This document shows positions 1 to 64,000 of a stretch of DNA of 64,000 nucleotides, piece after piece. Both the position numbers and the translations under genes were made by a program. Origin of the DNA: Candidatus Staskawiczbacteria bacterium (lineage in GTDB: Bacteria; Patescibacteriota; Minisyncoccia; Minisyncoccales; Staskawiczbacteraceae); assembly GCA_023245155.1 (NCBI GenBank), contig JAHFKV010000001.1, positions 267,034 through 331,033 on the forward strand, in the 5' to 3' direction. Position 1 is the first letter of the stretch. The number at the start of each line of letters is the position of its first letter. The notes below the pieces were generated by a model that saw nothing but the letters and a program-made list of their open reading frames with translations, did not search any database and had not been told where the DNA came from.

Positions 1-768
1 GTGGTGGATATTGTCCAGGGCAGGCATCCCATTTCAAATGTTTTAAATATTGCCGATAAGGCATCTTACCTTGGAGTTGATGCAGGTGTATATTTGAGTC
101 GTTATGGTAAAAAAGGCCCCGTGGCCTATCCCTCCGACAAAGAAAACCCAATACATAAGATTGTAAAAAATGACCCTAATATTTGCGGTCTATGGGATAG
201 TGTTACTCTGGAGGGCGATAGGGTTGTTATTGAAGATGCTGATCGCCTGGGAAATTTTTTGAAACTTCGTGCCCTAATGTCTCGAGAGCTTTATACTCAT
301 CCGGGAGCCCGGTTTATGGAAGTGTTGATTGGAAAGATAATTATTCCATATCTTATAAAAGAAAAAGTTATTGATCCAGAAAGGCTACTAGAACAAACTG
401 ATGAAGAATTAAATTACATGGTATCTATGGTTATAGATGAACAAGGTGCAATTAATGCTTCTCGGGTTGAAACATTTTTGACTATAGAAGAAGCAAAAGA
501 AGCCCAAGAAAGACTTGCTAGTCAAGGAGTGAAGATATCTTTTATTGAAAATTTGGCCCCGAGAACAACGGGGGGAAGTTACTTTGTTCGGCCCCGCGAT
601 GGGGGTGACCCAGTTGCTTTTGAAAAAGCGTATCCAAGAAAAACTAGCGAGATTAATAAAATTATGAACTCGGCCAATCCATGCCGGCTCTATTACTTGG
701 ATAAAAGTTTTTCCGTCAGCGATGAGCTCCAAAAAGCAATGGAACAGTTTGACAAGATAGATATTTAG
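1..768 (+). CDS. hypothetical protein, 5'-truncated by the window edge (possibly the C-terminal part of an HD/dNTPase-like phosphohydrolase)
   Basis: Frame is open from base 1 to TAG at 766-768 and no start is visible. Family resemblance is weak (LRALMSRELYTHPGARFMEVLIG). Confidence 0.5.
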   Translation: MVDIVQGRHPISNVLNIADKASYLGVDAGVYLSRYGKKGPVAYPSDKENPIHKIVKNDPNICGLWDSVTLEGDRVVIEDADRLGNFLKLRALMSRELYTHPGARFMEVLIGKIIIPYLIKEKVIDPERLLEQTDEELNYMVSMVIDEQGAINASRVETFLTIEEAKEAQERLASQGVKISFIENLAPRTTGGSYFVRPRDGGDPVAFEKAYPRKTSEINKIMNSANPCRLYYLDKSFSVSDELQKAMEQFDKIDI

Positions 769-776
769 ACTATAAT
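749..776 (+). promoter_or_regulatory. sigma70-type promoter TTGACA-N16-TATAAT
   Basis: TTGACA at 749-754, 16-nt spacer, TATAAT at 771-776. It overlaps the stop codon of the upstream gene. Confidence 0.6.
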
Positions 777-782
777 CAAACT

Positions 783-940
783 AACTATGAATCAAACACT
801 TTGCACATCTTGTTTATATTATTATCTAAACCTTCCCAAGAGGACAGTTTTTAGGTTTAGAAATAATGGTGCAAAAAAATAATCCGCATATTAATATTTC
901 AAACTTTAAAACTGGTCTCTTGGGAGACCAGTTTTTGTTC
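783..940 (+). ncRNA. candidate small transcript: sRNA, or near-leaderless mRNA for a 31-aa micro-ORF (787..882, MNQTLCTSCLYYYLNLPKRTVFRFRNNGAKK)
   Basis: Bounded by a consensus promoter and an intrinsic terminator. Nested helices at 800-806/869-875 and 826-833/853-860. No ORF of 60 aa or more. Confidence 0.4.
908..940 (+). terminator. rho-independent terminator
   Basis: Stem ACTGGTCTC (911-919) pairs with GAGACCAGT (924-932), loop TTGG, followed by a T-run. Confidence 0.8.
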
Positions 941-961
941 TTTTAACCATGGGAGAATCGT

Positions 962-1489
962 ATGTGTAAAATGGTTTGTGTTTCGGGTAATGTCGGATCG
1001 GGCAAATCAACTTGTGCGCGCAAGATTGTGCAAAAGGTTGGTGGCTTGGTGTTTGACATCGACGTCGTCAAAAGGGAGCTTGTTGATCCCAGGCTGGTAA
1101 CAAAGCAAGTGGACCCGCCGGAAATAAGATGGCAGTGCTACTTAGAATCTTTCCGGCGCATTCTTCTGCTTTTTGAAGGGGGTGCGTCCACCGTGGTTGT
1201 GGATGAGGTTTTCCACCTACAAGATTTGCGGACTAGGCTGGAAGATTGTTGCATTACGGCTGGGGTCGAAGTTTTCTGGGTCCACATGCAGTGTTCCTAT
1301 GCGCAAGTCGAGAGACGGCTTCAGGCGAGGGCTCGTGAAGGCCACATCTTGTCAACAGCAGAGGCCCTGAAGATGTATTTGCTCTTTGAGGGCATCTTTG
1401 AGCCGTTTCCTGCTGATAAGCCAAACCACATCGTCTACAATAATGACGGAGACGGTGACATTGACGCCCTTGTTTTGGCTCTTGGCTGA
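962..1489 (+). CDS. P-loop NTPase / AAA_33-like kinase
   Basis: Walker A motif GNVGSGKST near the N-terminus; 175 aa; visibly more G+C-rich than its neighbours. Confidence 0.7.
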   Translation: MCKMVCVSGNVGSGKSTCARKIVQKVGGLVFDIDVVKRELVDPRLVTKQVDPPEIRWQCYLESFRRILLLFEGGASTVVVDEVFHLQDLRTRLEDCCITAGVEVFWVHMQCSYAQVERRLQARAREGHILSTAEALKMYLLFEGIFEPFPADKPNHIVYNNDGDGDIDALVLALG

Positions 1490-1569
1490 GTGTGGGTTTG
1501 GGGGGCTGGCGTATAGTTTTACTAACGCCAGCCCTTTCTTTGATTGATAAAGTAAAATATAATAAATTT

Positions 1570-2289
1570 ATGAACAAAAAAAATACATTAAAAAAAATAA
1601 AGGCGCTTGCATTAAATATAGACCACAATATTGCCTTTAAAGGTAAATCAAAGGGGAATAAACACTTGATGAGGGTTGTTCGTGTGGCAGAATTTTTGGC
1701 GCAAAAAACCGGGGCAGACCAATTTATTACCACAGCCGGAGCATTTTTACACGACACGGCGCTACCTTCCGGTAATGATTACAATTATTTGCAAAATAAG
1801 AAAATAGTAAAGCGCTTACTTAAAACATTTCACCTTAATCAAAATGAATTAGACTCCATTGCCGAGTGCGTGGCATCTCACGAGGGTACGGTCAAACCAA
1901 AAACCTTGGAAGCAAAAATTGTTCACGACGCTGATGTTCTTGAAAAGGCGGGATTGTTGGGAATTATCCGTCATACCTGGAAATTGACCAATTCGGGTAA
2001 GATTAACCACAACATGGTAAAAGATGAGGATGTTAAAAAAGTTTTGGATCACATAGTTTGGCGCAGTAAGAGATTGCAGACGCCGATGGCAAAAAAAATA
2101 CAAAAATATGTCACGGTATCCATAGATAGGCGGCGGGCAAAAGTGATAGTTTCATTGACGGCTGGTATGGCGTTTAAGGGCATTATTACCGAAAAAATAG
2201 CTGTAGCGATTCGAAAACATCTTACCAAACAACAAAATAAAAAGCTAAAAGAGCAGCTAAGTCTTAGTTACTTTTCTAGGTTTAAGTAG
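1570..2289 (+). CDS. HD-domain phosphohydrolase
   Basis: H...HD signature (KHLMRVVRVAEF...AFLHDTA) and a second HDADVLEK. I prefer ATG 1570 to the GTG at 1492 because 1492-1569 is an AT-rich spacer. Confidence 0.8.
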   Translation: MNKKNTLKKIKALALNIDHNIAFKGKSKGNKHLMRVVRVAEFLAQKTGADQFITTAGAFLHDTALPSGNDYNYLQNKKIVKRLLKTFHLNQNELDSIAECVASHEGTVKPKTLEAKIVHDADVLEKAGLLGIIRHTWKLTNSGKINHNMVKDEDVKKVLDHIVWRSKRLQTPMAKKIQKYVTVSIDRRRAKVIVSLTAGMAFKGIITEKIAVAIRKHLTKQQNKKLKEQLSLSYFSRFK

Positions 2290-2298
2290 CCCAAAGGC

Positions 2299-2327
2299 TT
2301 GACATGGTTACTTTACTTTGCTAAAGT
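2299..2327 (+). promoter_or_regulatory. promoter TTGACA-N17-TAAAGT with an embedded TACTTTACTTT box, 6 nt upstream of the ATG
   Basis: TTGACA at 2299-2304, TGc-TAAAGT ending at 2327, ATG at 2334. A near-identical copy lies at 3733-3761 on the minus strand. Confidence 0.6.
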
Positions 2328-2333
2328 GGTTGT

Positions 2334-2654
2334 ATGGACTTCAATAGTAAAGAAAGTAGACAATTAATCAGCGCCATTTTGACGCTTAAGACCTATGACG
2401 AAACCAAGCGTTTTTTGCGTGATTTAATGACGGAAAAGGAAATTACCGAGTTTACCAAACGTTTCACCGCTGCCCAAATGCTGGCTGAAAAAGTGCCTTA
2501 TTCTGTGATTGAGAAAAAGACCGGTTTAAGTTCCACTACCGTGGCCCGTGTTTCCAAATGGCTGAATGGAAAAGAAGGCGGTTACAAAAAAGCTATTCAA
2601 AAACTGCATCATCATACATTCCATCCAAAAAAGGAGGGGATTGCCTTGATGTAA
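2334..2654 (+). CDS. YerC/YecD-family TrpR-like DNA-binding protein
   Basis: 106 aa. FLRDLMTEKEITEFTKRFTAAQML...KTGLSSTTVARVSKWL matches the Trp-repressor-like YerC family pattern. Confidence 0.85.
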   Translation: MDFNSKESRQLISAILTLKTYDETKRFLRDLMTEKEITEFTKRFTAAQMLAEKVPYSVIEKKTGLSSTTVARVSKWLNGKEGGYKKAIQKLHHHTFHPKKEGIALM

Positions 2655-2673
2655 TACAGAACAACATAAAGCC

Positions 2674-2708
2674 AACCCTCTCCTTGTTTGGAGAGGGTTT
2701 TTGTTTTC
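2674..2708 (+). terminator. rho-independent terminator
   Basis: AACCCTCTCC (2674-2683) pairs with GGAGAGGGTT (2690-2699), followed by TTTGTTTT. Confidence 0.75.
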
Positions 2709-2751
2709 CGTACCCTGAACGGCGAACAAATGTCTTTTAGGAGACCGTGTC

Positions 2752-2853
2752 ATGAAATGTTCTTTGCACAAAGGTGGCGAACACACTCGTGAGGGTGGCG
2801 AACATCGCCGGCAGGGTGGTGAGCACCTCCGCCAAGGAGGTGAGCATCGCTAA
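2752..2853 (+). CDS. 33-aa repeat microprotein MKCSLHKGGEHTREGGEHRRQGGEHLRQGGEHR
   Basis: AGGAG at 2739-2743 sits 8 nt before the ATG. Four GGEHxRx units whose GGEH cores differ only at synonymous third positions. A strong + strand terminator follows. Confidence 0.6.
   Translation: MKCSLHKGGEHTREGGEHRRQGGEHLRQGGEHR
2773..2850 (+). repeat. 21-bp tandem repeat (3.7 copies), coding
   Basis: GGTGGCGAACACACTCGTGAG / GGTGGCGAACATCGCCGGCAG / GGTGGTGAGCACCTCCGCCAA / GGAGGTGAGCATCGC. Confidence 0.9.
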
Positions 2854-2878
2854 CAGTGACCGCTAGGTCACTATGCGT

Positions 2879-2919
2879 GGGTAGTTTGGGGCTTGTCCTC
2901 AAACTACCCTTTTTATTTT
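2879..2919 (+). terminator. rho-independent terminator (+ polarity) overlapping the 3' end of the convergent gene
   Basis: 13-bp stem GGGTAGTTTGGGG (2879-2891) pairs with CCTCAAACTACCC (2897-2909), followed by TTTTTATTTT. A smaller hairpin lies at 2855-2872. Confidence 0.8.
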
Positions 2920-3726
2920 CTGTGCCAGGAGAAAGGCTTCTTGTCCTGGTTGATTCTCATTGCCAGAAAAAAGAATTACACTGTTTCTTTTTGCACCCAC
3001 TTTTATTTTTCCGTCAGTGCCGATAATCTGGCCTCTGCGTACTTTTTCAAAATCTTGAAAATACTTTGTAAGAGTGAAAATGGGATTTTTTGTCACATAC
3101 ATATGATATACATTCATGTAAGATTGTTTTTTAGTTTTTAGATTATTGGCAATGTGCCCACGAGCCTTAAGAAAAGCGATAATAGCATCTTCCGCCTTTT
3201 TTAGAGACCGCGGGTCGTTGTGTTGGCCGCATTCAATACAAATTCCTATTTTGCTGATTTGGTTCATGTAATAATCCGTACCACCAGGTTGCACATTGTC
3301 AAAACCCGATACAACTAGCTTAACCGGTAGGTACTTTGCAATATCAAAGCCATTAGCTTGGCAGATGACAAATGCCTTGTTTTTCACTTTACGGCTTGAA
3401 TGTAGATCAAGAAGTGCATCAACCTTATTGAGATACTTTTTTAAAAACTGGGCACGTTGATATTCGTAACTCCTTCTATCTTTTTTTGGAATTCCAGTGC
3501 GATATTTAAACATCCGGTTTAAATCAGCCTCGGTAAACCGCACCTTTCTCTTTATAGCTTCGGGATTTCCATAACCAAAAAACACCCTGCCCTTTTGTAT
3601 GGTAAGAGAGGGGAGTAGTCTTTTGAAAGCTTCTACGCCACATGGTTCATTGCCATGAACTCCCGCTAGAATCATGCTAGTTGGCCCCCCATTCCTCCCC
3701 TTTATTTGAATGATTTTTTCTAGCAT
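2899..3726 (-). CDS. succinylglutamate desuccinylase/aspartoacylase (AstE/AspA) family zinc hydrolase
   Basis: Contains AGVHGNEPCG, DLNRMF and LDLHSS motifs; 275 aa. Confidence 0.85.
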   Translation of the reverse strand: MLEKIIQIKGRNGGPTSMILAGVHGNEPCGVEAFKRLLPSLTIQKGRVFFGYGNPEAIKRKVRFTEADLNRMFKYRTGIPKKDRRSYEYQRAQFLKKYLNKVDALLDLHSSRKVKNKAFVICQANGFDIAKYLPVKLVVSGFDNVQPGGTDYYMNQISKIGICIECGQHNDPRSLKKAEDAIIAFLKARGHIANNLKTKKQSYMNVYHMYVTKNPIFTLTKYFQDFEKVRRGQIIGTDGKIKVGAKRNSVILFSGNENQPGQEAFLLAQKIKRVV

Positions 3727-3731
3727 GATAT

Positions 3732-3761
3732 TACTTTACTAAAGTAAAGTAGCAAAGTCAA
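3732..3761 (-). promoter_or_regulatory. promoter TTGACT-N17-TAAAGT with palindrome TACTTTACT-TT-AGTAAAGTA, 6 nt upstream of the ATG
   Basis: On the minus strand: -35 at 3761-3756, -10 at 3738-3733, start codon at 3726. Perfect 9-bp inverted repeat at 3732-3751. Confidence 0.6.
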
Positions 3762-3771
3762 ATAGAAAAGC

Positions 3772-3799
3772 TTGACAGGAATTTTATAGCTGCTAGACT
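3772..3799 (+). promoter_or_regulatory. promoter TTGACA-N16-TGcTAGACT
   Basis: TTGACA at 3772-3777; extended -10 at 3791-3799. Confidence 0.55.
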
Positions 3800-3805
3800 T
3801 AAACC

Positions 3806-4004
3806 AAGTTCATTTTCAATTGCAATATCCATGACTTCGGTCCCTTTAGCAATAAAGGGGTGGGCCAAGGTCGTCCTTCAATGGACAGGATGGTTTGTGC
3901 AAAAGTGCAAGCCCGGCTTCCTCCGTAACCATAGGATAATTGATGAAACCCAAGAGGGCAGAGTTAATGAGAAAACAACGGCGCTGTTTGAGCGTTTTTT
4001 GTTT
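3806..4004 (+). ncRNA. candidate structured leader RNA or sRNA upstream of the 4145 gene
   Basis: cUUCGg hairpin at 3833-3842. GCAA-capped 6-7-bp hairpin at 3842-3859. Hairpin at 3867-3878. These are enclosed by 3828-3832/3881-3885. Helix 3890-3895/3927-3932. Weak stem plus T6 at 3982-4004. Confidence 0.4.
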
Positions 4005-4144
4005 AAACAAGGGTGGTACCACGAGTAAAAACTTCTCGTCCCTGTGCGTAATTTAGTTATGCATAGAGATGGGAAGTTTTTTTGTACACGGATAATCTGT
4101 GTACGCTTCCTAAACAGTTCTTTACAACACGGAAAGGAGCACCC

Positions 4145-4939
4145 ATGCCCCCATTGATTGATTGGGATCGGCTGACAAGCTTCGTTGCAAAGGAGGCAAA
4201 AACCAGAGGTCGGCCGGACAGATCAACCGTAGTCTTGGACGGCCTCAAGGGCATTGCACAGCAGGCTGGCGATTTTTCCTGCAATCGGCAAATGTTGGTC
4301 AAAATCGCCAAAGTGCTGTTTTCCGACCAGCCGGTCTTGATTGCGCCTTGCTGTCCTGACTACGGTCACCGGGATGGCCGCTACACGTTCAAAGGCCTGG
4401 GCGGCGGAGTTTCTCTACTGGCCCAAAAGCAGATTGCCTTTTTGGATCTGGTGTGTGCCGCCATCCCAAAAATTTCCATCATGCTGATGATGGCGGATCA
4501 CGAAGCGGATGATGAGGAAATTTGCCGAGCCGTGAAAACGCCGCGGGCAGATTTTCTGAAGCTCATTGACCAGTCCATTGAGGCGACCAGAGCCGTTGTC
4601 GCGCCAAGGGGATGGCAAGTTGAGTGCATGACACACGTGATTAAAGGCTTGGTGGCGCGTGAACAAGAAGCCGCTTGCTGGATTGCTGGTCAGGATGGTT
4701 TTCGCTGCCGGCTGACGCTTGATACGATCAATCGTTCACAGATGTATCGTAACATTAATGCTTCCCTTACCAAGGAGGAGATGCTACAGAGAACCATCAG
4801 GACGGCCGCCCAGTACGTGGCTTTGGGTAGGTATGCCACAGAGCAAGAGTGGCTGGTCTGCAATCATACTACGGTCAATTTGTCGTGGTATTTGCAGGTG
4901 CAAACGGCGGTGTTGCACAATCCCGTTTGCGTGTATTAA
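4145..4939 (+). CDS. hypothetical protein (G+C-rich orphan)
   Basis: AAAGGAG at 4133-4139 precedes ATG 4145. 264 aa; contains LIAPCCPDYGHRDGRYTF. I do not recognise the family. Confidence 0.65.
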   Translation: MPPLIDWDRLTSFVAKEAKTRGRPDRSTVVLDGLKGIAQQAGDFSCNRQMLVKIAKVLFSDQPVLIAPCCPDYGHRDGRYTFKGLGGGVSLLAQKQIAFLDLVCAAIPKISIMLMMADHEADDEEICRAVKTPRADFLKLIDQSIEATRAVVAPRGWQVECMTHVIKGLVAREQEAACWIAGQDGFRCRLTLDTINRSQMYRNINASLTKEEMLQRTIRTAAQYVALGRYATEQEWLVCNHTTVNLSWYLQVQTAVLHNPVCVY

Positions 4940-4941
4940 TC

Positions 4942-4985
4942 GTTGCCGCCTAAACTTGTACAAGTTTAGGCGGCAACATCTTTTC
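4942..4985 (+). terminator. terminator-like perfect palindrome
   Basis: GTTGCCGCCTAAACTTGT pairs with ACAAGTTTAGGCGGCAAC (4942-4977), followed by ATCTTTTC. Confidence 0.65.
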
Positions 4986-5576
4986 ATGATTACTTTTATT
5001 AAAACGTTGCGCTATGAGACAAATCCCAAAGAAACGGATGTGTTTGAATATCTTACGCTTTTAGGTTTGCAAAAAATAGATCCTGCCAGTACTGCAAACT
5101 CTTTTTTAACTCTTGACGCAGATGTTATTTTTTATTCACCATTAAAAAGAGTTGCAACCACGATACGTTTGCCCAAACATAAAAAAATCACGGCCGTAAA
5201 AAAAGATGCCCTTAAAGAAATTGTGTTTGATCTTGAAAAATTATGTTCAAAACAAGAGTATCAAAAGTACAAAAGCAAGATTGTCAGAAGAAGATTTAAA
5301 GAAGCTTTTATCCAAGATGCGCTGCCCGTTAAAAGAGCATTTATTTTTAGAGAAATAAAAGATATATTACGTTTATGTTTAATCTATCAAGAGGCAACCG
5401 TTGCCATTGTTTCGCATTCTTTTCGTTTAAAAATTATGGAAGCGTTTATTAAAACAAAAGGTAAAATTATATCTAACCCGGCATTGATTCATACCTATAT
5501 TTTTGACGATCAAAAGACCTATGAATTCGGTGAAGGTTTTACAATAGATACTAAAGATCTGCAGTTTTTAAGATAA
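4986..5576 (+). CDS. histidine phosphatase (PGAM/SixA-like) family protein
   Basis: Contains YSPLKRVATTI and IVSHSFRLKIMEAF motifs. ATG 4986 follows the terminator. The 4719 extension in the ORF track overlaps the upstream gene. Confidence 0.6.
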   Translation: MITFIKTLRYETNPKETDVFEYLTLLGLQKIDPASTANSFLTLDADVIFYSPLKRVATTIRLPKHKKITAVKKDALKEIVFDLEKLCSKQEYQKYKSKIVRRRFKEAFIQDALPVKRAFIFREIKDILRLCLIYQEATVAIVSHSFRLKIMEAFIKTKGKIISNPALIHTYIFDDQKTYEFGEGFTIDTKDLQFLR

Positions 5577-5581
5577 CAAAA

Positions 5582-5611
5582 AGCGGGTGGGGGCGAGCTG
5601 CCCGTTTATTT
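5582..5611 (+). terminator. weak terminator-like hairpin
   Basis: AGCGGG (5582-5587) pairs with CCCGTT (5601-5606), followed by TATTT. Confidence 0.4.
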
Positions 5612-5681
5612 GGACTAGATTGAGCAGTTGTGTTTTGTATTTAGAAATAAAGATTAAAACACTAAAGTCAAAAGTTAATAG

Positions 5682-5708
5682 TTAGCACTCCCTCTTGCAC
5701 TCTGCTAA
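5682..5708 (+). promoter_or_regulatory. CIRCE-like (HrcA-type) operator, degenerate right arm
   Basis: TTAGCACTC-N9-CTCTGCTAA versus consensus TTAGCACTC-N9-GAGTGCTAA. It lies 54 nt upstream of clpB. Confidence 0.5.
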
Positions 5709-5723
5709 GTTTTGATATACAAT
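5695..5723 (+). promoter_or_regulatory. putative clpB promoter TTGCAC-N17-TACAAT
   Basis: -35 at 5695-5700 and -10 at 5718-5723; overlaps the CIRCE-like element. Confidence 0.45.
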
Positions 5724-5761
5724 TGAAACCAAATACGTCATAATAAACGTAATAATTATAT

Positions 5762-8425
5762 ATGAATCCAACCGGAGCGAATTTTACTAATAAAGCACAA
5801 GAGGCCATTATGGCCGCCCAGGAAATTGCCCAGCAGCGCGGGCAGCAGCAAATTGATGCCCTGCATTTATTGTTAGCGTTGATGACTCAGGAAGGGTCAT
5901 TGGTTTTAACTATTATGCAAAAAATGGGTGTTGATGTTGATGCGCTCAAGCGCAAAACCGAAAGCCAAATCGCAAGGGTTTCTTCTATGCTCAATCCCAC
6001 TGCCTTTGGCCAGTTTTATTTAACGCAAGACATGGCTAAGGTGCTGGACAAGGCCCGGCAAGAATCGCTGAAAATGCAAGACGAATTTATTTCTGTTGAA
6101 CATTTGTTTTTGGCGCTTTTGGATGTGAAAAGCATGGCCCGCGAACTGTTAGAAAAGGCTTCGCTAAAATATGAAGAGGCTTTGAAGGCGTTGGCCCCCA
6201 TTCGCGGTGGTCAACGGATTACCGATCCAGAGCCCGAATCAAAATACCAGGTGATTGAAAAATACACCCAAAACTTAACCGATATGGCCGCGGCCGGAAA
6301 AATTGACCCGATTATTGGCCGGGATAATGAGATTAGGCGTTTGATGCAAATTATTTCCCGCCGGACTAAGAATAATCCGGTGTTGATCGGGGAAGCCGGG
6401 GTGGGAAAAACCGCCATTGTAGAAGGTTTTGCCCAGCGGGTGGCCCGGGGAAATGTACCGGAATTTTTAAAAAACAAAGAAGTGGTTTCGCTGGATTTGG
6501 GGCAGATTATTGCCGGCACCAAGTACCGAGGTGAATTTGAAACCCGGATTAAGGCTCTGTTAAAAGAAATCAACCGCGCTTCCAATAAATATATTTTGTT
6601 TATTGATGAACTGCACACCTTAGTTGGTGCAGGGGCAGCCGAGGGAGCCATTGATGCTTCAAATTTATTGAAGCCGGCCCTGGCCCGCGGGGAATTGCGT
6701 GCCATTGGAGCTACCACCTTAAAAGAATACCAAAAATATATTGAGAAAGATCCGGCATTGGAGCGCCGCTTCCAGCCGATTTTTGTACAAGAACCAAACG
6801 TGGAAGATGCCACCGCTATTTTGCGTGGCATCAAAGAAAAGTATGAAGTGCACCACGGGGTGCGCATTAAAGACTCGGCTATTAAAGCGGCGGTGGAGCT
6901 TTCCAGCCGTTATATCGCCGATCGTTTTTTACCGGACAAAGCCGTAGATTTAATGGACGAAGCGGCCAGTGCTTTAAGATTGGAAATTGAATCTGAGCCC
7001 CAGGAACTGGAAAAGTTTGAAGAAGAAATTACTAAATTAGAAATTGAAAAACAGGCTTTGAAAAAAGAGAAAGATTCTGAGCGGAGGCTGAAAGTGATTG
7101 CTAAAGAGCTCTCTGAAATGAAAGAAAAGGTCAAAGAATTAAGCGCTAAATGGGGGGCAGAAAAAGAGCTGATTAACAAAATCAAAGCTATTCGCGAAAA
7201 GATTGATGCCCTATATAATCAAACGGAAATCGCCCAGCGGGAGGCTGATTTGGAAAAAGTGGCAGAAATAAAATACGGAAAAATTCCTCAACTGGTAAAA
7301 GAACAAAAACAGATTGAGCAAAAACTGGTCAAGTTACAAAAAACCCACCACTTTTTGAAAGAAGAAGTAACCGAAGAAGAGGTAGCCAAAGTGGTTTCGC
7401 GGTGGACGGGGGTTCCGGTTATGCGCCTGATTACCGAAGAAGCCAAAAAGCTAGAATTAATGGAAGCTACTCTTAATCGGCGTGTGATTGGCCAAGAAGA
7501 GGCCATTTCAGCCATTAGTCGCGCTATCCGCCGTGCCCGCGCGGGCATTTCTGAAGCGAATAAACCGCTGGGAAGCTTCTTATTTTTAGGGCCCACGGGC
7601 GTGGGTAAAACCGAAACGGCACGGGCCTTGGCTGAATTTTTGTTTGACGATGAAAAGGCTATGATTCGGCTGGATATGTCCGAATACATGGAACGGCACA
7701 CGGTGTCAAAAATTATCGGATCACCGCCAGGATATGTGGGTTATGAAGAAGCCGGACAGTTAACCGAAAAGGTGCGGCGCAGGCCCTACTCGGTGATTTT
7801 ATTAGACGAAATTGAAAAAGCCCACCCCGAAGTATTCAACATTTTACTGCAAATTTTTGAAGATGGCCGTCTGACTGACAGCAAGGGCCGGATGGTTTCA
7901 TTTAAGAACACTATTATTATTTTAACCAGCAATCTGGGCTCAGACTACATTAACAAAATGTCTTCGATTGGGTTCACCTCAGCTCGTGACGTAGCCCAGC
8001 GCGAAAGCATGAAAGATAAAGTTATGGAATCATTGAAAGAACAATTCCGGCCTGAGTTTATTAATAGAATTGATGAAATTGTGATATTTAATTATCTGAA
8101 AGCTTTGGAAATTAAGAAAATTGTTGATTTGGAAATGTCAAAGGTTCAAAAGCGTTTAGCGGCCAAAGAAATCAGCATTACTATTTCTGAAAAAGCCAAG
8201 GAGTTGTTGCTGAAAGAAGGGTATGATGCCAATTTGGGCGCCCGCCCATTAAAACGGGTAATTCAACGATTAATTTTAGATCCCCTAAGTATTAAAATTG
8301 TTACCAGTGAAATCGCGGAAGGTAGTAGAGTGTTTATTGATGAGCAGGGTGGAAAAATAACGTTTGAAATCCCAAAACTACTGCCTAAAATGAGTTCACC
8401 GGAAAAAGTTTCTTCACGCAAATAA
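5762..8425 (+). CDS. clpB: ATP-dependent chaperone ClpB
   Basis: 887 aa. Two AAA+ modules (GEAGVGKT and GPTGVGKT Walker A motifs) with a long coiled-coil middle domain. Confidence 0.97.
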   Translation: MNPTGANFTNKAQEAIMAAQEIAQQRGQQQIDALHLLLALMTQEGSLVLTIMQKMGVDVDALKRKTESQIARVSSMLNPTAFGQFYLTQDMAKVLDKARQESLKMQDEFISVEHLFLALLDVKSMARELLEKASLKYEEALKALAPIRGGQRITDPEPESKYQVIEKYTQNLTDMAAAGKIDPIIGRDNEIRRLMQIISRRTKNNPVLIGEAGVGKTAIVEGFAQRVARGNVPEFLKNKEVVSLDLGQIIAGTKYRGEFETRIKALLKEINRASNKYILFIDELHTLVGAGAAEGAIDASNLLKPALARGELRAIGATTLKEYQKYIEKDPALERRFQPIFVQEPNVEDATAILRGIKEKYEVHHGVRIKDSAIKAAVELSSRYIADRFLPDKAVDLMDEAASALRLEIESEPQELEKFEEEITKLEIEKQALKKEKDSERRLKVIAKELSEMKEKVKELSAKWGAEKELINKIKAIREKIDALYNQTEIAQREADLEKVAEIKYGKIPQLVKEQKQIEQKLVKLQKTHHFLKEEVTEEEVAKVVSRWTGVPVMRLITEEAKKLELMEATLNRRVIGQEEAISAISRAIRRARAGISEANKPLGSFLFLGPTGVGKTETARALAEFLFDDEKAMIRLDMSEYMERHTVSKIIGSPPGYVGYEEAGQLTEKVRRRPYSVILLDEIEKAHPEVFNILLQIFEDGRLTDSKGRMVSFKNTIIILTSNLGSDYINKMSSIGFTSARDVAQRESMKDKVMESLKEQFRPEFINRIDEIVIFNYLKALEIKKIVDLEMSKVQKRLAAKEISITISEKAKELLLKEGYDANLGARPLKRVIQRLILDPLSIKIVTSEIAEGSRVFIDEQGGKITFEIPKLLPKMSSPEKVSSRK

Positions 8426-8442
8426 TTTTTGCGGCAAAAGTT

Positions 8443-8470
8443 ATCCACTACATGAGAGTGGATTTTTTGT
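8443..8470 (+). terminator. rho-independent terminator
   Basis: ATCCACT (8443-8449) pairs with AGTGGAT (8457-8463), followed by TTTTTT. Confidence 0.7.
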
Positions 8471-8499
8471 TTTACAATTATTGCATAAGGTTTTAGATT

Positions 8500-9774
8500 A
8501 TGGAAAGGAAATTGCTTTGTCTCTATGGTTCTCTGGCGCTGGTAGTAGTAGTTTTTTGTTTAGTGGGATTTGTTTTCCGTGCAAACTTATACAAAGTCTA
8601 TCAGGCTGCCAGCTTAGAAAACTCGCTATCAAAAGTGGCTCCTAAGGCGGCGGCAGTTTCTGTTCCAAAACTAAAGCCAGCACGAAAATCGGTTTCCTCG
8701 GCACCCTTACCCGCTCCAAACTTGGTACCTGCGACAATATCGCTGGCGCCATTGCCAACTCCCACCTCCGCTCAAGCTCCTTTAATAATGGCGCCAAGTA
8801 AGCCTTTATTATCGCCCGTGCCCAGTCCTAGTCCAACACCAACTCCCATTTCTCTCGAAAAAATTTTAATCCACCAAGTCCAAGCCGAAGGCCAAACGGT
8901 AAATGATGAGTTTATTACGTTGTACAATCCTAATGATTTGGCCGTGAACTTGGCAGGTTTTGTTCTAAAAAAGAAAACCGCCAGCGGAACCGAAAGCAAC
9001 CTGATTTCCGCTGAAGCATTTTCAGGAACCGTTGCCGCCCGGGGATACTTTTTAATAGCTCCACAAGATAACGATGATGCTACGAAAAATTATACCGGTT
9101 CGCTGGTACCTGATGCGCGATATTCGGGTAAAACGTTTTCCATTGCCTATGGTAATACGATTTTATTGTATGACGCTGAAAATGTATTGCAGGATCAATT
9201 TTTGATTCCAGAGCCCCTCTCAACTCCCACTCCACCGCCACCGCCACCAGCACCATCTCCTGAGCCAACTCCCGCGCCATCACCCTCGCCCCTACCTACA
9301 GAAACACTGCCCCCAGCACCACCTCCACCTCCGCCACCACCTTTGCCCCAGCCTTCAGTTGCGATAAATGAAATCGCCTGGATGGGCACCACCGTATCGG
9401 CAAACAACGAATGGCTGGAACTATTTAATCATGGTGATCAGACAGTAGACCTGGCGGGCTGGAAATTACAAGCAGCTGATGGCACGCCCAATATTACATT
9501 GTCTGGTAGTATTAGTCCCCACGGATTTTATCTATTAGAAAGAACTGATGATAACTCTGTTCCCACGGTTGTCGCTGATCAAATTTACACCGGGGCGCTG
9601 GGTAATAGCGGAGAAAATATTTCATTAACTAATGCTTCCGGCAGTGTGATTGATCAGGTAAATTGCGCTGCGGGTTGGTTCGCAGGCGATAATACTTCTA
9701 AAAAAACTATGCAACGGACCACAGATGGTGGTTGGCAAACTAGCGAAACGCCTGGCGGAACTCCAAAAGTATAA
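8500..9774 (+). CDS. membrane-anchored protein with two lamin-tail domains (LTD) and Pro-rich linkers
   Basis: N-terminal TM segment. Two LTD-like units (NDEFITLYNPNDLAVNLAGFVL... and NEWLELFNHGDQTVDLAGWKL...GNSGENISL). Poly-Pro tract. Confidence 0.8.
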   Translation: MERKLLCLYGSLALVVVVFCLVGFVFRANLYKVYQAASLENSLSKVAPKAAAVSVPKLKPARKSVSSAPLPAPNLVPATISLAPLPTPTSAQAPLIMAPSKPLLSPVPSPSPTPTPISLEKILIHQVQAEGQTVNDEFITLYNPNDLAVNLAGFVLKKKTASGTESNLISAEAFSGTVAARGYFLIAPQDNDDATKNYTGSLVPDARYSGKTFSIAYGNTILLYDAENVLQDQFLIPEPLSTPTPPPPPPAPSPEPTPAPSPSPLPTETLPPAPPPPPPPPLPQPSVAINEIAWMGTTVSANNEWLELFNHGDQTVDLAGWKLQAADGTPNITLSGSISPHGFYLLERTDDNSVPTVVADQIYTGALGNSGENISLTNASGSVIDQVNCAAGWFAGDNTSKKTMQRTTDGGWQTSETPGGTPKV

Positions 9775-9788
9775 TAAAGTATCTCCTG

Positions 9789-9826
9789 CCACCTTTTAAT
9801 AATCTTTGACTTTAGGTGGTTTTTTT
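9789..9826 (+). terminator. possible terminator
   Basis: CCACCT (9789-9794) pairs with AGGTGG (9814-9819) across a long loop, followed by T7. Confidence 0.35.
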
Positions 9827-9836
9827 GTTAGATTTA

Positions 9837-10352
9837 ATGGAAATTATGCAGGAAAATTTCGTAAAAATTATTAACGCTATTTACAAAGTTTTAGAATTTT
9901 TTCCAGAGGGAGACCCGTTGAAAAACAAGGCCAAAGAAAAAGCATTGGCGATTTTAGAAAATCCAGAATCTAAGGATATTGAAGTTTTAGAAAAATATTT
10001 GGAATTAGCAAAATGGCAAGGCTGGATAGATTCTATGAATTTTCTGATTATCATTAAAGAATTAGAAAAAATAAAAAATGGTATTATTGCCAAACCTGAA
10101 ATATCTGTCTTCGAATTACGTCATAAGGAGATTGCGCCCGCTAGCAGGGGGGAATTTTCTGTCCGCCAAAAAAGAATATTACAGTTCTTGGAAAAAACGG
10201 AAAAAGTACAGGTGCAAGATATCATCAAAGAAATGCCTAACGTGACCAAGAGAACAATACGCAGAGATTTGGATGATTTATTGAAAAAGGGGGAAATAAC
10301 TAGAATTGGCGATTTTAACCAAGTTTTTTACCAAAAATATGATAGGACATGA
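9837..10352 (+). CDS. transcriptional regulator with C-terminal DeoR-type winged HTH
   Basis: RQKRILQFLEKTEKVQVQDIIKEMPNVTKRTIRRDLDDLLKKGEI. I prefer ATG 9837 to the GTG at 9816. Confidence 0.7.
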   Translation: MEIMQENFVKIINAIYKVLEFFPEGDPLKNKAKEKALAILENPESKDIEVLEKYLELAKWQGWIDSMNFLIIIKELEKIKNGIIAKPEISVFELRHKEIAPASRGEFSVRQKRILQFLEKTEKVQVQDIIKEMPNVTKRTIRRDLDDLLKKGEITRIGDFNQVFYQKYDRT

Positions 10353-10388
10353 TAGGACAATATAAAAAGCTTGAAAATGTCCTATCAT
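10339..10388 (+). promoter_or_regulatory. operator-like repeat set: ATGATAGGAC x2 (direct) plus one inverted copy
   Basis: Direct copies at 10339-10348 and 10349-10358. ATGTCCTATCAT at 10377-10388 is the exact reverse complement of 10339-10350. The set flanks and overlaps the sigma-factor promoter. Confidence 0.55.
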
Positions 10389-10399
10389 TGTGATATATT
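10371..10399 (+). promoter_or_regulatory. promoter TTGAAA-N17-TATATT (or TGtGATATA) immediately upstream of ATG 10403
   Basis: -35 at 10371-10376, -10 at 10392-10399. Only 3-5 nt separate it from the start codon and there is no SD. Confidence 0.5.
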
Positions 10400-10402
10400 A
10401 TT

Positions 10403-10912
10403 ATGAATAACCCAAGAGAACAATTTAGTCTTATCTACGACCAATATATTAATGCAATATATCGGTTTGTTTATTTGAAGGTAAGTTTGCAAGAAACAGC
10501 TGAAGATATTACCTCTAGGGTTTTTATTAAAGCTTGGCAATCCTATCAAAAAGACGCTCAATCAATCCAGAACATGAACGCTTTTTTGTATAGAATTGCC
10601 GGTAATTTAGTAATTGACCACTATAGGGAAAAAGACAAAAAAAGCACTATTTCCACAGAAAGTTTAGCCCAGCTGGCTGATGATAGGACAAGCATCCATG
10701 AAAGAGCCATGATAAACGCAGATATTGATAAGATGAAAGCGGCTTTAGTTGGGGTGAAAAAAGAATACCAAGACGTGATTATTTGGTATTACTTAGAAGA
10801 TATGTCTGCGGAAGAAATTACATTGCTAACTGGAAAACCGCCTGGAACCGTTCGGGTAATGATTCATCGTGGTCTAGAAATGCTCAGAGAGAAATTGATA
10901 GAGGAAGTCTAA
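10403..10912 (+). CDS. RNA polymerase sigma-70 family, ECF-type sigma factor
   Basis: Region 2 (YRFVYLKV...AEDITSRVFIKAW...LVIDHYR) and region 4 (YYLEDMSAEEITLLTGKPPGTVRVMIHRGL). Confidence 0.9.
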   Translation: MNNPREQFSLIYDQYINAIYRFVYLKVSLQETAEDITSRVFIKAWQSYQKDAQSIQNMNAFLYRIAGNLVIDHYREKDKKSTISTESLAQLADDRTSIHERAMINADIDKMKAALVGVKKEYQDVIIWYYLEDMSAEEITLLTGKPPGTVRVMIHRGLEMLREKLIEEV

Positions 10913-10957
10913 ATTAATAAAATTGTAACAATAATTGCTCTTTATCGTCATAACGGT

Positions 10958-11653
10958 ATGGAAGAAGTGCAGCTTATCGCAAAGTTAAAAGAGTTAAAAA
11001 GCATCAGCCCCAGGAAAGAGTGGGTGCTTTTAACTAAGGCGCAATTATTTAAAGCTGAGGTTTTCCCTCAAGAAAAAGCCATCTTTACCAGCTTGTGGAG
11101 TAATATCGTCAATGTGGTTTCCAGGAAGCAGGTTGTGTATTCCTTGGCGGCATTAGCGGTGGTTATTGCCGGAACATATGGAATCATGAAATTTCCGTTA
11201 CCTTTTGCCATGGATGCAGCCAAAAGCTCAACTGCTTCTTTAGCTATTGAGACTAATCTAAAGAATAATGTTCAGACATTCATTACAAAATCACAAAATT
11301 TATCAGACGCTTCAAGGAATAAGTCGGGGGTTTTGGTAGCCCTAAAGGAGGTAAAGGAAGCTGCAAAAAGCGTTACAGAAACTATTAAAAAAGACCCGCA
11401 ATTGGCCAGCAAGGTAGCTTTAGAGATCAATAATAATAAAACCTATTTGGATGTTGCGGGCGGGAATACTTCCAATGAGGTTTCTGGCATGTATGAAGCT
11501 GTAGTAGTGCCACTGATTAAAGATTTGGTTGCTAGGACATTGAATTCAGACCAAGCAAAAGAGTTGAAGAGAATTAAGGATGACTTAGCCGCCAATGGCG
11601 ACTACGCTGTTGCATTGCGGGATATTTTAATTGGATTTGGGACTAACAAATAA
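10958..11653 (+). CDS. single-pass membrane protein, putative anti-sigma factor
   Basis: Located directly downstream of the ECF sigma factor. One TM segment (VVYSLAALAVVIAGTYGIM). No recognisable zinc motif. Confidence 0.5.
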   Translation: MEEVQLIAKLKELKSISPRKEWVLLTKAQLFKAEVFPQEKAIFTSLWSNIVNVVSRKQVVYSLAALAVVIAGTYGIMKFPLPFAMDAAKSSTASLAIETNLKNNVQTFITKSQNLSDASRNKSGVLVALKEVKEAAKSVTETIKKDPQLASKVALEINNNKTYLDVAGGNTSNEVSGMYEAVVVPLIKDLVARTLNSDQAKELKRIKDDLAANGDYAVALRDILIGFGTNK

Positions 11654-11671
11654 CCGGGTTAAGCCCTTCAT

Positions 11672-11859
11672 TCTGGCCAGCATGACTATGGCGGCCAGAT
11701 CAAGGATTTAACATTTGACGAGTCGTTATAGGAAGTTACATTATTCGCGGAGTGAGGTTTAACAAGATTAACTTCGTTGTTAATACGTAAAACCGCGAGG
11801 GTTAAAATGCGTTAAAGCTCGCTTTGCGAGCTCCCAACGAATATCTCTGGGATGTAACT
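11672..11859 (+). other. structured non-coding spacer (nested helices) upstream of the S-layer-like gene
   Basis: Helices at 11672-78/11693-99, 11734-41/11852-59, 11745-50/11793-98, 11759-65/11777-83 and 11816-22/11826-32. Confidence 0.35.
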
Positions 11860-11923
11860 GATTATTGGTCGATGCGACGAGAAATATAGTCCAAAAAAAT
11901 TAAAGACACAAAAAAATAATAAA

Positions 11924-14900
11924 ATGAATATAACAAAAACAATTATTACAGCCACAGTCGCATTGACTATGGTTGCCATGATTGCTCCTGTAATGACTTC
12001 TGCCGCCACCGTGCCTTCAGCATGTGCTGGCATCACTCTCACCAGAAATTTGAGAGTGGGATCGGTAGGATCTGATGTAAGATGCTTGCAAGCAAGTATG
12101 AACGCATTAGGTTATACAGTTGCAGTATCAGGAGCAGGCTCAATGGGCATGGAGACAACCCACTTTGGTCCAAAAACCTTAGTAGCTGTTAACCACTGGC
12201 AACAAGCTGTATTACATACATCAGCGACTCAGGTTGGTCCTATGTCAAGGGCAAACTTGAATGCATGGTTGACCGGCTCTCCGAGCCCAACCCCTTCACC
12301 GACTCCAAATCCTAATCCAACCGGACCGGTGAGCGTTATGCTTTCACCAGCAACTCCAGCAGCTGGAAACATTGTTGGAGGACAAGCTACTGCTGATTTG
12401 TTGCACGTAACCTTTACGGGAAGCGGCACGGTCACTTCAGTAGTTTTGACACGTTCTGGTATCTCAGATTCAAACACACTTACCAATGTGTATTTGTTTG
12501 ACGGAAATACCCGCATTACTGATGGATATAGCTTCAGTGCTACCACCAGCATGTTGACTATTAATGGCCTTAATATCGCCGTCAATGGATCACATGAAAT
12601 CTCCGCAAGGGCAGATGTTCTATCAACTGCTCCAACTACGGCTTCAACCATTGCCGTTTCACTTACTGGCTACACAGCCAATGGAACCACCAACACAGCT
12701 AGCGTTATGGGTAACACCATGTCAGTTGTAGTTGGAAACTTGGCTTCAGCTACGATTACCGCAGCTGCCAGCGCCGCTGTTCCAACAGCTAACGTGAATG
12801 CCGGTACTACTGGCTACACTTTCTGGTCAGCCCCTATTCAGATTAATACCAGGGCTGTCTGGCTGAAGATGGCAAACTTCCGCATGATCGGATCTGCACC
12901 TTCAGACGCGCTTTCCAACATCAAATTATTTATTGATGGTGTTGATACTGGAAAAGTTGGCATGGTTATGGCTATTAACGGTTCAAACTATGTAGTGTTT
13001 GATTTGACATCAGCGCCTATTAGCTTGATGACCGGATCACACGCCGTTGACATGAGGGCTGATATCCAGAAAGGTACCAATAGGACCATTCAGGTATCAA
13101 TCCAAAATGCATCTGACTTGACCATTTATGATCCTCAAGTTGGCGTAAATGTTGCTGTAAGCAGCACTACTGCCGGATCATTCAGCGCTAATAACGCCGG
13201 AACAATCTCTATTTTGACCGGTTCAGTGACGATTGTTACTGATCCTACCTTCACCGCTCAGACTACTGTTTCTGGAGGTGCAGCCAACGTAGTGGTTGCT
13301 AGATTCAAAGTTCATGCATATGGTGAAGATGTTAAAATCAGCACCTTGAAGATTATTCCTTCAATCCTTGGAGCAACTTCAACCGGATCTACTTGTACCA
13401 CTAACGCCACAACTGGAGTTATCGGTACTGCCGTGGGAACTTGCGGACTTAACAACGTAACTTTGTACTTCAATGGTTCACAAGTTGGTTCTCAGGTAAA
13501 TTACGTGGGAGCGACCTACACCATGGGTACTGTAACAACGGGTAGTGTTATTACCTATACGTTGGGTTCTCAGGTGATTGCTCCAGCCGGACAAGATAGC
13601 TGGTTGGAAGTAAGAACTGATCTTCAAACAGAAGCTAACGTTGCTTACACCGGAGGTACGGTAAAAGTAGGATTGCCTGCTGACACCGTTAATTACGGAC
13701 AAGGTATGAGCTCACAAGCTTCTATCACCGTTCCAACTGCGGCTATTGCTACCAGCGGTTTGACGATTTCAACCAATGGATTAGCCGTATCAAAGAACAG
13801 CGCTTACTTGAATCAATCAATTGCTCCAAACATGTCAGGTGTGAAAATCGGTTCTTACGTTTTACAGAACCAGAGCACCTCACAGTCAATCAGGTTGACT
13901 TCATTGAGCATTGCTACCACTATTACAACTACAACGGTAAGCAACTTCTCTAACTTGTGCGTTGCGGTAAATTCATCCAGCTGCAATACTTCTCCTATCC
14001 AGTTCTCAGGAACTCAAAGTGGCACTACATCAACTGATGTGTTCTCGGTAACCAATTCATTGGCGCAGGGAGCATCTATCTTGGTTGATTTGTATGCCCA
14101 GACAGGAGCAGCAACCAGCGGAACCATTGCGACAACCTTAAACGTTTCGTCAATCGGTGCTATGGATAACATTGCAGCCGCTAGCGGAGCCAAGACCGGA
14201 CAAACTATGACCTTAGGTACTGGAGCTGTTCCTACACCTACGTTAGTAGTGTCCGCTGCTTCAACTACTCCTGCTCAATTTGTTGCAGGTGCAATGCCAA
14301 CAGGAATGACCAATGCATCATCGCAAGCTACGTTTAACTTCCAGTCAACCAGTGGCGCTTCAACTATTACCGAACTTAAGTTTACGGTATCTGGTTCAGA
14401 CGCAAGCACCAGCAACATGGTAAGCAATATCTGTGTTGGCTCAATTTGCGCTCAGCCGGTTTCTGGTACAGCTTACTTAACTGGTCTTAACTTGAATGTT
14501 CCGCAAGGAAGTGGAGGTTTGACCCAGCCAGTTGCCATCTGGTATTCACCAGTTGGAACCAACGCTATCGTGCCTAACAACTTGGCCGCCGTTTCGCTTG
14601 CGTACTACAAGTACATTTCAGGCGGAACAACTACCACTAAGACTGGAACGACCCTTTCTGGAAGTGACTTCACTTCAGTAGCGGCTCCAACCCAGACTTT
14701 GGTTGGTTCACGGCCTGTCGTTGCAGTTACCAATGCTAGCGTTTCAGGACTTAACATTGGAACAGTTCAGAACAAGATTGGTGAAATCACGGTTATGGCT
14801 GACTCAAGAGGTGATCTTAAACTTAACGATATTAAGTTCACCGCGGTTAGCACCGGATTCGCAACCACCGTGCCTACCTTCACGAGCGCCTTTATCTCTG

Positions 14901-15301
14901 ATAACAGCAGCGCTACGGCAGTTACCGGTTCAAGTTGCGGTCAAGGTTCAGCTGCAGCAACTTCTCAGACCATCTTCTGCGAGTTTGCTACTTCAGGCGA
15001 TACTATGACTACGACTACTGGAGTTACCAACTCTGAAGACAACAACGACTTCGATGGTTACATTGTCCAAGCTGGAAAATCAGTTACTTTCAGCTTGTAC
15101 GCTATAGTTGCGGGAGCAACCACATCTACCAGCCCAGCCTCAATTTCAACCTCATTGGTTGCTGCAGGCTTTAACTGGGATGATGCTTCATATGCTGTAT
15201 TCAGCAGCAATGCAGTTACTGCAAATCCAAACAATGGAACGAACCTCACTGGTTCTAACATTTATGGATTCCCAACTAACAGCTACACCATCAAACAGTA
15301 A
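11924..15301 (+). CDS. giant cell-surface (S-layer-like) protein with N-terminal PG-binding domain
   Basis: 1125 aa. Signal/TM segment, PG_binding_1-like segment (GSVGSDVRCLQASMNALGY...FGPKTLVAVNHWQ), PSPTPSPTPNPNP linker, then about 1000 aa of T/S/A/G/N/V-rich repeated beta-type modules nearly devoid of charged residues. Confidence 0.8.
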   Translation: MNITKTIITATVALTMVAMIAPVMTSAATVPSACAGITLTRNLRVGSVGSDVRCLQASMNALGYTVAVSGAGSMGMETTHFGPKTLVAVNHWQQAVLHTSATQVGPMSRANLNAWLTGSPSPTPSPTPNPNPTGPVSVMLSPATPAAGNIVGGQATADLLHVTFTGSGTVTSVVLTRSGISDSNTLTNVYLFDGNTRITDGYSFSATTSMLTINGLNIAVNGSHEISARADVLSTAPTTASTIAVSLTGYTANGTTNTASVMGNTMSVVVGNLASATITAAASAAVPTANVNAGTTGYTFWSAPIQINTRAVWLKMANFRMIGSAPSDALSNIKLFIDGVDTGKVGMVMAINGSNYVVFDLTSAPISLMTGSHAVDMRADIQKGTNRTIQVSIQNASDLTIYDPQVGVNVAVSSTTAGSFSANNAGTISILTGSVTIVTDPTFTAQTTVSGGAANVVVARFKVHAYGEDVKISTLKIIPSILGATSTGSTCTTNATTGVIGTAVGTCGLNNVTLYFNGSQVGSQVNYVGATYTMGTVTTGSVITYTLGSQVIAPAGQDSWLEVRTDLQTEANVAYTGGTVKVGLPADTVNYGQGMSSQASITVPTAAIATSGLTISTNGLAVSKNSAYLNQSIAPNMSGVKIGSYVLQNQSTSQSIRLTSLSIATTITTTTVSNFSNLCVAVNSSSCNTSPIQFSGTQSGTTSTDVFSVTNSLAQGASILVDLYAQTGAATSGTIATTLNVSSIGAMDNIAAASGAKTGQTMTLGTGAVPTPTLVVSAASTTPAQFVAGAMPTGMTNASSQATFNFQSTSGASTITELKFTVSGSDASTSNMVSNICVGSICAQPVSGTAYLTGLNLNVPQGSGGLTQPVAIWYSPVGTNAIVPNNLAAVSLAYYKYISGGTTTTKTGTTLSGSDFTSVAAPTQTLVGSRPVVAVTNASVSGLNIGTVQNKIGEITVMADSRGDLKLNDIKFTAVSTGFATTVPTFTSAFISDNSSATAVTGSSCGQGSAAATSQTIFCEFATSGDTMTTTTGVTNSEDNNDFDGYIVQAGKSVTFSLYAIVAGATTSTSPASISTSLVAAGFNWDDASYAVFSSNAVTANPNNGTNLTGSNIYGFPTNSYTIKQ

Positions 15302-15317
15302 TTTCACGTTGACACGC

Positions 15318-15346
15318 AAAAAAGCCCCTTATGGGGCTTTTTTGTT
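15318..15346 (+). terminator. rho-independent terminator
   Basis: AAAAAGCCCC (15319-15328), loop TTAT, GGGGCTTTTT (15333-15342). Confidence 0.9.
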
Positions 15347-15363
15347 GTATAATGTATTATTAT

Positions 15364-16383
15364 ATGAATTATAAAAAATACGCGGTAAAAGTAGTCTTGG
15401 CAACATTACTATTGGGAGTAGGCGTTGGGCTGGGTTATCAGTGGGGCTTTAATCATGAGCATGATATTTTAGTAAAAAGCCTAAATGTTATCCACCCATT
15501 GAGAGATCATAACCCCTCATATAAGTTCGTCTCTCCACTCTTGGCCTATATTGTTCCAAGTGCCGATCAGGATGCTGGGCTGACGGCCTTGAAAAATAAG
15601 GTGGCTGATTTTATTGATGTCCAAAAAAAGAGCAATAACCTTTCAGATGCCTCCGTGTATTTGTCTGACCTGAACAGAGGCCGTTGGATTGGGGTGAATG
15701 AACGCCAAAAATATAATCCTGCCAGCATGTTAAAAGTGGTGGTGATGGTTTCTTATTTTAAGGAAGCGGAGATTCGTCCAGATATTTTACGAAAGAATTT
15801 GATGTACACAGCTAGTGCACAAGAGGCTATTAAAAAAGATTTTTTTAATTCTTCATCTCAGCTTGAGATTGGACAATGGTATACCATCCAAGATTTAATT
15901 GAAAAAATGATTGTTGACTCCGACAATGGAGCTGAGCTATTGCTTTTTGGCAATATTAATAAAGATAATTTAGACGCCATTTATAACGTCTTGAACATTA
16001 CTAGTCCCGACAAGATGGCTGATAATTTTGTTATTTCCCCGCGCGCCTATTCATTATTTTTCAGAGTGATTTATTCTGCCACTTATCTTAACGAAGACTT
16101 GTCGGAAAAAGCCCTGAGTATCCTTTCGAAAACAACGTTTGATGATGGGATTGTAGCCGGTTTGTCTACCAATTTGGTGGTTTCTCACAAATTTGGAGAG
16201 CATGTGGAAAGCAGTAATAACCAAGTTACGAGTGTAGAATTACACGATTGCGGGATTGTGTATTATCCGGTTAATCCCTATTTTTTGTGCGTTATGACCA
16301 AGGGCAAAGATATCGATCAATTAAAAAGCGTGATAAAGAATATTTCTTCCATGGTCTATCAAGCCTATGGAAGCCAGCAGTGA
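15364..16383 (+). CDS. serine hydrolase (class A beta-lactamase / DD-peptidase-like)
   Basis: SxxK (ASMLK), SDN (VDSDNG) and KTG-like (HKFG) motifs. ATG 15364 lies after the terminator. Confidence 0.8.
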   Translation: MNYKKYAVKVVLATLLLGVGVGLGYQWGFNHEHDILVKSLNVIHPLRDHNPSYKFVSPLLAYIVPSADQDAGLTALKNKVADFIDVQKKSNNLSDASVYLSDLNRGRWIGVNERQKYNPASMLKVVVMVSYFKEAEIRPDILRKNLMYTASAQEAIKKDFFNSSSQLEIGQWYTIQDLIEKMIVDSDNGAELLLFGNINKDNLDAIYNVLNITSPDKMADNFVISPRAYSLFFRVIYSATYLNEDLSEKALSILSKTTFDDGIVAGLSTNLVVSHKFGEHVESSNNQVTSVELHDCGIVYYPVNPYFLCVMTKGKDIDQLKSVIKNISSMVYQAYGSQQ

Positions 16384-16384
16384 G

Positions 16385-18613
16385 TTAGTTGGGCAGGGTT
16401 TTTAAAAACGCTTCCACATTGGATTTTGATTCGGGGGAGAGTTTTAAAACAATCAGTGCCTCTTGCCTGGCTTCATAATAATTGCCAGCTTGCCCATAGA
16501 AAAAAGCCAAGGAAGAGTGGTACTGGGCCACTTCTGGGCGTATGCCCGCAAGTTTTTGATAGATGGGCAACAATTCGCGGTAATCCATCAGGGAACCATA
16601 GGCATTAGCCAGCTGGAGTAAATTTACTTCAGAGGTAATATCGGTTCCTTTTTGGTGGGCGATGTCAATATTTATTTTAGCCCCGGGGATATCTTTTTCA
16701 TATATTTGCGTCAGTCCAAGGTAAAAATGGCAATCACCCAATTTAGGATTCGCGTTGATGCAAGTTTGAGCATAGCGGTGCGCTAGGGCAAATTCTTTGG
16801 CCGTCATGGCGATTTGTATGTATTGGGCAAGTATTTCTTGGTGACCCGGAGCTAAGGTGAGGGCTTGGTCTAAATATTGGTAAGCTTGTTTAATGAGTTC
16901 ATTTTTTTTTGAGGAGTTTTGTTCTTGATTTGCCAGTTCATTGGCGGCGTTTCCCATGAAAATCCAATAACGGGTATAGGTTGGCTGGATGACAACCGCT
17001 TGCTTGATTAATTCCAACCCACGCTGTTTGTAAAATAGAGTATTCTGCGGATAAAACTCAGCGCAGGTTTTTGCCATCTCAACGTATTGAAGCCTGGCAT
17101 ATGAATCTAAAAAGCTGTGCTGAACCAGGGCTTTTTCCAACACTGCGATCCCTTGGCCGCAGTTGCCTTGGTTGACTAAGGCTTGAGCAGTGTTAATCTC
17201 TGCATTCAGGGAAAGGGGGACAAGGTTGTATTGCCATATGAACACCGCTGCTAAACCAGCTAAGCCTATTGCCATGGCGGTTTTCCAAATCTTTTTCTTG
17301 GGTATGAGTGGCGGAGCTTCTTGGGTTGGTGTTAACAAAGCCAGGTGGAGCGAATAACCAGCTAGGAAAAAGAAGAGCAGGTAAGAAGAAAACGAATCAA
17401 AACTGAACAAGTTGGCAACCAGGTAGGCCAGTAACGTTGCCTTACTGCCATGGGCTGTTAAGGTTTTTACTTTGCTCAGTTGCCAGAATAGGGCAGCTAT
17501 GAGTCCCAGATACGCCAGCAGGCCAAGGATGCCCGCGTCGTTCATGGTTTGGATAAAAATGTTGTGGGCCCGATCCCACCAGGATAAAATTCCTTCCAGC
17601 GAGGGACTGGGCTGGTAGTAATGGTCAAAACCAACAGAAAAATTTTCCGGTCCATACCCCAAGAATGGCTTGGCTTTTACGGCTTTTAATTCAATCCCCA
17701 GAGTGGACAAGCGAGTATCCTCTAGCAGATTTTTGACCATGAATCGGGGGGTTAGGGTGGTAAAGAGCCGGTTTTGTTGCAGAAACCGGGGCAGCGGGGC
17801 AAGGTTAATATAAGCAATGCCGGCAATTGCTATGAGAAGCAATATCACCGCGGCTCTTTTGAAAATTCGTATTTTTTTGAATCCCGCCTGTTCGGTGATA
17901 GGGTACCAAATAAGAAAATAGGTGGCTCCCACCCCAATTCCCAGGTAAGCTGCTCGGGTACCGCTGAGTAATATAGCTAATAAGCATACTGCGCCACATA
18001 CCCCATAGAATATTTTTTTTGTTCGGCACGGTTCTTTCAGGAATCTTACTGCTATCATGAAAACTAATAATAAAAGATACACCGCTAAAAGAATGGCGTT
18101 TCCCATGGTTCCCGTGGGGCGACTTTGCGGCGCACCGAAGATGCCATAGTATTGAGAAATGGCCACCAGGGAGATCAAAGCTCCTATGAGAATAGAAAAA
18201 TCCCAAAGTTTTTCCCATTCTTGGCGCGTTAAGGTAAGATAGGCAACCATAGCCACGACGATATAACCAGCAAAGGTGACAAAGCCACCGCCCCGGTAAG
18301 GGCTTGACCATAAGCTGGTTTGGGGATCAACAGAAAAGAGCGTAGCTAGCCCATAGGCTCCTAATAGGATTGCCAAGAACCAGGCAGTGTAAGCTTTTTT
18401 TAAATGCAGGGAGTTAAACCTTGCCAAATTCTGCGGCCATTGGAAGGCAAGGCCGACGCATAAAATCGTTAGAATGATTCTAAAAATAACCGTTTTGCCA
18501 AAATCCGGCGGGAAAAACCAGGGTTGCCATAATAAGAGGGGCAGAGCCAATATTACAAAAAATCCGGCCAAATACAGCCAATGAGATTGATAAAAAAACG
18601 CGTTGTTTTTCAT
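16385..18613 (-). CDS. O-antigen ligase/Wzy_C-domain polytopic membrane protein fused to a C-terminal TPR domain
   Basis: 742 aa. About 10-12 TM segments with LSGTRAAYLG. The C-terminal ~300 aa has TPR-like repeats (AYQYLDQALTLAPGH..., YYEARQEALIVLKLSPES). Confidence 0.8.
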   Translation of the reverse strand: MKNNAFFYQSHWLYLAGFFVILALPLLLWQPWFFPPDFGKTVIFRIILTILCVGLAFQWPQNLARFNSLHLKKAYTAWFLAILLGAYGLATLFSVDPQTSLWSSPYRGGGFVTFAGYIVVAMVAYLTLTRQEWEKLWDFSILIGALISLVAISQYYGIFGAPQSRPTGTMGNAILLAVYLLLLVFMIAVRFLKEPCRTKKIFYGVCGAVCLLAILLSGTRAAYLGIGVGATYFLIWYPITEQAGFKKIRIFKRAAVILLLIAIAGIAYINLAPLPRFLQQNRLFTTLTPRFMVKNLLEDTRLSTLGIELKAVKAKPFLGYGPENFSVGFDHYYQPSPSLEGILSWWDRAHNIFIQTMNDAGILGLLAYLGLIAALFWQLSKVKTLTAHGSKATLLAYLVANLFSFDSFSSYLLFFFLAGYSLHLALLTPTQEAPPLIPKKKIWKTAMAIGLAGLAAVFIWQYNLVPLSLNAEINTAQALVNQGNCGQGIAVLEKALVQHSFLDSYARLQYVEMAKTCAEFYPQNTLFYKQRGLELIKQAVVIQPTYTRYWIFMGNAANELANQEQNSSKKNELIKQAYQYLDQALTLAPGHQEILAQYIQIAMTAKEFALAHRYAQTCINANPKLGDCHFYLGLTQIYEKDIPGAKINIDIAHQKGTDITSEVNLLQLANAYGSLMDYRELLPIYQKLAGIRPEVAQYHSSLAFFYGQAGNYYEARQEALIVLKLSPESKSNVEAFLKTLPN

Positions 18614-18665
18614 GTAACTTTATGATATAAGTAAAACATATAAAAATCAACGCGAACTACTGCCC

Positions 18666-20108
18666 TTGAAGATAATACGCCTCCTTTTTACTAATATCGG
18701 CATCAAACAAACTCTCTTGAAAAACACCTTTTGGCTGGTTTTGGCGGAAGCGGTGATTAAAATTTTGAGTTTGGTACTGATCATTTATATGGTCAGGGTG
18801 TTGGGGGTGACTCAATATGGTAAGTTTACCTTTGCGTTTTCGTTCGTTTCCATTATGGCCATTTTTTCTGATTTGGGAGTGGTGGATTTTTCCACCCGGG
18901 GGTTAGCTCGTAATAAAAACAACGAAGAAAGGTTTTCGGGTATTTTTACCCTTGAAGCGCTCTTGTGTGTGTTCATGCTTGGAGTTTCCGTTGTGGGATC
19001 TTTTTTTATTACTCCCGATTCAGAAATTAGGAAAATCATTTGGATCCTAAGTATCTTTTTTATCAGCAATAGCTTGTTCGGGATTATTTTTTCTTTCTTG
19101 CGGGCGCGGCAAAATATGGAATACGAAGCCTTGATTCGGATTGCCCAGTCTTTGGCAAACACCTTGGTGGTTTTTTTCGTTATTCTTTACCTCCCCTCTA
19201 TCGGTAATGTTAGCTATGGTTACCTGATTTCAAATTTAATCATACTCTTCTTCTTGTTATTGTTGTTCCGGGCCCGTTTCCAGCCTATTCACTTGCACTT
19301 GGAGAAGCATTCCTTAGATGTTCTTAAAATGTCTTGGCCCATGAGCCTTGGGTTTGTGGCAAGCTGGACCTATCTTTCCATTAATTCAGTGATGCTGGGG
19401 TATTTTAATTTGATCACTGAAAACGGCTGGTATAATGCTGCTTCTCGGATTGCTCTGGTGGCCATTATCCCCGCCACTCTGATTTTGAAAACTTTTTATC
19501 CCATGCTGAGTAACTTCTATGTCTCATCAGCAGAAAAACTCCAGAAATCCTGGGATTATCTGGCACAATCAATGCTCTGGCTGGCTCTGCCCATGGTAAC
19601 GGGAATGATTGTGATAGCTCCAAAAATTATCTACGCGTTTTATGGTCCCGGTTTTTCTCCTTCTATCTTGGCTCTTCAGCTTCTCATCATCGTCATTGGC
19701 ATCAGTTTTATCACCATTCCTTACAGTGTCATTTTGGTGGTGGCCGACCAGCAGAAAAAAAACTTTAGTTTAATTGTGGTGGGCGCCGTAATGACCATTG
19801 GGTTGAATGTTATCTTAGTGCCTTGGTTCGGTTTTTACGGCAGTATTATTTCTGCCCTGATTGCTTCTAGCGCGGTATTTTTTGGCACCGTGGCAGTTGC
19901 CCATTATACCACCGCCATCCGCATTGTTAATAAAAATTTGCTTTTGGCAACGGTAATATCGGCCTTTTCCAGTGCTGTTATGTATGGGTTGATACATAAT
20001 CAGTTCATGGATCATGCTCCCTTGGTGATCATCTGCTTCACGGGAGCGCTGGTTTATTGTTTACTATCACTCGTTTTATATAGAATATCCTATGTCCGAA
20101 GCAAGTAA
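18666..20108 (+). CDS. Wzx-like oligosaccharide flippase (MOP superfamily)
   Basis: 480 aa, polytopic, with a typical N-terminus (LLKNTFWLVLAEAVIKILS). The start at 18666 is TTG. Confidence 0.8.
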   Translation: MKIIRLLFTNIGIKQTLLKNTFWLVLAEAVIKILSLVLIIYMVRVLGVTQYGKFTFAFSFVSIMAIFSDLGVVDFSTRGLARNKNNEERFSGIFTLEALLCVFMLGVSVVGSFFITPDSEIRKIIWILSIFFISNSLFGIIFSFLRARQNMEYEALIRIAQSLANTLVVFFVILYLPSIGNVSYGYLISNLIILFFLLLLFRARFQPIHLHLEKHSLDVLKMSWPMSLGFVASWTYLSINSVMLGYFNLITENGWYNAASRIALVAIIPATLILKTFYPMLSNFYVSSAEKLQKSWDYLAQSMLWLALPMVTGMIVIAPKIIYAFYGPGFSPSILALQLLIIVIGISFITIPYSVILVVADQQKKNFSLIVVGAVMTIGLNVILVPWFGFYGSIISALIASSAVFFGTVAVAHYTTAIRIVNKNLLLATVISAFSSAVMYGLIHNQFMDHAPLVIICFTGALVYCLLSLVLYRISYVRSK

Positions 20109-20964
20109 CCCCATTGTGAGCGTGGTCATCCCCACATATAATCGGAAAAAAACCGTGGGCAGGGCCATTCAAAGTGCCCTTAATCAGAGTTTTAAAAACT
20201 TAGAAATTGTTGTTTTAGATGACGGTTCAACCGATGGAACGAATGAGGTAGTGGCAGGCTATTTGCATCATCCTAACATTCGCTATATCTATCAAAATAA
20301 TCAGGGCAGCTTGGACAAAACCATGAATAATCTGGTGCGAGCGACTCGGGGTAAATACATCGCCCCGTTAGATGATGATGATTTTTGGTGTGATGCAGAT
20401 AAAATCAAGAAACAGGTTGAATTCTTGGAAAAAAATCCTGCCTATGTATTGGTGGGCGGTGGAGCCATTAAAATAGACCAAAACGGCAAGGAAATTGTGC
20501 GGTATCTGGTAACCGAACGGGATCAGGATATTCGCCAGAAAATTCTGATGAATAATGCCTTTGTCCATGTATCAACCCTTTATAAAAAAGATGCCTGGGA
20601 AAAGGTGGGCGGCTATGATGAAGATTTGGATGGCGGAGGAGATTGGGATTTATGGATGAAGTTAGGACAGGTGGGGAAGTTCTACAATATGCAAGAATTT
20701 TTCGTAAAATACTCCGGGCACCAGCAAGATAACCCGGGCTATTGCGAAACAAGATACGGAAGGCAAGGATGGTTCCAGCTTAACGTGCGCTTAAGAAAAA
20801 AACACCGCCATCAGTACCCCCATTACTCTCAAGCGTTGGTATTATGCTGGCTGGGGTACGGGTACTCTTTTTTGCCATTCAAGCGTCGCCTCTGGCCCCT
20901 GGTTTTTAAAATAAGAAGTTTTTTATTTAGAAATTCTCCTTACCGCTATTACAAGAGCCAATAA
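20092..20964 (+). CDS. glycosyltransferase family 2
   Basis: VSVVIPTYNRKKTVGRAIQSALNQSFKNLEIVVLDDGSTDGT and DDDD motif. Confidence 0.9.
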   Translation: MSEASNPIVSVVIPTYNRKKTVGRAIQSALNQSFKNLEIVVLDDGSTDGTNEVVAGYLHHPNIRYIYQNNQGSLDKTMNNLVRATRGKYIAPLDDDDFWCDADKIKKQVEFLEKNPAYVLVGGGAIKIDQNGKEIVRYLVTERDQDIRQKILMNNAFVHVSTLYKKDAWEKVGGYDEDLDGGGDWDLWMKLGQVGKFYNMQEFFVKYSGHQQDNPGYCETRYGRQGWFQLNVRLRKKHRHQYPHYSQALVLCWLGYGYSFLPFKRRLWPLVFKIRSFLFRNSPYRYYKSQ

Positions 20965-20967
20965 TCT

Positions 20968-21912
20968 ATGGATGTTATTATCGTTTGTCATACCGAATTT
21001 GGTTTTGTGCGTAACAAAAAAGTTATTTACGAAAAAAAAGCCACCCAAGGCGTTACCAAGGGGGTGCTGAATTTAATGGGGGTGGCAAAAAGGTATAAAG
21101 CTAAAGTAACCTTCGCGGTTATGCCCGAGGTGGCTGAATATTTTCCTAAAGACACCGGTCAGGAAATTGGTTTGCATGTCCACGCGGGCTGGGAAACGTT
21201 TGGGCAAGGCAAAGATGCTTATGAGGTAGGGGATGCCTATTTACGAGTGCATTCCAAGCAATCAAGCGCTTCTACCGTGTTGCGGGATTATTCTTATGAT
21301 GAGCAATTTGATATGATTTGCCGAGGGAAAAAATATCTAGCAGAAATCTTGGGGAGTGCGCCAACCACCTTTGTGGCTGGCCGATGGTCGCTTAACAATG
21401 ACACCGTTAAGGCTTTGGTGGCCAACGGTTTCACCCATGATTGTTCAGCCCAGCCTGGTGCAAAACCTGCCCATCATGATTGGTCGCGGCTTCCCAGAAT
21501 CTGCATGCCGTACCATCCTCATGAACATGACTATCAAAAAAAAGGGGCCGCGCCCCTCTTAATGGTTCCCGGAGCCCAGTATTTTCCGGGTGGCGGTGTT
21601 AACCCGGAAATGGTTCCTTGGGTGGGGCTGGCGTGGCTCAAAGCCTGTTTTTCTGAATATTACCGGCAAGGCGCACCATTGTTCCATATCTGTTTACATT
21701 CGCCCTGCATGACCGATGATTATTTTATTTCAGCCATGGATCGCCTGTTAGAATTCATCGCCGGGCATGAACAGGTTCATTTCAAATGCGCCCGAGAGAT
21801 CCAAGAATACCCCAATCGGCATGTTGCCGCAACTATGTTGCCTTACCTAGCCGGCCTTAATCTGGCCATCATTAAAAGTTATTTTTTAAGTTCTTTTAAG
21901 ATTTTTTTATAA
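20968..21912 (+). CDS. hypothetical protein, possibly a divergent polysaccharide deacetylase-like enzyme
   Basis: 314 aa and His-rich (CHTEFG, GLHVHAGW, HICLHSP). The assignment is weak. Confidence 0.45.
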   Translation: MDVIIVCHTEFGFVRNKKVIYEKKATQGVTKGVLNLMGVAKRYKAKVTFAVMPEVAEYFPKDTGQEIGLHVHAGWETFGQGKDAYEVGDAYLRVHSKQSSASTVLRDYSYDEQFDMICRGKKYLAEILGSAPTTFVAGRWSLNNDTVKALVANGFTHDCSAQPGAKPAHHDWSRLPRICMPYHPHEHDYQKKGAAPLLMVPGAQYFPGGGVNPEMVPWVGLAWLKACFSEYYRQGAPLFHICLHSPCMTDDYFISAMDRLLEFIAGHEQVHFKCAREIQEYPNRHVAATMLPYLAGLNLAIIKSYFLSSFKIFL

Positions 21913-22796
21913 ATAGTTGCCTTGCCAAGTCCGTGGCGTTCCGCCAAATACTGCTGGTGGCCGGTAATTTTTTGGTAGCTATCGTCTATGCCTAAAGTGG
22001 TTAACTTGCCACCCAGGCGGTGTTTTAAGAGTTGTTCGGCGATGAGACTGCCCAAACCTCCGATGGTTCGGTGCTCTTCAATGGTGAAAATGTGTTTCTG
22101 TCCTTTGATTGCTTTCACTAGCGCTGGTTCATTGATTTGGCTTAAGGTGTGCAGGCTGATAACGGTAAGGTGTTTTTTTGATTCTTTCATGGTATCAGCT
22201 ACCGCCAAGCCGGTTTGTAAGCAAGCGCCGGTGGTGATGATGGCGCCGTCATTCCCATTCCGAATTACCGATGGTTTACCTAAAATCGTTTTGACTTTTG
22301 CGGGCATGAGAACGACTTCCGGTTTTAATAGCCGCAGGTAACAAGGGCCGGGTTTTTTGTATGATTGCAGAGTTAATTCTCGGGTTTGAATGGAATCAGC
22401 CGGGGAAATAACCGTGATGTTGGGCAGCGGCCGAAGAATAGAAATATCTTCAATGGCGTAGTGGGTGCTTCCAAAAGCTCCATAGGCAAACCCCGCGCCC
22501 ACGCCCACAATTTTCACATTGAGATTTTGGTAGCAAATGTCGTTGCGGATTTGTTCAAAGGGTCGCATGGTGGCAAAGGGAATAATGGAATAGACGTAAG
22601 GTTTTTTCCCTTCCAAAGCTAAGCCGGCGGCGATAGAGAGCATGCTTTGTTCCATTACCCCGCAGTTAATGAAGCGCCCGGGAAATTCTTTCGCGAAATC
22701 TTCAAAGACGGAAAATCCTAAATCGCCGGTTAGCAACATGATTTGCGTATCCTGGCGAGCCAGTTGGGTTAAGGTATCAATAAATGTTTTTCTCAC
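21879..22796 (-). CDS. transketolase, C-terminal (pyrimidine-binding) subunit
   Basis: 305 aa. MRKTFIDTLTQLARQD...DLGFSV...MEQSMLSIAAGLA. GTG start overlaps the upstream stop (GTGA). Confidence 0.85.
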   Translation of the reverse strand: MRKTFIDTLTQLARQDTQIMLLTGDLGFSVFEDFAKEFPGRFINCGVMEQSMLSIAAGLALEGKKPYVYSIIPFATMRPFEQIRNDICYQNLNVKIVGVGAGFAYGAFGSTHYAIEDISILRPLPNITVISPADSIQTRELTLQSYKKPGPCYLRLLKPEVVLMPAKVKTILGKPSVIRNGNDGAIITTGACLQTGLAVADTMKESKKHLTVISLHTLSQINEPALVKAIKGQKHIFTIEEHRTIGGLGSLIAEQLLKHRLGGKLTTLGIDDSYQKITGHQQYLAERHGLGKATIYKKILKELKK

Positions 22797-23599
22797 AGAA
22801 GTTCTTTGAGGGCTGAATGATATTGCTCTTGATTAGGATTTTTATAATGCCAGGTTAGGGGATCTTTTTCCATGAAAGAAATACCCTTGCCTTTTTTGGT
22901 TTTGGCAATAATTACCCTTGGGCGTTTAATACCCATGGAAGTTAGGGCTTTTTCAATTTGATGATAGTTGTGACCATTGATTTGTGTTGCCTTCCAGCCA
23001 AAAGCCTTCCACTTTTGTAAGAAGGGTTTATTTTTCATAATTTTTTCACTTTCACCTAAACCCTGTTGGCCGTTGTAGTCTATAATAACGGTAAGGTTGT
23101 CTAATTGGTGGTGGGCGGCGAACAAGGCGCTTTCCCAGGTGGTGCCTTCATTGCATTCTCCGTCAGACATTAATACTACCACTTTGAATTTTTTGTTGTC
23201 CTGCTTGGCTGCTAAAGCCATGCCAATGCCCATGGGAAGGCCGTGGCCAAGTCCACCCGTGGAAACTTCAACGCCGGGAGTAAAGCCTTTGGTTGAATGA
23301 CCTGGCAGCAAGCTGTCATTTTGGCAAAAAGTTTCCAGCATTTTTTTCGGGAAAAATCCTTTTTCAGCCAAAATGGCATACAGGGCGGCCACCGCATGTC
23401 CTTTGCTTAAAATAAAGCGATCTCGGCCAGGAGCTTGCGGTTTTTTTGGGGTTACTTTTAAAAAACCAAAATAAAGCACCGTTAAAATATCGGCGCAGGA
23501 AAGAGCCGATCCCACGTGAGATTCTTTAGACAAAAAATGCTGGAGCAAAATGCTTCGACGGATTTCTCTGGAAATTTCTTGGTAGTTACTCTTTTTCAT
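22793..23599 (-). CDS. transketolase, N-terminal (ThDP-binding) subunit
   Basis: HVGSALSCADIL...SKGHAVAALYA...MSDGECNEG. I prefer ATG 23599; the ORF-track start at 23620 is TTG. Confidence 0.85.
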   Translation of the reverse strand: MKKSNYQEISREIRRSILLQHFLSKESHVGSALSCADILTVLYFGFLKVTPKKPQAPGRDRFILSKGHAVAALYAILAEKGFFPKKMLETFCQNDSLLPGHSTKGFTPGVEVSTGGLGHGLPMGIGMALAAKQDNKKFKVVVLMSDGECNEGTTWESALFAAHHQLDNLTVIIDYNGQQGLGESEKIMKNKPFLQKWKAFGWKATQINGHNYHQIEKALTSMGIKRPRVIIAKTKKGKGISFMEKDPLTWHYKNPNQEQYHSALKELL

Positions 23600-24539
23600 A
23601 TAAAGACAGATTTTTTTCAAACCAGGCGATAGTTTTTTTTAAGCCTTGTTCTAGGGTGTAGCGGGGTTGCCAGCCCAGGAGTTTTTTGGCTTTAGAAATG
23701 TCATGCGCCCAGGTTTGAGCTTCGGGTTGGGCTAAACGTATTTTACCATACTGGGGCATGGTTTTAGCTTTAGTGATTTTTTTGGCTACGGTTACCACTT
23801 CTTCAATGGTAAAGGGTCTCTTTAAGCCGATATTAATAATCTGGCCTTTGATTTTGCTGATATTTTCTATGGCCAAAATATAGGCATTGATGACATCTTC
23901 AATAAACATGAACGGCCGGGCAATCTTTGGCTGAGAAAGATGGATCGGCCGATTTTGCAAGCAGCCCATAACTACCGAAGGCACCAAGCGTTCTTTTTCT
24001 TCAAAATATCCATAGGCGGCAAAGGGCCTGATGGTGACGGCTGGAAAGCCGGTTTGGCGCGCTATCATTTGGCAATACATGGTGGCTGCTCCCTTGGTAA
24101 TGCCATACAGATTTTCGGGTTCTAACACGTCAGTTTCTTTCATGGGTCTTTCTTTGATACCGTATTCTGAATTGGTGCCGGTGTTAATGAAAGCTTGCAC
24201 TCCGATTTTTTGACAGGCGTTGATCAGGTTAATGGTGCCTTTCAAGTTTGTATCAATGGTTAAGTTAATGTCTTGCTGGAAACGCTGATAGGCGCCATAG
24301 GTGGCAAAATGGAGAACAATATCGGGCCGGACTTTTCTAATCAGGGCTTTGACATCGGTGGCGTTTGATAAATCTATTGTTTTTATGGCAACGCCAGCGT
24401 TTTTGATGCGCCACAGGTTAGCACTTTTTCGTTCTGCAACAGTAACGCTGGCGCCTAGTTCTAAAAATTTGTACACAAAATTGGCACCGATAAACCCCGC
24501 CCCGCCCGTAATCAGAACTTTTTTATTTTTTACGTCCAT
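23586..24539 (-). CDS. NAD-dependent epimerase/dehydratase (SDR)
   Basis: KVLITGGAGFIGANF and YGITKGAATMY (YxxxK). Confidence 0.85.
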   Translation of the reverse strand: MDVKNKKVLITGGAGFIGANFVYKFLELGASVTVAERKSANLWRIKNAGVAIKTIDLSNATDVKALIRKVRPDIVLHFATYGAYQRFQQDINLTIDTNLKGTINLINACQKIGVQAFINTGTNSEYGIKERPMKETDVLEPENLYGITKGAATMYCQMIARQTGFPAVTIRPFAAYGYFEEKERLVPSVVMGCLQNRPIHLSQPKIARPFMFIEDVINAYILAIENISKIKGQIINIGLKRPFTIEEVVTVAKKITKAKTMPQYGKIRLAQPEAQTWAHDISKAKKLLGWQPRYTLEQGLKKTIAWFEKNLSLYEKE

Positions 24540-24663
24540 ACATTGGCCTATTCTAGCACAAATCTGCCAGGGGAGAAAATCATTGACAAATCTTAAAAAG
24601 AATGTAATATATAGATATCGCTCGTTGACATTTCTATATTCTTTTCGAGAAAGGTGGTGTGGC

Positions 24664-25176
24664 GTGGCTCAGGGTAGTCTTGAACTTTTGGCGGCGTTGG
24701 CGTTAATCGATCCACGCCAGCCCTATGGCACAGAGCTCTTTGACGCTCTGATTCGCCTTGGTGTTACTCCCTCTATTGAGGCGGTTTGTCTCCGGTTGAA
24801 TTCCGAGCGACAAATCGAAGTCTACCTGACTCGGCGGGCAGAGGATGACACTGCATATCCGGGGATGTATCACTGTCCCGGAACGGTCAGGCGACCACAT
24901 GAAACGATTGGGATGGGGTTTGAACGCCTCTCAAAAAAGGAATTTGGCGTTCCGTTACTATCCTACCGTTTCGTAGGCGAAGTTGATCATCCTGATGAGG
25001 CTCGCGCGCACCTGGTTTCCCAGGTGTATCTGTGTATTCCTCAAGATGGTCCGGGCAAGGGGCAATGGTTTCCGGTCGTGGGGCTACCACAGCCCATGGT
25101 CGAGACCCATGAGAAGCGAATCATACCGGCGGCGCTAGGAGTTTTCGTGGCCGGGAACACTGAATACTGTTGGTAA
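24664..25176 (+). CDS. Nudix-fold-like protein with a degenerate Nudix box (G+C-rich)
   Basis: GAAAGGTGG precedes GTG 24664. GTVRRPHETIGMGFERLSKKEFGV versus GX5EX7REUXEEXGU. The ORF-track N-terminal extension overlaps the minus-strand epimerase. Confidence 0.5.
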   Translation: MAQGSLELLAALALIDPRQPYGTELFDALIRLGVTPSIEAVCLRLNSERQIEVYLTRRAEDDTAYPGMYHCPGTVRRPHETIGMGFERLSKKEFGVPLLSYRFVGEVDHPDEARAHLVSQVYLCIPQDGPGKGQWFPVVGLPQPMVETHEKRIIPAALGVFVAGNTEYCW

Positions 25177-25194
25177 TTCCTTCGCGAATTACGG

Positions 25195-25222
25195 GGCCCA
25201 TCTTTTCAGGATGGGCCTTTTT
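25195..25222 (+). terminator. rho-independent terminator between convergent genes
   Basis: GGCCCATC (25195-25202) pairs with GATGGGCC (25210-25217), followed by TTTTT. Confidence 0.75.
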
Positions 25223-25224
25223 CA

Positions 25225-26169
25225 TTACGAAATCTTTCGATGCCAATCTAGGGTTTCTTCGATTCCTTCTTTAAAGCTGGTAGTAGGCTGCCAGCCAAGT
25301 TTTTCTTTGGCTTTGGACCAGTCTAGGTATTGGGCGGGGATTTCGTTTTTGGCAATATTTAAAATTTTATAGTTAACTTTTGTGCCTAAAATTTCTTGTA
25401 TTTTTTCCACCCCCTCAATAACGCTAAAAATATTTTTACTGCCGAAGTTAAAAGCTTCACCCTGCAATTCTTTGGCGCGCGCAGCCAGGGTAATGCAGCC
25501 TTTGGTGATGTCTTTTACATAGGTGTATTCGCGGATCATTTTGCCGTCGCTGCGAATTAAAAATTCTTCGTTGTGCAATATGGCTTTTACGACCCCGGGA
25601 ATGAGGCGTGAAAAATTGGTGTCGCCCGGGCCGTACACATTTGAAAAACGGGTGATGACAATGGGCATGTGATAGGTTTTCACATAGGTGGTGGTCAGTA
25701 AATCCGCTGCTGATTTTGAGGCGTCATAGGGGTGGCTGCCTCGCAACGCCGTGCTTTCGGTGTAGGGTAACGTTTGGGCGGTGCCATACGCCTTGTCAGA
25801 AGAAACCATTACTACCGAGGGGATCGTTGGCATGGTTCGGCAGATTTCTAATAGATTAACCGTTCCCATCACATTGGTTTCAATGGTTTTTAAGGGATTT
25901 TTATAGGCCACATCCACCAGTGGCTGGGCGGCCAAATGGAAAACCACAGAGGGTTTTTCCTTTTTGAAAATAGCCGCCATCTTTTTATAATCACGCACGT
26001 CAGTTTTATAGAACTTGGCTTTCGGGTGGATATTTTTTTTCAATCCCGAAGAGAGGTTATCAATCACCACTACCGTATTTTTTAACTCTGCCAAATCGGC
26101 CACCAAATGGCTGCCAATAAACCCCGCCCCGCCCGTTACCACGATTTTTTTTCTGGTTAGTCTTTCCAT
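25225..26169 (-). CDS. NDP-sugar 4,6-dehydratase/epimerase (SDR), probably the CDP-glucose 4,6-dehydratase partner of RfbF
   Basis: KIVVTGGAGFIGSHL, SSDKAYG, YDASKSAADLL. Overlaps rfbF by 13 nt. I prefer ATG 26169 to the TTG at 26196. Confidence 0.7.
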   Translation of the reverse strand: MERLTRKKIVVTGGAGFIGSHLVADLAELKNTVVVIDNLSSGLKKNIHPKAKFYKTDVRDYKKMAAIFKKEKPSVVFHLAAQPLVDVAYKNPLKTIETNVMGTVNLLEICRTMPTIPSVVMVSSDKAYGTAQTLPYTESTALRGSHPYDASKSAADLLTTTYVKTYHMPIVITRFSNVYGPGDTNFSRLIPGVVKAILHNEEFLIRSDGKMIREYTYVKDITKGCITLAARAKELQGEAFNFGSKNIFSVIEGVEKIQEILGTKVNYKILNIAKNEIPAQYLDWSKAKEKLGWQPTTSFKEGIEETLDWHRKIS

Positions 26170-26870
26170 AATTTCCACTTGGGATCTTTTTCCCAAAGCT
26201 CATTTAAATACAAAAAATCTTTATAGGTGTCCATGCCGTACCAAAAGCCTTCGTGCTTGTATAAGGCAGCTTGCTTCATTGGGATAAGCAGTTTCAGCGG
26301 GTCTTCAATCATGTCTCCCGGCTTTAAGTAGTTGAAAAATTCTTTGTTGAGCACCATGAAACCTCCGTTCACGTAGTCATAGAGCATAGGCTTTTGGGCA
26401 AATTCGGTAATGAGATTATCTTTGTCGGTATTTACCAATCCCCAGCGGGATTCCGGGTGCACCCCGGTGATGGTGGCAATTTTTCCGTGGCTTTTATGGA
26501 AGGCCACCAGCTTGGCAATATCAATGTCAGCCACCCCGTCTCCATAGGTGACCATGAACATATCTTCGGTAATGTGGGGCTTCATTTTTAACACCCGTTC
26601 GCCGTGGGGGGTTTCTAGGCCCGTGTCAATCGGCGTAACGGCAAATCCATGGTTGTTTTTGGAAAAATAGTCTTGAATCACTTCTCCCCTAAAGCCCAGA
26701 GCCGGCAGAAAGTGGTTATAGCCGTAGTGGTGATAAATTTTCATGATATGCCAAAGCATCGGCTTGCCGCCAATTTCCACCATCGGTTTGGGCTTGAATT
26801 CAGTTTCTTCTTTTAAGCGGGTGCCCGTACCTCCGCACAAGATAATCGTTTTGATTTTAGGGGAATCCAT
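26157..26870 (-). CDS. rfbF: glucose-1-phosphate cytidylyltransferase
   Basis: KTIILCGGTGTRLKEETEFKPKPMVEIGGKPMLWHIMKIY, typical of RfbF/DdhA. Confidence 0.9.
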   Translation of the reverse strand: MDSPKIKTIILCGGTGTRLKEETEFKPKPMVEIGGKPMLWHIMKIYHHYGYNHFLPALGFRGEVIQDYFSKNNHGFAVTPIDTGLETPHGERVLKMKPHITEDMFMVTYGDGVADIDIAKLVAFHKSHGKIATITGVHPESRWGLVNTDKDNLITEFAQKPMLYDYVNGGFMVLNKEFFNYLKPGDMIEDPLKLLIPMKQAALYKHEGFWYGMDTYKDFLYLNELWEKDPKWKLWKD

Positions 26871-26896
26871 AGTATAATAATATATTATAAAATAGC

Positions 26897-27904
26897 ATGG
26901 AAAAGGTAAAAAGACAACCTAAAATCAGCGTGATGCTGCTCACCTATAATCGAGATAAGCTGCTGCCCCGCGCCATTAAAAGCGCGTTAAACCAGACTTT
27001 CGGAAATTTTGAATTGGTGATTGTTAATAATGCCGCCACCGATACCACTGAGGCCGTGATCCAATCTTTTTTGGGAGACCCGCGGATTGTCTATAGAAAG
27101 CATGAAAAAAATACCGGCCCCTTCGGAGGATTGAATACCTGCTTAGATCTGGTAACCGGTGAATATGTGCTGAATTTGGCCGACGATGATGAACTGGTGC
27201 CAAATGCTTTGGAAACTATTTCTGACGCCATTGACCGGCTTTCGCCCCGGGGCATCCAGATTATCTATTTTGATTCTATTGACGCGGAAGTTCAGCAGTA
27301 CAGCGGTTCTGGTATTAAAAAAGAAGGGCCGGTAGCCTATGAGGATTATCTATGCAATCGTTTCAATGGCGACTACCAGGTGGTAATGGCCCGGTCAGTT
27401 ATTGGTAACAACCGTTTTGATCAAAATGCCTGGGGCGGTATGACCACCACCTATGGGTTGCGCTGTCACCGCGGAAATTTGGCCTATTATGTGCCAAAAA
27501 TCATTGCAAAATTATACCGATTGCACGGGGAAAGCCGGATTACCCGGGCTGAAACCACTCTGTATCACCATTTGCCAAAAATGTTGGGAACCCTGGAATC
27601 ATTTTTGGGAGAATTTGGCGAAGAAATTAAAAAAGCCTGCCCGGCTAATTATGGAGAGCGCTTAGCTTCTCTGGGGTTTTACCAAATCTTAAATGGCCGC
27701 TCCAAAGAAGGCCGAGTTCATTTGGCCACGGCTTTGAAATTCCGTTTTTCAGTTTTTCATGCCTTTGTTTATGTGGCTTCTTTTGCTTTAACTGCCCAGC
27801 AAATCAAATCCCTCTGCCTGATTTTTTTCAATATCCGCGAACGCTTGGTTAATCTTATTAAAAAATTCAAAAAACCAGTCGCCCTTACCAATGTCAGAGC
27901 ATAG
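26897..27904 (+). CDS. glycosyltransferase family 2
   Basis: ISVMLLTYNRDKLLPRAIKSALNQTFGNFELVIVNNAATD and ADDDE. Confidence 0.88.
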   Translation: MEKVKRQPKISVMLLTYNRDKLLPRAIKSALNQTFGNFELVIVNNAATDTTEAVIQSFLGDPRIVYRKHEKNTGPFGGLNTCLDLVTGEYVLNLADDDELVPNALETISDAIDRLSPRGIQIIYFDSIDAEVQQYSGSGIKKEGPVAYEDYLCNRFNGDYQVVMARSVIGNNRFDQNAWGGMTTTYGLRCHRGNLAYYVPKIIAKLYRLHGESRITRAETTLYHHLPKMLGTLESFLGEFGEEIKKACPANYGERLASLGFYQILNGRSKEGRVHLATALKFRFSVFHAFVYVASFALTAQQIKSLCLIFFNIRERLVNLIKKFKKPVALTNVRA

Positions 27905-29366
27905 AATCTTTTTTAAACGAATCGCTTCCATTGGGGTGGTCAAAATTTTTACCAGTTTCCGGGGTTTAATTATCTTGCCACTGCTGACGAAAACTCTGGG
28001 GGTGGCTTACTATGGGGTATGGGCCCAGATTTTAATTACCATTGGGTTATTAACCCCCCTGCTCACCCTGAACTTGGCCACGCCCATGGTCAGATTTTTA
28101 GCAGCTGAAAAAGATACCAAAAAAACCGCCCAAGGAATTTTTACTGTCATTTTCACGGTGTTGGCAGCAGCCGGTTTTTTTAGCTTAATTCTATTTTTAT
28201 TTTCAGATTCCACTGCCCTCCTGCTGTTGCAAGACCGGTCATACGCCCCATTCATTCAATTGGCCGCGGCGGTACTGATTTTTGAAGTGGTGAGCCAGAT
28301 TAGCATGGATTCATTTCGGATTTTCGGTCAGATTACCACCTATTCTTTCTTAAGCATTTTTCAAACTATCTTAGAAGTCAGCTTAATTATGGCAGCCATT
28401 TTTCTTGGCTGGGGCTTACCAGGAGCGCTGCTGGCCTTATTGATTACCAGAGCGGCGGTTTCTGGTATCGCTTTGGTATACATTTTTTGGCACACGGGAT
28501 TTGCCTTGCCCCGTCTTTCAATTTTAAAACCATACCTGGCCTTCGCCTTGCCATTGCTGCCATTGGGTTTATTTGATATATTAATTAATTCTGGCGACCG
28601 CTTTGTGATAGGATTTTTCAAGGGAGCCGTGGCCGTGGGCGTATATTCGGCCACTTATAGCATTGGGTTTTTAACCGTCATTTTCATTTTTCCCATTGCT
28701 TACATTCTATCTCCCACTATTTTTAAACTCTTTGACGAAGGCCAAATTGAGAAAGTTACCATGTATTTATCATATTCATTAAAATACTTTTTAGTATTTG
28801 CCATTCCTTCGGTATTCGGCTTAACCGTCTTGGCTAAAACCTTGCTCAGAACGCTAGCCACCTCTGAATTCGTGGCATTTAACAGTATGATAATTGTGCT
28901 AATGATTGCTTTGGGGGCGCTGTTATACGGGGTGCAGGCCGTGTATGGCCAAGTTATCATGCTGAAGAAAAAAACCAGCTTTTTCATTTTGGCATTTGGC
29001 ATCGGAGTTCTTTCCAATATGGTGTTAAATGTGATATTGATTCCTTACTGGGGCCCTTTAGCCGCCGCCGCCAGTACCCTGGTAGCCTACTTGTTAGTAG
29101 CGGCTTTGATTATTGGAAAATCCCGGCAGTATGTAAGGTTTGAGTTTAATACCGTTTTTGTCGCCAAAAGTATTTTTGCTTCCTGTCTGATGGCTTTAGC
29201 CATTGCTACTTTTAATCCGATTGGCTCTATCCAGATTTTACTAGCGGTGGGAGGGGGCGCTCTAGTCTATTTTTCCTTACTCTTGTTCAGCCGCGCATTC
29301 AGCTCACAAGAAATCGCTTTCTTTTCTTCAGCCTTACATATTCGTCATATCTTTGAAATACTATGA
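27891..29366 (+). CDS. Wzx-like flippase (second copy; MOP superfamily)
   Basis: 491 aa polytopic membrane protein. Confidence 0.75.
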   Translation: MSEHRIFFKRIASIGVVKIFTSFRGLIILPLLTKTLGVAYYGVWAQILITIGLLTPLLTLNLATPMVRFLAAEKDTKKTAQGIFTVIFTVLAAAGFFSLILFLFSDSTALLLLQDRSYAPFIQLAAAVLIFEVVSQISMDSFRIFGQITTYSFLSIFQTILEVSLIMAAIFLGWGLPGALLALLITRAAVSGIALVYIFWHTGFALPRLSILKPYLAFALPLLPLGLFDILINSGDRFVIGFFKGAVAVGVYSATYSIGFLTVIFIFPIAYILSPTIFKLFDEGQIEKVTMYLSYSLKYFLVFAIPSVFGLTVLAKTLLRTLATSEFVAFNSMIIVLMIALGALLYGVQAVYGQVIMLKKKTSFFILAFGIGVLSNMVLNVILIPYWGPLAAAASTLVAYLLVAALIIGKSRQYVRFEFNTVFVAKSIFASCLMALAIATFNPIGSIQILLAVGGGALVYFSLLLFSRAFSSQEIAFFSSALHIRHIFEIL

Positions 29367-30577
29367 AATCACCTTATAAAGTAACCTATGCAAAAGCGGT
29401 GCATGGCCCAGAAGAGTTACGAGCGGTGACTGATGTTATAAATAGTCATGCCACGGCCATGGGAAAGAATGTGCGCGGTTTTGAGATGGGGGTGGCCAAG
29501 CTGTTTGGAAAAAAGTTTGGAATCATGGTGAATTCCGGTTCTTCGGCCAATTTGTTAGCCGCCCGGATTTTTAACTTGCCGCCCGGTTCTGAATTTATTA
29601 CCCCGGTTCTGACGTTTTCTACTACCATTGCGCCTTTTTTACAGCAGGGTTTGGTGCCTGCATTTGTTGATGTACAAGCAGGCACGTACCAAATTGATGT
29701 TGAAAAAATTGAAGCCATGATTACCAAGAAAACCAAGGCTCTGGTGGTGCCGCTGTTGTTGGGAAATGTGCCAGATCTGGGGCGCCTGCGAGCCATTGCC
29801 AAAAAACATAAGTTGCTTTTTCTGGAAGATTCTTGCGATACGCTTGGGGCAACGTTTTATGGTAAGCCAACCGGCCGGTTTTCTGACGCTTCAATTACCA
29901 GTTTTTACGGCTCCCACGTGATTACGGCCGGGGGCAGCGGCGGGATGCTGTGTATTGATCGCCAGGCTTGGCGCCGCAAAGCTTTGATGCTCCGGGGCTG
30001 GGGCCGGACTTCTTCGGTGATTGATTCAGAAGATATTAAAAAACGTTTTGGCGCGCGCATTGCCGGCAAGCCTTATGATGCCAAATTTTTGTTTGAAGAA
30101 GTGGGTTACAATTTTGTTCCCAATGAAATGGAGGCGGCCTTTGGCTTGGCCCAGCTGAAAAAATTAGCATCGTTCCGAAAGATTCGTCAGCAGAATTTCA
30201 AGGCCCTCAAAACCTATTTTAAGCAGTATGAAAACCTGTTTGTGTTACCCGAAGAATTGCCCGGTACCAATACCGCCTGGCTGGCATTTCCCCTAACCAT
30301 CAAACCTGGCGCACCCTTTTCGCGTTACGACCTAGTGGCTTATTTGGAAACCCATGGCGTGCAAACGCGGCCGGTGTTTACGGGCAATGTGTTGCGTCAG
30401 CCTGCTTTTAAAAACCTGCGGGCCTCACGTAGTCGCCAGGGCTACCCGATAGCCGATAAGATCATGCAACAGGGTTTTCTGATCGGTTGCCATCATGGGA
30501 TGGACAAAGCCCAGCTAGATTTCCTGAAGGGGTTATTTGAAACCTTCCTTACACCATGGAAAAAAAGCCGCTCTTAA
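29363..30577 (+). CDS. DegT-family NDP-hexose 3-dehydratase-like enzyme (RfbH/E1 or ColD type)
   Basis: DegT/DnrJ/EryC1 fold (MVNSGSSANLLA). The PLP-Lys position reads His (SFYGSHVITAGG; His codon 29915-29917), whereas the paralog at 48384 has AFYPNKQITTGEGG. Confidence 0.7.
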   Translation: MKSPYKVTYAKAVHGPEELRAVTDVINSHATAMGKNVRGFEMGVAKLFGKKFGIMVNSGSSANLLAARIFNLPPGSEFITPVLTFSTTIAPFLQQGLVPAFVDVQAGTYQIDVEKIEAMITKKTKALVVPLLLGNVPDLGRLRAIAKKHKLLFLEDSCDTLGATFYGKPTGRFSDASITSFYGSHVITAGGSGGMLCIDRQAWRRKALMLRGWGRTSSVIDSEDIKKRFGARIAGKPYDAKFLFEEVGYNFVPNEMEAAFGLAQLKKLASFRKIRQQNFKALKTYFKQYENLFVLPEELPGTNTAWLAFPLTIKPGAPFSRYDLVAYLETHGVQTRPVFTGNVLRQPAFKNLRASRSRQGYPIADKIMQQGFLIGCHHGMDKAQLDFLKGLFETFLTPWKKSRS

Positions 30578-31647
30578 GCATTGCCATTCCTACATACAAT
30601 CGGGCGGCTCACTTGCAGGATCTGTTGCGCCAAATTGCGCCCTACGCGTACCAATCACAAGGGTTGGTGGAAATATGTATTTCCAGTAACGGTTCAACTG
30701 ATCATACCCGCCAAATGGTTGCTAATTTCCAGCAAGAGTATCCTCAGGTCATTACCTACCATGAACATAAAACCAATTTAGGCTTTGACAGGAATGTGCT
30801 GAAGGTCATAGAAATTTCTCGCGGAGATTATATTTGGACCTTTGGGGATGACGATTCATTTGCAAACGACGGCCTGGCGGCGGTGGTGAATTTGCTTAAA
30901 ACCTTAGATCAAAAAACCACCGGCGTGGTAGTTGCCAGAATGGATTTATATTTTACTGATGTTACTACCAATCAAAAAGTATTCTATGGCAGTTTTTTGA
31001 GTAACGACACGGTGGGGATGTCATTTGGGGACGCCGGATCAATGACTCCGCTGATTTTTAACAGCTATTTTTTAAAGCGCATCATTTCTGAGGAATCTGA
31101 AATGATAGAACAAGCTGTTGGGATTGTGTTTATGCACGTGGTTTTGAGAAGCTTGATGTTGTTACGGTATCCTCAGTTGCAGGCGGTGATGATGAATCGC
31201 CCGGTCATTTTCATGGTGGTGAACCCATGCAAGTTTTTTGTAGAAGATAAGTTTTTGTTAAACTACCAGGGCCAGAAAAAGTTAAATCGCATGCTGCTGG
31301 GGTACCAATATATGGATAGCAAGCATACGGCAACTATTACCAAGAATAATGCCATGTTGCGGTGGGGGTTTACGATGAACATGGTGATGATGAGAATCTT
31401 TAATGGCCTTAACTGTTTTTCGTATCCGGGTGCTCTGCGTCTGTTTTTTACACAGGCAAATGTTGCCGACGCCCTGTTATTTGCAAGTGTTTTTTTAACC
31501 CTTTCTCTCACTCCGCGTAGCATATTAATCTGGCTCTACCAGCTTTTGTTGATGAAGCGATACGGCAAACAGTGGAAGCAGCGGTGGTTTTTAATCCGTA
31601 ATTTTAACGCTATGATGGGCCAAGGCACCCGCCGACAGCCGACATGA
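30556..31647 (+). CDS. glycosyltransferase family 2 with hydrophobic C-terminal region
   Basis: LLSIAIPTYNRAAHLQDLL...SSNGSTDHT...FGDDD. Confidence 0.8.
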   Translation: MEKKPLLSIAIPTYNRAAHLQDLLRQIAPYAYQSQGLVEICISSNGSTDHTRQMVANFQQEYPQVITYHEHKTNLGFDRNVLKVIEISRGDYIWTFGDDDSFANDGLAAVVNLLKTLDQKTTGVVVARMDLYFTDVTTNQKVFYGSFLSNDTVGMSFGDAGSMTPLIFNSYFLKRIISEESEMIEQAVGIVFMHVVLRSLMLLRYPQLQAVMMNRPVIFMVVNPCKFFVEDKFLLNYQGQKKLNRMLLGYQYMDSKHTATITKNNAMLRWGFTMNMVMMRIFNGLNCFSYPGALRLFFTQANVADALLFASVFLTLSLTPRSILIWLYQLLLMKRYGKQWKQRWFLIRNFNAMMGQGTRRQPT

Positions 31648-31650
31648 TAT

Positions 31651-32787
31651 ATGATTGAAAAAAAACCATTATTAAGCATTGCCATCCCCACCTATAATCG
31701 GGCGAAGTTCCTCAAAAACCTGCTTGGCATGATTCTGCCCCAAGTTTTGGAACTGCCCGGCCTGGTCCAGGTGTGCATTTCTAATAATAAATCCACCGAT
31801 GAAACTGGAGATCTGGTGGCAGGCTTCCAACAGCAATATCCCGAGTTGATAAAATACCAAGAACAGGAAAGGAACTTTGGGGCGCATACGAATTTTTTAA
31901 AAGTCATGGAAATGTCAGACGGCCAGTTTGTTTGGTTGCTGGGAGATGATGACACCGTTGTTGCAGGCGGGATTAAAAAAGTTATTGATGCGCTTGCAGC
32001 TTGCAATCCCAAGGAAACCGGCTTATTGGCTTTAGCTTGCCAGTCGTATTTTGTTGAATCTTCCAGCGGACGTGAAATTACCTATTCTTCTACCCTTCAA
32101 AAAAACAAACCAGTCCGATATGCCATAGACCGAAACGAGGTGATTGGGCAATCGTTTCCGGCCGCGGTGTTTATTTCCATTTTGCTGTTGAATAATGATT
32201 TTTTAAAAAAAATCTTCCAAGAAGAAAAAGATTTGGTGAAAAAAGCGGTGGAAGCCAAAGAATTTATCCATACCTTTTTATATCGCCTGATGTTTTTGAA
32301 GTATCGTCAATTGCAAGCGCTGTGGGTAAATGAAATTATCGTTCGTGACGAAGCTCATCGCTACAAATTTTATGTTGAAGATATTTTCCAGATTCATTAT
32401 ATCACCTGGGTCAGGCTGTGCGATTTGTTACTTTCTTCAGGGTACGCTGCAGGTTATGAATCAATGATTGCAAAGGATAAGCGGCGGGTGGTAAAAATGG
32501 TGATGATGGAAATGGCCATGATGAAATGTTTTGGGGGATTTAATTACACTTCGTTTAGTAAGTGCATCCAGCGGTTCTTTCAGGAAGCTCCCGTGAGGCT
32601 GGCTCTGGCGTTTTCATTTTCCTTTGTAGTATGCGCTGTGGTTCCTTCTTTTATGTTAAGAAATTTATATAAAGCGTTTGTCAGGCTCAAGCATGGCGGA
32701 AATTGGAAAAATATCTGGTTATATGTTACCGTCAAAAATGCCAATATGGCTCAAGGTAGTCGCAGGTTATTTGATTATGGAACCTAA
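31651..32787 (+). CDS. glycosyltransferase family 2, tandem paralog of 30556..31647
   Basis: LLSIAIPTYNRAKFLKNLL...SNNKSTDET...LGDDD. Collinear with the upstream gene along its whole length. Confidence 0.8.
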   Translation: MIEKKPLLSIAIPTYNRAKFLKNLLGMILPQVLELPGLVQVCISNNKSTDETGDLVAGFQQQYPELIKYQEQERNFGAHTNFLKVMEMSDGQFVWLLGDDDTVVAGGIKKVIDALAACNPKETGLLALACQSYFVESSSGREITYSSTLQKNKPVRYAIDRNEVIGQSFPAAVFISILLLNNDFLKKIFQEEKDLVKKAVEAKEFIHTFLYRLMFLKYRQLQALWVNEIIVRDEAHRYKFYVEDIFQIHYITWVRLCDLLLSSGYAAGYESMIAKDKRRVVKMVMMEMAMMKCFGGFNYTSFSKCIQRFFQEAPVRLALAFSFSFVVCAVVPSFMLRNLYKAFVRLKHGGNWKNIWLYVTVKNANMAQGSRRLFDYGT

Positions 32788-33490
32788 TATTTACGAACAG
32801 ATAGATCCTGATGTGTATCGCCAGCGTGGTCAGGCAAATGAAATTGAGAGCTATCAATTTCAACACTGGCGCCCAAGGATTTTAGATGCCATTGCCAAGT
32901 ATGCAAAAAATGCCGTGGTGCTGGATTTGGGCTGCGGACCAGGCGCGGATTGTTTTGAAATGAAAAAGTATGCCGCCAAAGTGTATGGAGTTGATTCTTC
33001 GCAAAAGATGATTGAGTATGCCAAAGCAACCTATCCGGGGATTGATTTTATCCATGCTGACGCGGCGGCCACAACCTTGCAAACCGGTTCTATCGATACC
33101 GTACTTTCCATTGGGCTTTTTGAATATGCCGCTGACAAACAACGGGTCATGCAAGAAATTTCACGGGTAGTGAAGCCGGGCGGCATGGCGGTTATTTTAG
33201 CTCCCAATAAATATAGCATGCCACGCGGTTTCTATGCCTTAGCTTGCGCGGTTATCGGCAAAAAAAGGGTGTGCAGCGAACCTTCATTTGGCCAAATGCT
33301 TCGCATGTTTAAAGCCGCCGGTTTCTTGCTGGTTGAATCTGCTATGGATGACGGACTCTTTTTCTTGCCGCGCCCGTTTGAAAAGTTGCTGGGACGCCGC
33401 ACTTGGTTGGTTATTGAAAAATGCTTTAAGCCTTTCGGCCGTAATCCCTTGAGCATGAATATGTTATTTATCATTAAAAAGAATGTATGA
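32777..33490 (+). CDS. class I SAM-dependent methyltransferase
   Basis: VLDLGCGPGADC motif. ATG 32777 overlaps the upstream gene by 11 nt. Confidence 0.8.
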   Translation: MEPNIYEQIDPDVYRQRGQANEIESYQFQHWRPRILDAIAKYAKNAVVLDLGCGPGADCFEMKKYAAKVYGVDSSQKMIEYAKATYPGIDFIHADAAATTLQTGSIDTVLSIGLFEYAADKQRVMQEISRVVKPGGMAVILAPNKYSMPRGFYALACAVIGKKRVCSEPSFGQMLRMFKAAGFLLVESAMDDGLFFLPRPFEKLLGRRTWLVIEKCFKPFGRNPLSMNMLFIIKKNV

Positions 33491-34197
33491 AACATAATTA
33501 TTTTTTACGCCAGCTTTACTACGTAAACGTCAGCCTTACCAATACCTTTGCGGCATGGTACGTGAGGCTGGGCAACGCCGGCCGGGTCGCTCATTATTTG
33601 ACAACCCATCCGATTAAAAAACTCCATCTTGGGGCCGGGGGGAATCTGTTGCCCGGCTGGTGTAATACTGATATTGTTCCGGATTTAAAAACCGGCGTGT
33701 ACCTTAACATTACCAGGCACTTTCCTTTTGCATCTGGCAGTTTTGAATATGTGTTTAGCGAACATACCATAGAACACATATCACTGCGGCAGGGGATTGC
33801 TATGTTGCAAGAATGCTTCCGGGTCCTAAAGCCCAAAGGCAGGGTGCGCATTGCCACGCCGGATTTGAAATTTTTAATAGAAATGTATAACCAAGAAAAA
33901 ACTGATTTGCAAAAACGGGAAATTACCAGAATCGTTGATATGGTTTTTCCCGATGTCAACTTGTATTACGACTCGTTTGTGATTAATAACTTTTTTAGGA
34001 ATTGGGGCCATCAGTTTATCTATGACTATAAAGTGCTGAAAGCACTGTTGGAGCGGGTTGGTTTTACCCAGGTGACCTTATGCCAGGTGGCAGAGTCCGC
34101 AGACGAGAATTTACGGGGCTTGGAAGCCCACGGCAAGTTCATATCGCCAGAAAGCAACAAACTGCAAACCTTTGTGGTTGAAGCGGTAAAACCGTAA
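33487..34197 (+). CDS. SAM-dependent methyltransferase (type 11-like)
   Basis: LHLGAGGNLLPGW...SEHTIEHI...RVLKPKGRVRIATPD. Confidence 0.75.
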   Translation: MKHNYFLRQLYYVNVSLTNTFAAWYVRLGNAGRVAHYLTTHPIKKLHLGAGGNLLPGWCNTDIVPDLKTGVYLNITRHFPFASGSFEYVFSEHTIEHISLRQGIAMLQECFRVLKPKGRVRIATPDLKFLIEMYNQEKTDLQKREITRIVDMVFPDVNLYYDSFVINNFFRNWGHQFIYDYKVLKALLERVGFTQVTLCQVAESADENLRGLEAHGKFISPESNKLQTFVVEAVKP

Positions 34198-34198
34198 C

Positions 34199-35326
34199 AT
34201 GAAAAAACCCATTACCATTGCCATTATCGCCGCCCGCTTTCCGCCTCATGGAGAAATTGGCGGTATTGAAATTGCCACTCAACATATTGTAACTGGCTTG
34301 GCGCGCCGAGGAAACCGGGTTTTTGTTGTTGCCTCTGGGCCTGAAAAAAGTTTAGAAACATTGCATAGTGGCGCAACGATATATCGTCTGCCGATTCGCA
34401 AAATAAAATGGTTAGGGGGCCTGATATTTTGGCTGGATATTTTTTGGACCTTGGGAAAGATTAAGCCCGATATTGTTCATGTCCAAACGATACAGATGGC
34501 TCTGCCAGCTTTTTTTTATAAGAAAATCTGTCATCGGCCGTATGTGGTTTGGTGTCATGGATTTGATGTATATTTTCCCTGGAAAGGCAAAGCCATCATA
34601 GCCCCGGTTACGTTAACGGCCTCGGGGGCAGTGGTTGTCCTCACCAATCACATGGCGGAAGCAGTCAAGGCATATTACTTGAAAAAAAGCATCGTTTTGC
34701 CCAATGGCATTGATACTAATACCTTCAAAGGGTTTTCAAAACAAGCAATTCGTGATACCTTAAACGTACCCGTAGGCGGTAAAATAGTTATCTTTACCGG
34801 CAGGTTTTATCCGGTTAAGGGCCTGGGGTATTTAGTTGAAGCTTTTAGAACGGTCAGTCAAAAAATCCCCGAAGCAGAACTTTGGTTGGTGGGCAATGGC
34901 GCTGACCGGGAATCTCTGACGCAAGCGGTTGCGAAAAATGGTTTAACCGGGCGTGTGCGTTTTACAGGCGAAGTTTTGCACCAAAAAATCCCCGAGTATT
35001 TAGCCATGGCCGATGTATTTGCATTACCCAGTCTGTCTGAAGGATTTCCCCTGGTTATTTTAGAAGCTATGGCCCTGGGTCTGCCGATTGTGGCCAGTCG
35101 TGTTCGGGGGTTGCCTGAAATTATTACCGATGGGGAAAATGGATTTCTTGTTGAGCCGAAAAATTCGGCCCAGCTGGCTCAAAAAATTATTCAGCTGTTG
35201 GAAAACCCTGCCCTGCGCCAAAATATTTCTGATGCCAACAAAAAAAAATCACAACAGTATGATTGGGAGCGCGTTATTGATGCAATGGAAACTATCTATT
35301 CACAAGTGTTAACTGCTGTTACATGA
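34199..35326 (+). CDS. glycosyltransferase family 4 (GT-B)
   Basis: Has the C-terminal EGFPLVILEAMALGLPIVAS...G..G motif. Confidence 0.88.
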   Translation: MKKPITIAIIAARFPPHGEIGGIEIATQHIVTGLARRGNRVFVVASGPEKSLETLHSGATIYRLPIRKIKWLGGLIFWLDIFWTLGKIKPDIVHVQTIQMALPAFFYKKICHRPYVVWCHGFDVYFPWKGKAIIAPVTLTASGAVVVLTNHMAEAVKAYYLKKSIVLPNGIDTNTFKGFSKQAIRDTLNVPVGGKIVIFTGRFYPVKGLGYLVEAFRTVSQKIPEAELWLVGNGADRESLTQAVAKNGLTGRVRFTGEVLHQKIPEYLAMADVFALPSLSEGFPLVILEAMALGLPIVASRVRGLPEIITDGENGFLVEPKNSAQLAQKIIQLLENPALRQNISDANKKKSQQYDWERVIDAMETIYSQVLTAVT

Positions 35327-36234
35327 AAACTTACTTAGTTACCGGGGGAGCGGGTTTTATCGGGAGCCACTTAGTGGACGCGCTTGTCAAGCGTGGCCAC
35401 AGGGTTTTGGTGGTTGATAATTTGTCCGGGGGCCGTAAAGAAAACCTCAATCCCAAAGCTCGTTTTTACAAAGCCGACATTTGTGAATTTAAAACCATCA
35501 AACCTTTGTTTGCCGGCGTTGACGTGGTATTCCACTTGGCGGCTATTCCCAGAGTCCCGGTTTCCATGAAAGATCCGGTTGGAACTTCACGGGTTAATAT
35601 TTTAGGAACCATTAACGTATTCAAAGCTGCGGCCGAAGCCAAGGTGAAAAAAGTGATCTTTGCTTCTTCGTCATCGGTGTATGGCAATCAGAAAACCTCT
35701 CCCTTACAAGAAAGCATGGTTCCTGGCCCCCTGAGCCCCTATGCCCTTCAAAAACTGGTAGGCGAGCAGACTGCCAAGTTATTTACTGCCATATACAGGG
35801 TACCGATTATTTCCCTGCGTTATTTTAACGTGTATGGTCCGCGGATTGATTTTGATTCTGACTACAGCTTGGTGATGGGTAAATTTTTAAAATTAAAAAG
35901 TTTGAAAAAACCGCTCACGATTTTTGGGGATGGCAAGCAAACCCGCGGTTTCTGTTACATTGATGACGTGGTGTCAGCAAATATGAAAGCGGCGCAATCG
36001 GGTAAGGTTCAAGGAGGTGATATTATCAATGTTGGCAGCGCCAAATCGTATTCGGTTAACTTTCTGGCCCAATTAATGGGAGGGAAGGTGTTGCATCTGC
36101 CAAAGCGCGCGGGCGACGTGCTTCACACCAAAGCCGATATTTCCAAAGCTAAAAAACTCCTGGGCTGGCAGCCCCGGGTGCCTTTGGAAGAAGGATTGAA
36201 AAAAGTTCAAGCGTGGTTTGATAGTATTAAGTAA
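35323..36234 (+). CDS. NAD-dependent NDP-sugar epimerase/dehydratase (SDR)
   Basis: YLVTGGAGFIGSHLVDAL and YALQKLVGE. ATGA overlap with the upstream gene. Confidence 0.85.
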   Translation: MKTYLVTGGAGFIGSHLVDALVKRGHRVLVVDNLSGGRKENLNPKARFYKADICEFKTIKPLFAGVDVVFHLAAIPRVPVSMKDPVGTSRVNILGTINVFKAAAEAKVKKVIFASSSSVYGNQKTSPLQESMVPGPLSPYALQKLVGEQTAKLFTAIYRVPIISLRYFNVYGPRIDFDSDYSLVMGKFLKLKSLKKPLTIFGDGKQTRGFCYIDDVVSANMKAAQSGKVQGGDIINVGSAKSYSVNFLAQLMGGKVLHLPKRAGDVLHTKADISKAKKLLGWQPRVPLEEGLKKVQAWFDSIK

Positions 36235-36242
36235 TTTTTATC

Positions 36243-37076
36243 ATGCAAGAAAAGTTATTAAAACAGATAAGCGTGGGGATTGCGGGCACGGGTATGGTGG
36301 GCGGAGCCTTAAAAACCTATTTTGAAAAAAAGGGCATTACCCCGTTTTTGTATGACAAGGGAAAAAATATAGGTTCCATGGACGAGGTGAATAAAGCCGA
36401 TATGATTTTTATCTGCGTGCCCACTCCTTTTGACGCAAAAACCGGCGGCTTTGATTTGTCCTACGTACGTGAAGTCTGTGGCCAGATTATGGGGGGGAAA
36501 ATCATTGTCATTAAATCTACGGTGGTTCCGGGAAGCACTGAACAGTTGCAAAAAGAATACCCCCAGCATCGGTTTTTATTTAACCCGGAATTTTTAACTG
36601 AATTAACTGCCGATCAGGATATGAGTTACCCAGACCGCCAGATTGTTGGCTATACCAAAGAAAGTTTTACGGTCGCCGCTGATTTGCTGTTGCTGTTGCC
36701 ACTGGCTCCCTTCGAAAAAATCATCCCAGCTACCGAAGCCGAATTAGTCAAATACTTTGGCAATACCTGGTTTGCCACGAAAGTGGTGTTTGCCAATCAA
36801 ATGTATGACTTGTGCCAAAAAATCGGGGCTGATTATGAGATGATTATGGAAAGCGCCGCCGCCGACAAGCGGATCGGCCGCAGCCACCTGGAAGTGATAC
36901 ATAAAGGGTATCGGGGCTACGGTGGCAAGTGCCTGCCCAAAGATATCCGGGCTCTGATCCAATTTGCCACAGTCAAAGGAGTTGATTTGAAATTGCATAA
37001 AACCGTTGAAGACATCAACAATCAGTTGCTCAAAGACCAAAGCATTGAAGATGCTGAAAGTTTTTCAAAGCGATGA
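36243..37076 (+). CDS. UDP-glucose/GDP-mannose dehydrogenase family protein, short form
   Basis: GIAGTGMVGGAL, IFICVPTP and catalytic GGKCLPKD. Only 277 aa, so it appears to lack the C-terminal UDP-binding domain. Confidence 0.7.
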   Translation: MQEKLLKQISVGIAGTGMVGGALKTYFEKKGITPFLYDKGKNIGSMDEVNKADMIFICVPTPFDAKTGGFDLSYVREVCGQIMGGKIIVIKSTVVPGSTEQLQKEYPQHRFLFNPEFLTELTADQDMSYPDRQIVGYTKESFTVAADLLLLLPLAPFEKIIPATEAELVKYFGNTWFATKVVFANQMYDLCQKIGADYEMIMESAAADKRIGRSHLEVIHKGYRGYGGKCLPKDIRALIQFATVKGVDLKLHKTVEDINNQLLKDQSIEDAESFSKR

Positions 37077-38242
37077 AGGTTTTGTACTTAACGTTTGACG
37101 GTATTACCGATCCCTTGGGTCAGTCCCAAGTGCTGCCCTATGTGGAAGGTTTGGCTAAGCAGGGTGTTCAGTTCCAATTGGTGAGCCTAGAAAAGAATCT
37201 GAAAAAAGCCCGGGAGTTTTTACCGCAGATACAAAATCCAAATATTCATTGGTATCGGTTGCGCTATGTGAAGGTCCGTTTTCTGGGAGCGGTGATAAAT
37301 GAAGCCCAAGTGTTTTTTCGGGTTTTTTTTGTGCTTTTATCTAAGTCAATAGATATCTTTCATTGCCGGTCATATTTGCCCTTGGTGCCAGCGTTAGTTT
37401 TTCAAAAGTTCTTTGGGTACAAGATTATTTTTGATATGCGCGGCTTTTGGCCTGAAGGCCTGGTGGAAGTTGGCCGTATCAAGAAAGATTCGGCGGCCTT
37501 TACGGTTTTAAAAATGCTTGAGCGATGGGGGGTTTTATGCTCAGATCATATCGTAGTTCTTACGCCTGAAGCTCAAGAAATGTTAGTTTCTCAATATCCC
37601 AAAAAAGCCGGCCAAATTACTTGGATGCCCACCTGTGTTGATGAGGAAAAGTTTGGTAATGTTCCTCCCATTTCTTTTGCCCAAAAGTTTGTGATAGTGT
37701 ATTCAGGCAGCCTCTGGAATTATTGTGATACCCCTGCCATGCTTGATTTCTTTGTAGCAGTGAAAAAAATGGTTCCAGAAGCCCATTTTTTGTTATTGGG
37801 AAATAATCAGCCAGAAAAAATCCTTCCATTGTTTGCTGAACGTAATATTTCAGAAAAAGCGTACACGGTGCTCACCGTTCCCCCAAGTCAAGTGCCTGCT
37901 TACTTGGCGGGCAGTCAGGTGGGGATTTCGTTCCGGAAAGATTTTTATTCTGAAAAAGCCGCTTTTCCCACCAAGCTAGCAGAATACTTAATGAGTGGCC
38001 TGCCGGTAGTGGCCAACACTGCCTCGCCCCATATTACTCATTTGATAACTTCGCAAAAAGTGGGTATTATAGTAGAAGCTTTTAATTCAGAATCTTTTCA
38101 GAAAGCCGCCACCGACTTGTTGGCGTTAATGAAAGATCCCAATTTGCCAAAACGTTGCCAAGAGACTGCCAAAAAGTATTTGGAAAACCGGGTATGCATT
38201 AACGCCTACGCGAATATATATCATGAATTGCAGAAATTGTAA
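37073..38242 (+). CDS. glycosyltransferase family 4-like (GT-B)
   Basis: 389 aa, MKVLYLTFDGITDPLGQSQV... N-terminus. ATGA overlap with the upstream gene. Confidence 0.75.
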   Translation: MKVLYLTFDGITDPLGQSQVLPYVEGLAKQGVQFQLVSLEKNLKKAREFLPQIQNPNIHWYRLRYVKVRFLGAVINEAQVFFRVFFVLLSKSIDIFHCRSYLPLVPALVFQKFFGYKIIFDMRGFWPEGLVEVGRIKKDSAAFTVLKMLERWGVLCSDHIVVLTPEAQEMLVSQYPKKAGQITWMPTCVDEEKFGNVPPISFAQKFVIVYSGSLWNYCDTPAMLDFFVAVKKMVPEAHFLLLGNNQPEKILPLFAERNISEKAYTVLTVPPSQVPAYLAGSQVGISFRKDFYSEKAAFPTKLAEYLMSGLPVVANTASPHITHLITSQKVGIIVEAFNSESFQKAATDLLALMKDPNLPKRCQETAKKYLENRVCINAYANIYHELQKL

Positions 38243-39437
38243 AAAATCTATTACAGAATTTTTTTCTCTGGGGCAGATGCCTTCGGTGAATACATTTCTT
38301 AAACAAGAAGAAATCGCCACGGAAAAAAAGTATGATTTGAGTGTTGGGTTTTGCCCTCATTGCTTTTTAGTCCAGCTGATCAATAACATACCACCCGAAG
38401 ATATTTTTACTCATTATGTTTATTTCTCATCAGTTTCCCAATACTTTTTGGAACATTGTAAAAAAACAGCAAAGTACTTAACTGAAAAGTTACATTTGAA
38501 TAAAGAGAGTTTGGTTTTAGAAATTGCCAGCAATGACGGCGCCCAGCTGCAATATTTTCAAGAATTAGGAATACCGGTCCTGGGTGTAGATCCGGCCCAA
38601 AATATCACCAGAATTGCCGAAGCAAAAGGGATAAAAACCATCACGGCATTTTTTAATCATCATCTTGCCAAGCAGCTACGAGAAAAAAATATACGGGCAG
38701 ATTTGGTTTTTGGTTCTAACGTATTAGCCCATGTTCCAGAAATCGTAGATTTTTTACATGGAGTAAAACAAGTGTTAAAGCCCAAAGGGACGGCAGTTTT
38801 TGAATTTCCCTATATGAAAGGTTTGTTGGAAAACAAGTTTGACACCATTTATCACGAACATGTTTTTTATTATTCTCTGATTGCATTGGTAAATCTCTTT
38901 AAAACTGCGGGATTAGAAATTTATGATGTTGAAATGACGCCCATGCAAGGAGGTTCTTTAATGATTTACGCCAGCTGCCCCGGGGTTTTCCCTATCCATA
39001 ACCATGTGAAAGATCTTGTGGCAGAGGAAATAAAGAGCGGTTTTAACTTGCTTGGAACATATCAAAAAATGGGTCAAAATGTGCTGGCCTTAAAGTATTC
39101 GTTAGTTGATGTCTTAAAAAGTATTAAACGTGAAGGAAAAAAAATAGTTGCTTACTCGGCTCCAGCAAAGGGGAATACGTTATTAAACTATTTTAATATC
39201 AACAAGAATTATTTAGATTTTATCGTTGATAAATCAAAAGCAAAACAAGGATTATATACTCCCGGAACACACTTATTAGTTGAACCCGTAGAGAAAATAT
39301 ACGAGACTAGGCCAGATTATTTATTGATATTATGCTGGAATATTGTTGATGAAGTGGTAGTCATGGAAGAATTACAAGAATGGCGCCGGGGTGGTGGAAA
39401 ATTTATCATTGCCGTACCAAGCATAAAAATTTTATAA
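38223..39437 (+). CDS. NDP-hexose C-methyltransferase (TylCIII/NovU-like)
   Basis: N-terminal Zn ribbon CRNC...CPHC, SAM-binding core (LEIASNDG) and a C-terminal C-methyltransferase-type domain. Confidence 0.8.
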   Translation: MNCRNCKKSITEFFSLGQMPSVNTFLKQEEIATEKKYDLSVGFCPHCFLVQLINNIPPEDIFTHYVYFSSVSQYFLEHCKKTAKYLTEKLHLNKESLVLEIASNDGAQLQYFQELGIPVLGVDPAQNITRIAEAKGIKTITAFFNHHLAKQLREKNIRADLVFGSNVLAHVPEIVDFLHGVKQVLKPKGTAVFEFPYMKGLLENKFDTIYHEHVFYYSLIALVNLFKTAGLEIYDVEMTPMQGGSLMIYASCPGVFPIHNHVKDLVAEEIKSGFNLLGTYQKMGQNVLALKYSLVDVLKSIKREGKKIVAYSAPAKGNTLLNYFNINKNYLDFIVDKSKAKQGLYTPGTHLLVEPVEKIYETRPDYLLILCWNIVDEVVVMEELQEWRRGGGKFIIAVPSIKIL

Positions 39438-39460
39438 AAAGCGGGCAGCAAAATTCAGTA

Positions 39461-39988
39461 ATGCAATTTACTAAAACAAAATTAGAGGGGCTCTATATCT
39501 TAGAACCTGAGTTAAAAACTGATGAACGCGGATTTTTTGCCAGAACTTTTTGCAAAGATGAATTATTAAAGTTAGGGATTGTATTTGATATTGTGCAAGC
39601 AAATATGTCTTTTAATATAAAAAAAGGCACGTTGCGGGGAATGCATTTTCAGGCATCTCCCAAAGCTGAAGATAAGATCGTGCAATGCGCTCGGGGGACA
39701 ATTTACGACGTAGTCATTGATTTACGTGAAAATTCAAGTACGTATGGCCAATGGGTAGGTGAAGAATTATCCGAGAAAAATAAAAGAATGCTTTTAATTC
39801 CAAAGGGGTGCGCGCAAGGATTTTTAACGTTGACTGATAATTGTCTGTTGCAGTATTTAATGTCAGAATTTTACGATCCTAAATATGCCAATGGAGTACG
39901 TTTTGACGATCCTTATTTTCACATTACTTGGCCGATAAAAAATCCCATTGTTTTGGAAAGAGATATGCATTGGCCCCTCATGAAATGA
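39461..39988 (+). CDS. rfbC: dTDP-4-dehydrorhamnose 3,5-epimerase family (RmlC-like)
   Basis: GLYILEPELKTDERGFFARTF...LRGMHFQ...KIVQCARGTIYDVVIDLR. Confidence 0.9.
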   Translation: MQFTKTKLEGLYILEPELKTDERGFFARTFCKDELLKLGIVFDIVQANMSFNIKKGTLRGMHFQASPKAEDKIVQCARGTIYDVVIDLRENSSTYGQWVGEELSEKNKRMLLIPKGCAQGFLTLTDNCLLQYLMSEFYDPKYANGVRFDDPYFHITWPIKNPIVLERDMHWPLMK

Positions 39989-40851
39989 AAAAGATATTAC
40001 TGATTGGTAAAACCGGCCAACTGGGAGCAGAGCTGATGAAGGATGCAGCCGCTCGTGGATTTAAAATTGCAGGATATGAAAAAGACCAATTGGATATTAC
40101 CAATGTTAATGAAGTGCGGGAAAAAATAGCGCAAGAGAAGCCCTCTATTGTTATCAATACTGCAGCTTACCATGTGCTACCCTTGTGTGAAAAAAATCCT
40201 CTCCTGGCCATGGCGATAAATTTTGTCGCCGTTAATAATTTGGCCAGAATATGCAAAGAACATAATATTCTTTTTGTTACTTATAGTACCGATTATGTGT
40301 TTGATGGCCAAAAGGGGTCTCCCTATCAAGAAGATGATCTAACTAGCCCTCTTCAAGTGTATGGGATGTCTAAGCTGGCGGGAGAATATGCAGCTTTACA
40401 TTCTCATCCTGGCGGGACGTTTATTATTAGGACGTGCGGGCTTTATGGGGGCGAGAATGGCAGTCTTCAAAAGGGAGGGAATTTTGTTTTAAATATTATC
40501 AAACAAGCAACTTCTCAAAAAACAATTGAGGTGGGTTCTGAGCAGGTGGTTAGTCCCACCTATGCGGGAGATCTTAGCAAGGCAACCCTAGATTTATTCA
40601 AATTTGCCGCGGTGCCAGGAATCTATCACCTTGTTAATGAGGGGCAATGTAGTTGGTACGAACTGGCGCGGGAAACTTTTGCGTTAGCTAACATAGATGC
40701 AAAAATAATCCCAGTCAATCGGAGTGGCCAAGGCGCACAGATGAAGCGCCCGCTCTTTTCTGCCCTCCAGAATACGAAGGCCAAAGCCCTGGGAATCCAG
40801 TTACCCTCTTGGCAAGAAGGCTTAAAATCGTACATAATGAAAAGAATATGA
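39985..40851 (+). CDS. rfbD: dTDP-4-dehydrorhamnose reductase family (RmlD-like)
   Basis: MKKILLIGKTGQLG...YGMSKLAGE. ATGA overlap with rfbC. Confidence 0.88.
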   Translation: MKKILLIGKTGQLGAELMKDAAARGFKIAGYEKDQLDITNVNEVREKIAQEKPSIVINTAAYHVLPLCEKNPLLAMAINFVAVNNLARICKEHNILFVTYSTDYVFDGQKGSPYQEDDLTSPLQVYGMSKLAGEYAALHSHPGGTFIIRTCGLYGGENGSLQKGGNFVLNIIKQATSQKTIEVGSEQVVSPTYAGDLSKATLDLFKFAAVPGIYHLVNEGQCSWYELARETFALANIDAKIIPVNRSGQGAQMKRPLFSALQNTKAKALGIQLPSWQEGLKSYIMKRI

Positions 40852-41936
40852 AAATACTATTTCTTGCTGCCTACTCAGAGTTGGGCGCTGCAAGTAGAAT
40901 TAAGGTATATCAATTTCTGCCATTACTGGAAAAAAGGGGCGTAACATGCAAAACGATTTGTTTTACACCTTCTTTTTTATATCGGATGAGGCTGGCTTCA
41001 ACAGTTCATAGAAATTTATTACTGGTATATTATCCATTATCTTATATTGCCAAGGTGTATAAAGCGCTCCAGGCAATTGTGATTGCTCCCAGGTTTGATA
41101 TTGTCTTTATTAATGAGCCGATTATCCCCCTTGGCCTGGAGAAGTGGTTGAGGTTTGCCAATCAGAATATTGTTTTTCAATTCTCAGACGCAGTATTCTT
41201 GGATATGCAAGAAGGGGCGACTCTTTTTGAGAGATTAAAATTACGAACCTTGTCTCAAGTTTGGAAAAGAACGGTTATGATTGCTAAGGCATGTTTAGTT
41301 GATAACAGCTATACTAAATCAGCTGTTTTACCGTTTTGCCCGAACATAGAAGAAATGCCGGGTCCGGTGGACACCGTTAAATATTTTTTCAAAGAAAATA
41401 CCAAAAAAGACAAGGCGGTTATTATTGGATGGATTGGCACTCCCTTTAACGCAAAATATTTACAGGTTGTCAAAAATGCTTTTCAGGAGTTACAGAAAAA
41501 CCACCATATTATCTTGCGGCTGGTAGGCCCGGAGAAATATTTTAAGATGGAGGGTGTCAATTTTGAGTTGCCCGAATGGAGACTTGATGCTGAAGTTTCG
41601 TGGCTTTCTACTTTTGACATTGGTATTATGCCGCTTACCGATGATCCTTGGACCCGGGGCAAAGCAGGTTATAAACTGTTGCAATACATGTCAATGGGTA
41701 TTCCTCCGGTAGCTTCTCCGGTTGGGTTTAACCAAGAATTAATTCAAGACGGGGTGAATGGTTTTTTAGCAAATAGCCAAGAAGATTGGGTTAAAAAACT
41801 TTCGTTGTTAATTGAAAACGCTCAATTGCGAAAAACCATAGGGGAACAGGCCCGGGCTACGATTGAACAGAAATATTCATTACATAAGGCCGAGGAAAAG
41901 TTGTTAACGATATTTAAGCATATCATCAGCGCATAA
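40848..41936 (+). CDS. glycosyltransferase family 4-like (GT-B)
   Basis: 363 aa with C-terminal KLLQYMSMGIPPVASPVG...G.NGFL. ATGA overlap with the upstream gene. Confidence 0.75.
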   Translation: MKILFLAAYSELGAASRIKVYQFLPLLEKRGVTCKTICFTPSFLYRMRLASTVHRNLLLVYYPLSYIAKVYKALQAIVIAPRFDIVFINEPIIPLGLEKWLRFANQNIVFQFSDAVFLDMQEGATLFERLKLRTLSQVWKRTVMIAKACLVDNSYTKSAVLPFCPNIEEMPGPVDTVKYFFKENTKKDKAVIIGWIGTPFNAKYLQVVKNAFQELQKNHHIILRLVGPEKYFKMEGVNFELPEWRLDAEVSWLSTFDIGIMPLTDDPWTRGKAGYKLLQYMSMGIPPVASPVGFNQELIQDGVNGFLANSQEDWVKKLSLLIENAQLRKTIGEQARATIEQKYSLHKAEEKLLTIFKHIISA

Positions 41937-41937
41937 C

Positions 41938-43482
41938 ATGATGAATCTATTACCTAAAAAACTCTTGGTATCTTTTACGGTGGCATTGATGGGGATTCTT
42001 TTAGTTGCGCGCTACTTTGACCGGGCGCTTTTTTTCGGCATAGCCTTAGTGGCAGTCTTAACCTTGATTACCTTGGGTATTTTTTACGTGTGCGGGATCA
42101 GAGACAAAAGGTTATACGGGCTGTTTTTCCTTACCTTGGTCATCCACGCGGCGGCGGTACTTTTTTTCTACTATGCTAAGTTTCAGCCGTTTGGCGAAGG
42201 CGACTTTATTCATTACCAGCAAACCGCTGAACAAATTGCCCAGCGTTTTGGCCATGGGATTTTTTCTTGGGATGGGCTATGGGTGCCCCATGGGTATCCG
42301 GTTCTCATCGGTATTATCTATACCCTGACGGTCCCCAGTATGCTGGTTGGGCAACTATTTTCCGCTTGGCTGGCGGCGTTATCGGTGGCTCTGGTTTTTC
42401 TGCTCATTATGGAAATGAGTTCTTCAAAAGAGTGGCCGGTTGCCATCGGGCTGATTATGGCGGTGTATCCCAGCTATCTTTTTTTTGGGGGCTTATTGCT
42501 CAAAGACACGGTTATTATCCCATTGGTAATATCGGGAATTTTGGTTTCGTTAAAAATGTTTAAAAGTTTTTCCTGGCCCAAGTTCATGCTGTTCTTTGCG
42601 ATTCTAACGGCGTTAATCCATTTGCGGTTTTACGTGGGGTTTGCATTAATGTTCAGTTTTATCATAAGTTGGTTTTTGATTTCAAATTTCACGGCCAAGC
42701 AACGCTTGGGTTATGGAGCGATTATGGTGTTTTTGTTGGGTTTTTCTCCCTGGCTTTTACATTACGGTTATTTTGGCTCAATCCCGCTGAAAGGTTATCT
42801 AAATGAAAAAACCATTGTCAGTTATCGGGAGGTGGTGTATGCCCCTAATCCGGTGGCGCCTCCGCCCGCCCCCGCCCCGCCGCCGGTTGTGGCAAAGCCC
42901 GTTTTACTGCCAACTGCCACGGTTGTTACTCCTGCTCCGCCGCCCTCGCCAAGCCCTGAACCGCCAAAAAAAAATTACTGTGAAGATTGCCCCCTAAAAG
43001 ACCAGGGCGTGGGCTCTTCCTTTGTGGTGCATACTGATTTTCATAATCCGATAAAATTCGCTTACAATTATTTTGTTTCGTTTACATACAGCTTGCTTGG
43101 CCCCTTTCCCTGGCAGATACGGCATGCCCGGCAAATCTTAGCTCTGGTAGAAACCATTCCCTGGTATTTTCTCATTGGGCTTTTTATCTATGGTTTAGCC
43201 AAGTCATTTGCAGCCGAAGGTTTTTTGAAAACTGCCAAGCGCTATACGGTTGGCATCCCTTTATTTCTGTTTGCGCTCATGTCGTTGGGGGCGCTATCCT
43301 TGTTTATTGCAAATTTTGGAATTATCGCCCGGATTCGCATGCCGAGCTTAATTATTCTTTTATGCCTCATTTCCCTTGACCAGTGGTCGTCTGGTATTCT
43401 GAAAAAAGTATTTCATTCTTATGCGACAACGTTTACTGGATTTCATCGTGTGTCCCTTGTGCGGAAAAGATCTGAGCAGTAG
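41938..43482 (+). CDS. polytopic membrane protein, GT-C-like glycosyltransferase or polymerase candidate
   Basis: 514 aa, more than 10 TM segments. Acidic motif FGEGDF after the early TM segments. A ~45-aa Pro-rich loop (PNPVAPPPAPAPPPVV...PPPSPSPEPP). Confidence 0.45.
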   Translation: MMNLLPKKLLVSFTVALMGILLVARYFDRALFFGIALVAVLTLITLGIFYVCGIRDKRLYGLFFLTLVIHAAAVLFFYYAKFQPFGEGDFIHYQQTAEQIAQRFGHGIFSWDGLWVPHGYPVLIGIIYTLTVPSMLVGQLFSAWLAALSVALVFLLIMEMSSSKEWPVAIGLIMAVYPSYLFFGGLLLKDTVIIPLVISGILVSLKMFKSFSWPKFMLFFAILTALIHLRFYVGFALMFSFIISWFLISNFTAKQRLGYGAIMVFLLGFSPWLLHYGYFGSIPLKGYLNEKTIVSYREVVYAPNPVAPPPAPAPPPVVAKPVLLPTATVVTPAPPPSPSPEPPKKNYCEDCPLKDQGVGSSFVVHTDFHNPIKFAYNYFVSFTYSLLGPFPWQIRHARQILALVETIPWYFLIGLFIYGLAKSFAAEGFLKTAKRYTVGIPLFLFALMSLGALSLFIANFGIIARIRMPSLIILLCLISLDQWSSGILKKVFHSYATTFTGFHRVSLVRKRSEQ

Positions 43483-44389
43483 AGCTCATAAAGAATATGG
43501 CGGCAATATTGAAGAAGGTGAACTGGTTTGTCCGTCTGGCCATATTTTCCCCATTACCAACAGCATTCCTCGGATGCTGGTGGGCCCGTTATCAGAGGTT
43601 AAGAAAAAAACCGCTGAAAGTTTTGGATTTGAGTGGGAAGCCTTTTCTGACATGCGGAGTGAATGGAAACAGAACTTTGATTTTTATTTTGAACCCGCAG
43701 AAAAAGTGGCTTTCCCAGAAATGGTGGCTCTTGAGGTTGGTTGCGGCAACGGCAGGCATACCCGTTATGCCGCCCAGCGTTTCAAGGAATTGATATCCGT
43801 TGACTTAGGTGGGGCGGTTGATGTGGCCTTTAAAAATAATAACAATGCAACCAATCTCCATTTTATCCAAGCCGATCTTGACCACTTACCGTTCAAGCAA
43901 AACCGGTTTGATTTTATTTTTTGCATTGGTGTGTTGCATCACCTTCCAAATCCCGAAGGTGGTTTTAAAAAGTTAGTTGGGTTGGTCAAGAGCGGAGGTA
44001 ATTTGTTGATTTACGTTTACCATAGCTTTCCGGTAACGCACATCAATTTTTATCTGTTGCACATAGTAAACTTTTTCCGGCGCATCACTACCAAGTTGCC
44101 CCATCCAGTTTTGTATGCTCTCTGCTATCCCTTGGCTGCTGCTTCATATCTGTTTTTGGTGTTGCCGTATAAAGTTTTTTTTAAACACGTTGTCAAGCAA
44201 GGCTGGCCCCTGGGCGCGTACGTAAATTACTCTTTTTTTGTCATGCTCAATGACACCTTCGACCGCTTTTCAGCTCCCATTGAAAACCGTTATTCAAAAG
44301 AACAAATTACCGCCTGGTATGCCCGCGCCCAATTACAAGAGGTGCAAGTTTTAGGGGGCAGCGGCTGGCGGGTGTTTGGAAAAAAATAA
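43421..44389 (+). CDS. SAM-dependent methyltransferase with N-terminal Trm112-like zinc ribbon
   Basis: CPLCGKDL...CPSGHIFPITNSIPRML followed by ALEVGCGNGRHT. Confidence 0.8.
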   Translation: MRQRLLDFIVCPLCGKDLSSRAHKEYGGNIEEGELVCPSGHIFPITNSIPRMLVGPLSEVKKKTAESFGFEWEAFSDMRSEWKQNFDFYFEPAEKVAFPEMVALEVGCGNGRHTRYAAQRFKELISVDLGGAVDVAFKNNNNATNLHFIQADLDHLPFKQNRFDFIFCIGVLHHLPNPEGGFKKLVGLVKSGGNLLIYVYHSFPVTHINFYLLHIVNFFRRITTKLPHPVLYALCYPLAAASYLFLVLPYKVFFKHVVKQGWPLGAYVNYSFFVMLNDTFDRFSAPIENRYSKEQITAWYARAQLQEVQVLGGSGWRVFGKK

Positions 44390-44393
44390 TCGT

Positions 44394-46238
44394 ATGTGTG
44401 GAATTGCCGGAATATATCGTATTGATCGAAAGCCTGTTGACCAGAAAACCTTGCAGGCGATGGTGGAAAAGCTCAAGCATCGGGGTCCCGATGACACTGG
44501 TATTTTTTTGCGCCAACACGTGGGTTTAGGTCACAGTCGGCTTTCCATCATTGACCTTTCGCCAGCCGGGCATCAGCCCATGCAAGATGCCACCGGAAAT
44601 TTCCAGATTGTTTTTAACGGGGAAATTTATAACTTCAAAGAATTACGGAGTCAGCTGGAATTATTGGGCCACACATTTGTTTCCAAAACAGACACAGAGG
44701 TTATTTTGGCCGCCTACCAAACGTGGGGCTTAGCTTGTCTGGATAAATTGCGCGGCATGTTTGCGTTTGCCATTTATGACGCGCGCCAAAATGAAATATT
44801 TCTCGCCCGCGATCGGATGGGTGAAAAACCATTATATTATTATCATGATGCAAAAAAGCTGGTATTTGCTTCAGAAATAAAAGCTATCTTAGAAGACGCA
44901 ACTATTCCCCGAGAAATTGATCGGCAGGGCCTGGTGAATTATTTTACTTTCGGCCATTCCGTAGCTCCCGATACCATGTATCAAGGCATTAAAAAGTTGC
45001 TGCCGGGGAACTATTTGAAACTGAAAAACGGAGCGGTTACTACGCAAGCATATTGGGCTATATCGTTTGCTCGCCAAGAGGACCGGGGCAAAACCTATTA
45101 TCGGCAAGAAATCCAAAGGCGGTTTGAAGATTCGGTAGCTGAGCGGTTGATTTCTGACGTTCCCCTGGGAGTTTTTTTAAGCGGGGGAGTTGATTCAAGT
45201 GCGGTGGTAGCCATGATGGCCAAGCTGGGAGTCTCGCCCATAAAAACCTTTTCCGTGGGATTTAATATCCCCGGGCAGGAGTTTAATGAATTAACCAATG
45301 CCAAGGTTGTAGCTGATTACTTTGCAACAGACCATCATGAATTATTGCTCCAAGAAAATGATCTGGTTGGCACCTTGGAAAAATTAGTCTATCACTTTGA
45401 TGAACCGTTTGGAGACGCCGCCAATTTCCCCGTTTTTTACATGAGCCAGTTTGCTAAAAACCAGGTGAGTGTGGCATTGACGGGCGATGGCGGAGATGAA
45501 ATTTTTGGTGGATACCGGCGCTATGCCGCAGAGAAAAATCGTTCTTTATTGCTGCCATTGAGCTGGTTGGTTCCTGGCAACCTGGGAGGGTTTCGCAAAA
45601 CGCAAAAATTGGCGGCCGCTTTGCCCTTGGCTGATAATTTATTGCGCCACACCCGCTGGATATCTTTTTTTTCTCCAGCCATGCTGCAGCAACTTTTTTT
45701 GAAACCCATCCAGGCTAATCCCTTGAAAATGTACCAGCAGTATTTTAACGGTGCTTCGTTTGCCAGCCAAGCCGATGCGATGATGTATTTGGATCAAAAG
45801 ATTTTACTGCCAGACGCTTATCTGGAAAAAGTGGACAAGGCCAGTATGGCGGTGGGATTAGAAACTCGGCCGCCGCTACTTGACCATCGTTTGGTGGAGC
45901 TTGCCAATACCATACCGGTCAAATATAAAATCAGGGGATTTGAAGGCAAGCTGATTTTTAAAGAAGCCATGGCCGGCTTGTTGCCCAAGTCAGTGTTACG
46001 CAAAAAGAAACATGGCTTTGCGGTTCCCACTAATCGCTGGTTCCGGGGGAAATTGCAGCGCTACCTTGCTGAAGTTTTGTTTGACCCAAAAACTAAAAGC
46101 CGCGGCTATTTTAATTATGAGTATATTGAAAAACTTTACCAAGCATATCAGAACCAAAACCAACCTTTTGATTCCCAGCTTTGGCTCTTGTTAAATTTCG
46201 AACTCTGGCACCGCCAGTATTTAGACAAATCATTATGA
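44394..46238 (+). CDS. asnB: asparagine synthase (glutamine-hydrolysing) family amidotransferase
   Basis: MCGIAGIY Ntn-Cys start at 44394; SGGVDSS PP-loop motif. Confidence 0.9.
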   Translation: MCGIAGIYRIDRKPVDQKTLQAMVEKLKHRGPDDTGIFLRQHVGLGHSRLSIIDLSPAGHQPMQDATGNFQIVFNGEIYNFKELRSQLELLGHTFVSKTDTEVILAAYQTWGLACLDKLRGMFAFAIYDARQNEIFLARDRMGEKPLYYYHDAKKLVFASEIKAILEDATIPREIDRQGLVNYFTFGHSVAPDTMYQGIKKLLPGNYLKLKNGAVTTQAYWAISFARQEDRGKTYYRQEIQRRFEDSVAERLISDVPLGVFLSGGVDSSAVVAMMAKLGVSPIKTFSVGFNIPGQEFNELTNAKVVADYFATDHHELLLQENDLVGTLEKLVYHFDEPFGDAANFPVFYMSQFAKNQVSVALTGDGGDEIFGGYRRYAAEKNRSLLLPLSWLVPGNLGGFRKTQKLAAALPLADNLLRHTRWISFFSPAMLQQLFLKPIQANPLKMYQQYFNGASFASQADAMMYLDQKILLPDAYLEKVDKASMAVGLETRPPLLDHRLVELANTIPVKYKIRGFEGKLIFKEAMAGLLPKSVLRKKKHGFAVPTNRWFRGKLQRYLAEVLFDPKTKSRGYFNYEYIEKLYQAYQNQNQPFDSQLWLLLNFELWHRQYLDKSL

Positions 46239-47401
46239 AAAATCCAAACTTAAAAATTTGTCATATTGCCAGCGTTGATATTACGGTAAAGTATTTACTC
46301 ATGCCTCAGTTAAAGTTTTTGGCTGGCCATGGGTATCAGGTGTATGCGGTTTGTTCTCCGGGGATGTTGACAGAAGAAATTAAAAAAGAAGGGATCAGGC
46401 TCCACCATATTCCTATTCCCAGGAAGTTATTTACCCCAGTAGCTGACATTTTGGCGTTAGTGAAACTATACTGGTATTTTAAAAAAGAAAAATTTGATGT
46501 GGTGCATACCCATGCGCCCAAACCCGGATTCCTCGGCCAGTTAGCTGCCAAGATGGCGGGGGTTCCCGTGATTATTAACACCATTCATGGCTTATATTTT
46601 ACCGAACATTCTTCCTGGCTGAGAAGAGCCGCCTTTATTGCCATTGAAAGAGTTTCCGCCAAATGCTCTACCCTGATTTTTTCCCAGAATCAAGAAGATA
46701 TGGAAACCATAGTCAAAGAGGGAATCGCCACAAGAGAAAAACTGCGGTATCTGGGGAACGGGATTAATATGCGACGCTTTGATCCTGAAAAATTCAGCCA
46801 ACGGTTTATTGAAGAGAAGAAAAAAACCTTAGGCATTCCAAAGGGCAAGGTGGTGATTGGTACCACGGGGCGTTTGGTTTGGGAAAAAGGGTATCGGGAA
46901 ATATTTTTAGCTTTGCAGGAGGTGATTAAACGGTATCCGAATATATTTTTTGTGGCCGTGGGGCCCCAAGATAAAGAAAAGCGTGATGGTTTTGGCTCCG
47001 ATGCGATTACCGCATACGGGTTGGAAAACTACACCCTCTTTTTGGGAGAACGCAAAGATATGGAAGAGTTGTATCCTTGCATCGATCTTTTTGTGTTTGC
47101 TTCGCATCGGGAAGGGTTTCCTCGGTCTGTCTTGGAAGCCATGGCTATGGAGCGACCCATTATTGCCACCAACATTCGTGGTTGCCGGGAAGAAATTACT
47201 GACCGTCAGCACGGATTGTTAGTACCTCCCAAAAATTCGTCGGCCTTGGCCCAAGCTATTATCTCCTTATTACAAGATGTACCCAACGCACGGATGTTGG
47301 CAAAAAATGCTAGAATAAGGGCATTGGCGGAGTTTGACGAAATGACGGTTTTTAACCGGTTATTGAAAGGATATGAAACATGTTTTGAAAAGAATCATTG
47401 A
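46235..47401 (+). CDS. glycosyltransferase family 4 (GT-B)
   Basis: REGFPRSVLEAMAMERPIIATNIRG. ATGA overlap with asnB. Confidence 0.88.
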   Translation: MKNPNLKICHIASVDITVKYLLMPQLKFLAGHGYQVYAVCSPGMLTEEIKKEGIRLHHIPIPRKLFTPVADILALVKLYWYFKKEKFDVVHTHAPKPGFLGQLAAKMAGVPVIINTIHGLYFTEHSSWLRRAAFIAIERVSAKCSTLIFSQNQEDMETIVKEGIATREKLRYLGNGINMRRFDPEKFSQRFIEEKKKTLGIPKGKVVIGTTGRLVWEKGYREIFLALQEVIKRYPNIFFVAVGPQDKEKRDGFGSDAITAYGLENYTLFLGERKDMEELYPCIDLFVFASHREGFPRSVLEAMAMERPIIATNIRGCREEITDRQHGLLVPPKNSSALAQAIISLLQDVPNARMLAKNARIRALAEFDEMTVFNRLLKGYETCFEKNH

Positions 47402-47975
47402 TGTGGCAGGAGCTTCTCTGGGCCTGGTAATACTTTCGCCGGTATTTTTAGTGGCAGCGCTTTGGATTGTGTTTGATTCTTCCGGTCCCATTTTCTTTTT
47501 ACAAGAGCGGATCGGTAAAAACGGTAAACTATTTTATCCTTTCAAATTCAGAACCATGGTTCAGGGAGCGGCTCAAAAAGGTTTGGGCAACACGGTTTCC
47601 CATGATGACGAGCGTATCACTGCCGCGGGCGCGTTTTTGCGTAAGTGGGGGATTGATGAGTTACCTCAACTATTGAACGTGGTAAAAGGGGAAATGAGTC
47701 TGGTTGGGCCACGGCCAACCCTGCGCTATCAGGTTGAAAAGTATAATGACTTCCAGAAAAAAAGGTTGTTAGTTAAGCCAGGTTTGGCGGGCTGGGCGTT
47801 GATTCACGGCCGGAACGCACTTGCCTGGAACCAGCGTATTGAGTATGATGTTTGGTATGTTGAACACTGGTCCCTTGGCCTGGATCTGTATATTATGATG
47901 AAAACGTTTTATATTATTTTAATCAAACAAGATGGCGTTTATGGCCAGGATGGTATAAACGATTCTTTTGTATAA
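47373..47975 (+). CDS. small phosphoglycosyl transferase (bacterial sugar transferase, PglC/WbaP-C-like)
   Basis: KRIIDVAGASLGLVILSPVFL...KFRTM...DELPQLLNVVKGEMSLVGPRP. Confidence 0.92.
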   Translation: MKHVLKRIIDVAGASLGLVILSPVFLVAALWIVFDSSGPIFFLQERIGKNGKLFYPFKFRTMVQGAAQKGLGNTVSHDDERITAAGAFLRKWGIDELPQLLNVVKGEMSLVGPRPTLRYQVEKYNDFQKKRLLVKPGLAGWALIHGRNALAWNQRIEYDVWYVEHWSLGLDLYIMMKTFYIILIKQDGVYGQDGINDSFV

Positions 47976-47978
47976 CGT

Positions 47979-48377
47979 ATGCAAGAAAGATTTAAAAATT
48001 GGCAAATGCCCGAAATAGAAGACAATAAACCAACCAAGTATAATTGGGTGGTTTGGAATGCGAAAAATCTTGAATTGGGTAAATATACCGATATCGGCGC
48101 TTTCACCTATGTTAACGCAAAACATGGGGTGGTGATTGAAGATGAAGTTCAAATCGGTTCACACTGTTCAATTTATTCCGTTTCCACCATAGACAATAAA
48201 CAGGGCAAAGTGGTTTTGAAAAAAAACTGCAAAATCGGCAGCCATTCAGTTATTATGCCTGGCGTGACGGTTGGTGAAAATTCCGTGGTCGGCGCTTTCA
48301 GCTTCGTTACTAAAGATATTCCTGACAACGTGGTGGCATTTGGAATCCCCGCAAAATTGATAAGAAAGTTATCGTAA
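47979..48377 (+). CDS. hexapeptide-repeat (left-handed beta-helix) acetyltransferase
   Basis: 132 aa with repeated [LIV]G-x4 hexapeptides (IGSHCSI, IGSHSVIMPGVTVGENSVVG). Confidence 0.8.
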   Translation: MQERFKNWQMPEIEDNKPTKYNWVVWNAKNLELGKYTDIGAFTYVNAKHGVVIEDEVQIGSHCSIYSVSTIDNKQGKVVLKKNCKIGSHSVIMPGVTVGENSVVGAFSFVTKDIPDNVVAFGIPAKLIRKLS

Positions 48378-48383
48378 CTTTTT

Positions 48384-49523
48384 ATGACTAAGCGTACAAA
48401 ATCTATTCCACTTTCGGGAGCGGATATTGGTCAAAAAGAGATTGACGCTGTTTTGGAAGTTCTTCAAAGTAAGCGTTTGGCCCTAGGGCCGACGTTAACT
48501 GCGTTTGAAAACGCGGCGGCAAGCTTTGTTGGCGTAAAACACGCCGTGGGGGTAAACAGCGCTACCAGTGGCTTGCATCTTATTATCAGGGCCCTGAGAA
48601 TAACCAAGGGTGATGAAGTAATTACCACCCCATTTTCTTTTGTTGCTTCATCAAACTGTATCTTATACGAAGGTGCCACTCCCGTTTTCGTGGATATTGA
48701 ACCGCATACGTTTAACATTGATGTTTCAAAAATAGAAGCAAAAATTACTAAAAAAACCAAAGCCATTTTGGCAGTGGACGTATTCAGTCATCCCGCTGAT
48801 TGGGATGCTTTACAAAAAATTGCTAAAAAACACAATTTATTTTTAATTGAAGATGCTGCTGAATCGTTAGGTTCAACCTATAAAGGCAAGCCCTGCGGCA
48901 GTTTTGGTGACGCGGCGGTGTTCGCCTTTTATCCCAACAAGCAAATTACCACAGGCGAAGGCGGCATGATTCTGACCAACAACAAAAAAATCGCAGACCT
49001 TTGCCGTAGCTTGTCTAACCAGGGCAGGGAGATTAAACATGGAGCTTGGTTAGCGCACGTGAGATTGGGTTACAATTATCGGCTTGATGAAATGTCTTCG
49101 GCCGTGGGCTTGGTCCAATTAACAAGGATCAAAGAAATTTTGGCCAAGCGTAAAAAGGTGGCAGCCTGGTATAGTAAAAAGTTGCAACAGGTTAAAGGGT
49201 TGAGGATTCCGCAAACTGCGCCAAATGCCACAATGAGCTGGTTTGTGTATGTGGTGTTACTGGACCAGAAATTGGCAGGAGTTAAACGCGATATGATACT
49301 GCAGAAGATGGTAAAAAAGGGAATTGCCTGCAGTAATTATTTTCAACCCATTCATTTGCAGCCCTTCTATAAAAAAGAATTTGGTTTTACGGCCGGAGAC
49401 TTTCCGGTTGCCGAAAACATTGGTTCTCGCACTCTGGCTCTGCCATTTTTCAACAATCTTACCCAAAGAGAAGTTGATTACGTGGTAAAAAGTGTAACGG
49501 AAATACTCCATGAATTTGTTTAA
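48384..49523 (+). CDS. DegT/DnrJ/EryC1/StrS-family sugar aminotransferase (PglE-like)
   Basis: AVNSATSGLHL and AFYPNKQITTGEGG (PLP Lys present). Confidence 0.9.
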   Translation: MTKRTKSIPLSGADIGQKEIDAVLEVLQSKRLALGPTLTAFENAAASFVGVKHAVGVNSATSGLHLIIRALRITKGDEVITTPFSFVASSNCILYEGATPVFVDIEPHTFNIDVSKIEAKITKKTKAILAVDVFSHPADWDALQKIAKKHNLFLIEDAAESLGSTYKGKPCGSFGDAAVFAFYPNKQITTGEGGMILTNNKKIADLCRSLSNQGREIKHGAWLAHVRLGYNYRLDEMSSAVGLVQLTRIKEILAKRKKVAAWYSKKLQQVKGLRIPQTAPNATMSWFVYVVLLDQKLAGVKRDMILQKMVKKGIACSNYFQPIHLQPFYKKEFGFTAGDFPVAENIGSRTLALPFFNNLTQREVDYVVKSVTEILHEFV

Positions 49524-51363
49524 AAAAACCGCTGCCAAACGGATGGTATTTTTTATTGTTTCAGACATGGTGCTCATTGCTCTGGCCGTGTGGCTTTCTT
49601 TTTTATTTCGTTTTGACGGTGCTATTCCCGAACTGTATTACCCCTTTATTATTCGGCTCATCATGCTGGCGGTGGTATTTGCAATACCGGTGTTTTATTT
49701 TCAGCGGTTATATTCGTTTTCCTGGTCGTATGTTTCTGCCAGCGAACTCGTGGCTCTATTCAAAGCCACTAGTGTGACTTTTGCCTTCTTGAGCATTACT
49801 ATTTTTTTCTCAAATTATTTTCCGCATTTTTCCAATTTTCCCCGCTCCACTCTGTTTATGAGTTATATCCTGGTGTTTATTTTTACCAGTGCCAGCCGTT
49901 TTTCCAAGCGCTTATATTCTTCAAGGATGCGTTTTTCTAAGGCCTCTGATGGGGATCGGACCTTAATTGCCGGCGCTGGAGACGCGGGCGAACAAATTTT
50001 GCGGGGCATTCTTTCTTCAAAATCCAATTCGTATTTCCCGATTGGCTTTGTTGATGATAATCCCATCAAACGTGGGATAAAAATCCACGGCCTAAGTGTA
50101 TTGGGGAAGATTTCTGACATTCCTGCGCTTGCCAAGGAGCACCAGGTTAAGCAATTGATTGTGGCTTTGCCCTCGGCTGCCAATGCCACTATTAGGAGTA
50201 CGGTGGAACTGGGAAAGAGCGCGGGCATCCGGAAAATTAAAATTGCCCCGGGGCTTAACGAAATTATGCGCGGGGAAGTTTCCTTAAAAAATTTAAAAGA
50301 TGTGGATGTGGAGGATTTACTGGGGCGTGACCCGGTGGTGTTAGATAAAAAAGAAATAGAACAGTTTATAAAAAATAACATCGTGGTCATTACCGGGGCG
50401 GCCGGCTCTATTGGTTCTGAACTTTCCCGCCAAGTAGCGAAATTCAAACCATCAATGCTCATGTTACTTGACCAGGACGAGACGGGGATATTTAATATTA
50501 CCGGGGAAATAAAAAGCAAGTTTCCAGCCCTGCCCATCGTTTCCCGGGTAGTAAATATTACAGACCGGGAAAACATAGAAGCTATATTCAACGAGTATGA
50601 ACCCCAAATTGTTTTTCACGCGGCTGCCTATAAACACGTTCCATTAATGGAAGAGCAGCCCGACCAGGCAATAAAGAACAATATTTTTGGCACCAAAGTG
50701 TTGTTAGATGCCAGTATTAACAGTGGCGTGGAAAAATTTATTTTCATTTCAACCGATAAGGCGGTTAATCCCACATCAATTATGGGTACTACCAAGCGCA
50801 TAGGTGAAATGATGTGCCAGGCCTATAACCAAAAAAACGGCACCAAGTTTATTTCGGTGCGCTTTGGAAACGTATTGAACAGCCGGGGAAGTGTTATCCC
50901 TATTTTCAAGGAACAGATTAAGAGGGGTGGCCCAGTGGAAGTGACTCATCCTGAAATGAAGCGCTATTTTATGCTCACCAAAGAAGCCTGCCTGCTGGTG
51001 ATGCAGGCAGGGGCGATGGGCCAGGGCGGCGAAGTGTTTGTGCTGGATATGGGCAAGCCTGTAAAAATCGTGGATCTGGCCAAAGAAATGATACGTTTAT
51101 CCGGCTTTGAACCAGATAAAGACATTGCCATTATTTTTATTGGTACCCGGCCCGGGGAAAAGCTGTTTGAAGAAATATTAACGGCAGAAGAAGGAATTGT
51201 AAGTACCCAAAACCAGAAAATTTTTATAGCCAAGATGAGTCAGGTGGATGTAACATACCTGGATCAGGTACTGGAATATTTACAGGATATCATCTATAAA
51301 AAAGAATCGGTTCTCTTGGCGCTGTCGCTTAAAAAAATAATCAACCGCGAGTCAGTTATGTAA
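49510..51363 (+). CDS. membrane-bound UDP-N-acetylglucosamine 4,6-dehydratase (CapD/PglF-like)
   Basis: 617 aa. Four N-terminal TM segments, VVITGAAGSIGSEL, YKHVPLME. Confidence 0.9.
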   Translation: MNLFKKTAAKRMVFFIVSDMVLIALAVWLSFLFRFDGAIPELYYPFIIRLIMLAVVFAIPVFYFQRLYSFSWSYVSASELVALFKATSVTFAFLSITIFFSNYFPHFSNFPRSTLFMSYILVFIFTSASRFSKRLYSSRMRFSKASDGDRTLIAGAGDAGEQILRGILSSKSNSYFPIGFVDDNPIKRGIKIHGLSVLGKISDIPALAKEHQVKQLIVALPSAANATIRSTVELGKSAGIRKIKIAPGLNEIMRGEVSLKNLKDVDVEDLLGRDPVVLDKKEIEQFIKNNIVVITGAAGSIGSELSRQVAKFKPSMLMLLDQDETGIFNITGEIKSKFPALPIVSRVVNITDRENIEAIFNEYEPQIVFHAAAYKHVPLMEEQPDQAIKNNIFGTKVLLDASINSGVEKFIFISTDKAVNPTSIMGTTKRIGEMMCQAYNQKNGTKFISVRFGNVLNSRGSVIPIFKEQIKRGGPVEVTHPEMKRYFMLTKEACLLVMQAGAMGQGGEVFVLDMGKPVKIVDLAKEMIRLSGFEPDKDIAIIFIGTRPGEKLFEEILTAEEGIVSTQNQKIFIAKMSQVDVTYLDQVLEYLQDIIYKKESVLLALSLKKIINRESVM

Positions 51364-51370
51364 TCTATCT

Positions 51371-53032
51371 ATGTTTGCCAACTCTAAAAAAGTATTCTTC
51401 GCAGCCACACTTTCTCTATTAGTGTGTTTTGCCTTCCAAGTAAAGGCCGCCAGCCCTGCTGCCTTGGATTTTAACGTCAATCAGAATTATGACGCTACCG
51501 ATCGTTCAGCAGTTCCCGCTTCCTTGGTTTTGACCACGCCCCAATTTTATTTTTATCTTGAAACGGATTTCTGGAATACGCAAACCCAAGACCAGAAAAA
51601 TGCCCTTATTGGCAGCATTAATGCTTTGTCTGACGAGTTTGCCAACAACATATACCCTGGCATCACTTCGCTGTTCGGGCAGGAAGCGCGGCCCGGTATT
51701 GATAACGACACCAAGATTACTGTTCTGTTTGAGTCCATGAAAGAGGGGAATGGCGGCTATTTCCGGCAGAATGACGAATATCAAAAGTTACAAGTGCCCG
51801 ATTCCAATCAACGGGAAATGGTTTATCTTTCTTTGGGGTACATTAACCAAATCAGCCAGCTGAAAGTGATTTTGGCCCACGAATTTATGCACCTGGTCAT
51901 TTTTAACCAAAAAAACAATGTGCAGGGCGTTCAGGAAGAAACCTGGTTAGATGAAGCCAGGTCAGACTACACTTCAACTCTGCTAGGATATGATGATCAT
52001 TATGAAGGAAGTAATTTACAATCGCGCGTAAATGATTTTCTGAAAAATCCCACCGATTCGTTGCCCGAATTCTTAAACACAAAATCAGATTTTGCTTCGG
52101 TGAACATTTTCATGCATTACTTGGTGGACCACTATGGCATTAATGTGTTGGCGGATTCGTTAAAATCTAAGTCTGTGGGTATTCTCAGTATTAATGAAGC
52201 GTTGACTAAAAACGGTTTTAAAGAAGATTTCGCTCAAATTTTTACCAATTGGACCATCGCCACTTTGATTAACGATTGTTCGCTGGATGTGAAATACTGT
52301 TACACCAATGAACATCTGGCTAATTTGAAAATAAGCCCTAACCTGGTGTTCTTGCCGCTGGTAGGTGGCAGTTCTTTATCAACCAACAATGTCACTAAAA
52401 ATTGGGCGGGGAATTGGCAAAAGATTATTGGAGGTAATGGTGACCTAACCCTGAAATTTTCTTCCGCGCCCGGAATAGTTTTCAAAGTTCCTTACCTGGT
52501 TTACGACAAGAATAATAATTACACGCTTAACTTCTTGGCTGTTGGGCCACAATCAAAAGGAGAAATTGAGATTAAGGATTTTGGTACCAAATACAGTTCG
52601 TTGGTGTTGATTCCCTCCGCCCAGTCAAAAATAACCGGTTTTAACGGACCGGAAGATTCTTACCCCTATACTTTCACCATTTCCATTAACCAGGCCGAAT
52701 CTTCCAGCCAGCCTGAAACCATCCAAAGCTTAAAGGATCAAATCGCGGCCTTAAAGGCGCAAATTGCAGTACTCTTGGCAGAAAAAAATCAAAGCTGTAA
52801 AGCTTTACAAAGCAATCTTTCGCTTGGAACTTCGGGGGCTGGTGTTACCTGTTTACAGCAATTTTTAAAAGCCCAAGGCACCGATATTTATCCTGAAGCT
52901 ATGGTGACGGGATTTTTCGGAAATCTCACCAAAGCGGCGGTTATCCGTTTTCAGAAAAAGTATGGTATCCCCCAAACCGGTTTTGTGGGAATATTAACCC
53001 GGACAAAAATTAACACGTTGCTTACTCCATGA
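51371..53032 (+). CDS. secreted HExxH metallopeptidase-like protein with C-terminal PG-binding domain
   Basis: Signal peptide (FQVKA/AS), LAHEFMHLV, coiled segment, then GAGVTCLQQFLKAQG...GFFGNLTKAAVIRFQKKYG. Confidence 0.65.
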   Translation: MFANSKKVFFAATLSLLVCFAFQVKAASPAALDFNVNQNYDATDRSAVPASLVLTTPQFYFYLETDFWNTQTQDQKNALIGSINALSDEFANNIYPGITSLFGQEARPGIDNDTKITVLFESMKEGNGGYFRQNDEYQKLQVPDSNQREMVYLSLGYINQISQLKVILAHEFMHLVIFNQKNNVQGVQEETWLDEARSDYTSTLLGYDDHYEGSNLQSRVNDFLKNPTDSLPEFLNTKSDFASVNIFMHYLVDHYGINVLADSLKSKSVGILSINEALTKNGFKEDFAQIFTNWTIATLINDCSLDVKYCYTNEHLANLKISPNLVFLPLVGGSSLSTNNVTKNWAGNWQKIIGGNGDLTLKFSSAPGIVFKVPYLVYDKNNNYTLNFLAVGPQSKGEIEIKDFGTKYSSLVLIPSAQSKITGFNGPEDSYPYTFTISINQAESSSQPETIQSLKDQIAALKAQIAVLLAEKNQSCKALQSNLSLGTSGAGVTCLQQFLKAQGTDIYPEAMVTGFFGNLTKAAVIRFQKKYGIPQTGFVGILTRTKINTLLTP

Positions 53033-53991
53033 TATTTGAAACGTTAAAAAAACAATTGCCCGGAGTTAAGCGCGCCGAATTGATGGCCAAACACACCACG
53101 TTTGAAATTGGCGGGCCGGCTGAATATTTTTATATTGCCCGGGCGCAAAAAAATGTGGTGAAAGCTATTCGTGTTGCCAAAAAACTACAGCTCCCATTAT
53201 TTATTTTTGGCGGCGGCAGTAATTTATTGGTTTCAGATGAGGGAATCAAAGGCTTGGTAGTCAGGATGAAAAGCAATGTTAAAGTTTTTCCCGTGTTTTC
53301 AGGAAATCGCATTAAAGCCTATTCGGGAGTTTCGCTGGGAAACGTGGTTTCCTTTTCCACTAAAAAATCATTGAAAGGTTTGGAATGGGCGGGGGGATTG
53401 CCGGGAACCTATGGCGGCGCGGTGCGCGGAAACGCAGGAGCCTTCGGAGGTGAAATGAAAGATTCTCTGATGCAGGTGCAAGCCCTTGACCACCATTTTG
53501 TTTTGCGCAATTTTACCCATGAGCAATGCGGATTTTCTTACCGCAGTTCGGTTTTTAAAGAAAAAAACTGGACCATTTTATCAGCTACCGTAAAATTACA
53601 AAAAGGCCATAAAAAAGAATTACAGGCGATTGCCAGTTCGCGCGTGCAATACCGTAAAGACAAGCATCCCTTAGAATATCCTTCGGCGGGCAGCGTGTTT
53701 AAAAATGTGCCGGTTGAACAGATCACAGAAACATTCAAACAGGAATTTTGGGACAAGGTAAAGCAAGATCCCTTTCCCATTGTGCCGGCCGCTTGGTTTA
53801 TTATTGGCGCGGGTTTAGCGGGCAAAAAAATCGGTAATGCCCAGATTTCTAAAAAACATTCCAATTACATCGTAAACCTTGGGGGCGCCAAAGCGAAAGA
53901 TGTGTTAGCTTTAATTGACGTTGTTAAGAAAAAAGTCAAAGAAAAATATGGTATACTGTTAGAAGTAGAGGTGCAATATATTGGTAAATAA
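53029..53991 (+). CDS. murB: UDP-N-acetylenolpyruvoylglucosamine reductase
   Basis: TTFEIGGPAEYF...FIFGGGSNLLVSD...GSVFKN. ATGA overlap with the upstream gene. Confidence 0.93.
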   Translation: MIFETLKKQLPGVKRAELMAKHTTFEIGGPAEYFYIARAQKNVVKAIRVAKKLQLPLFIFGGGSNLLVSDEGIKGLVVRMKSNVKVFPVFSGNRIKAYSGVSLGNVVSFSTKKSLKGLEWAGGLPGTYGGAVRGNAGAFGGEMKDSLMQVQALDHHFVLRNFTHEQCGFSYRSSVFKEKNWTILSATVKLQKGHKKELQAIASSRVQYRKDKHPLEYPSAGSVFKNVPVEQITETFKQEFWDKVKQDPFPIVPAAWFIIGAGLAGKKIGNAQISKKHSNYIVNLGGAKAKDVLALIDVVKKKVKEKYGILLEVEVQYIGK

Positions 53992-53999
53992 TAACCTAT

Positions 54000-54347
54000 A
54001 TGCAAATAATAATTAAAACTAAGAATTTTGAACTAAGCAGCGCGTTGGAAAAATTTGTAAATGATAAAGTGCAGAAGTTGGAAAAGTTTTCCCATGCGCA
54101 AAGCCAAGAGTTGTTTGTTGAACTGGAAAAAGAAACTAACCATCATCGCAAGGGAGATTTATTTCTTGCCATCATCCAGTTGCAATTGCCGGGGAAGATG
54201 TTAATAGCTCGCTCCCACGGCGAAGATTTGAATAAAGCTATTATTGACGCTAAAGACGAGTTAGAAATAGAAATTAAAAAGTATAAAACCAAAACCATTG
54301 AAACTCCTCGCCGGAAGATACGGAAATCCGGCGCCCAAAACCTTTAA
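54000..54347 (+). CDS. hpf: ribosome hibernation-promoting factor (short HPF/RaiA)
   Basis: MQIIIKTKNFELSSALEKFVNDKVQKLEKF; 115 aa. Confidence 0.88.
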   Translation: MQIIIKTKNFELSSALEKFVNDKVQKLEKFSHAQSQELFVELEKETNHHRKGDLFLAIIQLQLPGKMLIARSHGEDLNKAIIDAKDELEIEIKKYKTKTIETPRRKIRKSGAQNL

Positions 54348-54355
54348 AACCAGAG

Positions 54356-54378
54356 CCCGCCTCACTGGCGGGTTTTTC
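54356..54378 (+). terminator. rho-independent terminator
   Basis: CCCGCC (54356-54361), loop TCACT, GGCGGG (54367-54372), followed by TTTTT. Confidence 0.8.
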
Positions 54379-54422
54379 ATTGCTAAAAAGGCCATTTTTA
54401 GGTAGAGTGAAGTATAAAATAT

Positions 54423-56879
54423 ATGTCTATCATTACTAAAATTTTCGGGGATCCGCATGAAAGGTTCGCTAAAAAGCTGCAGCCGGTGGTTGAAAAAATA
54501 AATGCTTTAGAGCCCGTCATGCAAGGCCTTACCGACACTGAGCTAAAAGAAAAAACAGTTGAATTTAAGCGGCGCCGCGCCGCAGGCGCGGCGCTTGATG
54601 AGCTGCTTCCCGAAGCTTTTGCGGCGGTGCGGGAAGCAGGAAAACGCAAGCTGAATCAGCGTCACTTTGACGTGCAATTAATCGGGGGCATGGCGCTTTG
54701 CCAAGGCAACATTGCCGAAATGCGCACCGGGGAAGGTAAAACCTTAACCGCCACCCTGGCGGTGTACTTGAATGCGTTAGAGAGTAAAGGCGTGCACGTG
54801 GTGACTGTGAATGACTACTTGGCTAAACGCGATATGGTGTGGATGGGGCAGATTTACGCAGCACTTGGCATGAGCACGGGGTGCATTACCGGCCAAGGCG
54901 GTTACGTGTATGATGCTGATTTTAAAAATGCGGACCAAGAAGACCTTGAACGCGATGCATTGGGCGGTTTTAAAGTGGTTGAAGATTTTCTTAAACCAGT
55001 TACAAAAAAAGAAGCTTACGCTGCTGACATTACTTATGGCACCAACCACGAATTCGGTTTTGATTATTTACGGGACAATATGGTCTATGATTTTGCCCAA
55101 CAAGTTCAGCGCGGCCATCATTTTTGTATTGTGGACGAAGTTGACTCAATTTTGATTGATGAAGCCCGCGTTCCTTTAATTATTTCCGGTCCGGCTGAAG
55201 ATGCTTCGGAAAAATACAAGCAGTTTACCAAGGTGATAGCTCCCTTGCAACAAGATGCCGATTACACCATTGATGAAAAATTAAAAACGGTCAGTTTCAC
55301 CGAAGAAGGGCAGGAAAAGGTGGTAAAACGCTTGGGCCAAGACCCATGGGGCGAAAATGACATCATCACCGCTCACCAATTAGAGTCAGCCTTGCGGGCC
55401 AAAACCCTGTTTTTGAAAGACCGCGATTACGTGGTAAAAAATAATGAAATTGTGATTATTGATGAGTTTACTGGCAGGATGCTGCAGGGGCGGCGTTGGA
55501 GCGCGGGTTTACACCAGGCCGTGGAAGCTAAAGAGGGCGTTAACATCCAGGCGGAATCGGTAACCATGGCCACCATTACGTTTCAAAATTATTTCCGGCT
55601 CTACCAAAAGATTTCCGGCATGACCGGCACCGCCTTAACTTCCGCCGAAGAGTTCGATAAGGTTTATAAATTGCAAGTGGTAGTGGTGCCAACTCACCGG
55701 CCCATCGCCCGCCAAGATTCACCGGATAAAGTCTATAAGACTGAAGCGGGAAAGTTACAATCGGTTGTTTCTCAAATTAAAACGTTGCATGCAAAGGGGC
55801 AGCCGGTGCTGGTAGGGACCCGGTCTGTGGAAAAAAACGAATATTTGGGAAAATTGCTAGAGGCCAGCGGTGTGCCATTCCAAATGTTAAATGCCAAAAA
55901 CCATGAACGGGAAGGGGAAATTATTGCTCAAGCGGGGAAACTGGGAGCAGTGACTATTGCTACCAACATGGCTGGCCGCGGCGTGGACATTATCCTTGGT
56001 GGGAACCCTAAGAATCCTGAGGAAGCTCGGGGGGTTACCGAATTGGGCGGCCTTTTCGTGCTGGGCACCGAACGTCATGATGCCCGCCGAATTGATAACC
56101 AGCTGCGCGGCCGGGCAGGTAGACAGGGGGATCCTGGTGCTTCGCAATTTTTTGTTTCCCTAGATGATGATTTAATGCGCATTTTCGGGGGCGACAGGAT
56201 TAAGTCAATGATGAACACGTTGAACGTGCCTGAAGACGAGCCCATAGAATCTAGAATGATTTCTTCAGCCTTGGAATCTGCCCAGGGGAAAATTGAAGGG
56301 TTTAACTTTGACGCCCGGAACCATTTGCTTGAATATGACGACGTGATGAACAGGCATCGGGAAATCATGTATAAAAAACGGCAGGAGATTCTTGAGACTA
56401 ACCAAGATACAAAATACAACAACCAAATTTTTGATGCCAAGAAGAAGGAGTTGGGCGAAGAAAATTTCAGTCAGCTGGCTCGGGTGGTGAGTTTGCGGGT
56501 GATTGACCAACTTTGGCAAGAACATTTAAGCAACATGGAACACATGCGGGATTCAGTGAAACTGCGCGCTTACGGCGGTCAGGATCCGTTGGTTGAGTAT
56601 AAGAACGAAGGCCACCGATTATTCGCGGGGTTGTTGGAAGAAATTGATGCGACCATTGCTAATAATCTGTTGAAGGCCAATATACAGGTCCAATCGCAGG
56701 TTAGCCAGGTGCCAAATTTTGTCCAAAATTTGGCACAGTCGGGCGCCCCGATGTCCATCGGAGCGCATGAAAAAGAAATTGGCCGTAATGATCTTTGTAA
56801 TTGCGGTAGTGGCAAAAAGTTCAAAAAGTGCGGGGCGTTAAATTCAGTTGAGCATCAGCAACTAATGACTAAAAAATAA
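54423..56879 (+). CDS. secA: preprotein translocase ATPase SecA
   Basis: 818 aa. MRTGEGKTL Walker A, DEVDSILIDEARVPLIISG, C-terminal zinc motif CNCGSGKKFKKCG. Confidence 0.97.
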   Translation: MSIITKIFGDPHERFAKKLQPVVEKINALEPVMQGLTDTELKEKTVEFKRRRAAGAALDELLPEAFAAVREAGKRKLNQRHFDVQLIGGMALCQGNIAEMRTGEGKTLTATLAVYLNALESKGVHVVTVNDYLAKRDMVWMGQIYAALGMSTGCITGQGGYVYDADFKNADQEDLERDALGGFKVVEDFLKPVTKKEAYAADITYGTNHEFGFDYLRDNMVYDFAQQVQRGHHFCIVDEVDSILIDEARVPLIISGPAEDASEKYKQFTKVIAPLQQDADYTIDEKLKTVSFTEEGQEKVVKRLGQDPWGENDIITAHQLESALRAKTLFLKDRDYVVKNNEIVIIDEFTGRMLQGRRWSAGLHQAVEAKEGVNIQAESVTMATITFQNYFRLYQKISGMTGTALTSAEEFDKVYKLQVVVVPTHRPIARQDSPDKVYKTEAGKLQSVVSQIKTLHAKGQPVLVGTRSVEKNEYLGKLLEASGVPFQMLNAKNHEREGEIIAQAGKLGAVTIATNMAGRGVDIILGGNPKNPEEARGVTELGGLFVLGTERHDARRIDNQLRGRAGRQGDPGASQFFVSLDDDLMRIFGGDRIKSMMNTLNVPEDEPIESRMISSALESAQGKIEGFNFDARNHLLEYDDVMNRHREIMYKKRQEILETNQDTKYNNQIFDAKKKELGEENFSQLARVVSLRVIDQLWQEHLSNMEHMRDSVKLRAYGGQDPLVEYKNEGHRLFAGLLEEIDATIANNLLKANIQVQSQVSQVPNFVQNLAQSGAPMSIGAHEKEIGRNDLCNCGSGKKFKKCGALNSVEHQQLMTKK

Positions 56880-56881
56880 AG

Positions 56882-57151
56882 ATGGAGAATAGAGAAGAAA
56901 TAAAAATGAAACTTCAGAAAGGTGGGTATCTGACTATACATGAGTATAATGATTTGCCGAATGAAGAATTTCCAGATCATACGCACGACACAGAAGAATT
57001 GGCAGTTATTGTAAGTGGAAGTCTTAACGTTAAAATGGATGGCCTCAATTATTTACTGAAAGCGGGAAATGAGTTTGTGTTCCCTGCAAAAAGAGTACAC
57101 AGCGCGAAAGTGGGGCCAGGGGGCTGTGTGTACATCGTTGGTGAAAAATAA
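56882..57151 (+). CDS. small cupin-domain protein
   Basis: 89 aa. PDHTHDTEE...RVHSAKVG metal-site pattern. Confidence 0.75.
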   Translation: MENREEIKMKLQKGGYLTIHEYNDLPNEEFPDHTHDTEELAVIVSGSLNVKMDGLNYLLKAGNEFVFPAKRVHSAKVGPGGCVYIVGEK

Positions 57152-57155
57152 AATT

Positions 57156-57662
57156 ATGAGCAAAGAAATTCTACCAGTCAAACCATTTCAAGAAACACTG
57201 CACAAAAGCATGTGTGGTCCGGCAAGTCTGAAAATGGTTTTGGATTACTATGGCGTTGAAAAATCAGAAGAGGATTTGGCGGCGCTTTGTAAAACCACTG
57301 ATGAGTTGGGAACCGATGATATTGGTATCCAGCAAGCCGCGCAAAGTTTGGGATTTATAGCAGAAATAAAAAATAATAGCACCTTTGAAGATATTCAAAC
57401 CTGGCTGAATAAAAAAGTTCCGGTAATTGTCAATTGGATTACGACAGGCAGAAAAGATTATAGCGAATCGGAAGTTGCTGATGGGCATTATTCAGTGGTG
57501 GTTGGGCTGGATGATGAACTAATTTACCTGCAAGACCCAGAAATTGGAAAGGTAAGAGAAATTGCGAGAGGTGATTTCATGAAAGTCTGGTACGATTTTA
57601 CGGGGAAAGTCATAAAACCGGAGGAGTTAATTATCAGGCAGATTATTGCAATATATAAATAA
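57156..57662 (+). CDS. standalone C39-like (papain-fold) cysteine peptidase domain protein
   Basis: Q...CGPASLKMVLDYYG and DGHYSVVVG (Cys/His dyad). Confidence 0.75.
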   Translation: MSKEILPVKPFQETLHKSMCGPASLKMVLDYYGVEKSEEDLAALCKTTDELGTDDIGIQQAAQSLGFIAEIKNNSTFEDIQTWLNKKVPVIVNWITTGRKDYSESEVADGHYSVVVGLDDELIYLQDPEIGKVREIARGDFMKVWYDFTGKVIKPEELIIRQIIAIYK

Positions 57663-57925
57663 TGGAAAATAAAATTGAGGATTTAAAGAAATTGGGATAC
57701 TCTCCGGTTTGGGTTTATAGTGCCATGCCCAACGAAGATGACCCTGATCATGCGCACCAGTACGACACTCATTTATTTATTTTGGAAGGCGAAATTTCAA
57801 TTAAAATGAATGGGAAAGTTGTGATTTTAAAACCTGGCGATAAAATAGATATTCCCCGTGAAAAAGTGCATGCCGGCAAAGCTGGTGCGGCGGGATGCAA
57901 ATATATTGTGGCTGAAAAACATTAA
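57662..57925 (+). CDS. small cupin-domain protein (paralog of 56882..57151)
   Basis: 87 aa. PDHAHQYDTH...KVHAGKAG. Collinear with the first cupin. Confidence 0.75.
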   Translation: MENKIEDLKKLGYSPVWVYSAMPNEDDPDHAHQYDTHLFILEGEISIKMNGKVVILKPGDKIDIPREKVHAGKAGAAGCKYIVAEKH

Positions 57926-57944
57926 TGTATGGAAAATAAACCTA

Positions 57945-58100
57945 AAGAAAAAGCCACAGGGTAGTGTCGGGCTTTGTGTACAAGGAAGTTGTGCTTCCCC
58001 CGACCCCTGTGGCAGCCTTGAGGCTTCCTCCAATGAGCTTTCTTGCCGGTTAGGCAAGATTGGAGGTTTGGGCGTGGGAACACGGCTACATCCCCGCCTT
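57945..58100 (-). ncRNA. candidate ~155-nt sRNA, antisense orientation relative to all flanking genes
   Basis: Minus-strand extended -10 promoter directly upstream. Three G+C-rich hairpins. The last (58013-57953) is followed by U5CUUU. No plausible ORF. Confidence 0.55.
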
Positions 58101-58106
58101 ATGATA

Positions 58107-58134
58107 ATTGTAACAAAGCTCGAAAAATAGTCAA
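58107..58134 (-). promoter_or_regulatory. promoter TTGACT-N16-TGtTACAAT (minus strand)
   Basis: The reverse complement of 58107-58134 reads TTGACTATTTTTCGAGCTTTGTTACAAT. Confidence 0.6.
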
Positions 58135-58140
58135 ACGTTT

Positions 58141-58581
58141 ATGGAAGATATTAAGCAATTAATAAAAGAAGTTTTAGAAAAAGGATATTTGATGTCACTG
58201 GCAACAGTGGACGATGGGGGAGTTTGGGTAAGTGATGTTATTTTTGTGCACGACGATGATTTGAATATGTATTGGATGTCAAAATTACACCGCCGGCATT
58301 CTTTGGCAATTTTGAAAAATAACAAAGTAGCGGCGACAATTACGGTTACCCTTGGACCCAAAGAAGATGAATTAGGAATTCAACTTGAGGGCATTGCAGA
58401 AAAAATTGAAGGCGCAAGATATGATTTGGCAAAAAAACATTTTGTAAAGCGTCTTAATCCTGAACCAAAAGAAACTGATGATGTGCTGGATGGCGGCTCG
58501 TGGTATGTGTTAAAACCTGCTAAAATAGAGTTGATCCATAAAAAGTTGTTTGGATTCAACAAACAAACGTTAACTTTTTAA
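58141..58581 (+). CDS. pyridoxamine 5'-phosphate oxidase-family (FMN-binding split-barrel) protein
   Basis: YLMSLATVDDGGVWVSDVIFVHDDDLNMYWMS pattern; 146 aa. Confidence 0.75.
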   Translation: MEDIKQLIKEVLEKGYLMSLATVDDGGVWVSDVIFVHDDDLNMYWMSKLHRRHSLAILKNNKVAATITVTLGPKEDELGIQLEGIAEKIEGARYDLAKKHFVKRLNPEPKETDDVLDGGSWYVLKPAKIELIHKKLFGFNKQTLTF

Positions 58582-58585
58582 ACCC

Positions 58586-59461
58586 ATGAACAAGAAAATT
58601 TTGGTTATTATTGTCTTAGTAATTCTGGTTGCTGGCGGTGGTTGGTATTTTAAAGACAGCCTTTTGAGTTTGTACCATAGTACTGCCAATAATCTGCAGA
58701 GTTTCCAAAAAGGTGATTTGGGCAATGTGCTCAACGAAGTGAAAAGAGAAATTCTGACTTCAAAGCCTTTAAATGTGGGTGGCAAAGAGAACGATGTTGT
58801 ATTAACAAAAGTTAAGGTAATCGCAGAGACTAATTTCCAACGTTACGATAATGGCCAATTGCCGCCACTCATAGAAAATGCAAAGTTGGACGCGGCCGCC
58901 CTGGCAAAAGCCAAAGATCTATTTGCCAAGCAATATTTTGAGCATGTTTCACCCAGCGGCGTTGATCCGGGAACGTTGGTCAAAAAATACGGCTATGAGT
59001 ATATTGTGTCCGGGGAAAATTTGATTCTGGGAAATTTTACCGATGAAAAAGAAGTAGTGCAGGATTGGATGAATAGCCCCGGCCACCGGGCCAATATTTT
59101 AAATACGCGTTTTGCAGACATTGGAGTTGCCATGGTAAAAGGCACGTATGAGGGGCGCACGGTATGGATTGGCGTCCAGGAGTTTGGCTTGCCACTAAGT
59201 GCGTGCCCGGCTCCGTCTAGCACGCTAAAAAACGAAATTGATGCCGGTAAAGCCCAACTGGACCAAATGGCCGCTCAATTGGACGCCAAAAAACAGCAGA
59301 TAGAAAATACCGATAGAAGTTCTCCGGAATATAATCAGTTGGTGGGTGAATATAACGCCATGGCTGACCAATATAACACCCGGGCGCAAGAAATTAAAAA
59401 CTTGATTACAGAGTACAACAAGCAAATTAATACCTTTAACGCGTGCGTGGCAGGCAAATAA
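58586..59461 (+). CDS. membrane-anchored CAP/SCP (YkwD-like) domain protein with C-terminal coiled coil
   Basis: N-terminal TM segment. FEHVSPSG...GENLILGNF...WMNSPGHRANIL...IGVAM. Confidence 0.8.
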   Translation: MNKKILVIIVLVILVAGGGWYFKDSLLSLYHSTANNLQSFQKGDLGNVLNEVKREILTSKPLNVGGKENDVVLTKVKVIAETNFQRYDNGQLPPLIENAKLDAAALAKAKDLFAKQYFEHVSPSGVDPGTLVKKYGYEYIVSGENLILGNFTDEKEVVQDWMNSPGHRANILNTRFADIGVAMVKGTYEGRTVWIGVQEFGLPLSACPAPSSTLKNEIDAGKAQLDQMAAQLDAKKQQIENTDRSSPEYNQLVGEYNAMADQYNTRAQEIKNLITEYNKQINTFNACVAGK

Positions 59462-59462
59462 T

Positions 59463-59729
59463 ATGGCAATAATTAAGAAAAAAACGTGGCCGGAATATTT
59501 TGATTTAATAGCTTCCGGAAAAAAGAAGTTTGACGTGCGCCTTAATGATTTTGACTTACAAGAAGGCGATGTATTGGTGTTTGAGGAATGGGATCCAAAA
59601 ATAAAAAAATATACCGCCAGAAAAGTTGAGAAAAAAGTAACGTACGTTCTGCCATGTAAAATGGACCAGCTATTTTGGCCGGAAGAAGAAATCAAAGAAA
59701 AGGGTTTAAAGATTATTTCCCTGGAATAA
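59463..59729 (+). CDS. DUF3850/ASCH-like (PUA-fold) small protein
   Basis: KTWPEYFDLIASGKKKFDVRLNDFDLQEGDVLVFEEWD. Confidence 0.7.
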   Translation: MAIIKKKTWPEYFDLIASGKKKFDVRLNDFDLQEGDVLVFEEWDPKIKKYTARKVEKKVTYVLPCKMDQLFWPEEEIKEKGLKIISLE

Positions 59730-59785
59730 TATGAAATACAATAAACTGGTCAGAGATAAAAGAAAAATTACCGTCGTGATAAGAT

Positions 59786-59813
59786 TTGGTTGTGGCAAAT
59801 AAAATGCTATAAT
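59786..59813 (+). promoter_or_regulatory. promoter TTGGTT-N16-TGcTATAAT
   Basis: -35 at 59786-59791; extended -10 at 59805-59813; ATG at 59826. Confidence 0.55.
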
Positions 59814-59825
59814 ATACTAATTATC

Positions 59826-60641
59826 ATGAAAAAAATTATTACAAAATTTAATATTGTGCTGGGAGTTATTTTACTGGCAGGGATTACGTTTTCCATTTTT
59901 ACCCTCGTGCATGCAACAGCGCCCAATCCCGGACACAATTTTACGGAGGTTTCTGGCGGTATTGCGCAGGGCGACCTTATTTACGGTTCGGCAGCGGATA
60001 CATTTTCTGCGTTGGCAAAAAATGCCACCGCTTCAAGATATTTATCAAATTCCGGAGCATCTAATAATCCGGCTTGGGCGCAGGTGAACCTTTCCAATGG
60101 TGTAACAGGAAACCTTCCAGTGGGGAACTTAAACAGTGGCACTAGCGCCTCTTCATCAACCTTCTGGCGCGGAGATGGCACATGGGCTGCTCCCGGCGGA
60201 GGTGGCGGTACGTATGTTGCGCTTGGATCTGATGTTGCCAGTACCGCTTCAACATCGTACCAAAACATTACCGGTCTTTCTTGGTCGCTGGCCGCCAGCA
60301 CTAATTATGATATTGAATGTAAAATAACTTTTGATGCTAGTGCCGCCACCATTGGCCTTGGTATTGGCTGGACGGGGCCAGCTTCGCCAACACTAACCAC
60401 CGGTCAAATGGTGGCAGGTATTGGAACTCAGACAGTAGGGGGTACTTTGATACAAGGAAACGACACTGGGTCTACTACCTCCGCTTCAGCTGGAACCACC
60501 AACAACCACGCTGATTTTGAAGGCATTTGGCGCAATGGGAGCAACGCTGGCACCCTCCAGATGCGCTTTAAGCCCGAAACCGCTACCGCCAATGGTATTA
60601 TCATCAAGACCGGTTCCTGGTGCAAATATTCAACGTATTGA
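59826..60641 (+). CDS. secreted protein with tail-fibre-like N-terminal motifs
   Basis: Signal peptide. [16 protein letters not shown]...NNPAWAQV...[17 protein letters not shown], then a beta-rich C-terminal domain. Confidence 0.6.
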
Positions 60642-61210
60642 TGAAAAACGTAAGCTATTTTTTACTCCCCCTACTACTGTTTCCATTGGTGGTTTTTGCT
60701 TCAATAGATTATTCTTATGCGCCCATCGATGCTTTAGACCCCCAATCCCTTATTCTCAATGTCAGTTTTAATGATTATACCAAAGATGTAAACTGCGGAG
60801 GATTGAAATTTTGGGGCATCCAAGCGGTAGAACATATCACCGGAGCCACTTTTTTGGGTCAACCCCGATTTGTCAGTTCTTCAGATACATCACAGACGTT
60901 TACTATGAATCTGCCACCGGCAAATTATGAAGAAATGATGTTCGTTTGTTCAGAAAATGGTGAAGATATAGCATTTCAAATGGGTTCACTGGAAAACGAT
61001 ATATTGGGTGACCAGATTATTTTTTCCACAGAGACTCCGCTATCTCCAGAGCCGGTTTTAGAGCTCACTCCTGAACCTGCCGCTCTGCTGCCTGTTGCCG
61101 ATAGCATTAGCCAGCCATTGGAAGCCCCGCCACCAGAAAGCGAACCTGCTCCATCTTCTCAAACGACGCAGCAGCCTTCGGAGCCGGCGATTACCACTTC
61201 GGAATTTTAA
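60641..61210 (+). CDS. secreted hypothetical protein with Pro/Glu-rich tail
   Basis: Signal peptide [25 protein letters not shown] junction with the upstream gene. Confidence 0.6.
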   Translation: MKNVSYFLLPLLLFPLVVFASIDYSYAPIDALDPQSLILNVSFNDYTKDVNCGGLKFWGIQAVEHITGATFLGQPRFVSSSDTSQTFTMNLPPANYEEMMFVCSENGEDIAFQMGSLENDILGDQIIFSTETPLSPEPVLELTPEPAALLPVADSISQPLEAPPPESEPAPSSQTTQQPSEPAITTSEF

Positions 61211-61214
61211 ACGT

Positions 61215-62171
61215 ATGAAAAAATTTCTTTTTTTGTTTGTCGCTTGTTGTGCGTTTTTTTGTTTGGCAACCGTAACTCAGGCAGGTACGTTAAGTTGCTC
61301 AGTGGCTACCACTTGCCCCAGCGGGACCGTTATCTGGCGCATGGCCAGCACCTCCAATTCACAGTCCGAATTACCAGGCCAGGCGCTCTACACTCAACTG
61401 GTCTGTTGCACAGGGGTTGCGGGGCTTTCGAGTGCATGCAGTGGAACTTTTGCGACCGTGTTAAAAATTTCAGCAACTACCAACGCCCATGCTGAGCAAA
61501 ATACGCAATCAAACTATGCCAACTCAATTTGCATTCAGGCTCCGGCGGGGGGAAGTGTTTCGGTGGGGTACCAAGCATCCAATTGCACGGGTTTTGATAC
61601 GACACTTGGCTCAATGTCAGCTACCACTAACGCCCATGTTGGAAATAGCAGTGCTTACACCACTAAAATATGCGCCTCGGCAGTGGCTGTGCAAAGTTTA
61701 ACCTTTAGTATTTCTGCCAATACCGTTTCTTTTGGAACGCTAGATGCTTCGGCTGCGCGTTTTGCTAACACGTCATCGGGTTCGGCCACCGAAGTGGAGG
61801 CTCATACATTGTCGGCCGCAACCAACGCTTTTAGCGGTTATACGGTTACAGTAAAAGGTGCAACGCTTACGTCTGGAGCAAATACGGTTACTGCTATTGG
61901 TTCAACTAATACGGCTTCAACCGTTGGCGCCGAACAATTTGGTTTGAGGATTAATGCCTCGGGCGGAAGTGGCACGGTCACAGCTCCCTACGCGGCTTCG
62001 GGTTTCGCTTACGCTGGCACGTCTACTACCTCCAGCCAAGTGGCATCATCAAATAATGGCGACAATGTAACCACTATTTATTCTGTCCGCTATATTGCTA
62101 ATGTTGCCGGTTCAACAGAAGCGGGCAATTATGCTACCACGTTAAACTATGTAGCCACGGGGAATTTTTGA
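61215..62171 (+). CDS. secreted surface protein: Cys-rich N-domain plus conserved C-terminal beta-domain (WxL/SCPU-like)
   Basis: Signal peptide ending TQA/GT. The C-terminal 160 aa (61692-62171) are paralogous to 62839-63321 and end in AGNYATTLNYVATGNF. Confidence 0.65.
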   Translation: MKKFLFLFVACCAFFCLATVTQAGTLSCSVATTCPSGTVIWRMASTSNSQSELPGQALYTQLVCCTGVAGLSSACSGTFATVLKISATTNAHAEQNTQSNYANSICIQAPAGGSVSVGYQASNCTGFDTTLGSMSATTNAHVGNSSAYTTKICASAVAVQSLTFSISANTVSFGTLDASAARFANTSSGSATEVEAHTLSAATNAFSGYTVTVKGATLTSGANTVTAIGSTNTASTVGAEQFGLRINASGGSGTVTAPYAASGFAYAGTSTTSSQVASSNNGDNVTTIYSVRYIANVAGSTEAGNYATTLNYVATGNF

Positions 62172-62271
62172 GGCTGTGTATAACCAGTCCCTGTTGCATA
62201 TTTTATAATTTGATATAATTGCGCAACTGGGGGTATTCTAATATTAAAAAATAATAAGTAATACAAAAAGT

Positions 62272-63321
62272 ATGAAACCGTACAAAAATTTGGCGAGTGT
62301 GGGCTTAATTTTATCAATTATAGCCATGTGGTTTGCACCATTTGTGCCAGTAGTTTACGCGGCTAACTTAACCAGTTTATCGGACACGATGTCTACGGTG
62401 AAAGTCAGCACATTATCTAACCATGATATTTCATTTGTCACTCCAACCGGTGTGGCCGCTAGCGCAACTATTATTCTGACTTTCCAATCTGATTTTTCTG
62501 TTGCCGCTGCTATGGACTTTACGGATATGGACGTACTGGATAACGGCACCAACGTAACTTTGGCCTCATCTCCTTCTGGTACTACTTGGGGAGCAGTGAG
62601 AACTTCCTCAACCGTCATTACGCTGACCAATGGCTCCGCTGCAGTTACGGCTGGTCATACCATTAGAATTAAAATTGGAACGAATGCCACCAACCAAAGC
62701 ACCGGCGTCCGCCAAATTACCAATACTACTTCCACGGGAACAAAGACAGTGACTATTAGCGGAACTTTTGGCGACACGGGAACTATTTCAGTAGGTATTA
62801 TTACCGATGATACGGTAGCCGTTTCTGGTACGGTCAATCAAACACTTTCTTTTAGTCTTTCCGCCAACACCATTGCCTTTGGAACATTAGATTCAGCGGC
62901 TGCCAGGTATGCTAACACATCTTCTGGTTCAGCTTCGGATACGGTGGCACACACTTTAGCAGTTGCAACTAATTCGCAAAGCGGGTACACGGTTACCGTC
63001 AAAGGTGCAACTTTAACTTCCGGATCATTTACGATTACTGCGATTGGTTCAAGCCCTGCCACTTCATCAGCTGGAACCGAACAATTTGGTATTTACGCTA
63101 CTAAATCGGGCGGGGTTAATGGAACTATCGCAGCACCCTATGCCACCGGTTCTTCTTTTGGATATGATGCAACAGGCACCACTGCCACCACGTTTGCTTC
63201 CGGTACCAGCGCCACCAACACTGAAACATATTCTTTACATTATTTAGCGAACATTGCTAGCACCACTGAAGCCGGCAGCTATACTACTACGTTAAACTAC
63301 GTGGCCACGGGAAACTTCTAG
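62272..63321 (+). CDS. secreted surface protein, paralog sharing the C-terminal beta-domain (WxL/SCPU-like)
   Basis: Signal peptide ending VYA/AN. The C-terminal domain ends in AGSYTTTLNYVATGNF. Confidence 0.65.
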   Translation: MKPYKNLASVGLILSIIAMWFAPFVPVVYAANLTSLSDTMSTVKVSTLSNHDISFVTPTGVAASATIILTFQSDFSVAAAMDFTDMDVLDNGTNVTLASSPSGTTWGAVRTSSTVITLTNGSAAVTAGHTIRIKIGTNATNQSTGVRQITNTTSTGTKTVTISGTFGDTGTISVGIITDDTVAVSGTVNQTLSFSLSANTIAFGTLDSAAARYANTSSGSASDTVAHTLAVATNSQSGYTVTVKGATLTSGSFTITAIGSSPATSSAGTEQFGIYATKSGGVNGTIAAPYATGSSFGYDATGTTATTFASGTSATNTETYSLHYLANIASTTEAGSYTTTLNYVATGNF

Positions 63322-63339
63322 GGTTATTAGCAAACGAAC

Positions 63340-64000
63340 ATGAAAAAACATATTCTTTTCATATGGCTATTGTTCACAGCAAGCATGTTTTTTGCGACTA
63401 CGGCTTTGGCATTGACGGTTTCACCGGTCAGAGTAGAGTTGACGGGTGATCCTGGTCAAACCGTCAAGGGAGAAATTATTTTGCTTAATGAACAAAAAGA
63501 AGCCAAGACCTTTTACTCTTCGTTTGAGAATTTCGAAGCCAAGGGGGAAACTGGTACCCCTAATTTTGTCCCAGGCAAAGATGGTTTGGCAACGTGGATA
63601 CAGGCTTTAAACCAGGTAACATTAGCAGCTCAAGAAAAAAAGACTATTCCTTTTACGGTTCAAATCCCTAAAAACGCTGACCCCGGAGGTTATTTTGCCG
63701 CCATTTTTTGGAGTACAACGCCAATTACAGCTCAAGGTGGGCAGGTGGCGGTGGGGGCTAAAATTGGTACTTTAGTACTGCTGAAGGTTTCCGGCTATGT
63801 AAAAGAAGGCGGCGGATTATTGGAATTTAAAACCTTAAATAGCCAGCATTTTTTCAGTGCATTGCCCATTTCATTTGTTTGGCGCTTTCAAAACAGTGGT
63901 AACGATCGCATAAACCCCGGTGGTTCAATTGAGGTGCGTAATATATTTGGCTTTGTATCAAAAACTCTTAACGCCAACGAGGGACAGGGCAATGTGTTGC
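63340..64000 (+). CDS. secreted Ig-like beta-sandwich protein (DUF916-like or PapD-like), 3'-truncated by the window edge
   Basis: Not in the ORF track. ATG 63340 is followed by a frame open to base 64000. Signal peptide ATTALA/LT, then VSPVRVELTGDPGQTVKGEIILLNEQKEAKTF. Confidence 0.6.
   Translation, partial: MKKHILFIWLLFTASMFFATTALALTVSPVRVELTGDPGQTVKGEIILLNEQKEAKTFYSSFENFEAKGETGTPNFVPGKDGLATWIQALNQVTLAAQEKKTIPFTVQIPKNADPGGYFAAIFWSTTPITAQGGQVAVGAKIGTLVLLKVSGYVKEGGGLLEFKTLNSQHFFSALPISFVWRFQNSGNDRINPGGSIEVRNIFGFVSKTLNANEGQGNVL

Follow-up and report, generated by a model that had tools for sequence, protein, structure and literature searches.

E1 (AscC/DdhC/RfbH), the CDP-6-deoxy-L-threo-D-glycero-4-hexulose 3-dehydrase of Yersinia and Salmonella, and SpnQ both require a [2Fe-2S] cluster and a reductase (PMC8987622). 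ColD (WbdK), the GDP-4-keto-6-deoxy-D-mannose 3-dehydratase of the colitose pathway, has no cluster, hydrolyzes its intermediate and regenerates PMP from glutamate (PMC8987622). The gene studied here (29363..30577, plus strand) lies in a 64-kb stretch of a contig that is at least 429 kb long, from a Patescibacteria bacterium; this whole stretch is the window. The 404-aa product, referred to as the DegT protein, was identified through PDB and NCBIfam searches, an AF2 model and Foldseek as a candidate E1-like, Fe-S-free sugar 3-dehydratase of DegT fold. A sequence-only reading had proposed either a ColD-like action on a CDP-sugar or the help of a reductase whose gene lies elsewhere. Our data support the first option, with the ColD-like chemistry as a prediction. 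It seems reasonably probable that the DegT protein is a CDP-4-keto-6-deoxyglucose 3-dehydratase with ColD-style turnover, meaning hydrolysis and regeneration of PMP from an amino donor.

Yersinia E1, not ColD, is the closest solved relative of the DegT protein (34% identity, TM 0.89). The best PDB match was E1 (3bcx, 1.3e-70; ColD, 4.7e-52), and Foldseek also ranked E1 at the top with the AF2 model (pLDDT 87.4). RfbH was the best NCBIfam model at 325 bits, which is below its cut-off of 423, and the runner-up family scored 169 bits. The sequence-only reading had placed a histidine (SFYGSH, codon 29915..29917, plus strand) at the PLP-binding lysine position of aminotransferases, and this was borne out. 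Window positions 29900-29932 translate to SFYGSHVITAG, and HMMER alignment pairs His185 with E1 His220, the residue mutated in the H220K crystal structure 3bb8. No lysine occurs within 10 residues of His185 in the DegT protein, and no alignment can put one at the Schiff-base position. The column was histidine in all 120 close homologues, in 81 of 81 locus copies and in 147 of 150 cluster representatives, the other three being two gapped rows and one misaligned, intein-containing sequence. The histidine is, therefore, not due to chance. As had also been claimed, the window carries a bona fide aminotransferase (48384..49523, plus strand; Pfam DegT 2.6e-125, 419 bits) with its catalytic lysine in AFYPNK; it served as an internal comparison and as the outgroup in the trees.

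The DegT protein has only three cysteines (158, 197 and 376), in agreement with the earlier remark that few are available for an E1-type [2Fe-2S] cluster. Of the four E1 ligands it lacks three, those at the Cys251, Cys253 and Cys261 positions. In the alignment to E1, the cysteine loop is replaced by RGWGRTSSVIDSEDIKKRFG; the corresponding residues 211-232 (29993..30058, plus strand; RGWGRTSSVIDSEDIKKRFGAR) are Cys-free and have low pLDDT (53-67) in the AF2 model. This loop contained no cysteine in 118 of 120 homologues and 80 of 81 locus copies. The fourth ligand position, C158, is alanine in 20 of the 81 copies, and columns 158 and 376, neither of them invariant, are the only cysteines conserved in the Cys-less clade. 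Judged by alignment, the DegT protein keeps the catalytic histidine of E1 and has lost the E1 Fe-S site.

No E3/RfbI reductase gene was found in the window, as the sequence-only reading had stated. Pfam scans detected no Fer2/FAD_binding_6/NAD_binding_1 protein among the window's main ORFs of at least 150 aa (39 scanned, the remainder covered by precomputed gene calls). BLAST with two E3-like seeds gave no match among all window ORFs of at least 60 aa, and these ORFs held no plant-type 2Fe-2S, 4Fe-4S or Rieske motifs. Ferredoxin and FNR genes were absent from the window and from 79 of 80 related Cys-less loci, the sole exception (L070) having a small adrenodoxin-type ferredoxin next door. However, the missing E3, which had been offered as a clue, carries almost no weight, since among 80 environmental Fe-S-type E1 loci just 3 had an E3 gene in the vicinity. 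These counts bear on an E1-type reductive mechanism, in which a PMP-glucoseen intermediate would be reduced by an unlinked ferredoxin, flavodoxin or E3-like protein, with electrons passing straight to the cofactor adduct or by way of a metal site that other residues build. Unlinked partners are normal in the family, one Cys-less locus (L070) has its ferredoxin next door, and the donor search in this genome covered the 64-kb window. SpnQ also uses general cellular ferredoxin/flavodoxin reductase pairs and no dedicated E3 (PMC8987622). Nevertheless, we consider this mechanism unlikely. E1 and SpnQ relay electrons through a [2Fe-2S] cluster of their own (PMC8987622), and here three ligands are gone, a quarter of the relatives do without the fourth, neither conserved cysteine column is invariant and 79 of 80 related loci have no ferredoxin/FNR gene. 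Without the ligands there is no visible acceptor for reductase electrons, and the DegT protein probably removes the 3-hydroxyl without a reductase partner.

The lineage of the DegT protein is large and widespread. Cys-less homologues were found at 80 genomic loci in Patescibacteria, in DPANN and methanogen archaea and in cultured Alphaproteobacteria. The DegT protein groups with other Cys-less proteins in a clade that spans 39 clusters at 50% identity and has moderate support (neighbor-joining bootstrap 33/50). In the trees it fell outside the ordinary aminotransferases, and ColD formed a separate clade. PGAP names these proteins 'DegT/DnrJ/EryC1/StrS family aminotransferase', and database names among the relatives include 'NDP-hexose 3,4-dehydratase'; no biochemical data for any clade member were found in the literature searched. 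The PLP/PMP-binding columns S58-G59-S60, D156 and S180 are kept in the Cys-less, Fe-S and ColD groups alike, and Gly191 is a change unique to the Cys-less clade (GEGG to GG[NS]GG). A serine precedes the catalytic histidine in 85% of the Cys-less clade and 82% of the ColD group, compared to alanine in 92% of the Fe-S group. His377 is found in 97% and 76%, respectively, with tyrosine in the Fe-S group. Columns 80, 85, 159 and 241, on the other hand, carry E1-group residues and the protein is nearer to E1 than to ColD overall; thus, homology is no guarantee of ColD-type turnover.

The proposed link to CDP-sugars was upheld by gene context. An RfbF-like glucose-1-phosphate cytidylyltransferase (26157..26870, minus strand; 237 aa, with the Salmonella enzyme about 20 aa longer) had S. 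typhi glucose-1-phosphate cytidylyltransferase 1TZF as its top PDB match (8e-53; next family, 2e-18) and scored 229 bits against NCBIfam G1P_cyt_trans (TIGR02623), below the 300-bit cut-off. It overlaps a CDP-glucose 4,6-dehydratase-like SDR (25225..26169, minus strand) by 13 nt, as originally read (SDR ATG at 26169, rfbF stop TAA at 26159-26157). The SDR scored 210 bits against TIGR02622, below the cut-off and about equal to its score with the dTDP-glucose dehydratase model. Its S-D-K motif, a type not found in the window's other SDRs, pairs with the T-D-K of a PGAP-annotated rfbG. Linkage of rfbF and rfbG to the DegT-type gene was seen in about 60% of the 80 related loci. An RfbF-like gene was present at 48 of 80 Cys-less loci and 49 of 80 Fe-S-type loci (about 60% in both), and the gene contexts of the two types match. 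In Roseibium, PGAP-annotated rfbF-rfbG lies directly upstream of the homologue, in the order rfbF-rfbG-E1L-CMT-SDR; one-strand rfbF-rfbG-E1L operons occur there and in a Methanosarcinales MAG. The cluster consists of Patescibacteria surface-glycan genes and is predicted to make CDP-glucose. The O-antigen frame suggested earlier was the wrong one because the host is not a Gram-negative enteric but a Patescibacteria bacterium, whose SecA shares 77% identity with that of Ca. Staskawiczbacteria.

Since the RfbF-like and RfbG-like proteins score below the NCBIfam equivalog cut-offs, the nucleotide and hexose specificity is a prediction. Another possible explanation, which we regard as improbable, is that the DegT protein is a 3-dehydratase acting on a different nucleotide carrier or a pre-modified sugar, so that the rfbF/rfbG linkage is only partly relevant. 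It would agree with the low scores, the equal fit of the SDR to the dTDP-glucose model, the absence of RfbF within 10 kb at about 40% of the Cys-less loci and the RmlC-like and RmlD-like genes in the window. However, the RfbF-like protein is the window's only sugar nucleotidyltransferase and no other structure comes near 1TZF as its match, the Asp-Lys dyad of the SDR aligns with annotated rfbG, and the Roseibium and Methanosarcinales operons join all three genes on one strand. D159, F85 and T80 are also common with the CDP/TDP-glucose-type Fe-S group, not with GDP-mannose-type ColD.

The module had been bounded at 25225-30577, but it reaches past these limits to a NUDIX-like gene, another SDR and a transketolase split in two. 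The divergent NUDIX-like ORF (24664..25176, plus strand; called in one assembly), a possible nucleotide-sugar hydrolase, sits between two minus-strand gene blocks. Its Pfam NUDIX E-value is 0.0038, compared to 1.9e-7 for a homologue, and homologues were present at 11 loci of the Cys-less type and at one of the Fe-S type. The second extended SDR, SDR2 (23586..24539, minus strand; Pfam Epimerase/RmlD_sub_bind), is of the epimerase/ketoreductase type and is a candidate 4-keto or side-chain ketoreductase. Its PDB matches were generic, and its orthologues adjoin a split transketolase in L003, L008, L036 and L058. The transketolase is split into an N-terminal, ThDP pyrophosphate-binding subunit (22793..23620, minus strand; Pfam Transketolase_N; NCBIfam transketolase 6e-76, below cut-off) and a C-terminal, pyrimidine-binding subunit (21879..22796, minus strand; Pfam Transket_pyr and Transketolase_C, with NCBIfam matches). 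At six of ten transketolase-bearing loci it adjoins the E1-like gene or lies no more than 1 kb away, and in the other four the distance was 2-8 kb. The module probably takes in three further plus-strand genes found by Pfam at 38223..40851, which encode a sugar C-methyltransferase (38223-39437), an RmlC-like epimerase (39380-39988) and an RmlD-like reductase (39928-40851); we infer that these belong to the CDP pathway as possible tailoring genes for the 4-keto product. No RmlA or RmlB was found in the window. C-methyltransferase homologues were present at 22 of 80 Cys-less loci, and some Cys-less members carry a fused RmlC-like or RmlD-like domain or a fused 4,6-dehydratase-like SDR. A 4-keto product is implied by the RmlC/RmlD fusions and by the C-methyltransferase, ketoreductase and split transketolase genes nearby.

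This implication counts against the DegT protein being in effect a 4-aminotransferase that yields CDP-4-amino-4,6-dideoxyglucose and no 3-deoxy sugar, since those fused and neighboring enzymes need a 4-keto sugar. Such a role would agree with the PGAP label and with the side activity of SpnQ, which transaminates its substrate without reductase when given PLP and glutamate (PMC8987622). E1 and ColD, however, do not transaminate when conditions are comparable (PMC8987622). Also, the histidine is invariant in a family where an aminotransferase should have lysine, N-acyl or N-methyl transferases are not consistently adjacent, and a normal Lys-type DegT enzyme is already encoded at 48384. We, therefore, find this role doubtful.

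For the favored 3-dehydratase, the substrate would be CDP-4-keto-6-deoxy-D-glucose, supplied by the neighboring RfbF-like and RfbG-like enzymes. PMP would be bound non-covalently because His185 stands in for the Schiff-base lysine. A sugar-PMP ketimine would form and the 3-hydroxyl would be expelled with His185 as the base. Since there is no [2Fe-2S] cluster to accept reductase electrons, the enamine adduct would be freed by hydrolysis, as in ColD, giving CDP-4-keto-3,6-dideoxyglucose and ammonia. An amino acid, most likely L-glutamate, would supply the amino group that returns PLP to PMP. The 4-keto product may pass to tailoring enzymes of the same cluster, where the split transketolase and SDR2 are candidates for adding a two-carbon branch and then reducing it, analogous to YerE/YerF, and the C-methyltransferase, RmlC-like and RmlD-like enzymes are further candidates. 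The finished sugar would be used by the cluster's glycosyltransferases.

Compared to known systems, the DegT protein has in common with E1 the DegT/type-I aminotransferase fold, the histidine at the lysine position, the group-specific D159, F85 and T80 and the genomic partners rfbF and rfbG. It differs from E1 in the broken C-X57-C-X1-C-X7-C [2Fe-2S] motif, in serine instead of alanine before the histidine, in histidine instead of tyrosine at column 377, in glycine for the GEGG glutamate, in an N-terminus about 33 aa shorter and in having no E3 partner in the 64-kb window. ColD, which needs no reductase, is the proposed mechanistic model; it likewise has histidine at the lysine position, no Fe-S cluster and a Ser-His dyad, and its group matches columns 184, 242, 255 and 377. 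However, ColD is more distant (28-30% identity), with a 'HGW[TS]R'-type loop and group-specific E, W and V in place of D159, F85 and T80, and the window's context is CDP-glucose rather than GDP-mannose, with gmd and manC not present. The NDP-hexose 3,4-dehydratases of antibiotic pathways, SpnQ among them, are also His-type PMP enzymes with no dedicated linked E3, but SpnQ, whose substrate is a dTDP-2,6-dideoxy sugar, contains a [2Fe-2S] cluster and depends on ferredoxin/flavodoxin reductases (PMC8987622). Split-gene transketolases of the miharamycin/amipurimycin type, none of them characterized in vitro, have been proposed to put a hydroxyacetyl branch on keto sugars. In the yersiniose pathway (DdhA-D, then the ThDP enzyme YerE and the reductase YerF), a CDP-3,6-dideoxy-4-keto sugar is taken up first by a ThDP-dependent enzyme that forms a C-C bond and next by an NAD(P)H reductase. 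We propose the same logic for the window's cluster, with a split transketolase as the ThDP enzyme in place of a YerE-type decarboxylase/lyase.

The E1-like protein is a 404-residue member of the DegT family encoded at 29363-30577 (+), and its residues 180-185 read SFYGSH. The sequence-only reading had placed a His at the position of the PLP lysine, and translation showed that codon 29915-29917 does encode this residue, His185. Pfam assigned the protein to PF01041, the DegT or type-I aminotransferase fold. The catalytic Lys that forms the internal aldimine, the hallmark of the DegT/DnrJ/EryC1/StrS aminotransferases, is replaced by His, and no Lys was found within 10 residues of His185. In a HMMER alignment, His185 paired with His220 of Yersinia E1 (the Fe-S CDP-sugar 3-dehydrase AscC/DdhC/RfbH), which is the residue replaced in mutant chain 3bb8 (H220K). 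The second DegT protein of the window (48384-49523), which had been put forward as the bona fide aminotransferase for comparison, was found to carry AFYPNK.

E1 was the first match in both sequence and structure searches. Among PDB sequences, E1 (1.3e-70, 241 bits) was followed by ColD, the GDP-sugar counterpart without a cluster (4.7e-52, 180 bits). PDB entry 9wvy, a "putative NDP-4-keto-6-deoxyglucose-3-dehydratase" for which our literature search found no paper, also matched at 1e-37. RfbH (NF011936) was the top NCBIfam model with 325.4 bits, under its equivalog cut-off of 423 bits, and PseC was the second family with 169 bits. An AlphaFold (AF2) model made from 22 homologues had a mean pLDDT of 87.4, and its sole weak stretch was residues 211-250, the former cluster loop. 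With this model, Foldseek returned E1 first (3bcx, TM 0.89, 34% identity), before perosamine synthase and ColD.

Next, the ligands of the iron-sulfur cluster were considered. Agnihotri et al. are said to have described, in 2004, the [2Fe-2S] motif of E1 as C-X57-C-X1-C-X7-C, with Cys193, 251, 253 and 261 as ligands. As the sequence-only reading had indicated, the E1-like protein has few cysteines, namely three (158, 197 and 376). The E1 cluster loop is replaced by the Cys-free RGWGRTSSVIDSEDIKKRFG, and solely the equivalent of Cys193, C158, is kept. Since this loop carries no Cys, the protein misses three of the four cluster ligands. C158 is conserved to an equal degree in ColD, which has no cluster. 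An alternative Rieske-like site formed from C158, C376, H377 and H378 would be unlikely, because C158 is Ala in 10, and C376 is not Cys in 17, of 46 representatives of a wider Cys-less grouping.

The loss of the loop cysteines is shared by the close relatives. A word-indexed search with a limit of E <= 1e-30 gave at least 7,973 homologues. The best 120 of these were 50-77% identical to the query and came mostly from metagenome contigs, the named ones being Patescibacteria MAGs. All 120 kept the His, 118 had a Cys-free loop, and the loop consensus was RGWGRSSxxxxSExxxxRF. A locus scan with one genome per species gave 80 loci (81 gene copies) from Saccharibacteria and other Patescibacteria, from DPANN archaea and Methanosarcinales, and from cultured Alphaproteobacteria (Sphingobium, Novosphingobium, Ruegeria, Sinorhizobium and Qipengyuania). 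The His was retained in 80/80 loci and the loop was without Cys in 79/80 (80/81 copies); the Cys193 equivalent was Ala in 20/81 copies.

An exhaustive search was also made of representatives of clusters at 50% identity. Among the best 150, the His was present in 147; two of the other rows were gapped at this column and one intein-containing row was misaligned. Inteins (Hint/Intein_splicing, one with LAGLIDADG) were seen inside the E1-like representatives P0126 and P0264, near the conserved EDxCD or active-site region. The loop was Cys-free in 94 of the 150, ColD-type sequences included, and about 46 had a CxC...C loop, suggesting that cluster-free forms account for a large part of natural E1-like genes. 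Every close relative of the E1-like protein belongs to this part, and the 25 nearest representatives were all Cys-free.

In a neighbor-joining (NJ) tree computed without the loop columns, the query fell in a clade of 39 clusters, all of them Cys-free, apart from both E1 and ColD (bootstrap 33/50). The wider 46-member "Cys-less clade", which had been read from the NJ leaf order, was recovered in 9/100 bootstraps and was dropped. The columns that discriminate the clade form a mosaic, with 9, 80, 85, 159 and 241 as in the Fe-S group and 184, 242, 255 and 377 (His) as in the ColD group. Ser precedes the catalytic His in 85% of the clade and in 82% of the ColD group, whereas 92% of the Fe-S group has Ala there. 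Gly191 is unique to the clade, changing the usual GEGG to GG[NS]GG. Another protein, P0240, resembles E1 far more closely (291 bits) and has apparently lost its ligands independently; its loop has no Cys, and in its EDCSHALG stretch, Ser and His stand where E1 has Cys193 and Asp194.

The window had been said to hold no E3, the Fer2 and FNR reductase of E1. Pfam scans of the main window ORFs of at least 150 aa gave no ferredoxin-NADP-reductase-type protein, and BLAST with two E3-like seeds from control loci gave no match among all window ORFs of at least 60 aa, in which 2Fe-2S, 4Fe-4S and Rieske motifs were also absent. No E3 (Fer2 plus FNR) genes were found in the 80 related Cys-free loci. As a control, we used 80 metagenome loci whose homologues are of the Fe-S type, all with the CxC...C loop. 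An E3-like gene was nearby in just three of these (L155, 1-921; L158, 487-1554; L137, 2-223), and E3 adjacency was therefore dropped as a discriminator. This suggests that the enteric clusters, rather than the whole family, are marked by a dedicated linked E3. By analogy with SpnQ, most environmental Fe-S-type E1 homologues probably rely on unlinked reductases. Thus, the absence of E3 from the window says little, and what matters is that the ligands have been lost. The sole ferredoxin across the 80 Cys-free loci, a 123-aa adrenodoxin-type [2Fe-2S] protein (L070, 11908-12276 (-)), adjoins the E1-like gene of a Flavipsychrobacter MAG.

Candidate genes for making a CDP-sugar lie 2.5 kb from the E1-like gene. 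The RfbF-like cytidylyltransferase (237 aa, 26157-26870 (-)) matched Salmonella 1TZF at 8e-53, its sole strong structural relative, with the next family at 2e-18. Its stop overlaps the ATG (26169) of the RfbG-like SDR (25225-26169 (-)) by 13 nt, just as the sequence-only reading had described. The CDP-glucose and dTDP-glucose 4,6-dehydratase models scored this SDR about equally and under both cut-offs. Its S-D-K motif aligned with the T-D-K of a PGAP-annotated rfbG and was absent from the window's two other SDRs; Asp-Lys at this site is the form that CDP-glucose dehydratases have in place of the Asp-Glu pair. The window has no nucleotidyltransferase other than RfbF, no gmd or manC of the GDP-mannose pathway, and no RmlA or RmlB. 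The divergent starts of rfbF and of the GT2/flippase/E1-like operon are only 26 bp apart (26871-26896), separated by the very AT-rich agtataataatatattataaaatagc; any promoters must overlap one another or sit within coding sequence.

Cys-free and Fe-S-type genes occupy the same neighborhoods, with an RfbF-like gene within 10 kb at 48/80 and 49/80 loci, respectively. In Roseibium algicola, PGAP-annotated rfbF and rfbG are directly upstream of a 54%-identical homologue, and a sugar C-methyltransferase (Methyltransf_13/14) and then an SDR are downstream. A Methanosarcinales MAG has the RfbF, RfbG and E1-like genes followed by the two halves of a split transketolase, all on a single strand. Homologues of the C-methyltransferase were found at 22/80 Cys-free loci versus 0/80 Fe-S-type loci, for which the flanks were shorter (0.86 versus 1.45 Mb in total); the observation also covers L161, 13395-15611. 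Fusions of the Cys-free proteins to 4,6-dehydratase-like SDRs, RmlD-like reductases and RmlC-like epimerases were also found, including one triple fusion (RmlC, RmlD and E1-like). Fe-S-type proteins carry SDR, RmlD-like and RmlC-like fusions as well, so fusions do not discriminate between the types and support a role in the pathway, not a mechanism; no fusion to E3 was found in either. RmlC-type epimerases, RmlD-type reductases, such C-methyltransferases and ThDP carboligase all need a 4-keto sugar. These partners argue that the enzyme would deliver a 4-keto-3-deoxy product rather than a 4-amino sugar.

In the window, the rfbF strand continues, past an opposite-strand NUDIX-like ORF, with a second SDR (23586-24539 (-)) and a split transketolase (21879-23620 (-)), which together span 21879-24539 (-). 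The divergent NUDIX-like ORF (170 aa, 24664-25176 (+)) occupies what looked like a 685-bp gap separating the RfbG-like gene from the second SDR. Its Pfam E-value was 0.0038 here and 1.9e-7 in a homologue, its homologues occur at 11 Cys-less loci and one Fe-S-type locus, and it may be a nucleotide-sugar hydrolase. Split transketolases were found at 10-11 of the 80 Cys-free and 6 of the 80 Fe-S-type loci. The Cys-free examples (L003, L006, L008, L010, L023, L025, L026, L027, L036 and L058) often also have an orthologue of the second SDR; in six of these ten, the transketolase adjoins the E1-like gene or is within 1 kb of it, and in the other four it is 2-8 kb away. A role in putting a hydroxyacetyl branch on keto sugars has been proposed, though never shown, for split-gene transketolases, and YerE/YerF carry out an analogous acetyl branching on CDP-3,6-dideoxy-4-keto-glucose. 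The recurring transketolase suggests that a CDP-4-keto-3,6-dideoxy sugar undergoes an uncharacterized two-carbon branching step.

The E1-like gene is part of a glycan cluster of about 35 kb with two Wzx-like flippases, a Wzy_C/TPR protein, and many glycosyltransferases and methyltransferases. Downstream of it are genes for a sugar C-methyltransferase, an RmlC-like and an RmlD-like protein (38223-40851 (+)). Upstream of the cluster are a protein with two lamin-tail domains (8500-9774 (+)) and a 1125-aa ORF without a Pfam match (11924-15301 (+)); further large ORFs without a family match are at 1-768, 4082-5576, 41938-43482 and 59790-63321. The SecA encoded in the window shares 77% identity with the Candidatus Staskawiczbacteria protein, and the remaining named matches came from Patescibacteria.

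E1, ColD and SpnQ are the only well-characterized sugar 3-dehydratases (PMC8987622). In E1 and SpnQ, the PMP-glucoseen adduct receives reductase electrons through the enzyme's own [2Fe-2S] cluster, and in the cluster-free ColD, the adduct is hydrolyzed and PMP is regenerated from glutamate (PMC8987622). By analogy, ColD-type turnover would be the most economical reading for the E1-like protein, and we consider it reasonably probable, because a cluster-free enzyme has no evident electron path. More tentatively, it is possible that the Cys-free clade is a third mechanistic class, capable of reductase-independent C-3 deoxygenation of CDP-sugars on an E1 scaffold. Under this doubtful proposal, the enzyme would, in this window and the other Cys-less loci with a transketolase, feed the split transketolase and SDR. 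The outcome would be a C-branched 3,6-dideoxyhexose not described before, with a hydroxyacetyl or dihydroxyethyl branch, for the surface glycans of Patescibacteria and archaea. Our literature search found no characterized member of the Cys-free lineage, no characterized Fe-S-free CDP-sugar 3-dehydratase, no report of this dehydratase family in Patescibacteria and no transketolase-rfbH pathway.

E1/E3 is a textbook case of radical deoxygenation by PMP and an iron-sulfur center, and an intermediate form has been proposed on the evolutionary path from aminotransferases to E1. If the Cys-free lineage works as ColD does, it would supply this intermediate. CDP-3,6-dideoxy and branched sugars could then be made without oxygen-sensitive redox partners, which would be useful for enzymatic synthesis, where reconstitution of E1/E3 has failed. 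A systematic annotation gap would also be corrected: PGAP names Cys-free homologues of 53-54% identity only "DegT/DnrJ/EryC1/StrS family aminotransferase" and gives the name RfbH to Fe-S-type proteins, which share about 35% identity with the query. Among the plasmid hits (H1-H30, e.g., NZ_CP019631.1, 73781-75013), the Cys-free homologues are on Sinorhizobium/Ensifer replicons of pSymB size and Roseibium plasmids, and the idea can be tested directly in cultured carriers such as Roseibium, Sinorhizobium/Ensifer and Novosphingobium. For specialists, the notable points would be the CDP context and how widely the cluster has been lost.

The observations of the sequence-only reading were thus borne out in every detail, and its interpretation was essentially right. 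The E1-like protein lacks the Fe-S motif that defines E1/RfbH, yet lies outside the ColD clade. It is most aptly called a cluster-free, E1-like lineage, which is widespread and already in databases under generic names. It has in common with ColD the His at the Lys position, the absence of an Fe-S cluster and the S184-H185 pair. However, it falls in another NJ clade, is nearer to E1, and is without the E, W and V of the ColD group at columns 159, 85 and 80. The chemistry proposed for it has a clear precedent in ColD.

Follow-up and report, generated by a model that had tools for sequence, protein, structure and literature searches.

The window analysed here is a 64-kb stretch of DNA, and the locus of interest lies in a compact plus-strand operon with the order secA-cupin-C39-cupin-PNPOx-CAP-ASCH. 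SecA (54423-56879) is followed by an 89-aa cupin, a C39-like peptidase (57156-57662), an 87-aa cupin (57662-57925), a PNPOx/YhbP-like protein (58141-58581), a CAP-domain protein and, last, an ASCH/DUF3850 protein. Spacers within the operon range from -1 to 8 nt (2, 4, -1, 4 and 1 among them), with the sole exception of a 215-nt gap between the second cupin gene and the PNPOx gene. This gap holds a G+C-rich module of about 200 bases, which is the most structured intergenic stretch of the window (z about -5 to -6). The first-pass annotation had placed a minus-strand element in this spacer, among neighbouring genes that are all on the plus strand and far poorer in G+C, and the arrangement is as it described: the G+C content of the module is 0.57-0.60 versus 0.25-0.45 in the flanks and 0.44 on average for the window, the same value being given for the genome.

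On the minus strand, the module begins with a predicted promoter composed of a -35 hexamer TTGACT (58129-58134, 5/6 match to consensus), a 16-nt spacer and an extended -10 element TGtTACAAT (58107-58115; TG at 58115-58114, TACAAT at 58112-58107). The earlier reading of 58134-58107 as TTGACT-N16-TGtTACAAT is correct base by base. With a score of 10/12 plus TG, it outranks every other promoter-like site in the local scan, where no other site carries TG. Throughout the window (both strands, 128,000 strand positions) 18 sites score at least 10/12, and 5 of the 18, the module promoter among them, also have TG. The chance of finding such a site within the right 30 nt of the right strand is about 0.001. 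Most high-scoring plus-strand sites of the TTGACA/TATAAT type sit just upstream of genes; hence, the organism uses promoters of the type found in the module. Judged from spacing (7-9 nt past the -10 element), transcription is predicted to start at A58100, A58099 or G58098, that is, at the foot of the first hairpin of the RNA.

Both the MFE and the centroid structures of the predicted RNA consist of three independent hairpins with free ends. P1, the 5'-terminal hairpin (58071-58098, -12.2 kcal/mol), is formed by GGCGGGG/CCCACGCC, paired as GGCGGGG(A)...(U)CCC-A-CGCC around the 11-nt loop UGUAGCCGUGU. P2 (58027-58066, -18.4 kcal/mol) is a perfect 14-bp (8+6) helix in which CCUCCAAUCUUGCC faces GGCAAG-(AAAGCUC bulge)-AUUGGAGG across the loop UAACC; its outer part pairs CCUCCAAU with AUUGGAGG (58066-58059 with 58034-58027) and its inner part reads CUUGCC-UAACC-GGCAAG (58058-58042). 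A 4-bp mini-hairpin, AGCC-UCAA-GGCU (58014-58025, -3.7 kcal/mol), is an addition to the first-pass description. P3 (57953-58013, -30.8 kcal/mol) is an interrupted terminal hairpin of 61 nt. Its G+C-rich basal stem of 9 bp (GCCACAGGG/CCCUGUGGC) is continued by GUCGGG/CCCGAC and then by GGAAG/CUUCC, and its 12-nt 3' internal loop, UUGUACACAAAG, contains the palindrome UGUACA. Directly 3' of P3 lies the U-run UUUUUCUUU (U5CU3, 57944-57952), the tail of a putative intrinsic terminator. Every coordinate and motif previously given for the three G+C-rich hairpins and the U-run after them was reproduced.

Canonical hairpin-plus-U terminators follow plus-strand genes of this organism at 2673-2712, 4942-4985 and 54356-54380, and the module terminator is of this kind. 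P3 is unusually long and interrupted; it was omitted by the consensus terminator scan, the limit of which its loop exceeds. Between hpf (S30AE) and secA, the hairpin CCCGCCTCACTGGCGGG at 54356-54380 is preceded by an A-run and followed by a T-run; it is possibly a bidirectional terminator, and the consensus scan gave it on the minus strand only. Taken as a whole, the module displays the generic marks of a stand-alone sRNA gene, a sigma-70-type promoter of its own and an intrinsic terminator at the 3' end. The proposal that the promoter, a 5' hairpin at the predicted start and the terminator make up a self-contained minus-strand unit is upheld, and the combination is statistically unusual.

The minus-strand RNA (162 nt) folds with an MFE of -70.5 kcal/mol (z -5.2), a value equalled by none of 200 dinucleotide shuffles. 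For the spacer that carries the module z is about -6, the most extreme among all intergenic regions of the window. Another structured intergenic region, 11654-11923, has z of about -4.6 on both strands and no Rfam match; it is located downstream of an ECF sigma factor gene and upstream of a 1125-aa ORF without a Pfam domain. The plus strand of the module also folds (-72 kcal/mol, z -3.9), since all stems are pure Watson-Crick, and structure alone therefore cannot fix the polarity. The first-pass annotation had taken the polarity as settled by the terminal hairpin: a U-run does follow P3 on the minus strand only, but the structure itself leaves the strand undefined. The promoter, the start position, the U-run and the loop composition favour the minus strand. 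Unpaired residues of the minus-strand RNA comprise 25 A, 13 C, 11 U and 7 G (n = 56). A-rich loops are usual for functional structured RNAs, and loops that are A-rich on the minus strand are U-rich on the plus strand, in support of the minus strand.

The module has sharply defined borders. An 11-nt direct repeat with 10 of 11 positions identical brackets exactly the promoter, the RNA and the terminator. The left copy, TATGGAAAATA (57928-57938), lies 3 nt past the cupin stop codon, and the right copy, TATGGAAGATA (58140-58150), includes the PNPOx start codon (58141). The interval between the copies (57939-58139, 201 bp) consists of the minus-strand promoter, RNA and terminator and nothing else. 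When the module and one repeat copy are deleted in silico, the junction becomes TAA-TGT-ATG, with a 3-nt spacer as elsewhere in the operon; the reconstructed empty junction reads ...CATTAATGTATGGAAGATATTAAGC.... A repeat this good is found at 0.7% of positions when the same geometry is slid along the window and at 3% where both zones are A+T-rich. It could thus be a matter of chance (p about 0.01-0.03, for a repeat found post hoc), and as evidence of insertion its statistics are suggestive and no proof. Because a direct repeat brackets the unit and its removal restores an operon-like 3-nt junction, the 201-bp module is probably an insertion at the cupin-PNPOx junction. The flanking repeat and the evidence for insertion are new relative to the first-pass annotation. 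We found no terminal inverted repeats joining the ends of 57939-58139 and no second copy of the module within the 64-kb window; a classical MITE is a poor match for it.

We compared the module with known RNA families. An Rfam 15 scan of the whole window at gathering thresholds gave no matches, and scans with lax filters (E <= 10; 701 nt and 166 nt) returned only noise, the best scores being 17.1 bits for mir-635 and 14.7 bits for the KDPG-aldolase motif. ARAGORN detected no tRNA or tmRNA genes anywhere in the window. For bacterial SRP RNA (4.5S), neither RF00169 nor RF01854 matched at E <= 10, and inspection of both strands did not reveal an SRP helix 8 with its GNRA tetraloop and conserved loops. 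For 6S RNA, there was no RF00013 match at E <= 10 and no 5'/3' closing stem around a central bubble. On the plus strand, we found no Rfam aptamer and no U-run after any hairpin of the kind expected of a riboswitch or leader. These searches agree with the earlier failure to match the element to SRP, 6S, tmRNA, RNase P or a riboswitch. The KDPG-aldolase RNA motif (RF03115, plus strand) was rejected: it scores 14.7 bits against a gathering threshold of 54.6 (E 1.4) and its helices are mismatched. The plus strand does share with it GUCGG, CCCUGUGGCAG and a hairpin UGCC-UUAGGCA followed by UGGAG, but four pairs in the outer helix of the model would be non-canonical, and the common 11-mer is unpaired in the model while it forms a stem in the module.

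A public assembly annotates an 86-aa hypothetical protein on the plus strand across the RNA region (57870-58130). This overlapping ORF has no Pfam match at E <= 1. A concatenated six-frame translation matched nothing among 5.8 billion proteins, the ORF itself included, in a search that its query design may have defeated. The G+C content of the ORF is flat over the three codon positions (0.54/0.47/0.46 versus 0.5/0.3/0.35 in neighbouring genes). The annotated protein is almost certainly a spurious call, and the statement that the region has no credible ORF holds: Pfam match, homologue and codon-position G+C pattern are all missing.

To find relatives of the module we used the homologue lists of PNPOx and C39 for a synteny comparison, with 10 look-ups of loci from non-identical relatives. 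Names among these homologues include Candidatus Staskawicz-, Yanofsky-, Giovannoni-, Colwell- and Moraniibacteria, which puts the window in a CPR bacterium of the Parcubacteria type. The PNPOx and C39 protein clusters are single-member, the next relatives are 78-84% identical, and no close strain variants are on record. The SecA-PNPOx-CAP order recurs in related Parcubacteria (54423-59729 in the window; loci L002, L005, L008 and L028), and the slot between SecA and PNPOx is variable: it is empty or holds NUDIX or DUF6624 in relatives and holds cupin-C39-cupin plus the RNA module here. In L002, L005 and L008, PNPOx lies downstream of SecA, either adjacent to it or separated from it by other small genes, and there is no such RNA element. 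The neighbourhood of the C39 gene differs in every relative looked up, and gene order around PNPOx and C39 is fluid; small genes (PNPOx, NUDIX, C39, ASCH) are reshuffled from genome to genome. Neither the RNA module nor the cupin-PNPOx junction is present in any of the relatives looked up, and an empty site was not recovered among them.

Searches of the relatives' loci with nhmmer and with a covariance model of the RNA (R1; about 134 kb including the window) returned only the module itself and an identical copy from a second sample. In GTDB genomes, a loop1+loop2 pattern gave 13 matches, close to the random number estimated beforehand; they fall in unrelated phyla, none in CPR, and none resembles the RNA. 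Patterns for P3 and P2 with purine/pyrimidine-degenerate stems had no matches in either of two scans of JGI metagenomes, none of three blocks matched in IMG/VR, and blastn against phages and plasmids was likewise empty. The element had been called an orphan, and it remains one in the relatives' loci, GTDB, JGI metagenomes, IMG/VR, phages and plasmids, with the reservation that the pattern scans demand exact matches, are insensitive and could have missed distant homologues. Since no homologue was found, no covariation test is possible. A 9-mer, GGGAUGUAG, common to the module and the intergenic region after C39 in L009 was dismissed as a chance match, the L009 region being not significantly structured and having no further similarity; E. 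coli 4.5S RNA has the same 10-mer, which we take to be likewise coincidental. In the closest relative (P0122, C39 84% identical; a 1284-nt contig from the same sample, ENA ERZ27296333), C39 is followed by an 87-aa gene, and the contig stops at the very point at which the RNA module would start. Speculatively, a repeat or an insertion site that varies between strains may lie behind this break.

The first-pass annotation proposed that the RNA exposes both CCUCC and GGAGG and could act on ribosome-binding sites. Neither part is borne out. CCUCC and GGAGG are base-paired to one another in the perfect 14-bp helix of P2, and an SD-like motif is present in just 2 of the 58 start regions of the window. 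In a published survey, the anti-SD motif was detected in only 48% of Parcubacteria (PMC9297842), which leaves about half without it. The idea of action on ribosome-binding sites therefore fails, as the genes lack SD motifs and CCUCC is paired with GGAGG. In many genes of the window a TATAAT-like box is located 5-25 nt before the ATG (e.g. 54395-54425 and 26870-26897), which suggests short-leader or leaderless mRNAs in this organism. A 33-codon plus-strand ORF at 2752-2853, MKCSLHKGGEHTREGGEHRRQGGEHLRQGGEHR, with four 21-nt repeats (GGEHxRx), has AGGAGA in front of it, in contrast to the near absence of SD motifs at other genes. The intergenic region that contains it follows a Trp-repressor-like gene and is G+C-rich and structured (z about -4.8); the predicted product of the ORF could be a His-rich metal-binding or leader peptide. 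As for trans targets of the module RNA within the window, the longest complementarity elsewhere is 12 nt, which is at chance level.

We therefore weighed several explanations for the module. An element of the plus-strand secA-to-PNPOx mRNA, serving as a PNPOx leader (riboswitch, thermometer, processing site or stabiliser), would suit a locus where all neighbouring genes are on the plus strand and where this strand, too, folds stably. In one version, GGAGG (58062-58066) is sequestered by CCUCC and is followed by a 19-codon upstream ORF (GTG 58074 to TAG 58130), with 10 nt separating its end from the PNPOx ATG; the sequence does contain GGAGG at a distance of 7 nt from GTG, and the best sub-threshold Rfam alignment (RF03115, with CCCUGUGGCAG and UGCC..GGCA..UGGAG) is on the plus strand. 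However, that alignment is far under its gathering threshold and its helices do not fit. With SD-like motifs nearly absent from the window and many Parcubacteria without an anti-SD, the sequestration would control nothing, and this version was dropped for want of SD usage in the genome. Moreover, the plus strand has neither a terminator nor an antiterminator, the loops would be U-rich, the PNPOx homologues of relatives have no such leader, and the promoter and U-run of the opposite strand would be left unexplained. We consider a plus-strand element rather unlikely. A small protein is far less credible. The 86-90-aa plus-strand ORF (57858/57870-58130) is uninterrupted and was predicted by a gene finder, and its translation contains ...NELSCRLGKIGG..., so that a Cys-containing GG-motif peptide processed by the nearby C39-type peptidase might be envisaged. 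Against this stand the negative Pfam and protein searches (the latter with the reservation on query design given above), the flat codon-position G+C and an overlap of about 60 nt with the cupin gene. The consensus of double-glycine leaders is LSxxELxxIxGG, and the leader spacing in the ORF does not fit. C39 itself is a conserved Parcubacteria gene whose neighbourhood is different in every relative. Taken together, these points make the peptide highly improbable.

A very divergent housekeeping RNA (SRP/4.5S, 6S, RNase P or tmRNA) missed by the Rfam models in CPR is just as implausible. Genes of this sort typically stand out as G+C-rich islands with strong promoters where the genome is A+T-rich. 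RNAs of CPR bacteria may also be atypical (PMC9297842). Yet even lax filters gave no match at E <= 10 and ARAGORN was empty, the fold consists of three independent hairpins rather than a 5'/3'-closed rod and lacks a GNRA-capped helix-8 motif, and no relative was found where conservation is expected. The module might instead be what is left of a foreign or mobile insert (MITE-like or palindromic) that does nothing for the host, its transcription signals being fortuitous or left over from the donor. The flanking repeat with the restored 3-nt junction, the high G+C content in a 0.44 genome, the lack of conservation in any relative examined and, speculatively, the contig of the closest relative, which is cut off right where the cupin gene ends, are what such a remnant would predict. 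On the other hand, the module lacks terminal inverted repeats, is present once in 64 kb and had no match, with the patterns used, in phages, plasmids, IMG/VR, JGI metagenomes or GTDB genomes; a near-consensus extended -10 element, a U-run and a start located at a hairpin foot are also unlikely to coincide by accident. We regard an inert insert as a minority possibility. Improbable, though of a different kind, is the idea that the 201-bp unit is a non-autonomous mobile "sRNA cassette" without inverted repeats that inserts with an 11-bp target duplication, lands antisense in operons of CPR hosts and rewires their expression.

The reading we favour, with about even confidence, is that of a candidate lineage-specific, independently transcribed minus-strand sRNA of about 155 nt that would have been acquired as a block. 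According to it, a G+C-rich module of 201 bp was inserted between the stop codon of the cupin gene and the start codon of PNPOx, and an RNA would be made from its minus-strand promoter, starting near 58100-58098 and ending near 57945. Action in cis is suggested because this RNA is perfectly complementary to the sole long spacer of the operon. The cupin-PNPOx interval contains no plus-strand terminator and no good plus-strand promoter before PNPOx; therefore, sense RNA should cross the region. Two routes to an effect can be envisaged. A polymerase leaving the strong promoter, 7-34 nt before the PNPOx ATG, would meet read-through polymerases coming from secA head-on. Alternatively, the RNA could anneal to the read-through mRNA over about 155 bp, giving a duplex that RNase III would cleave. 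Either route would lower the expression of PNPOx-CAP-ASCH or uncouple it from that of the upstream genes. The RNA might also act in trans or bind a protein, but nothing here supports this.

CPR/Patescibacteria have tiny genomes and few regulators, and to our knowledge almost nothing is known of their regulatory RNAs. If the transcript is real, the locus would be a clean case of an antisense RNA gene that interrupts an otherwise gap-free operon, and it would illustrate the acquisition of such a unit in one piece. Should the improbable mobile cassette prove true, it would represent a previously undescribed type of small mobile element, and Parcubacteria would have their first reported regulatory RNA of this sort. 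Unless further copies or signs of expression come to light, the wider importance is limited, as the element occurs in a single population and homologues are lacking.

Among known systems, RsaE/RoxS and RNAIII of Gram-positives are trans-acting sRNAs that block Shine-Dalgarno sites with C-rich motifs. The module RNA likewise has CCUCC and ends in a predicted intrinsic terminator; however, its CCUCC is locked in a 14-bp helix with GGAGG and not displayed in an exposed loop, the genes of the host have no SD motifs, and trans complementarity in the window does not rise above chance. Neisseria Correia elements and other MITEs are small promoter-carrying insertions with target duplications. The module resembles them in size (about 200 bp), high degree of structure, short flanking direct repeat, location at a gene junction and delivery of transcription signals, but differs in having no terminal inverted repeats, in being single-copy in 64 kb and in having no relatives in the collections searched. 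The third comparison is with E. coli GadY (Rfam RF00122), a cis-encoded antisense sRNA located opposite the spacer between gadX and gadW. The two are not similar in sequence or structure (no Rfam match), the host here is an uncultured Parcubacteria-type organism, and without the RNA module there would be no spacer. What they have in common, for the module as predicted from its sequence, is a small RNA (100-150 nt) that has a promoter and an intrinsic terminator to itself, encoded opposite the spacer of co-transcribed genes and fully complementary to a polycistronic mRNA, so that duplex formation and RNase III processing would be expected. Overall, the candidate is in kind an ordinary promoter-to-terminator sRNA, and its most interesting part is the insertion signature in a CPR operon.
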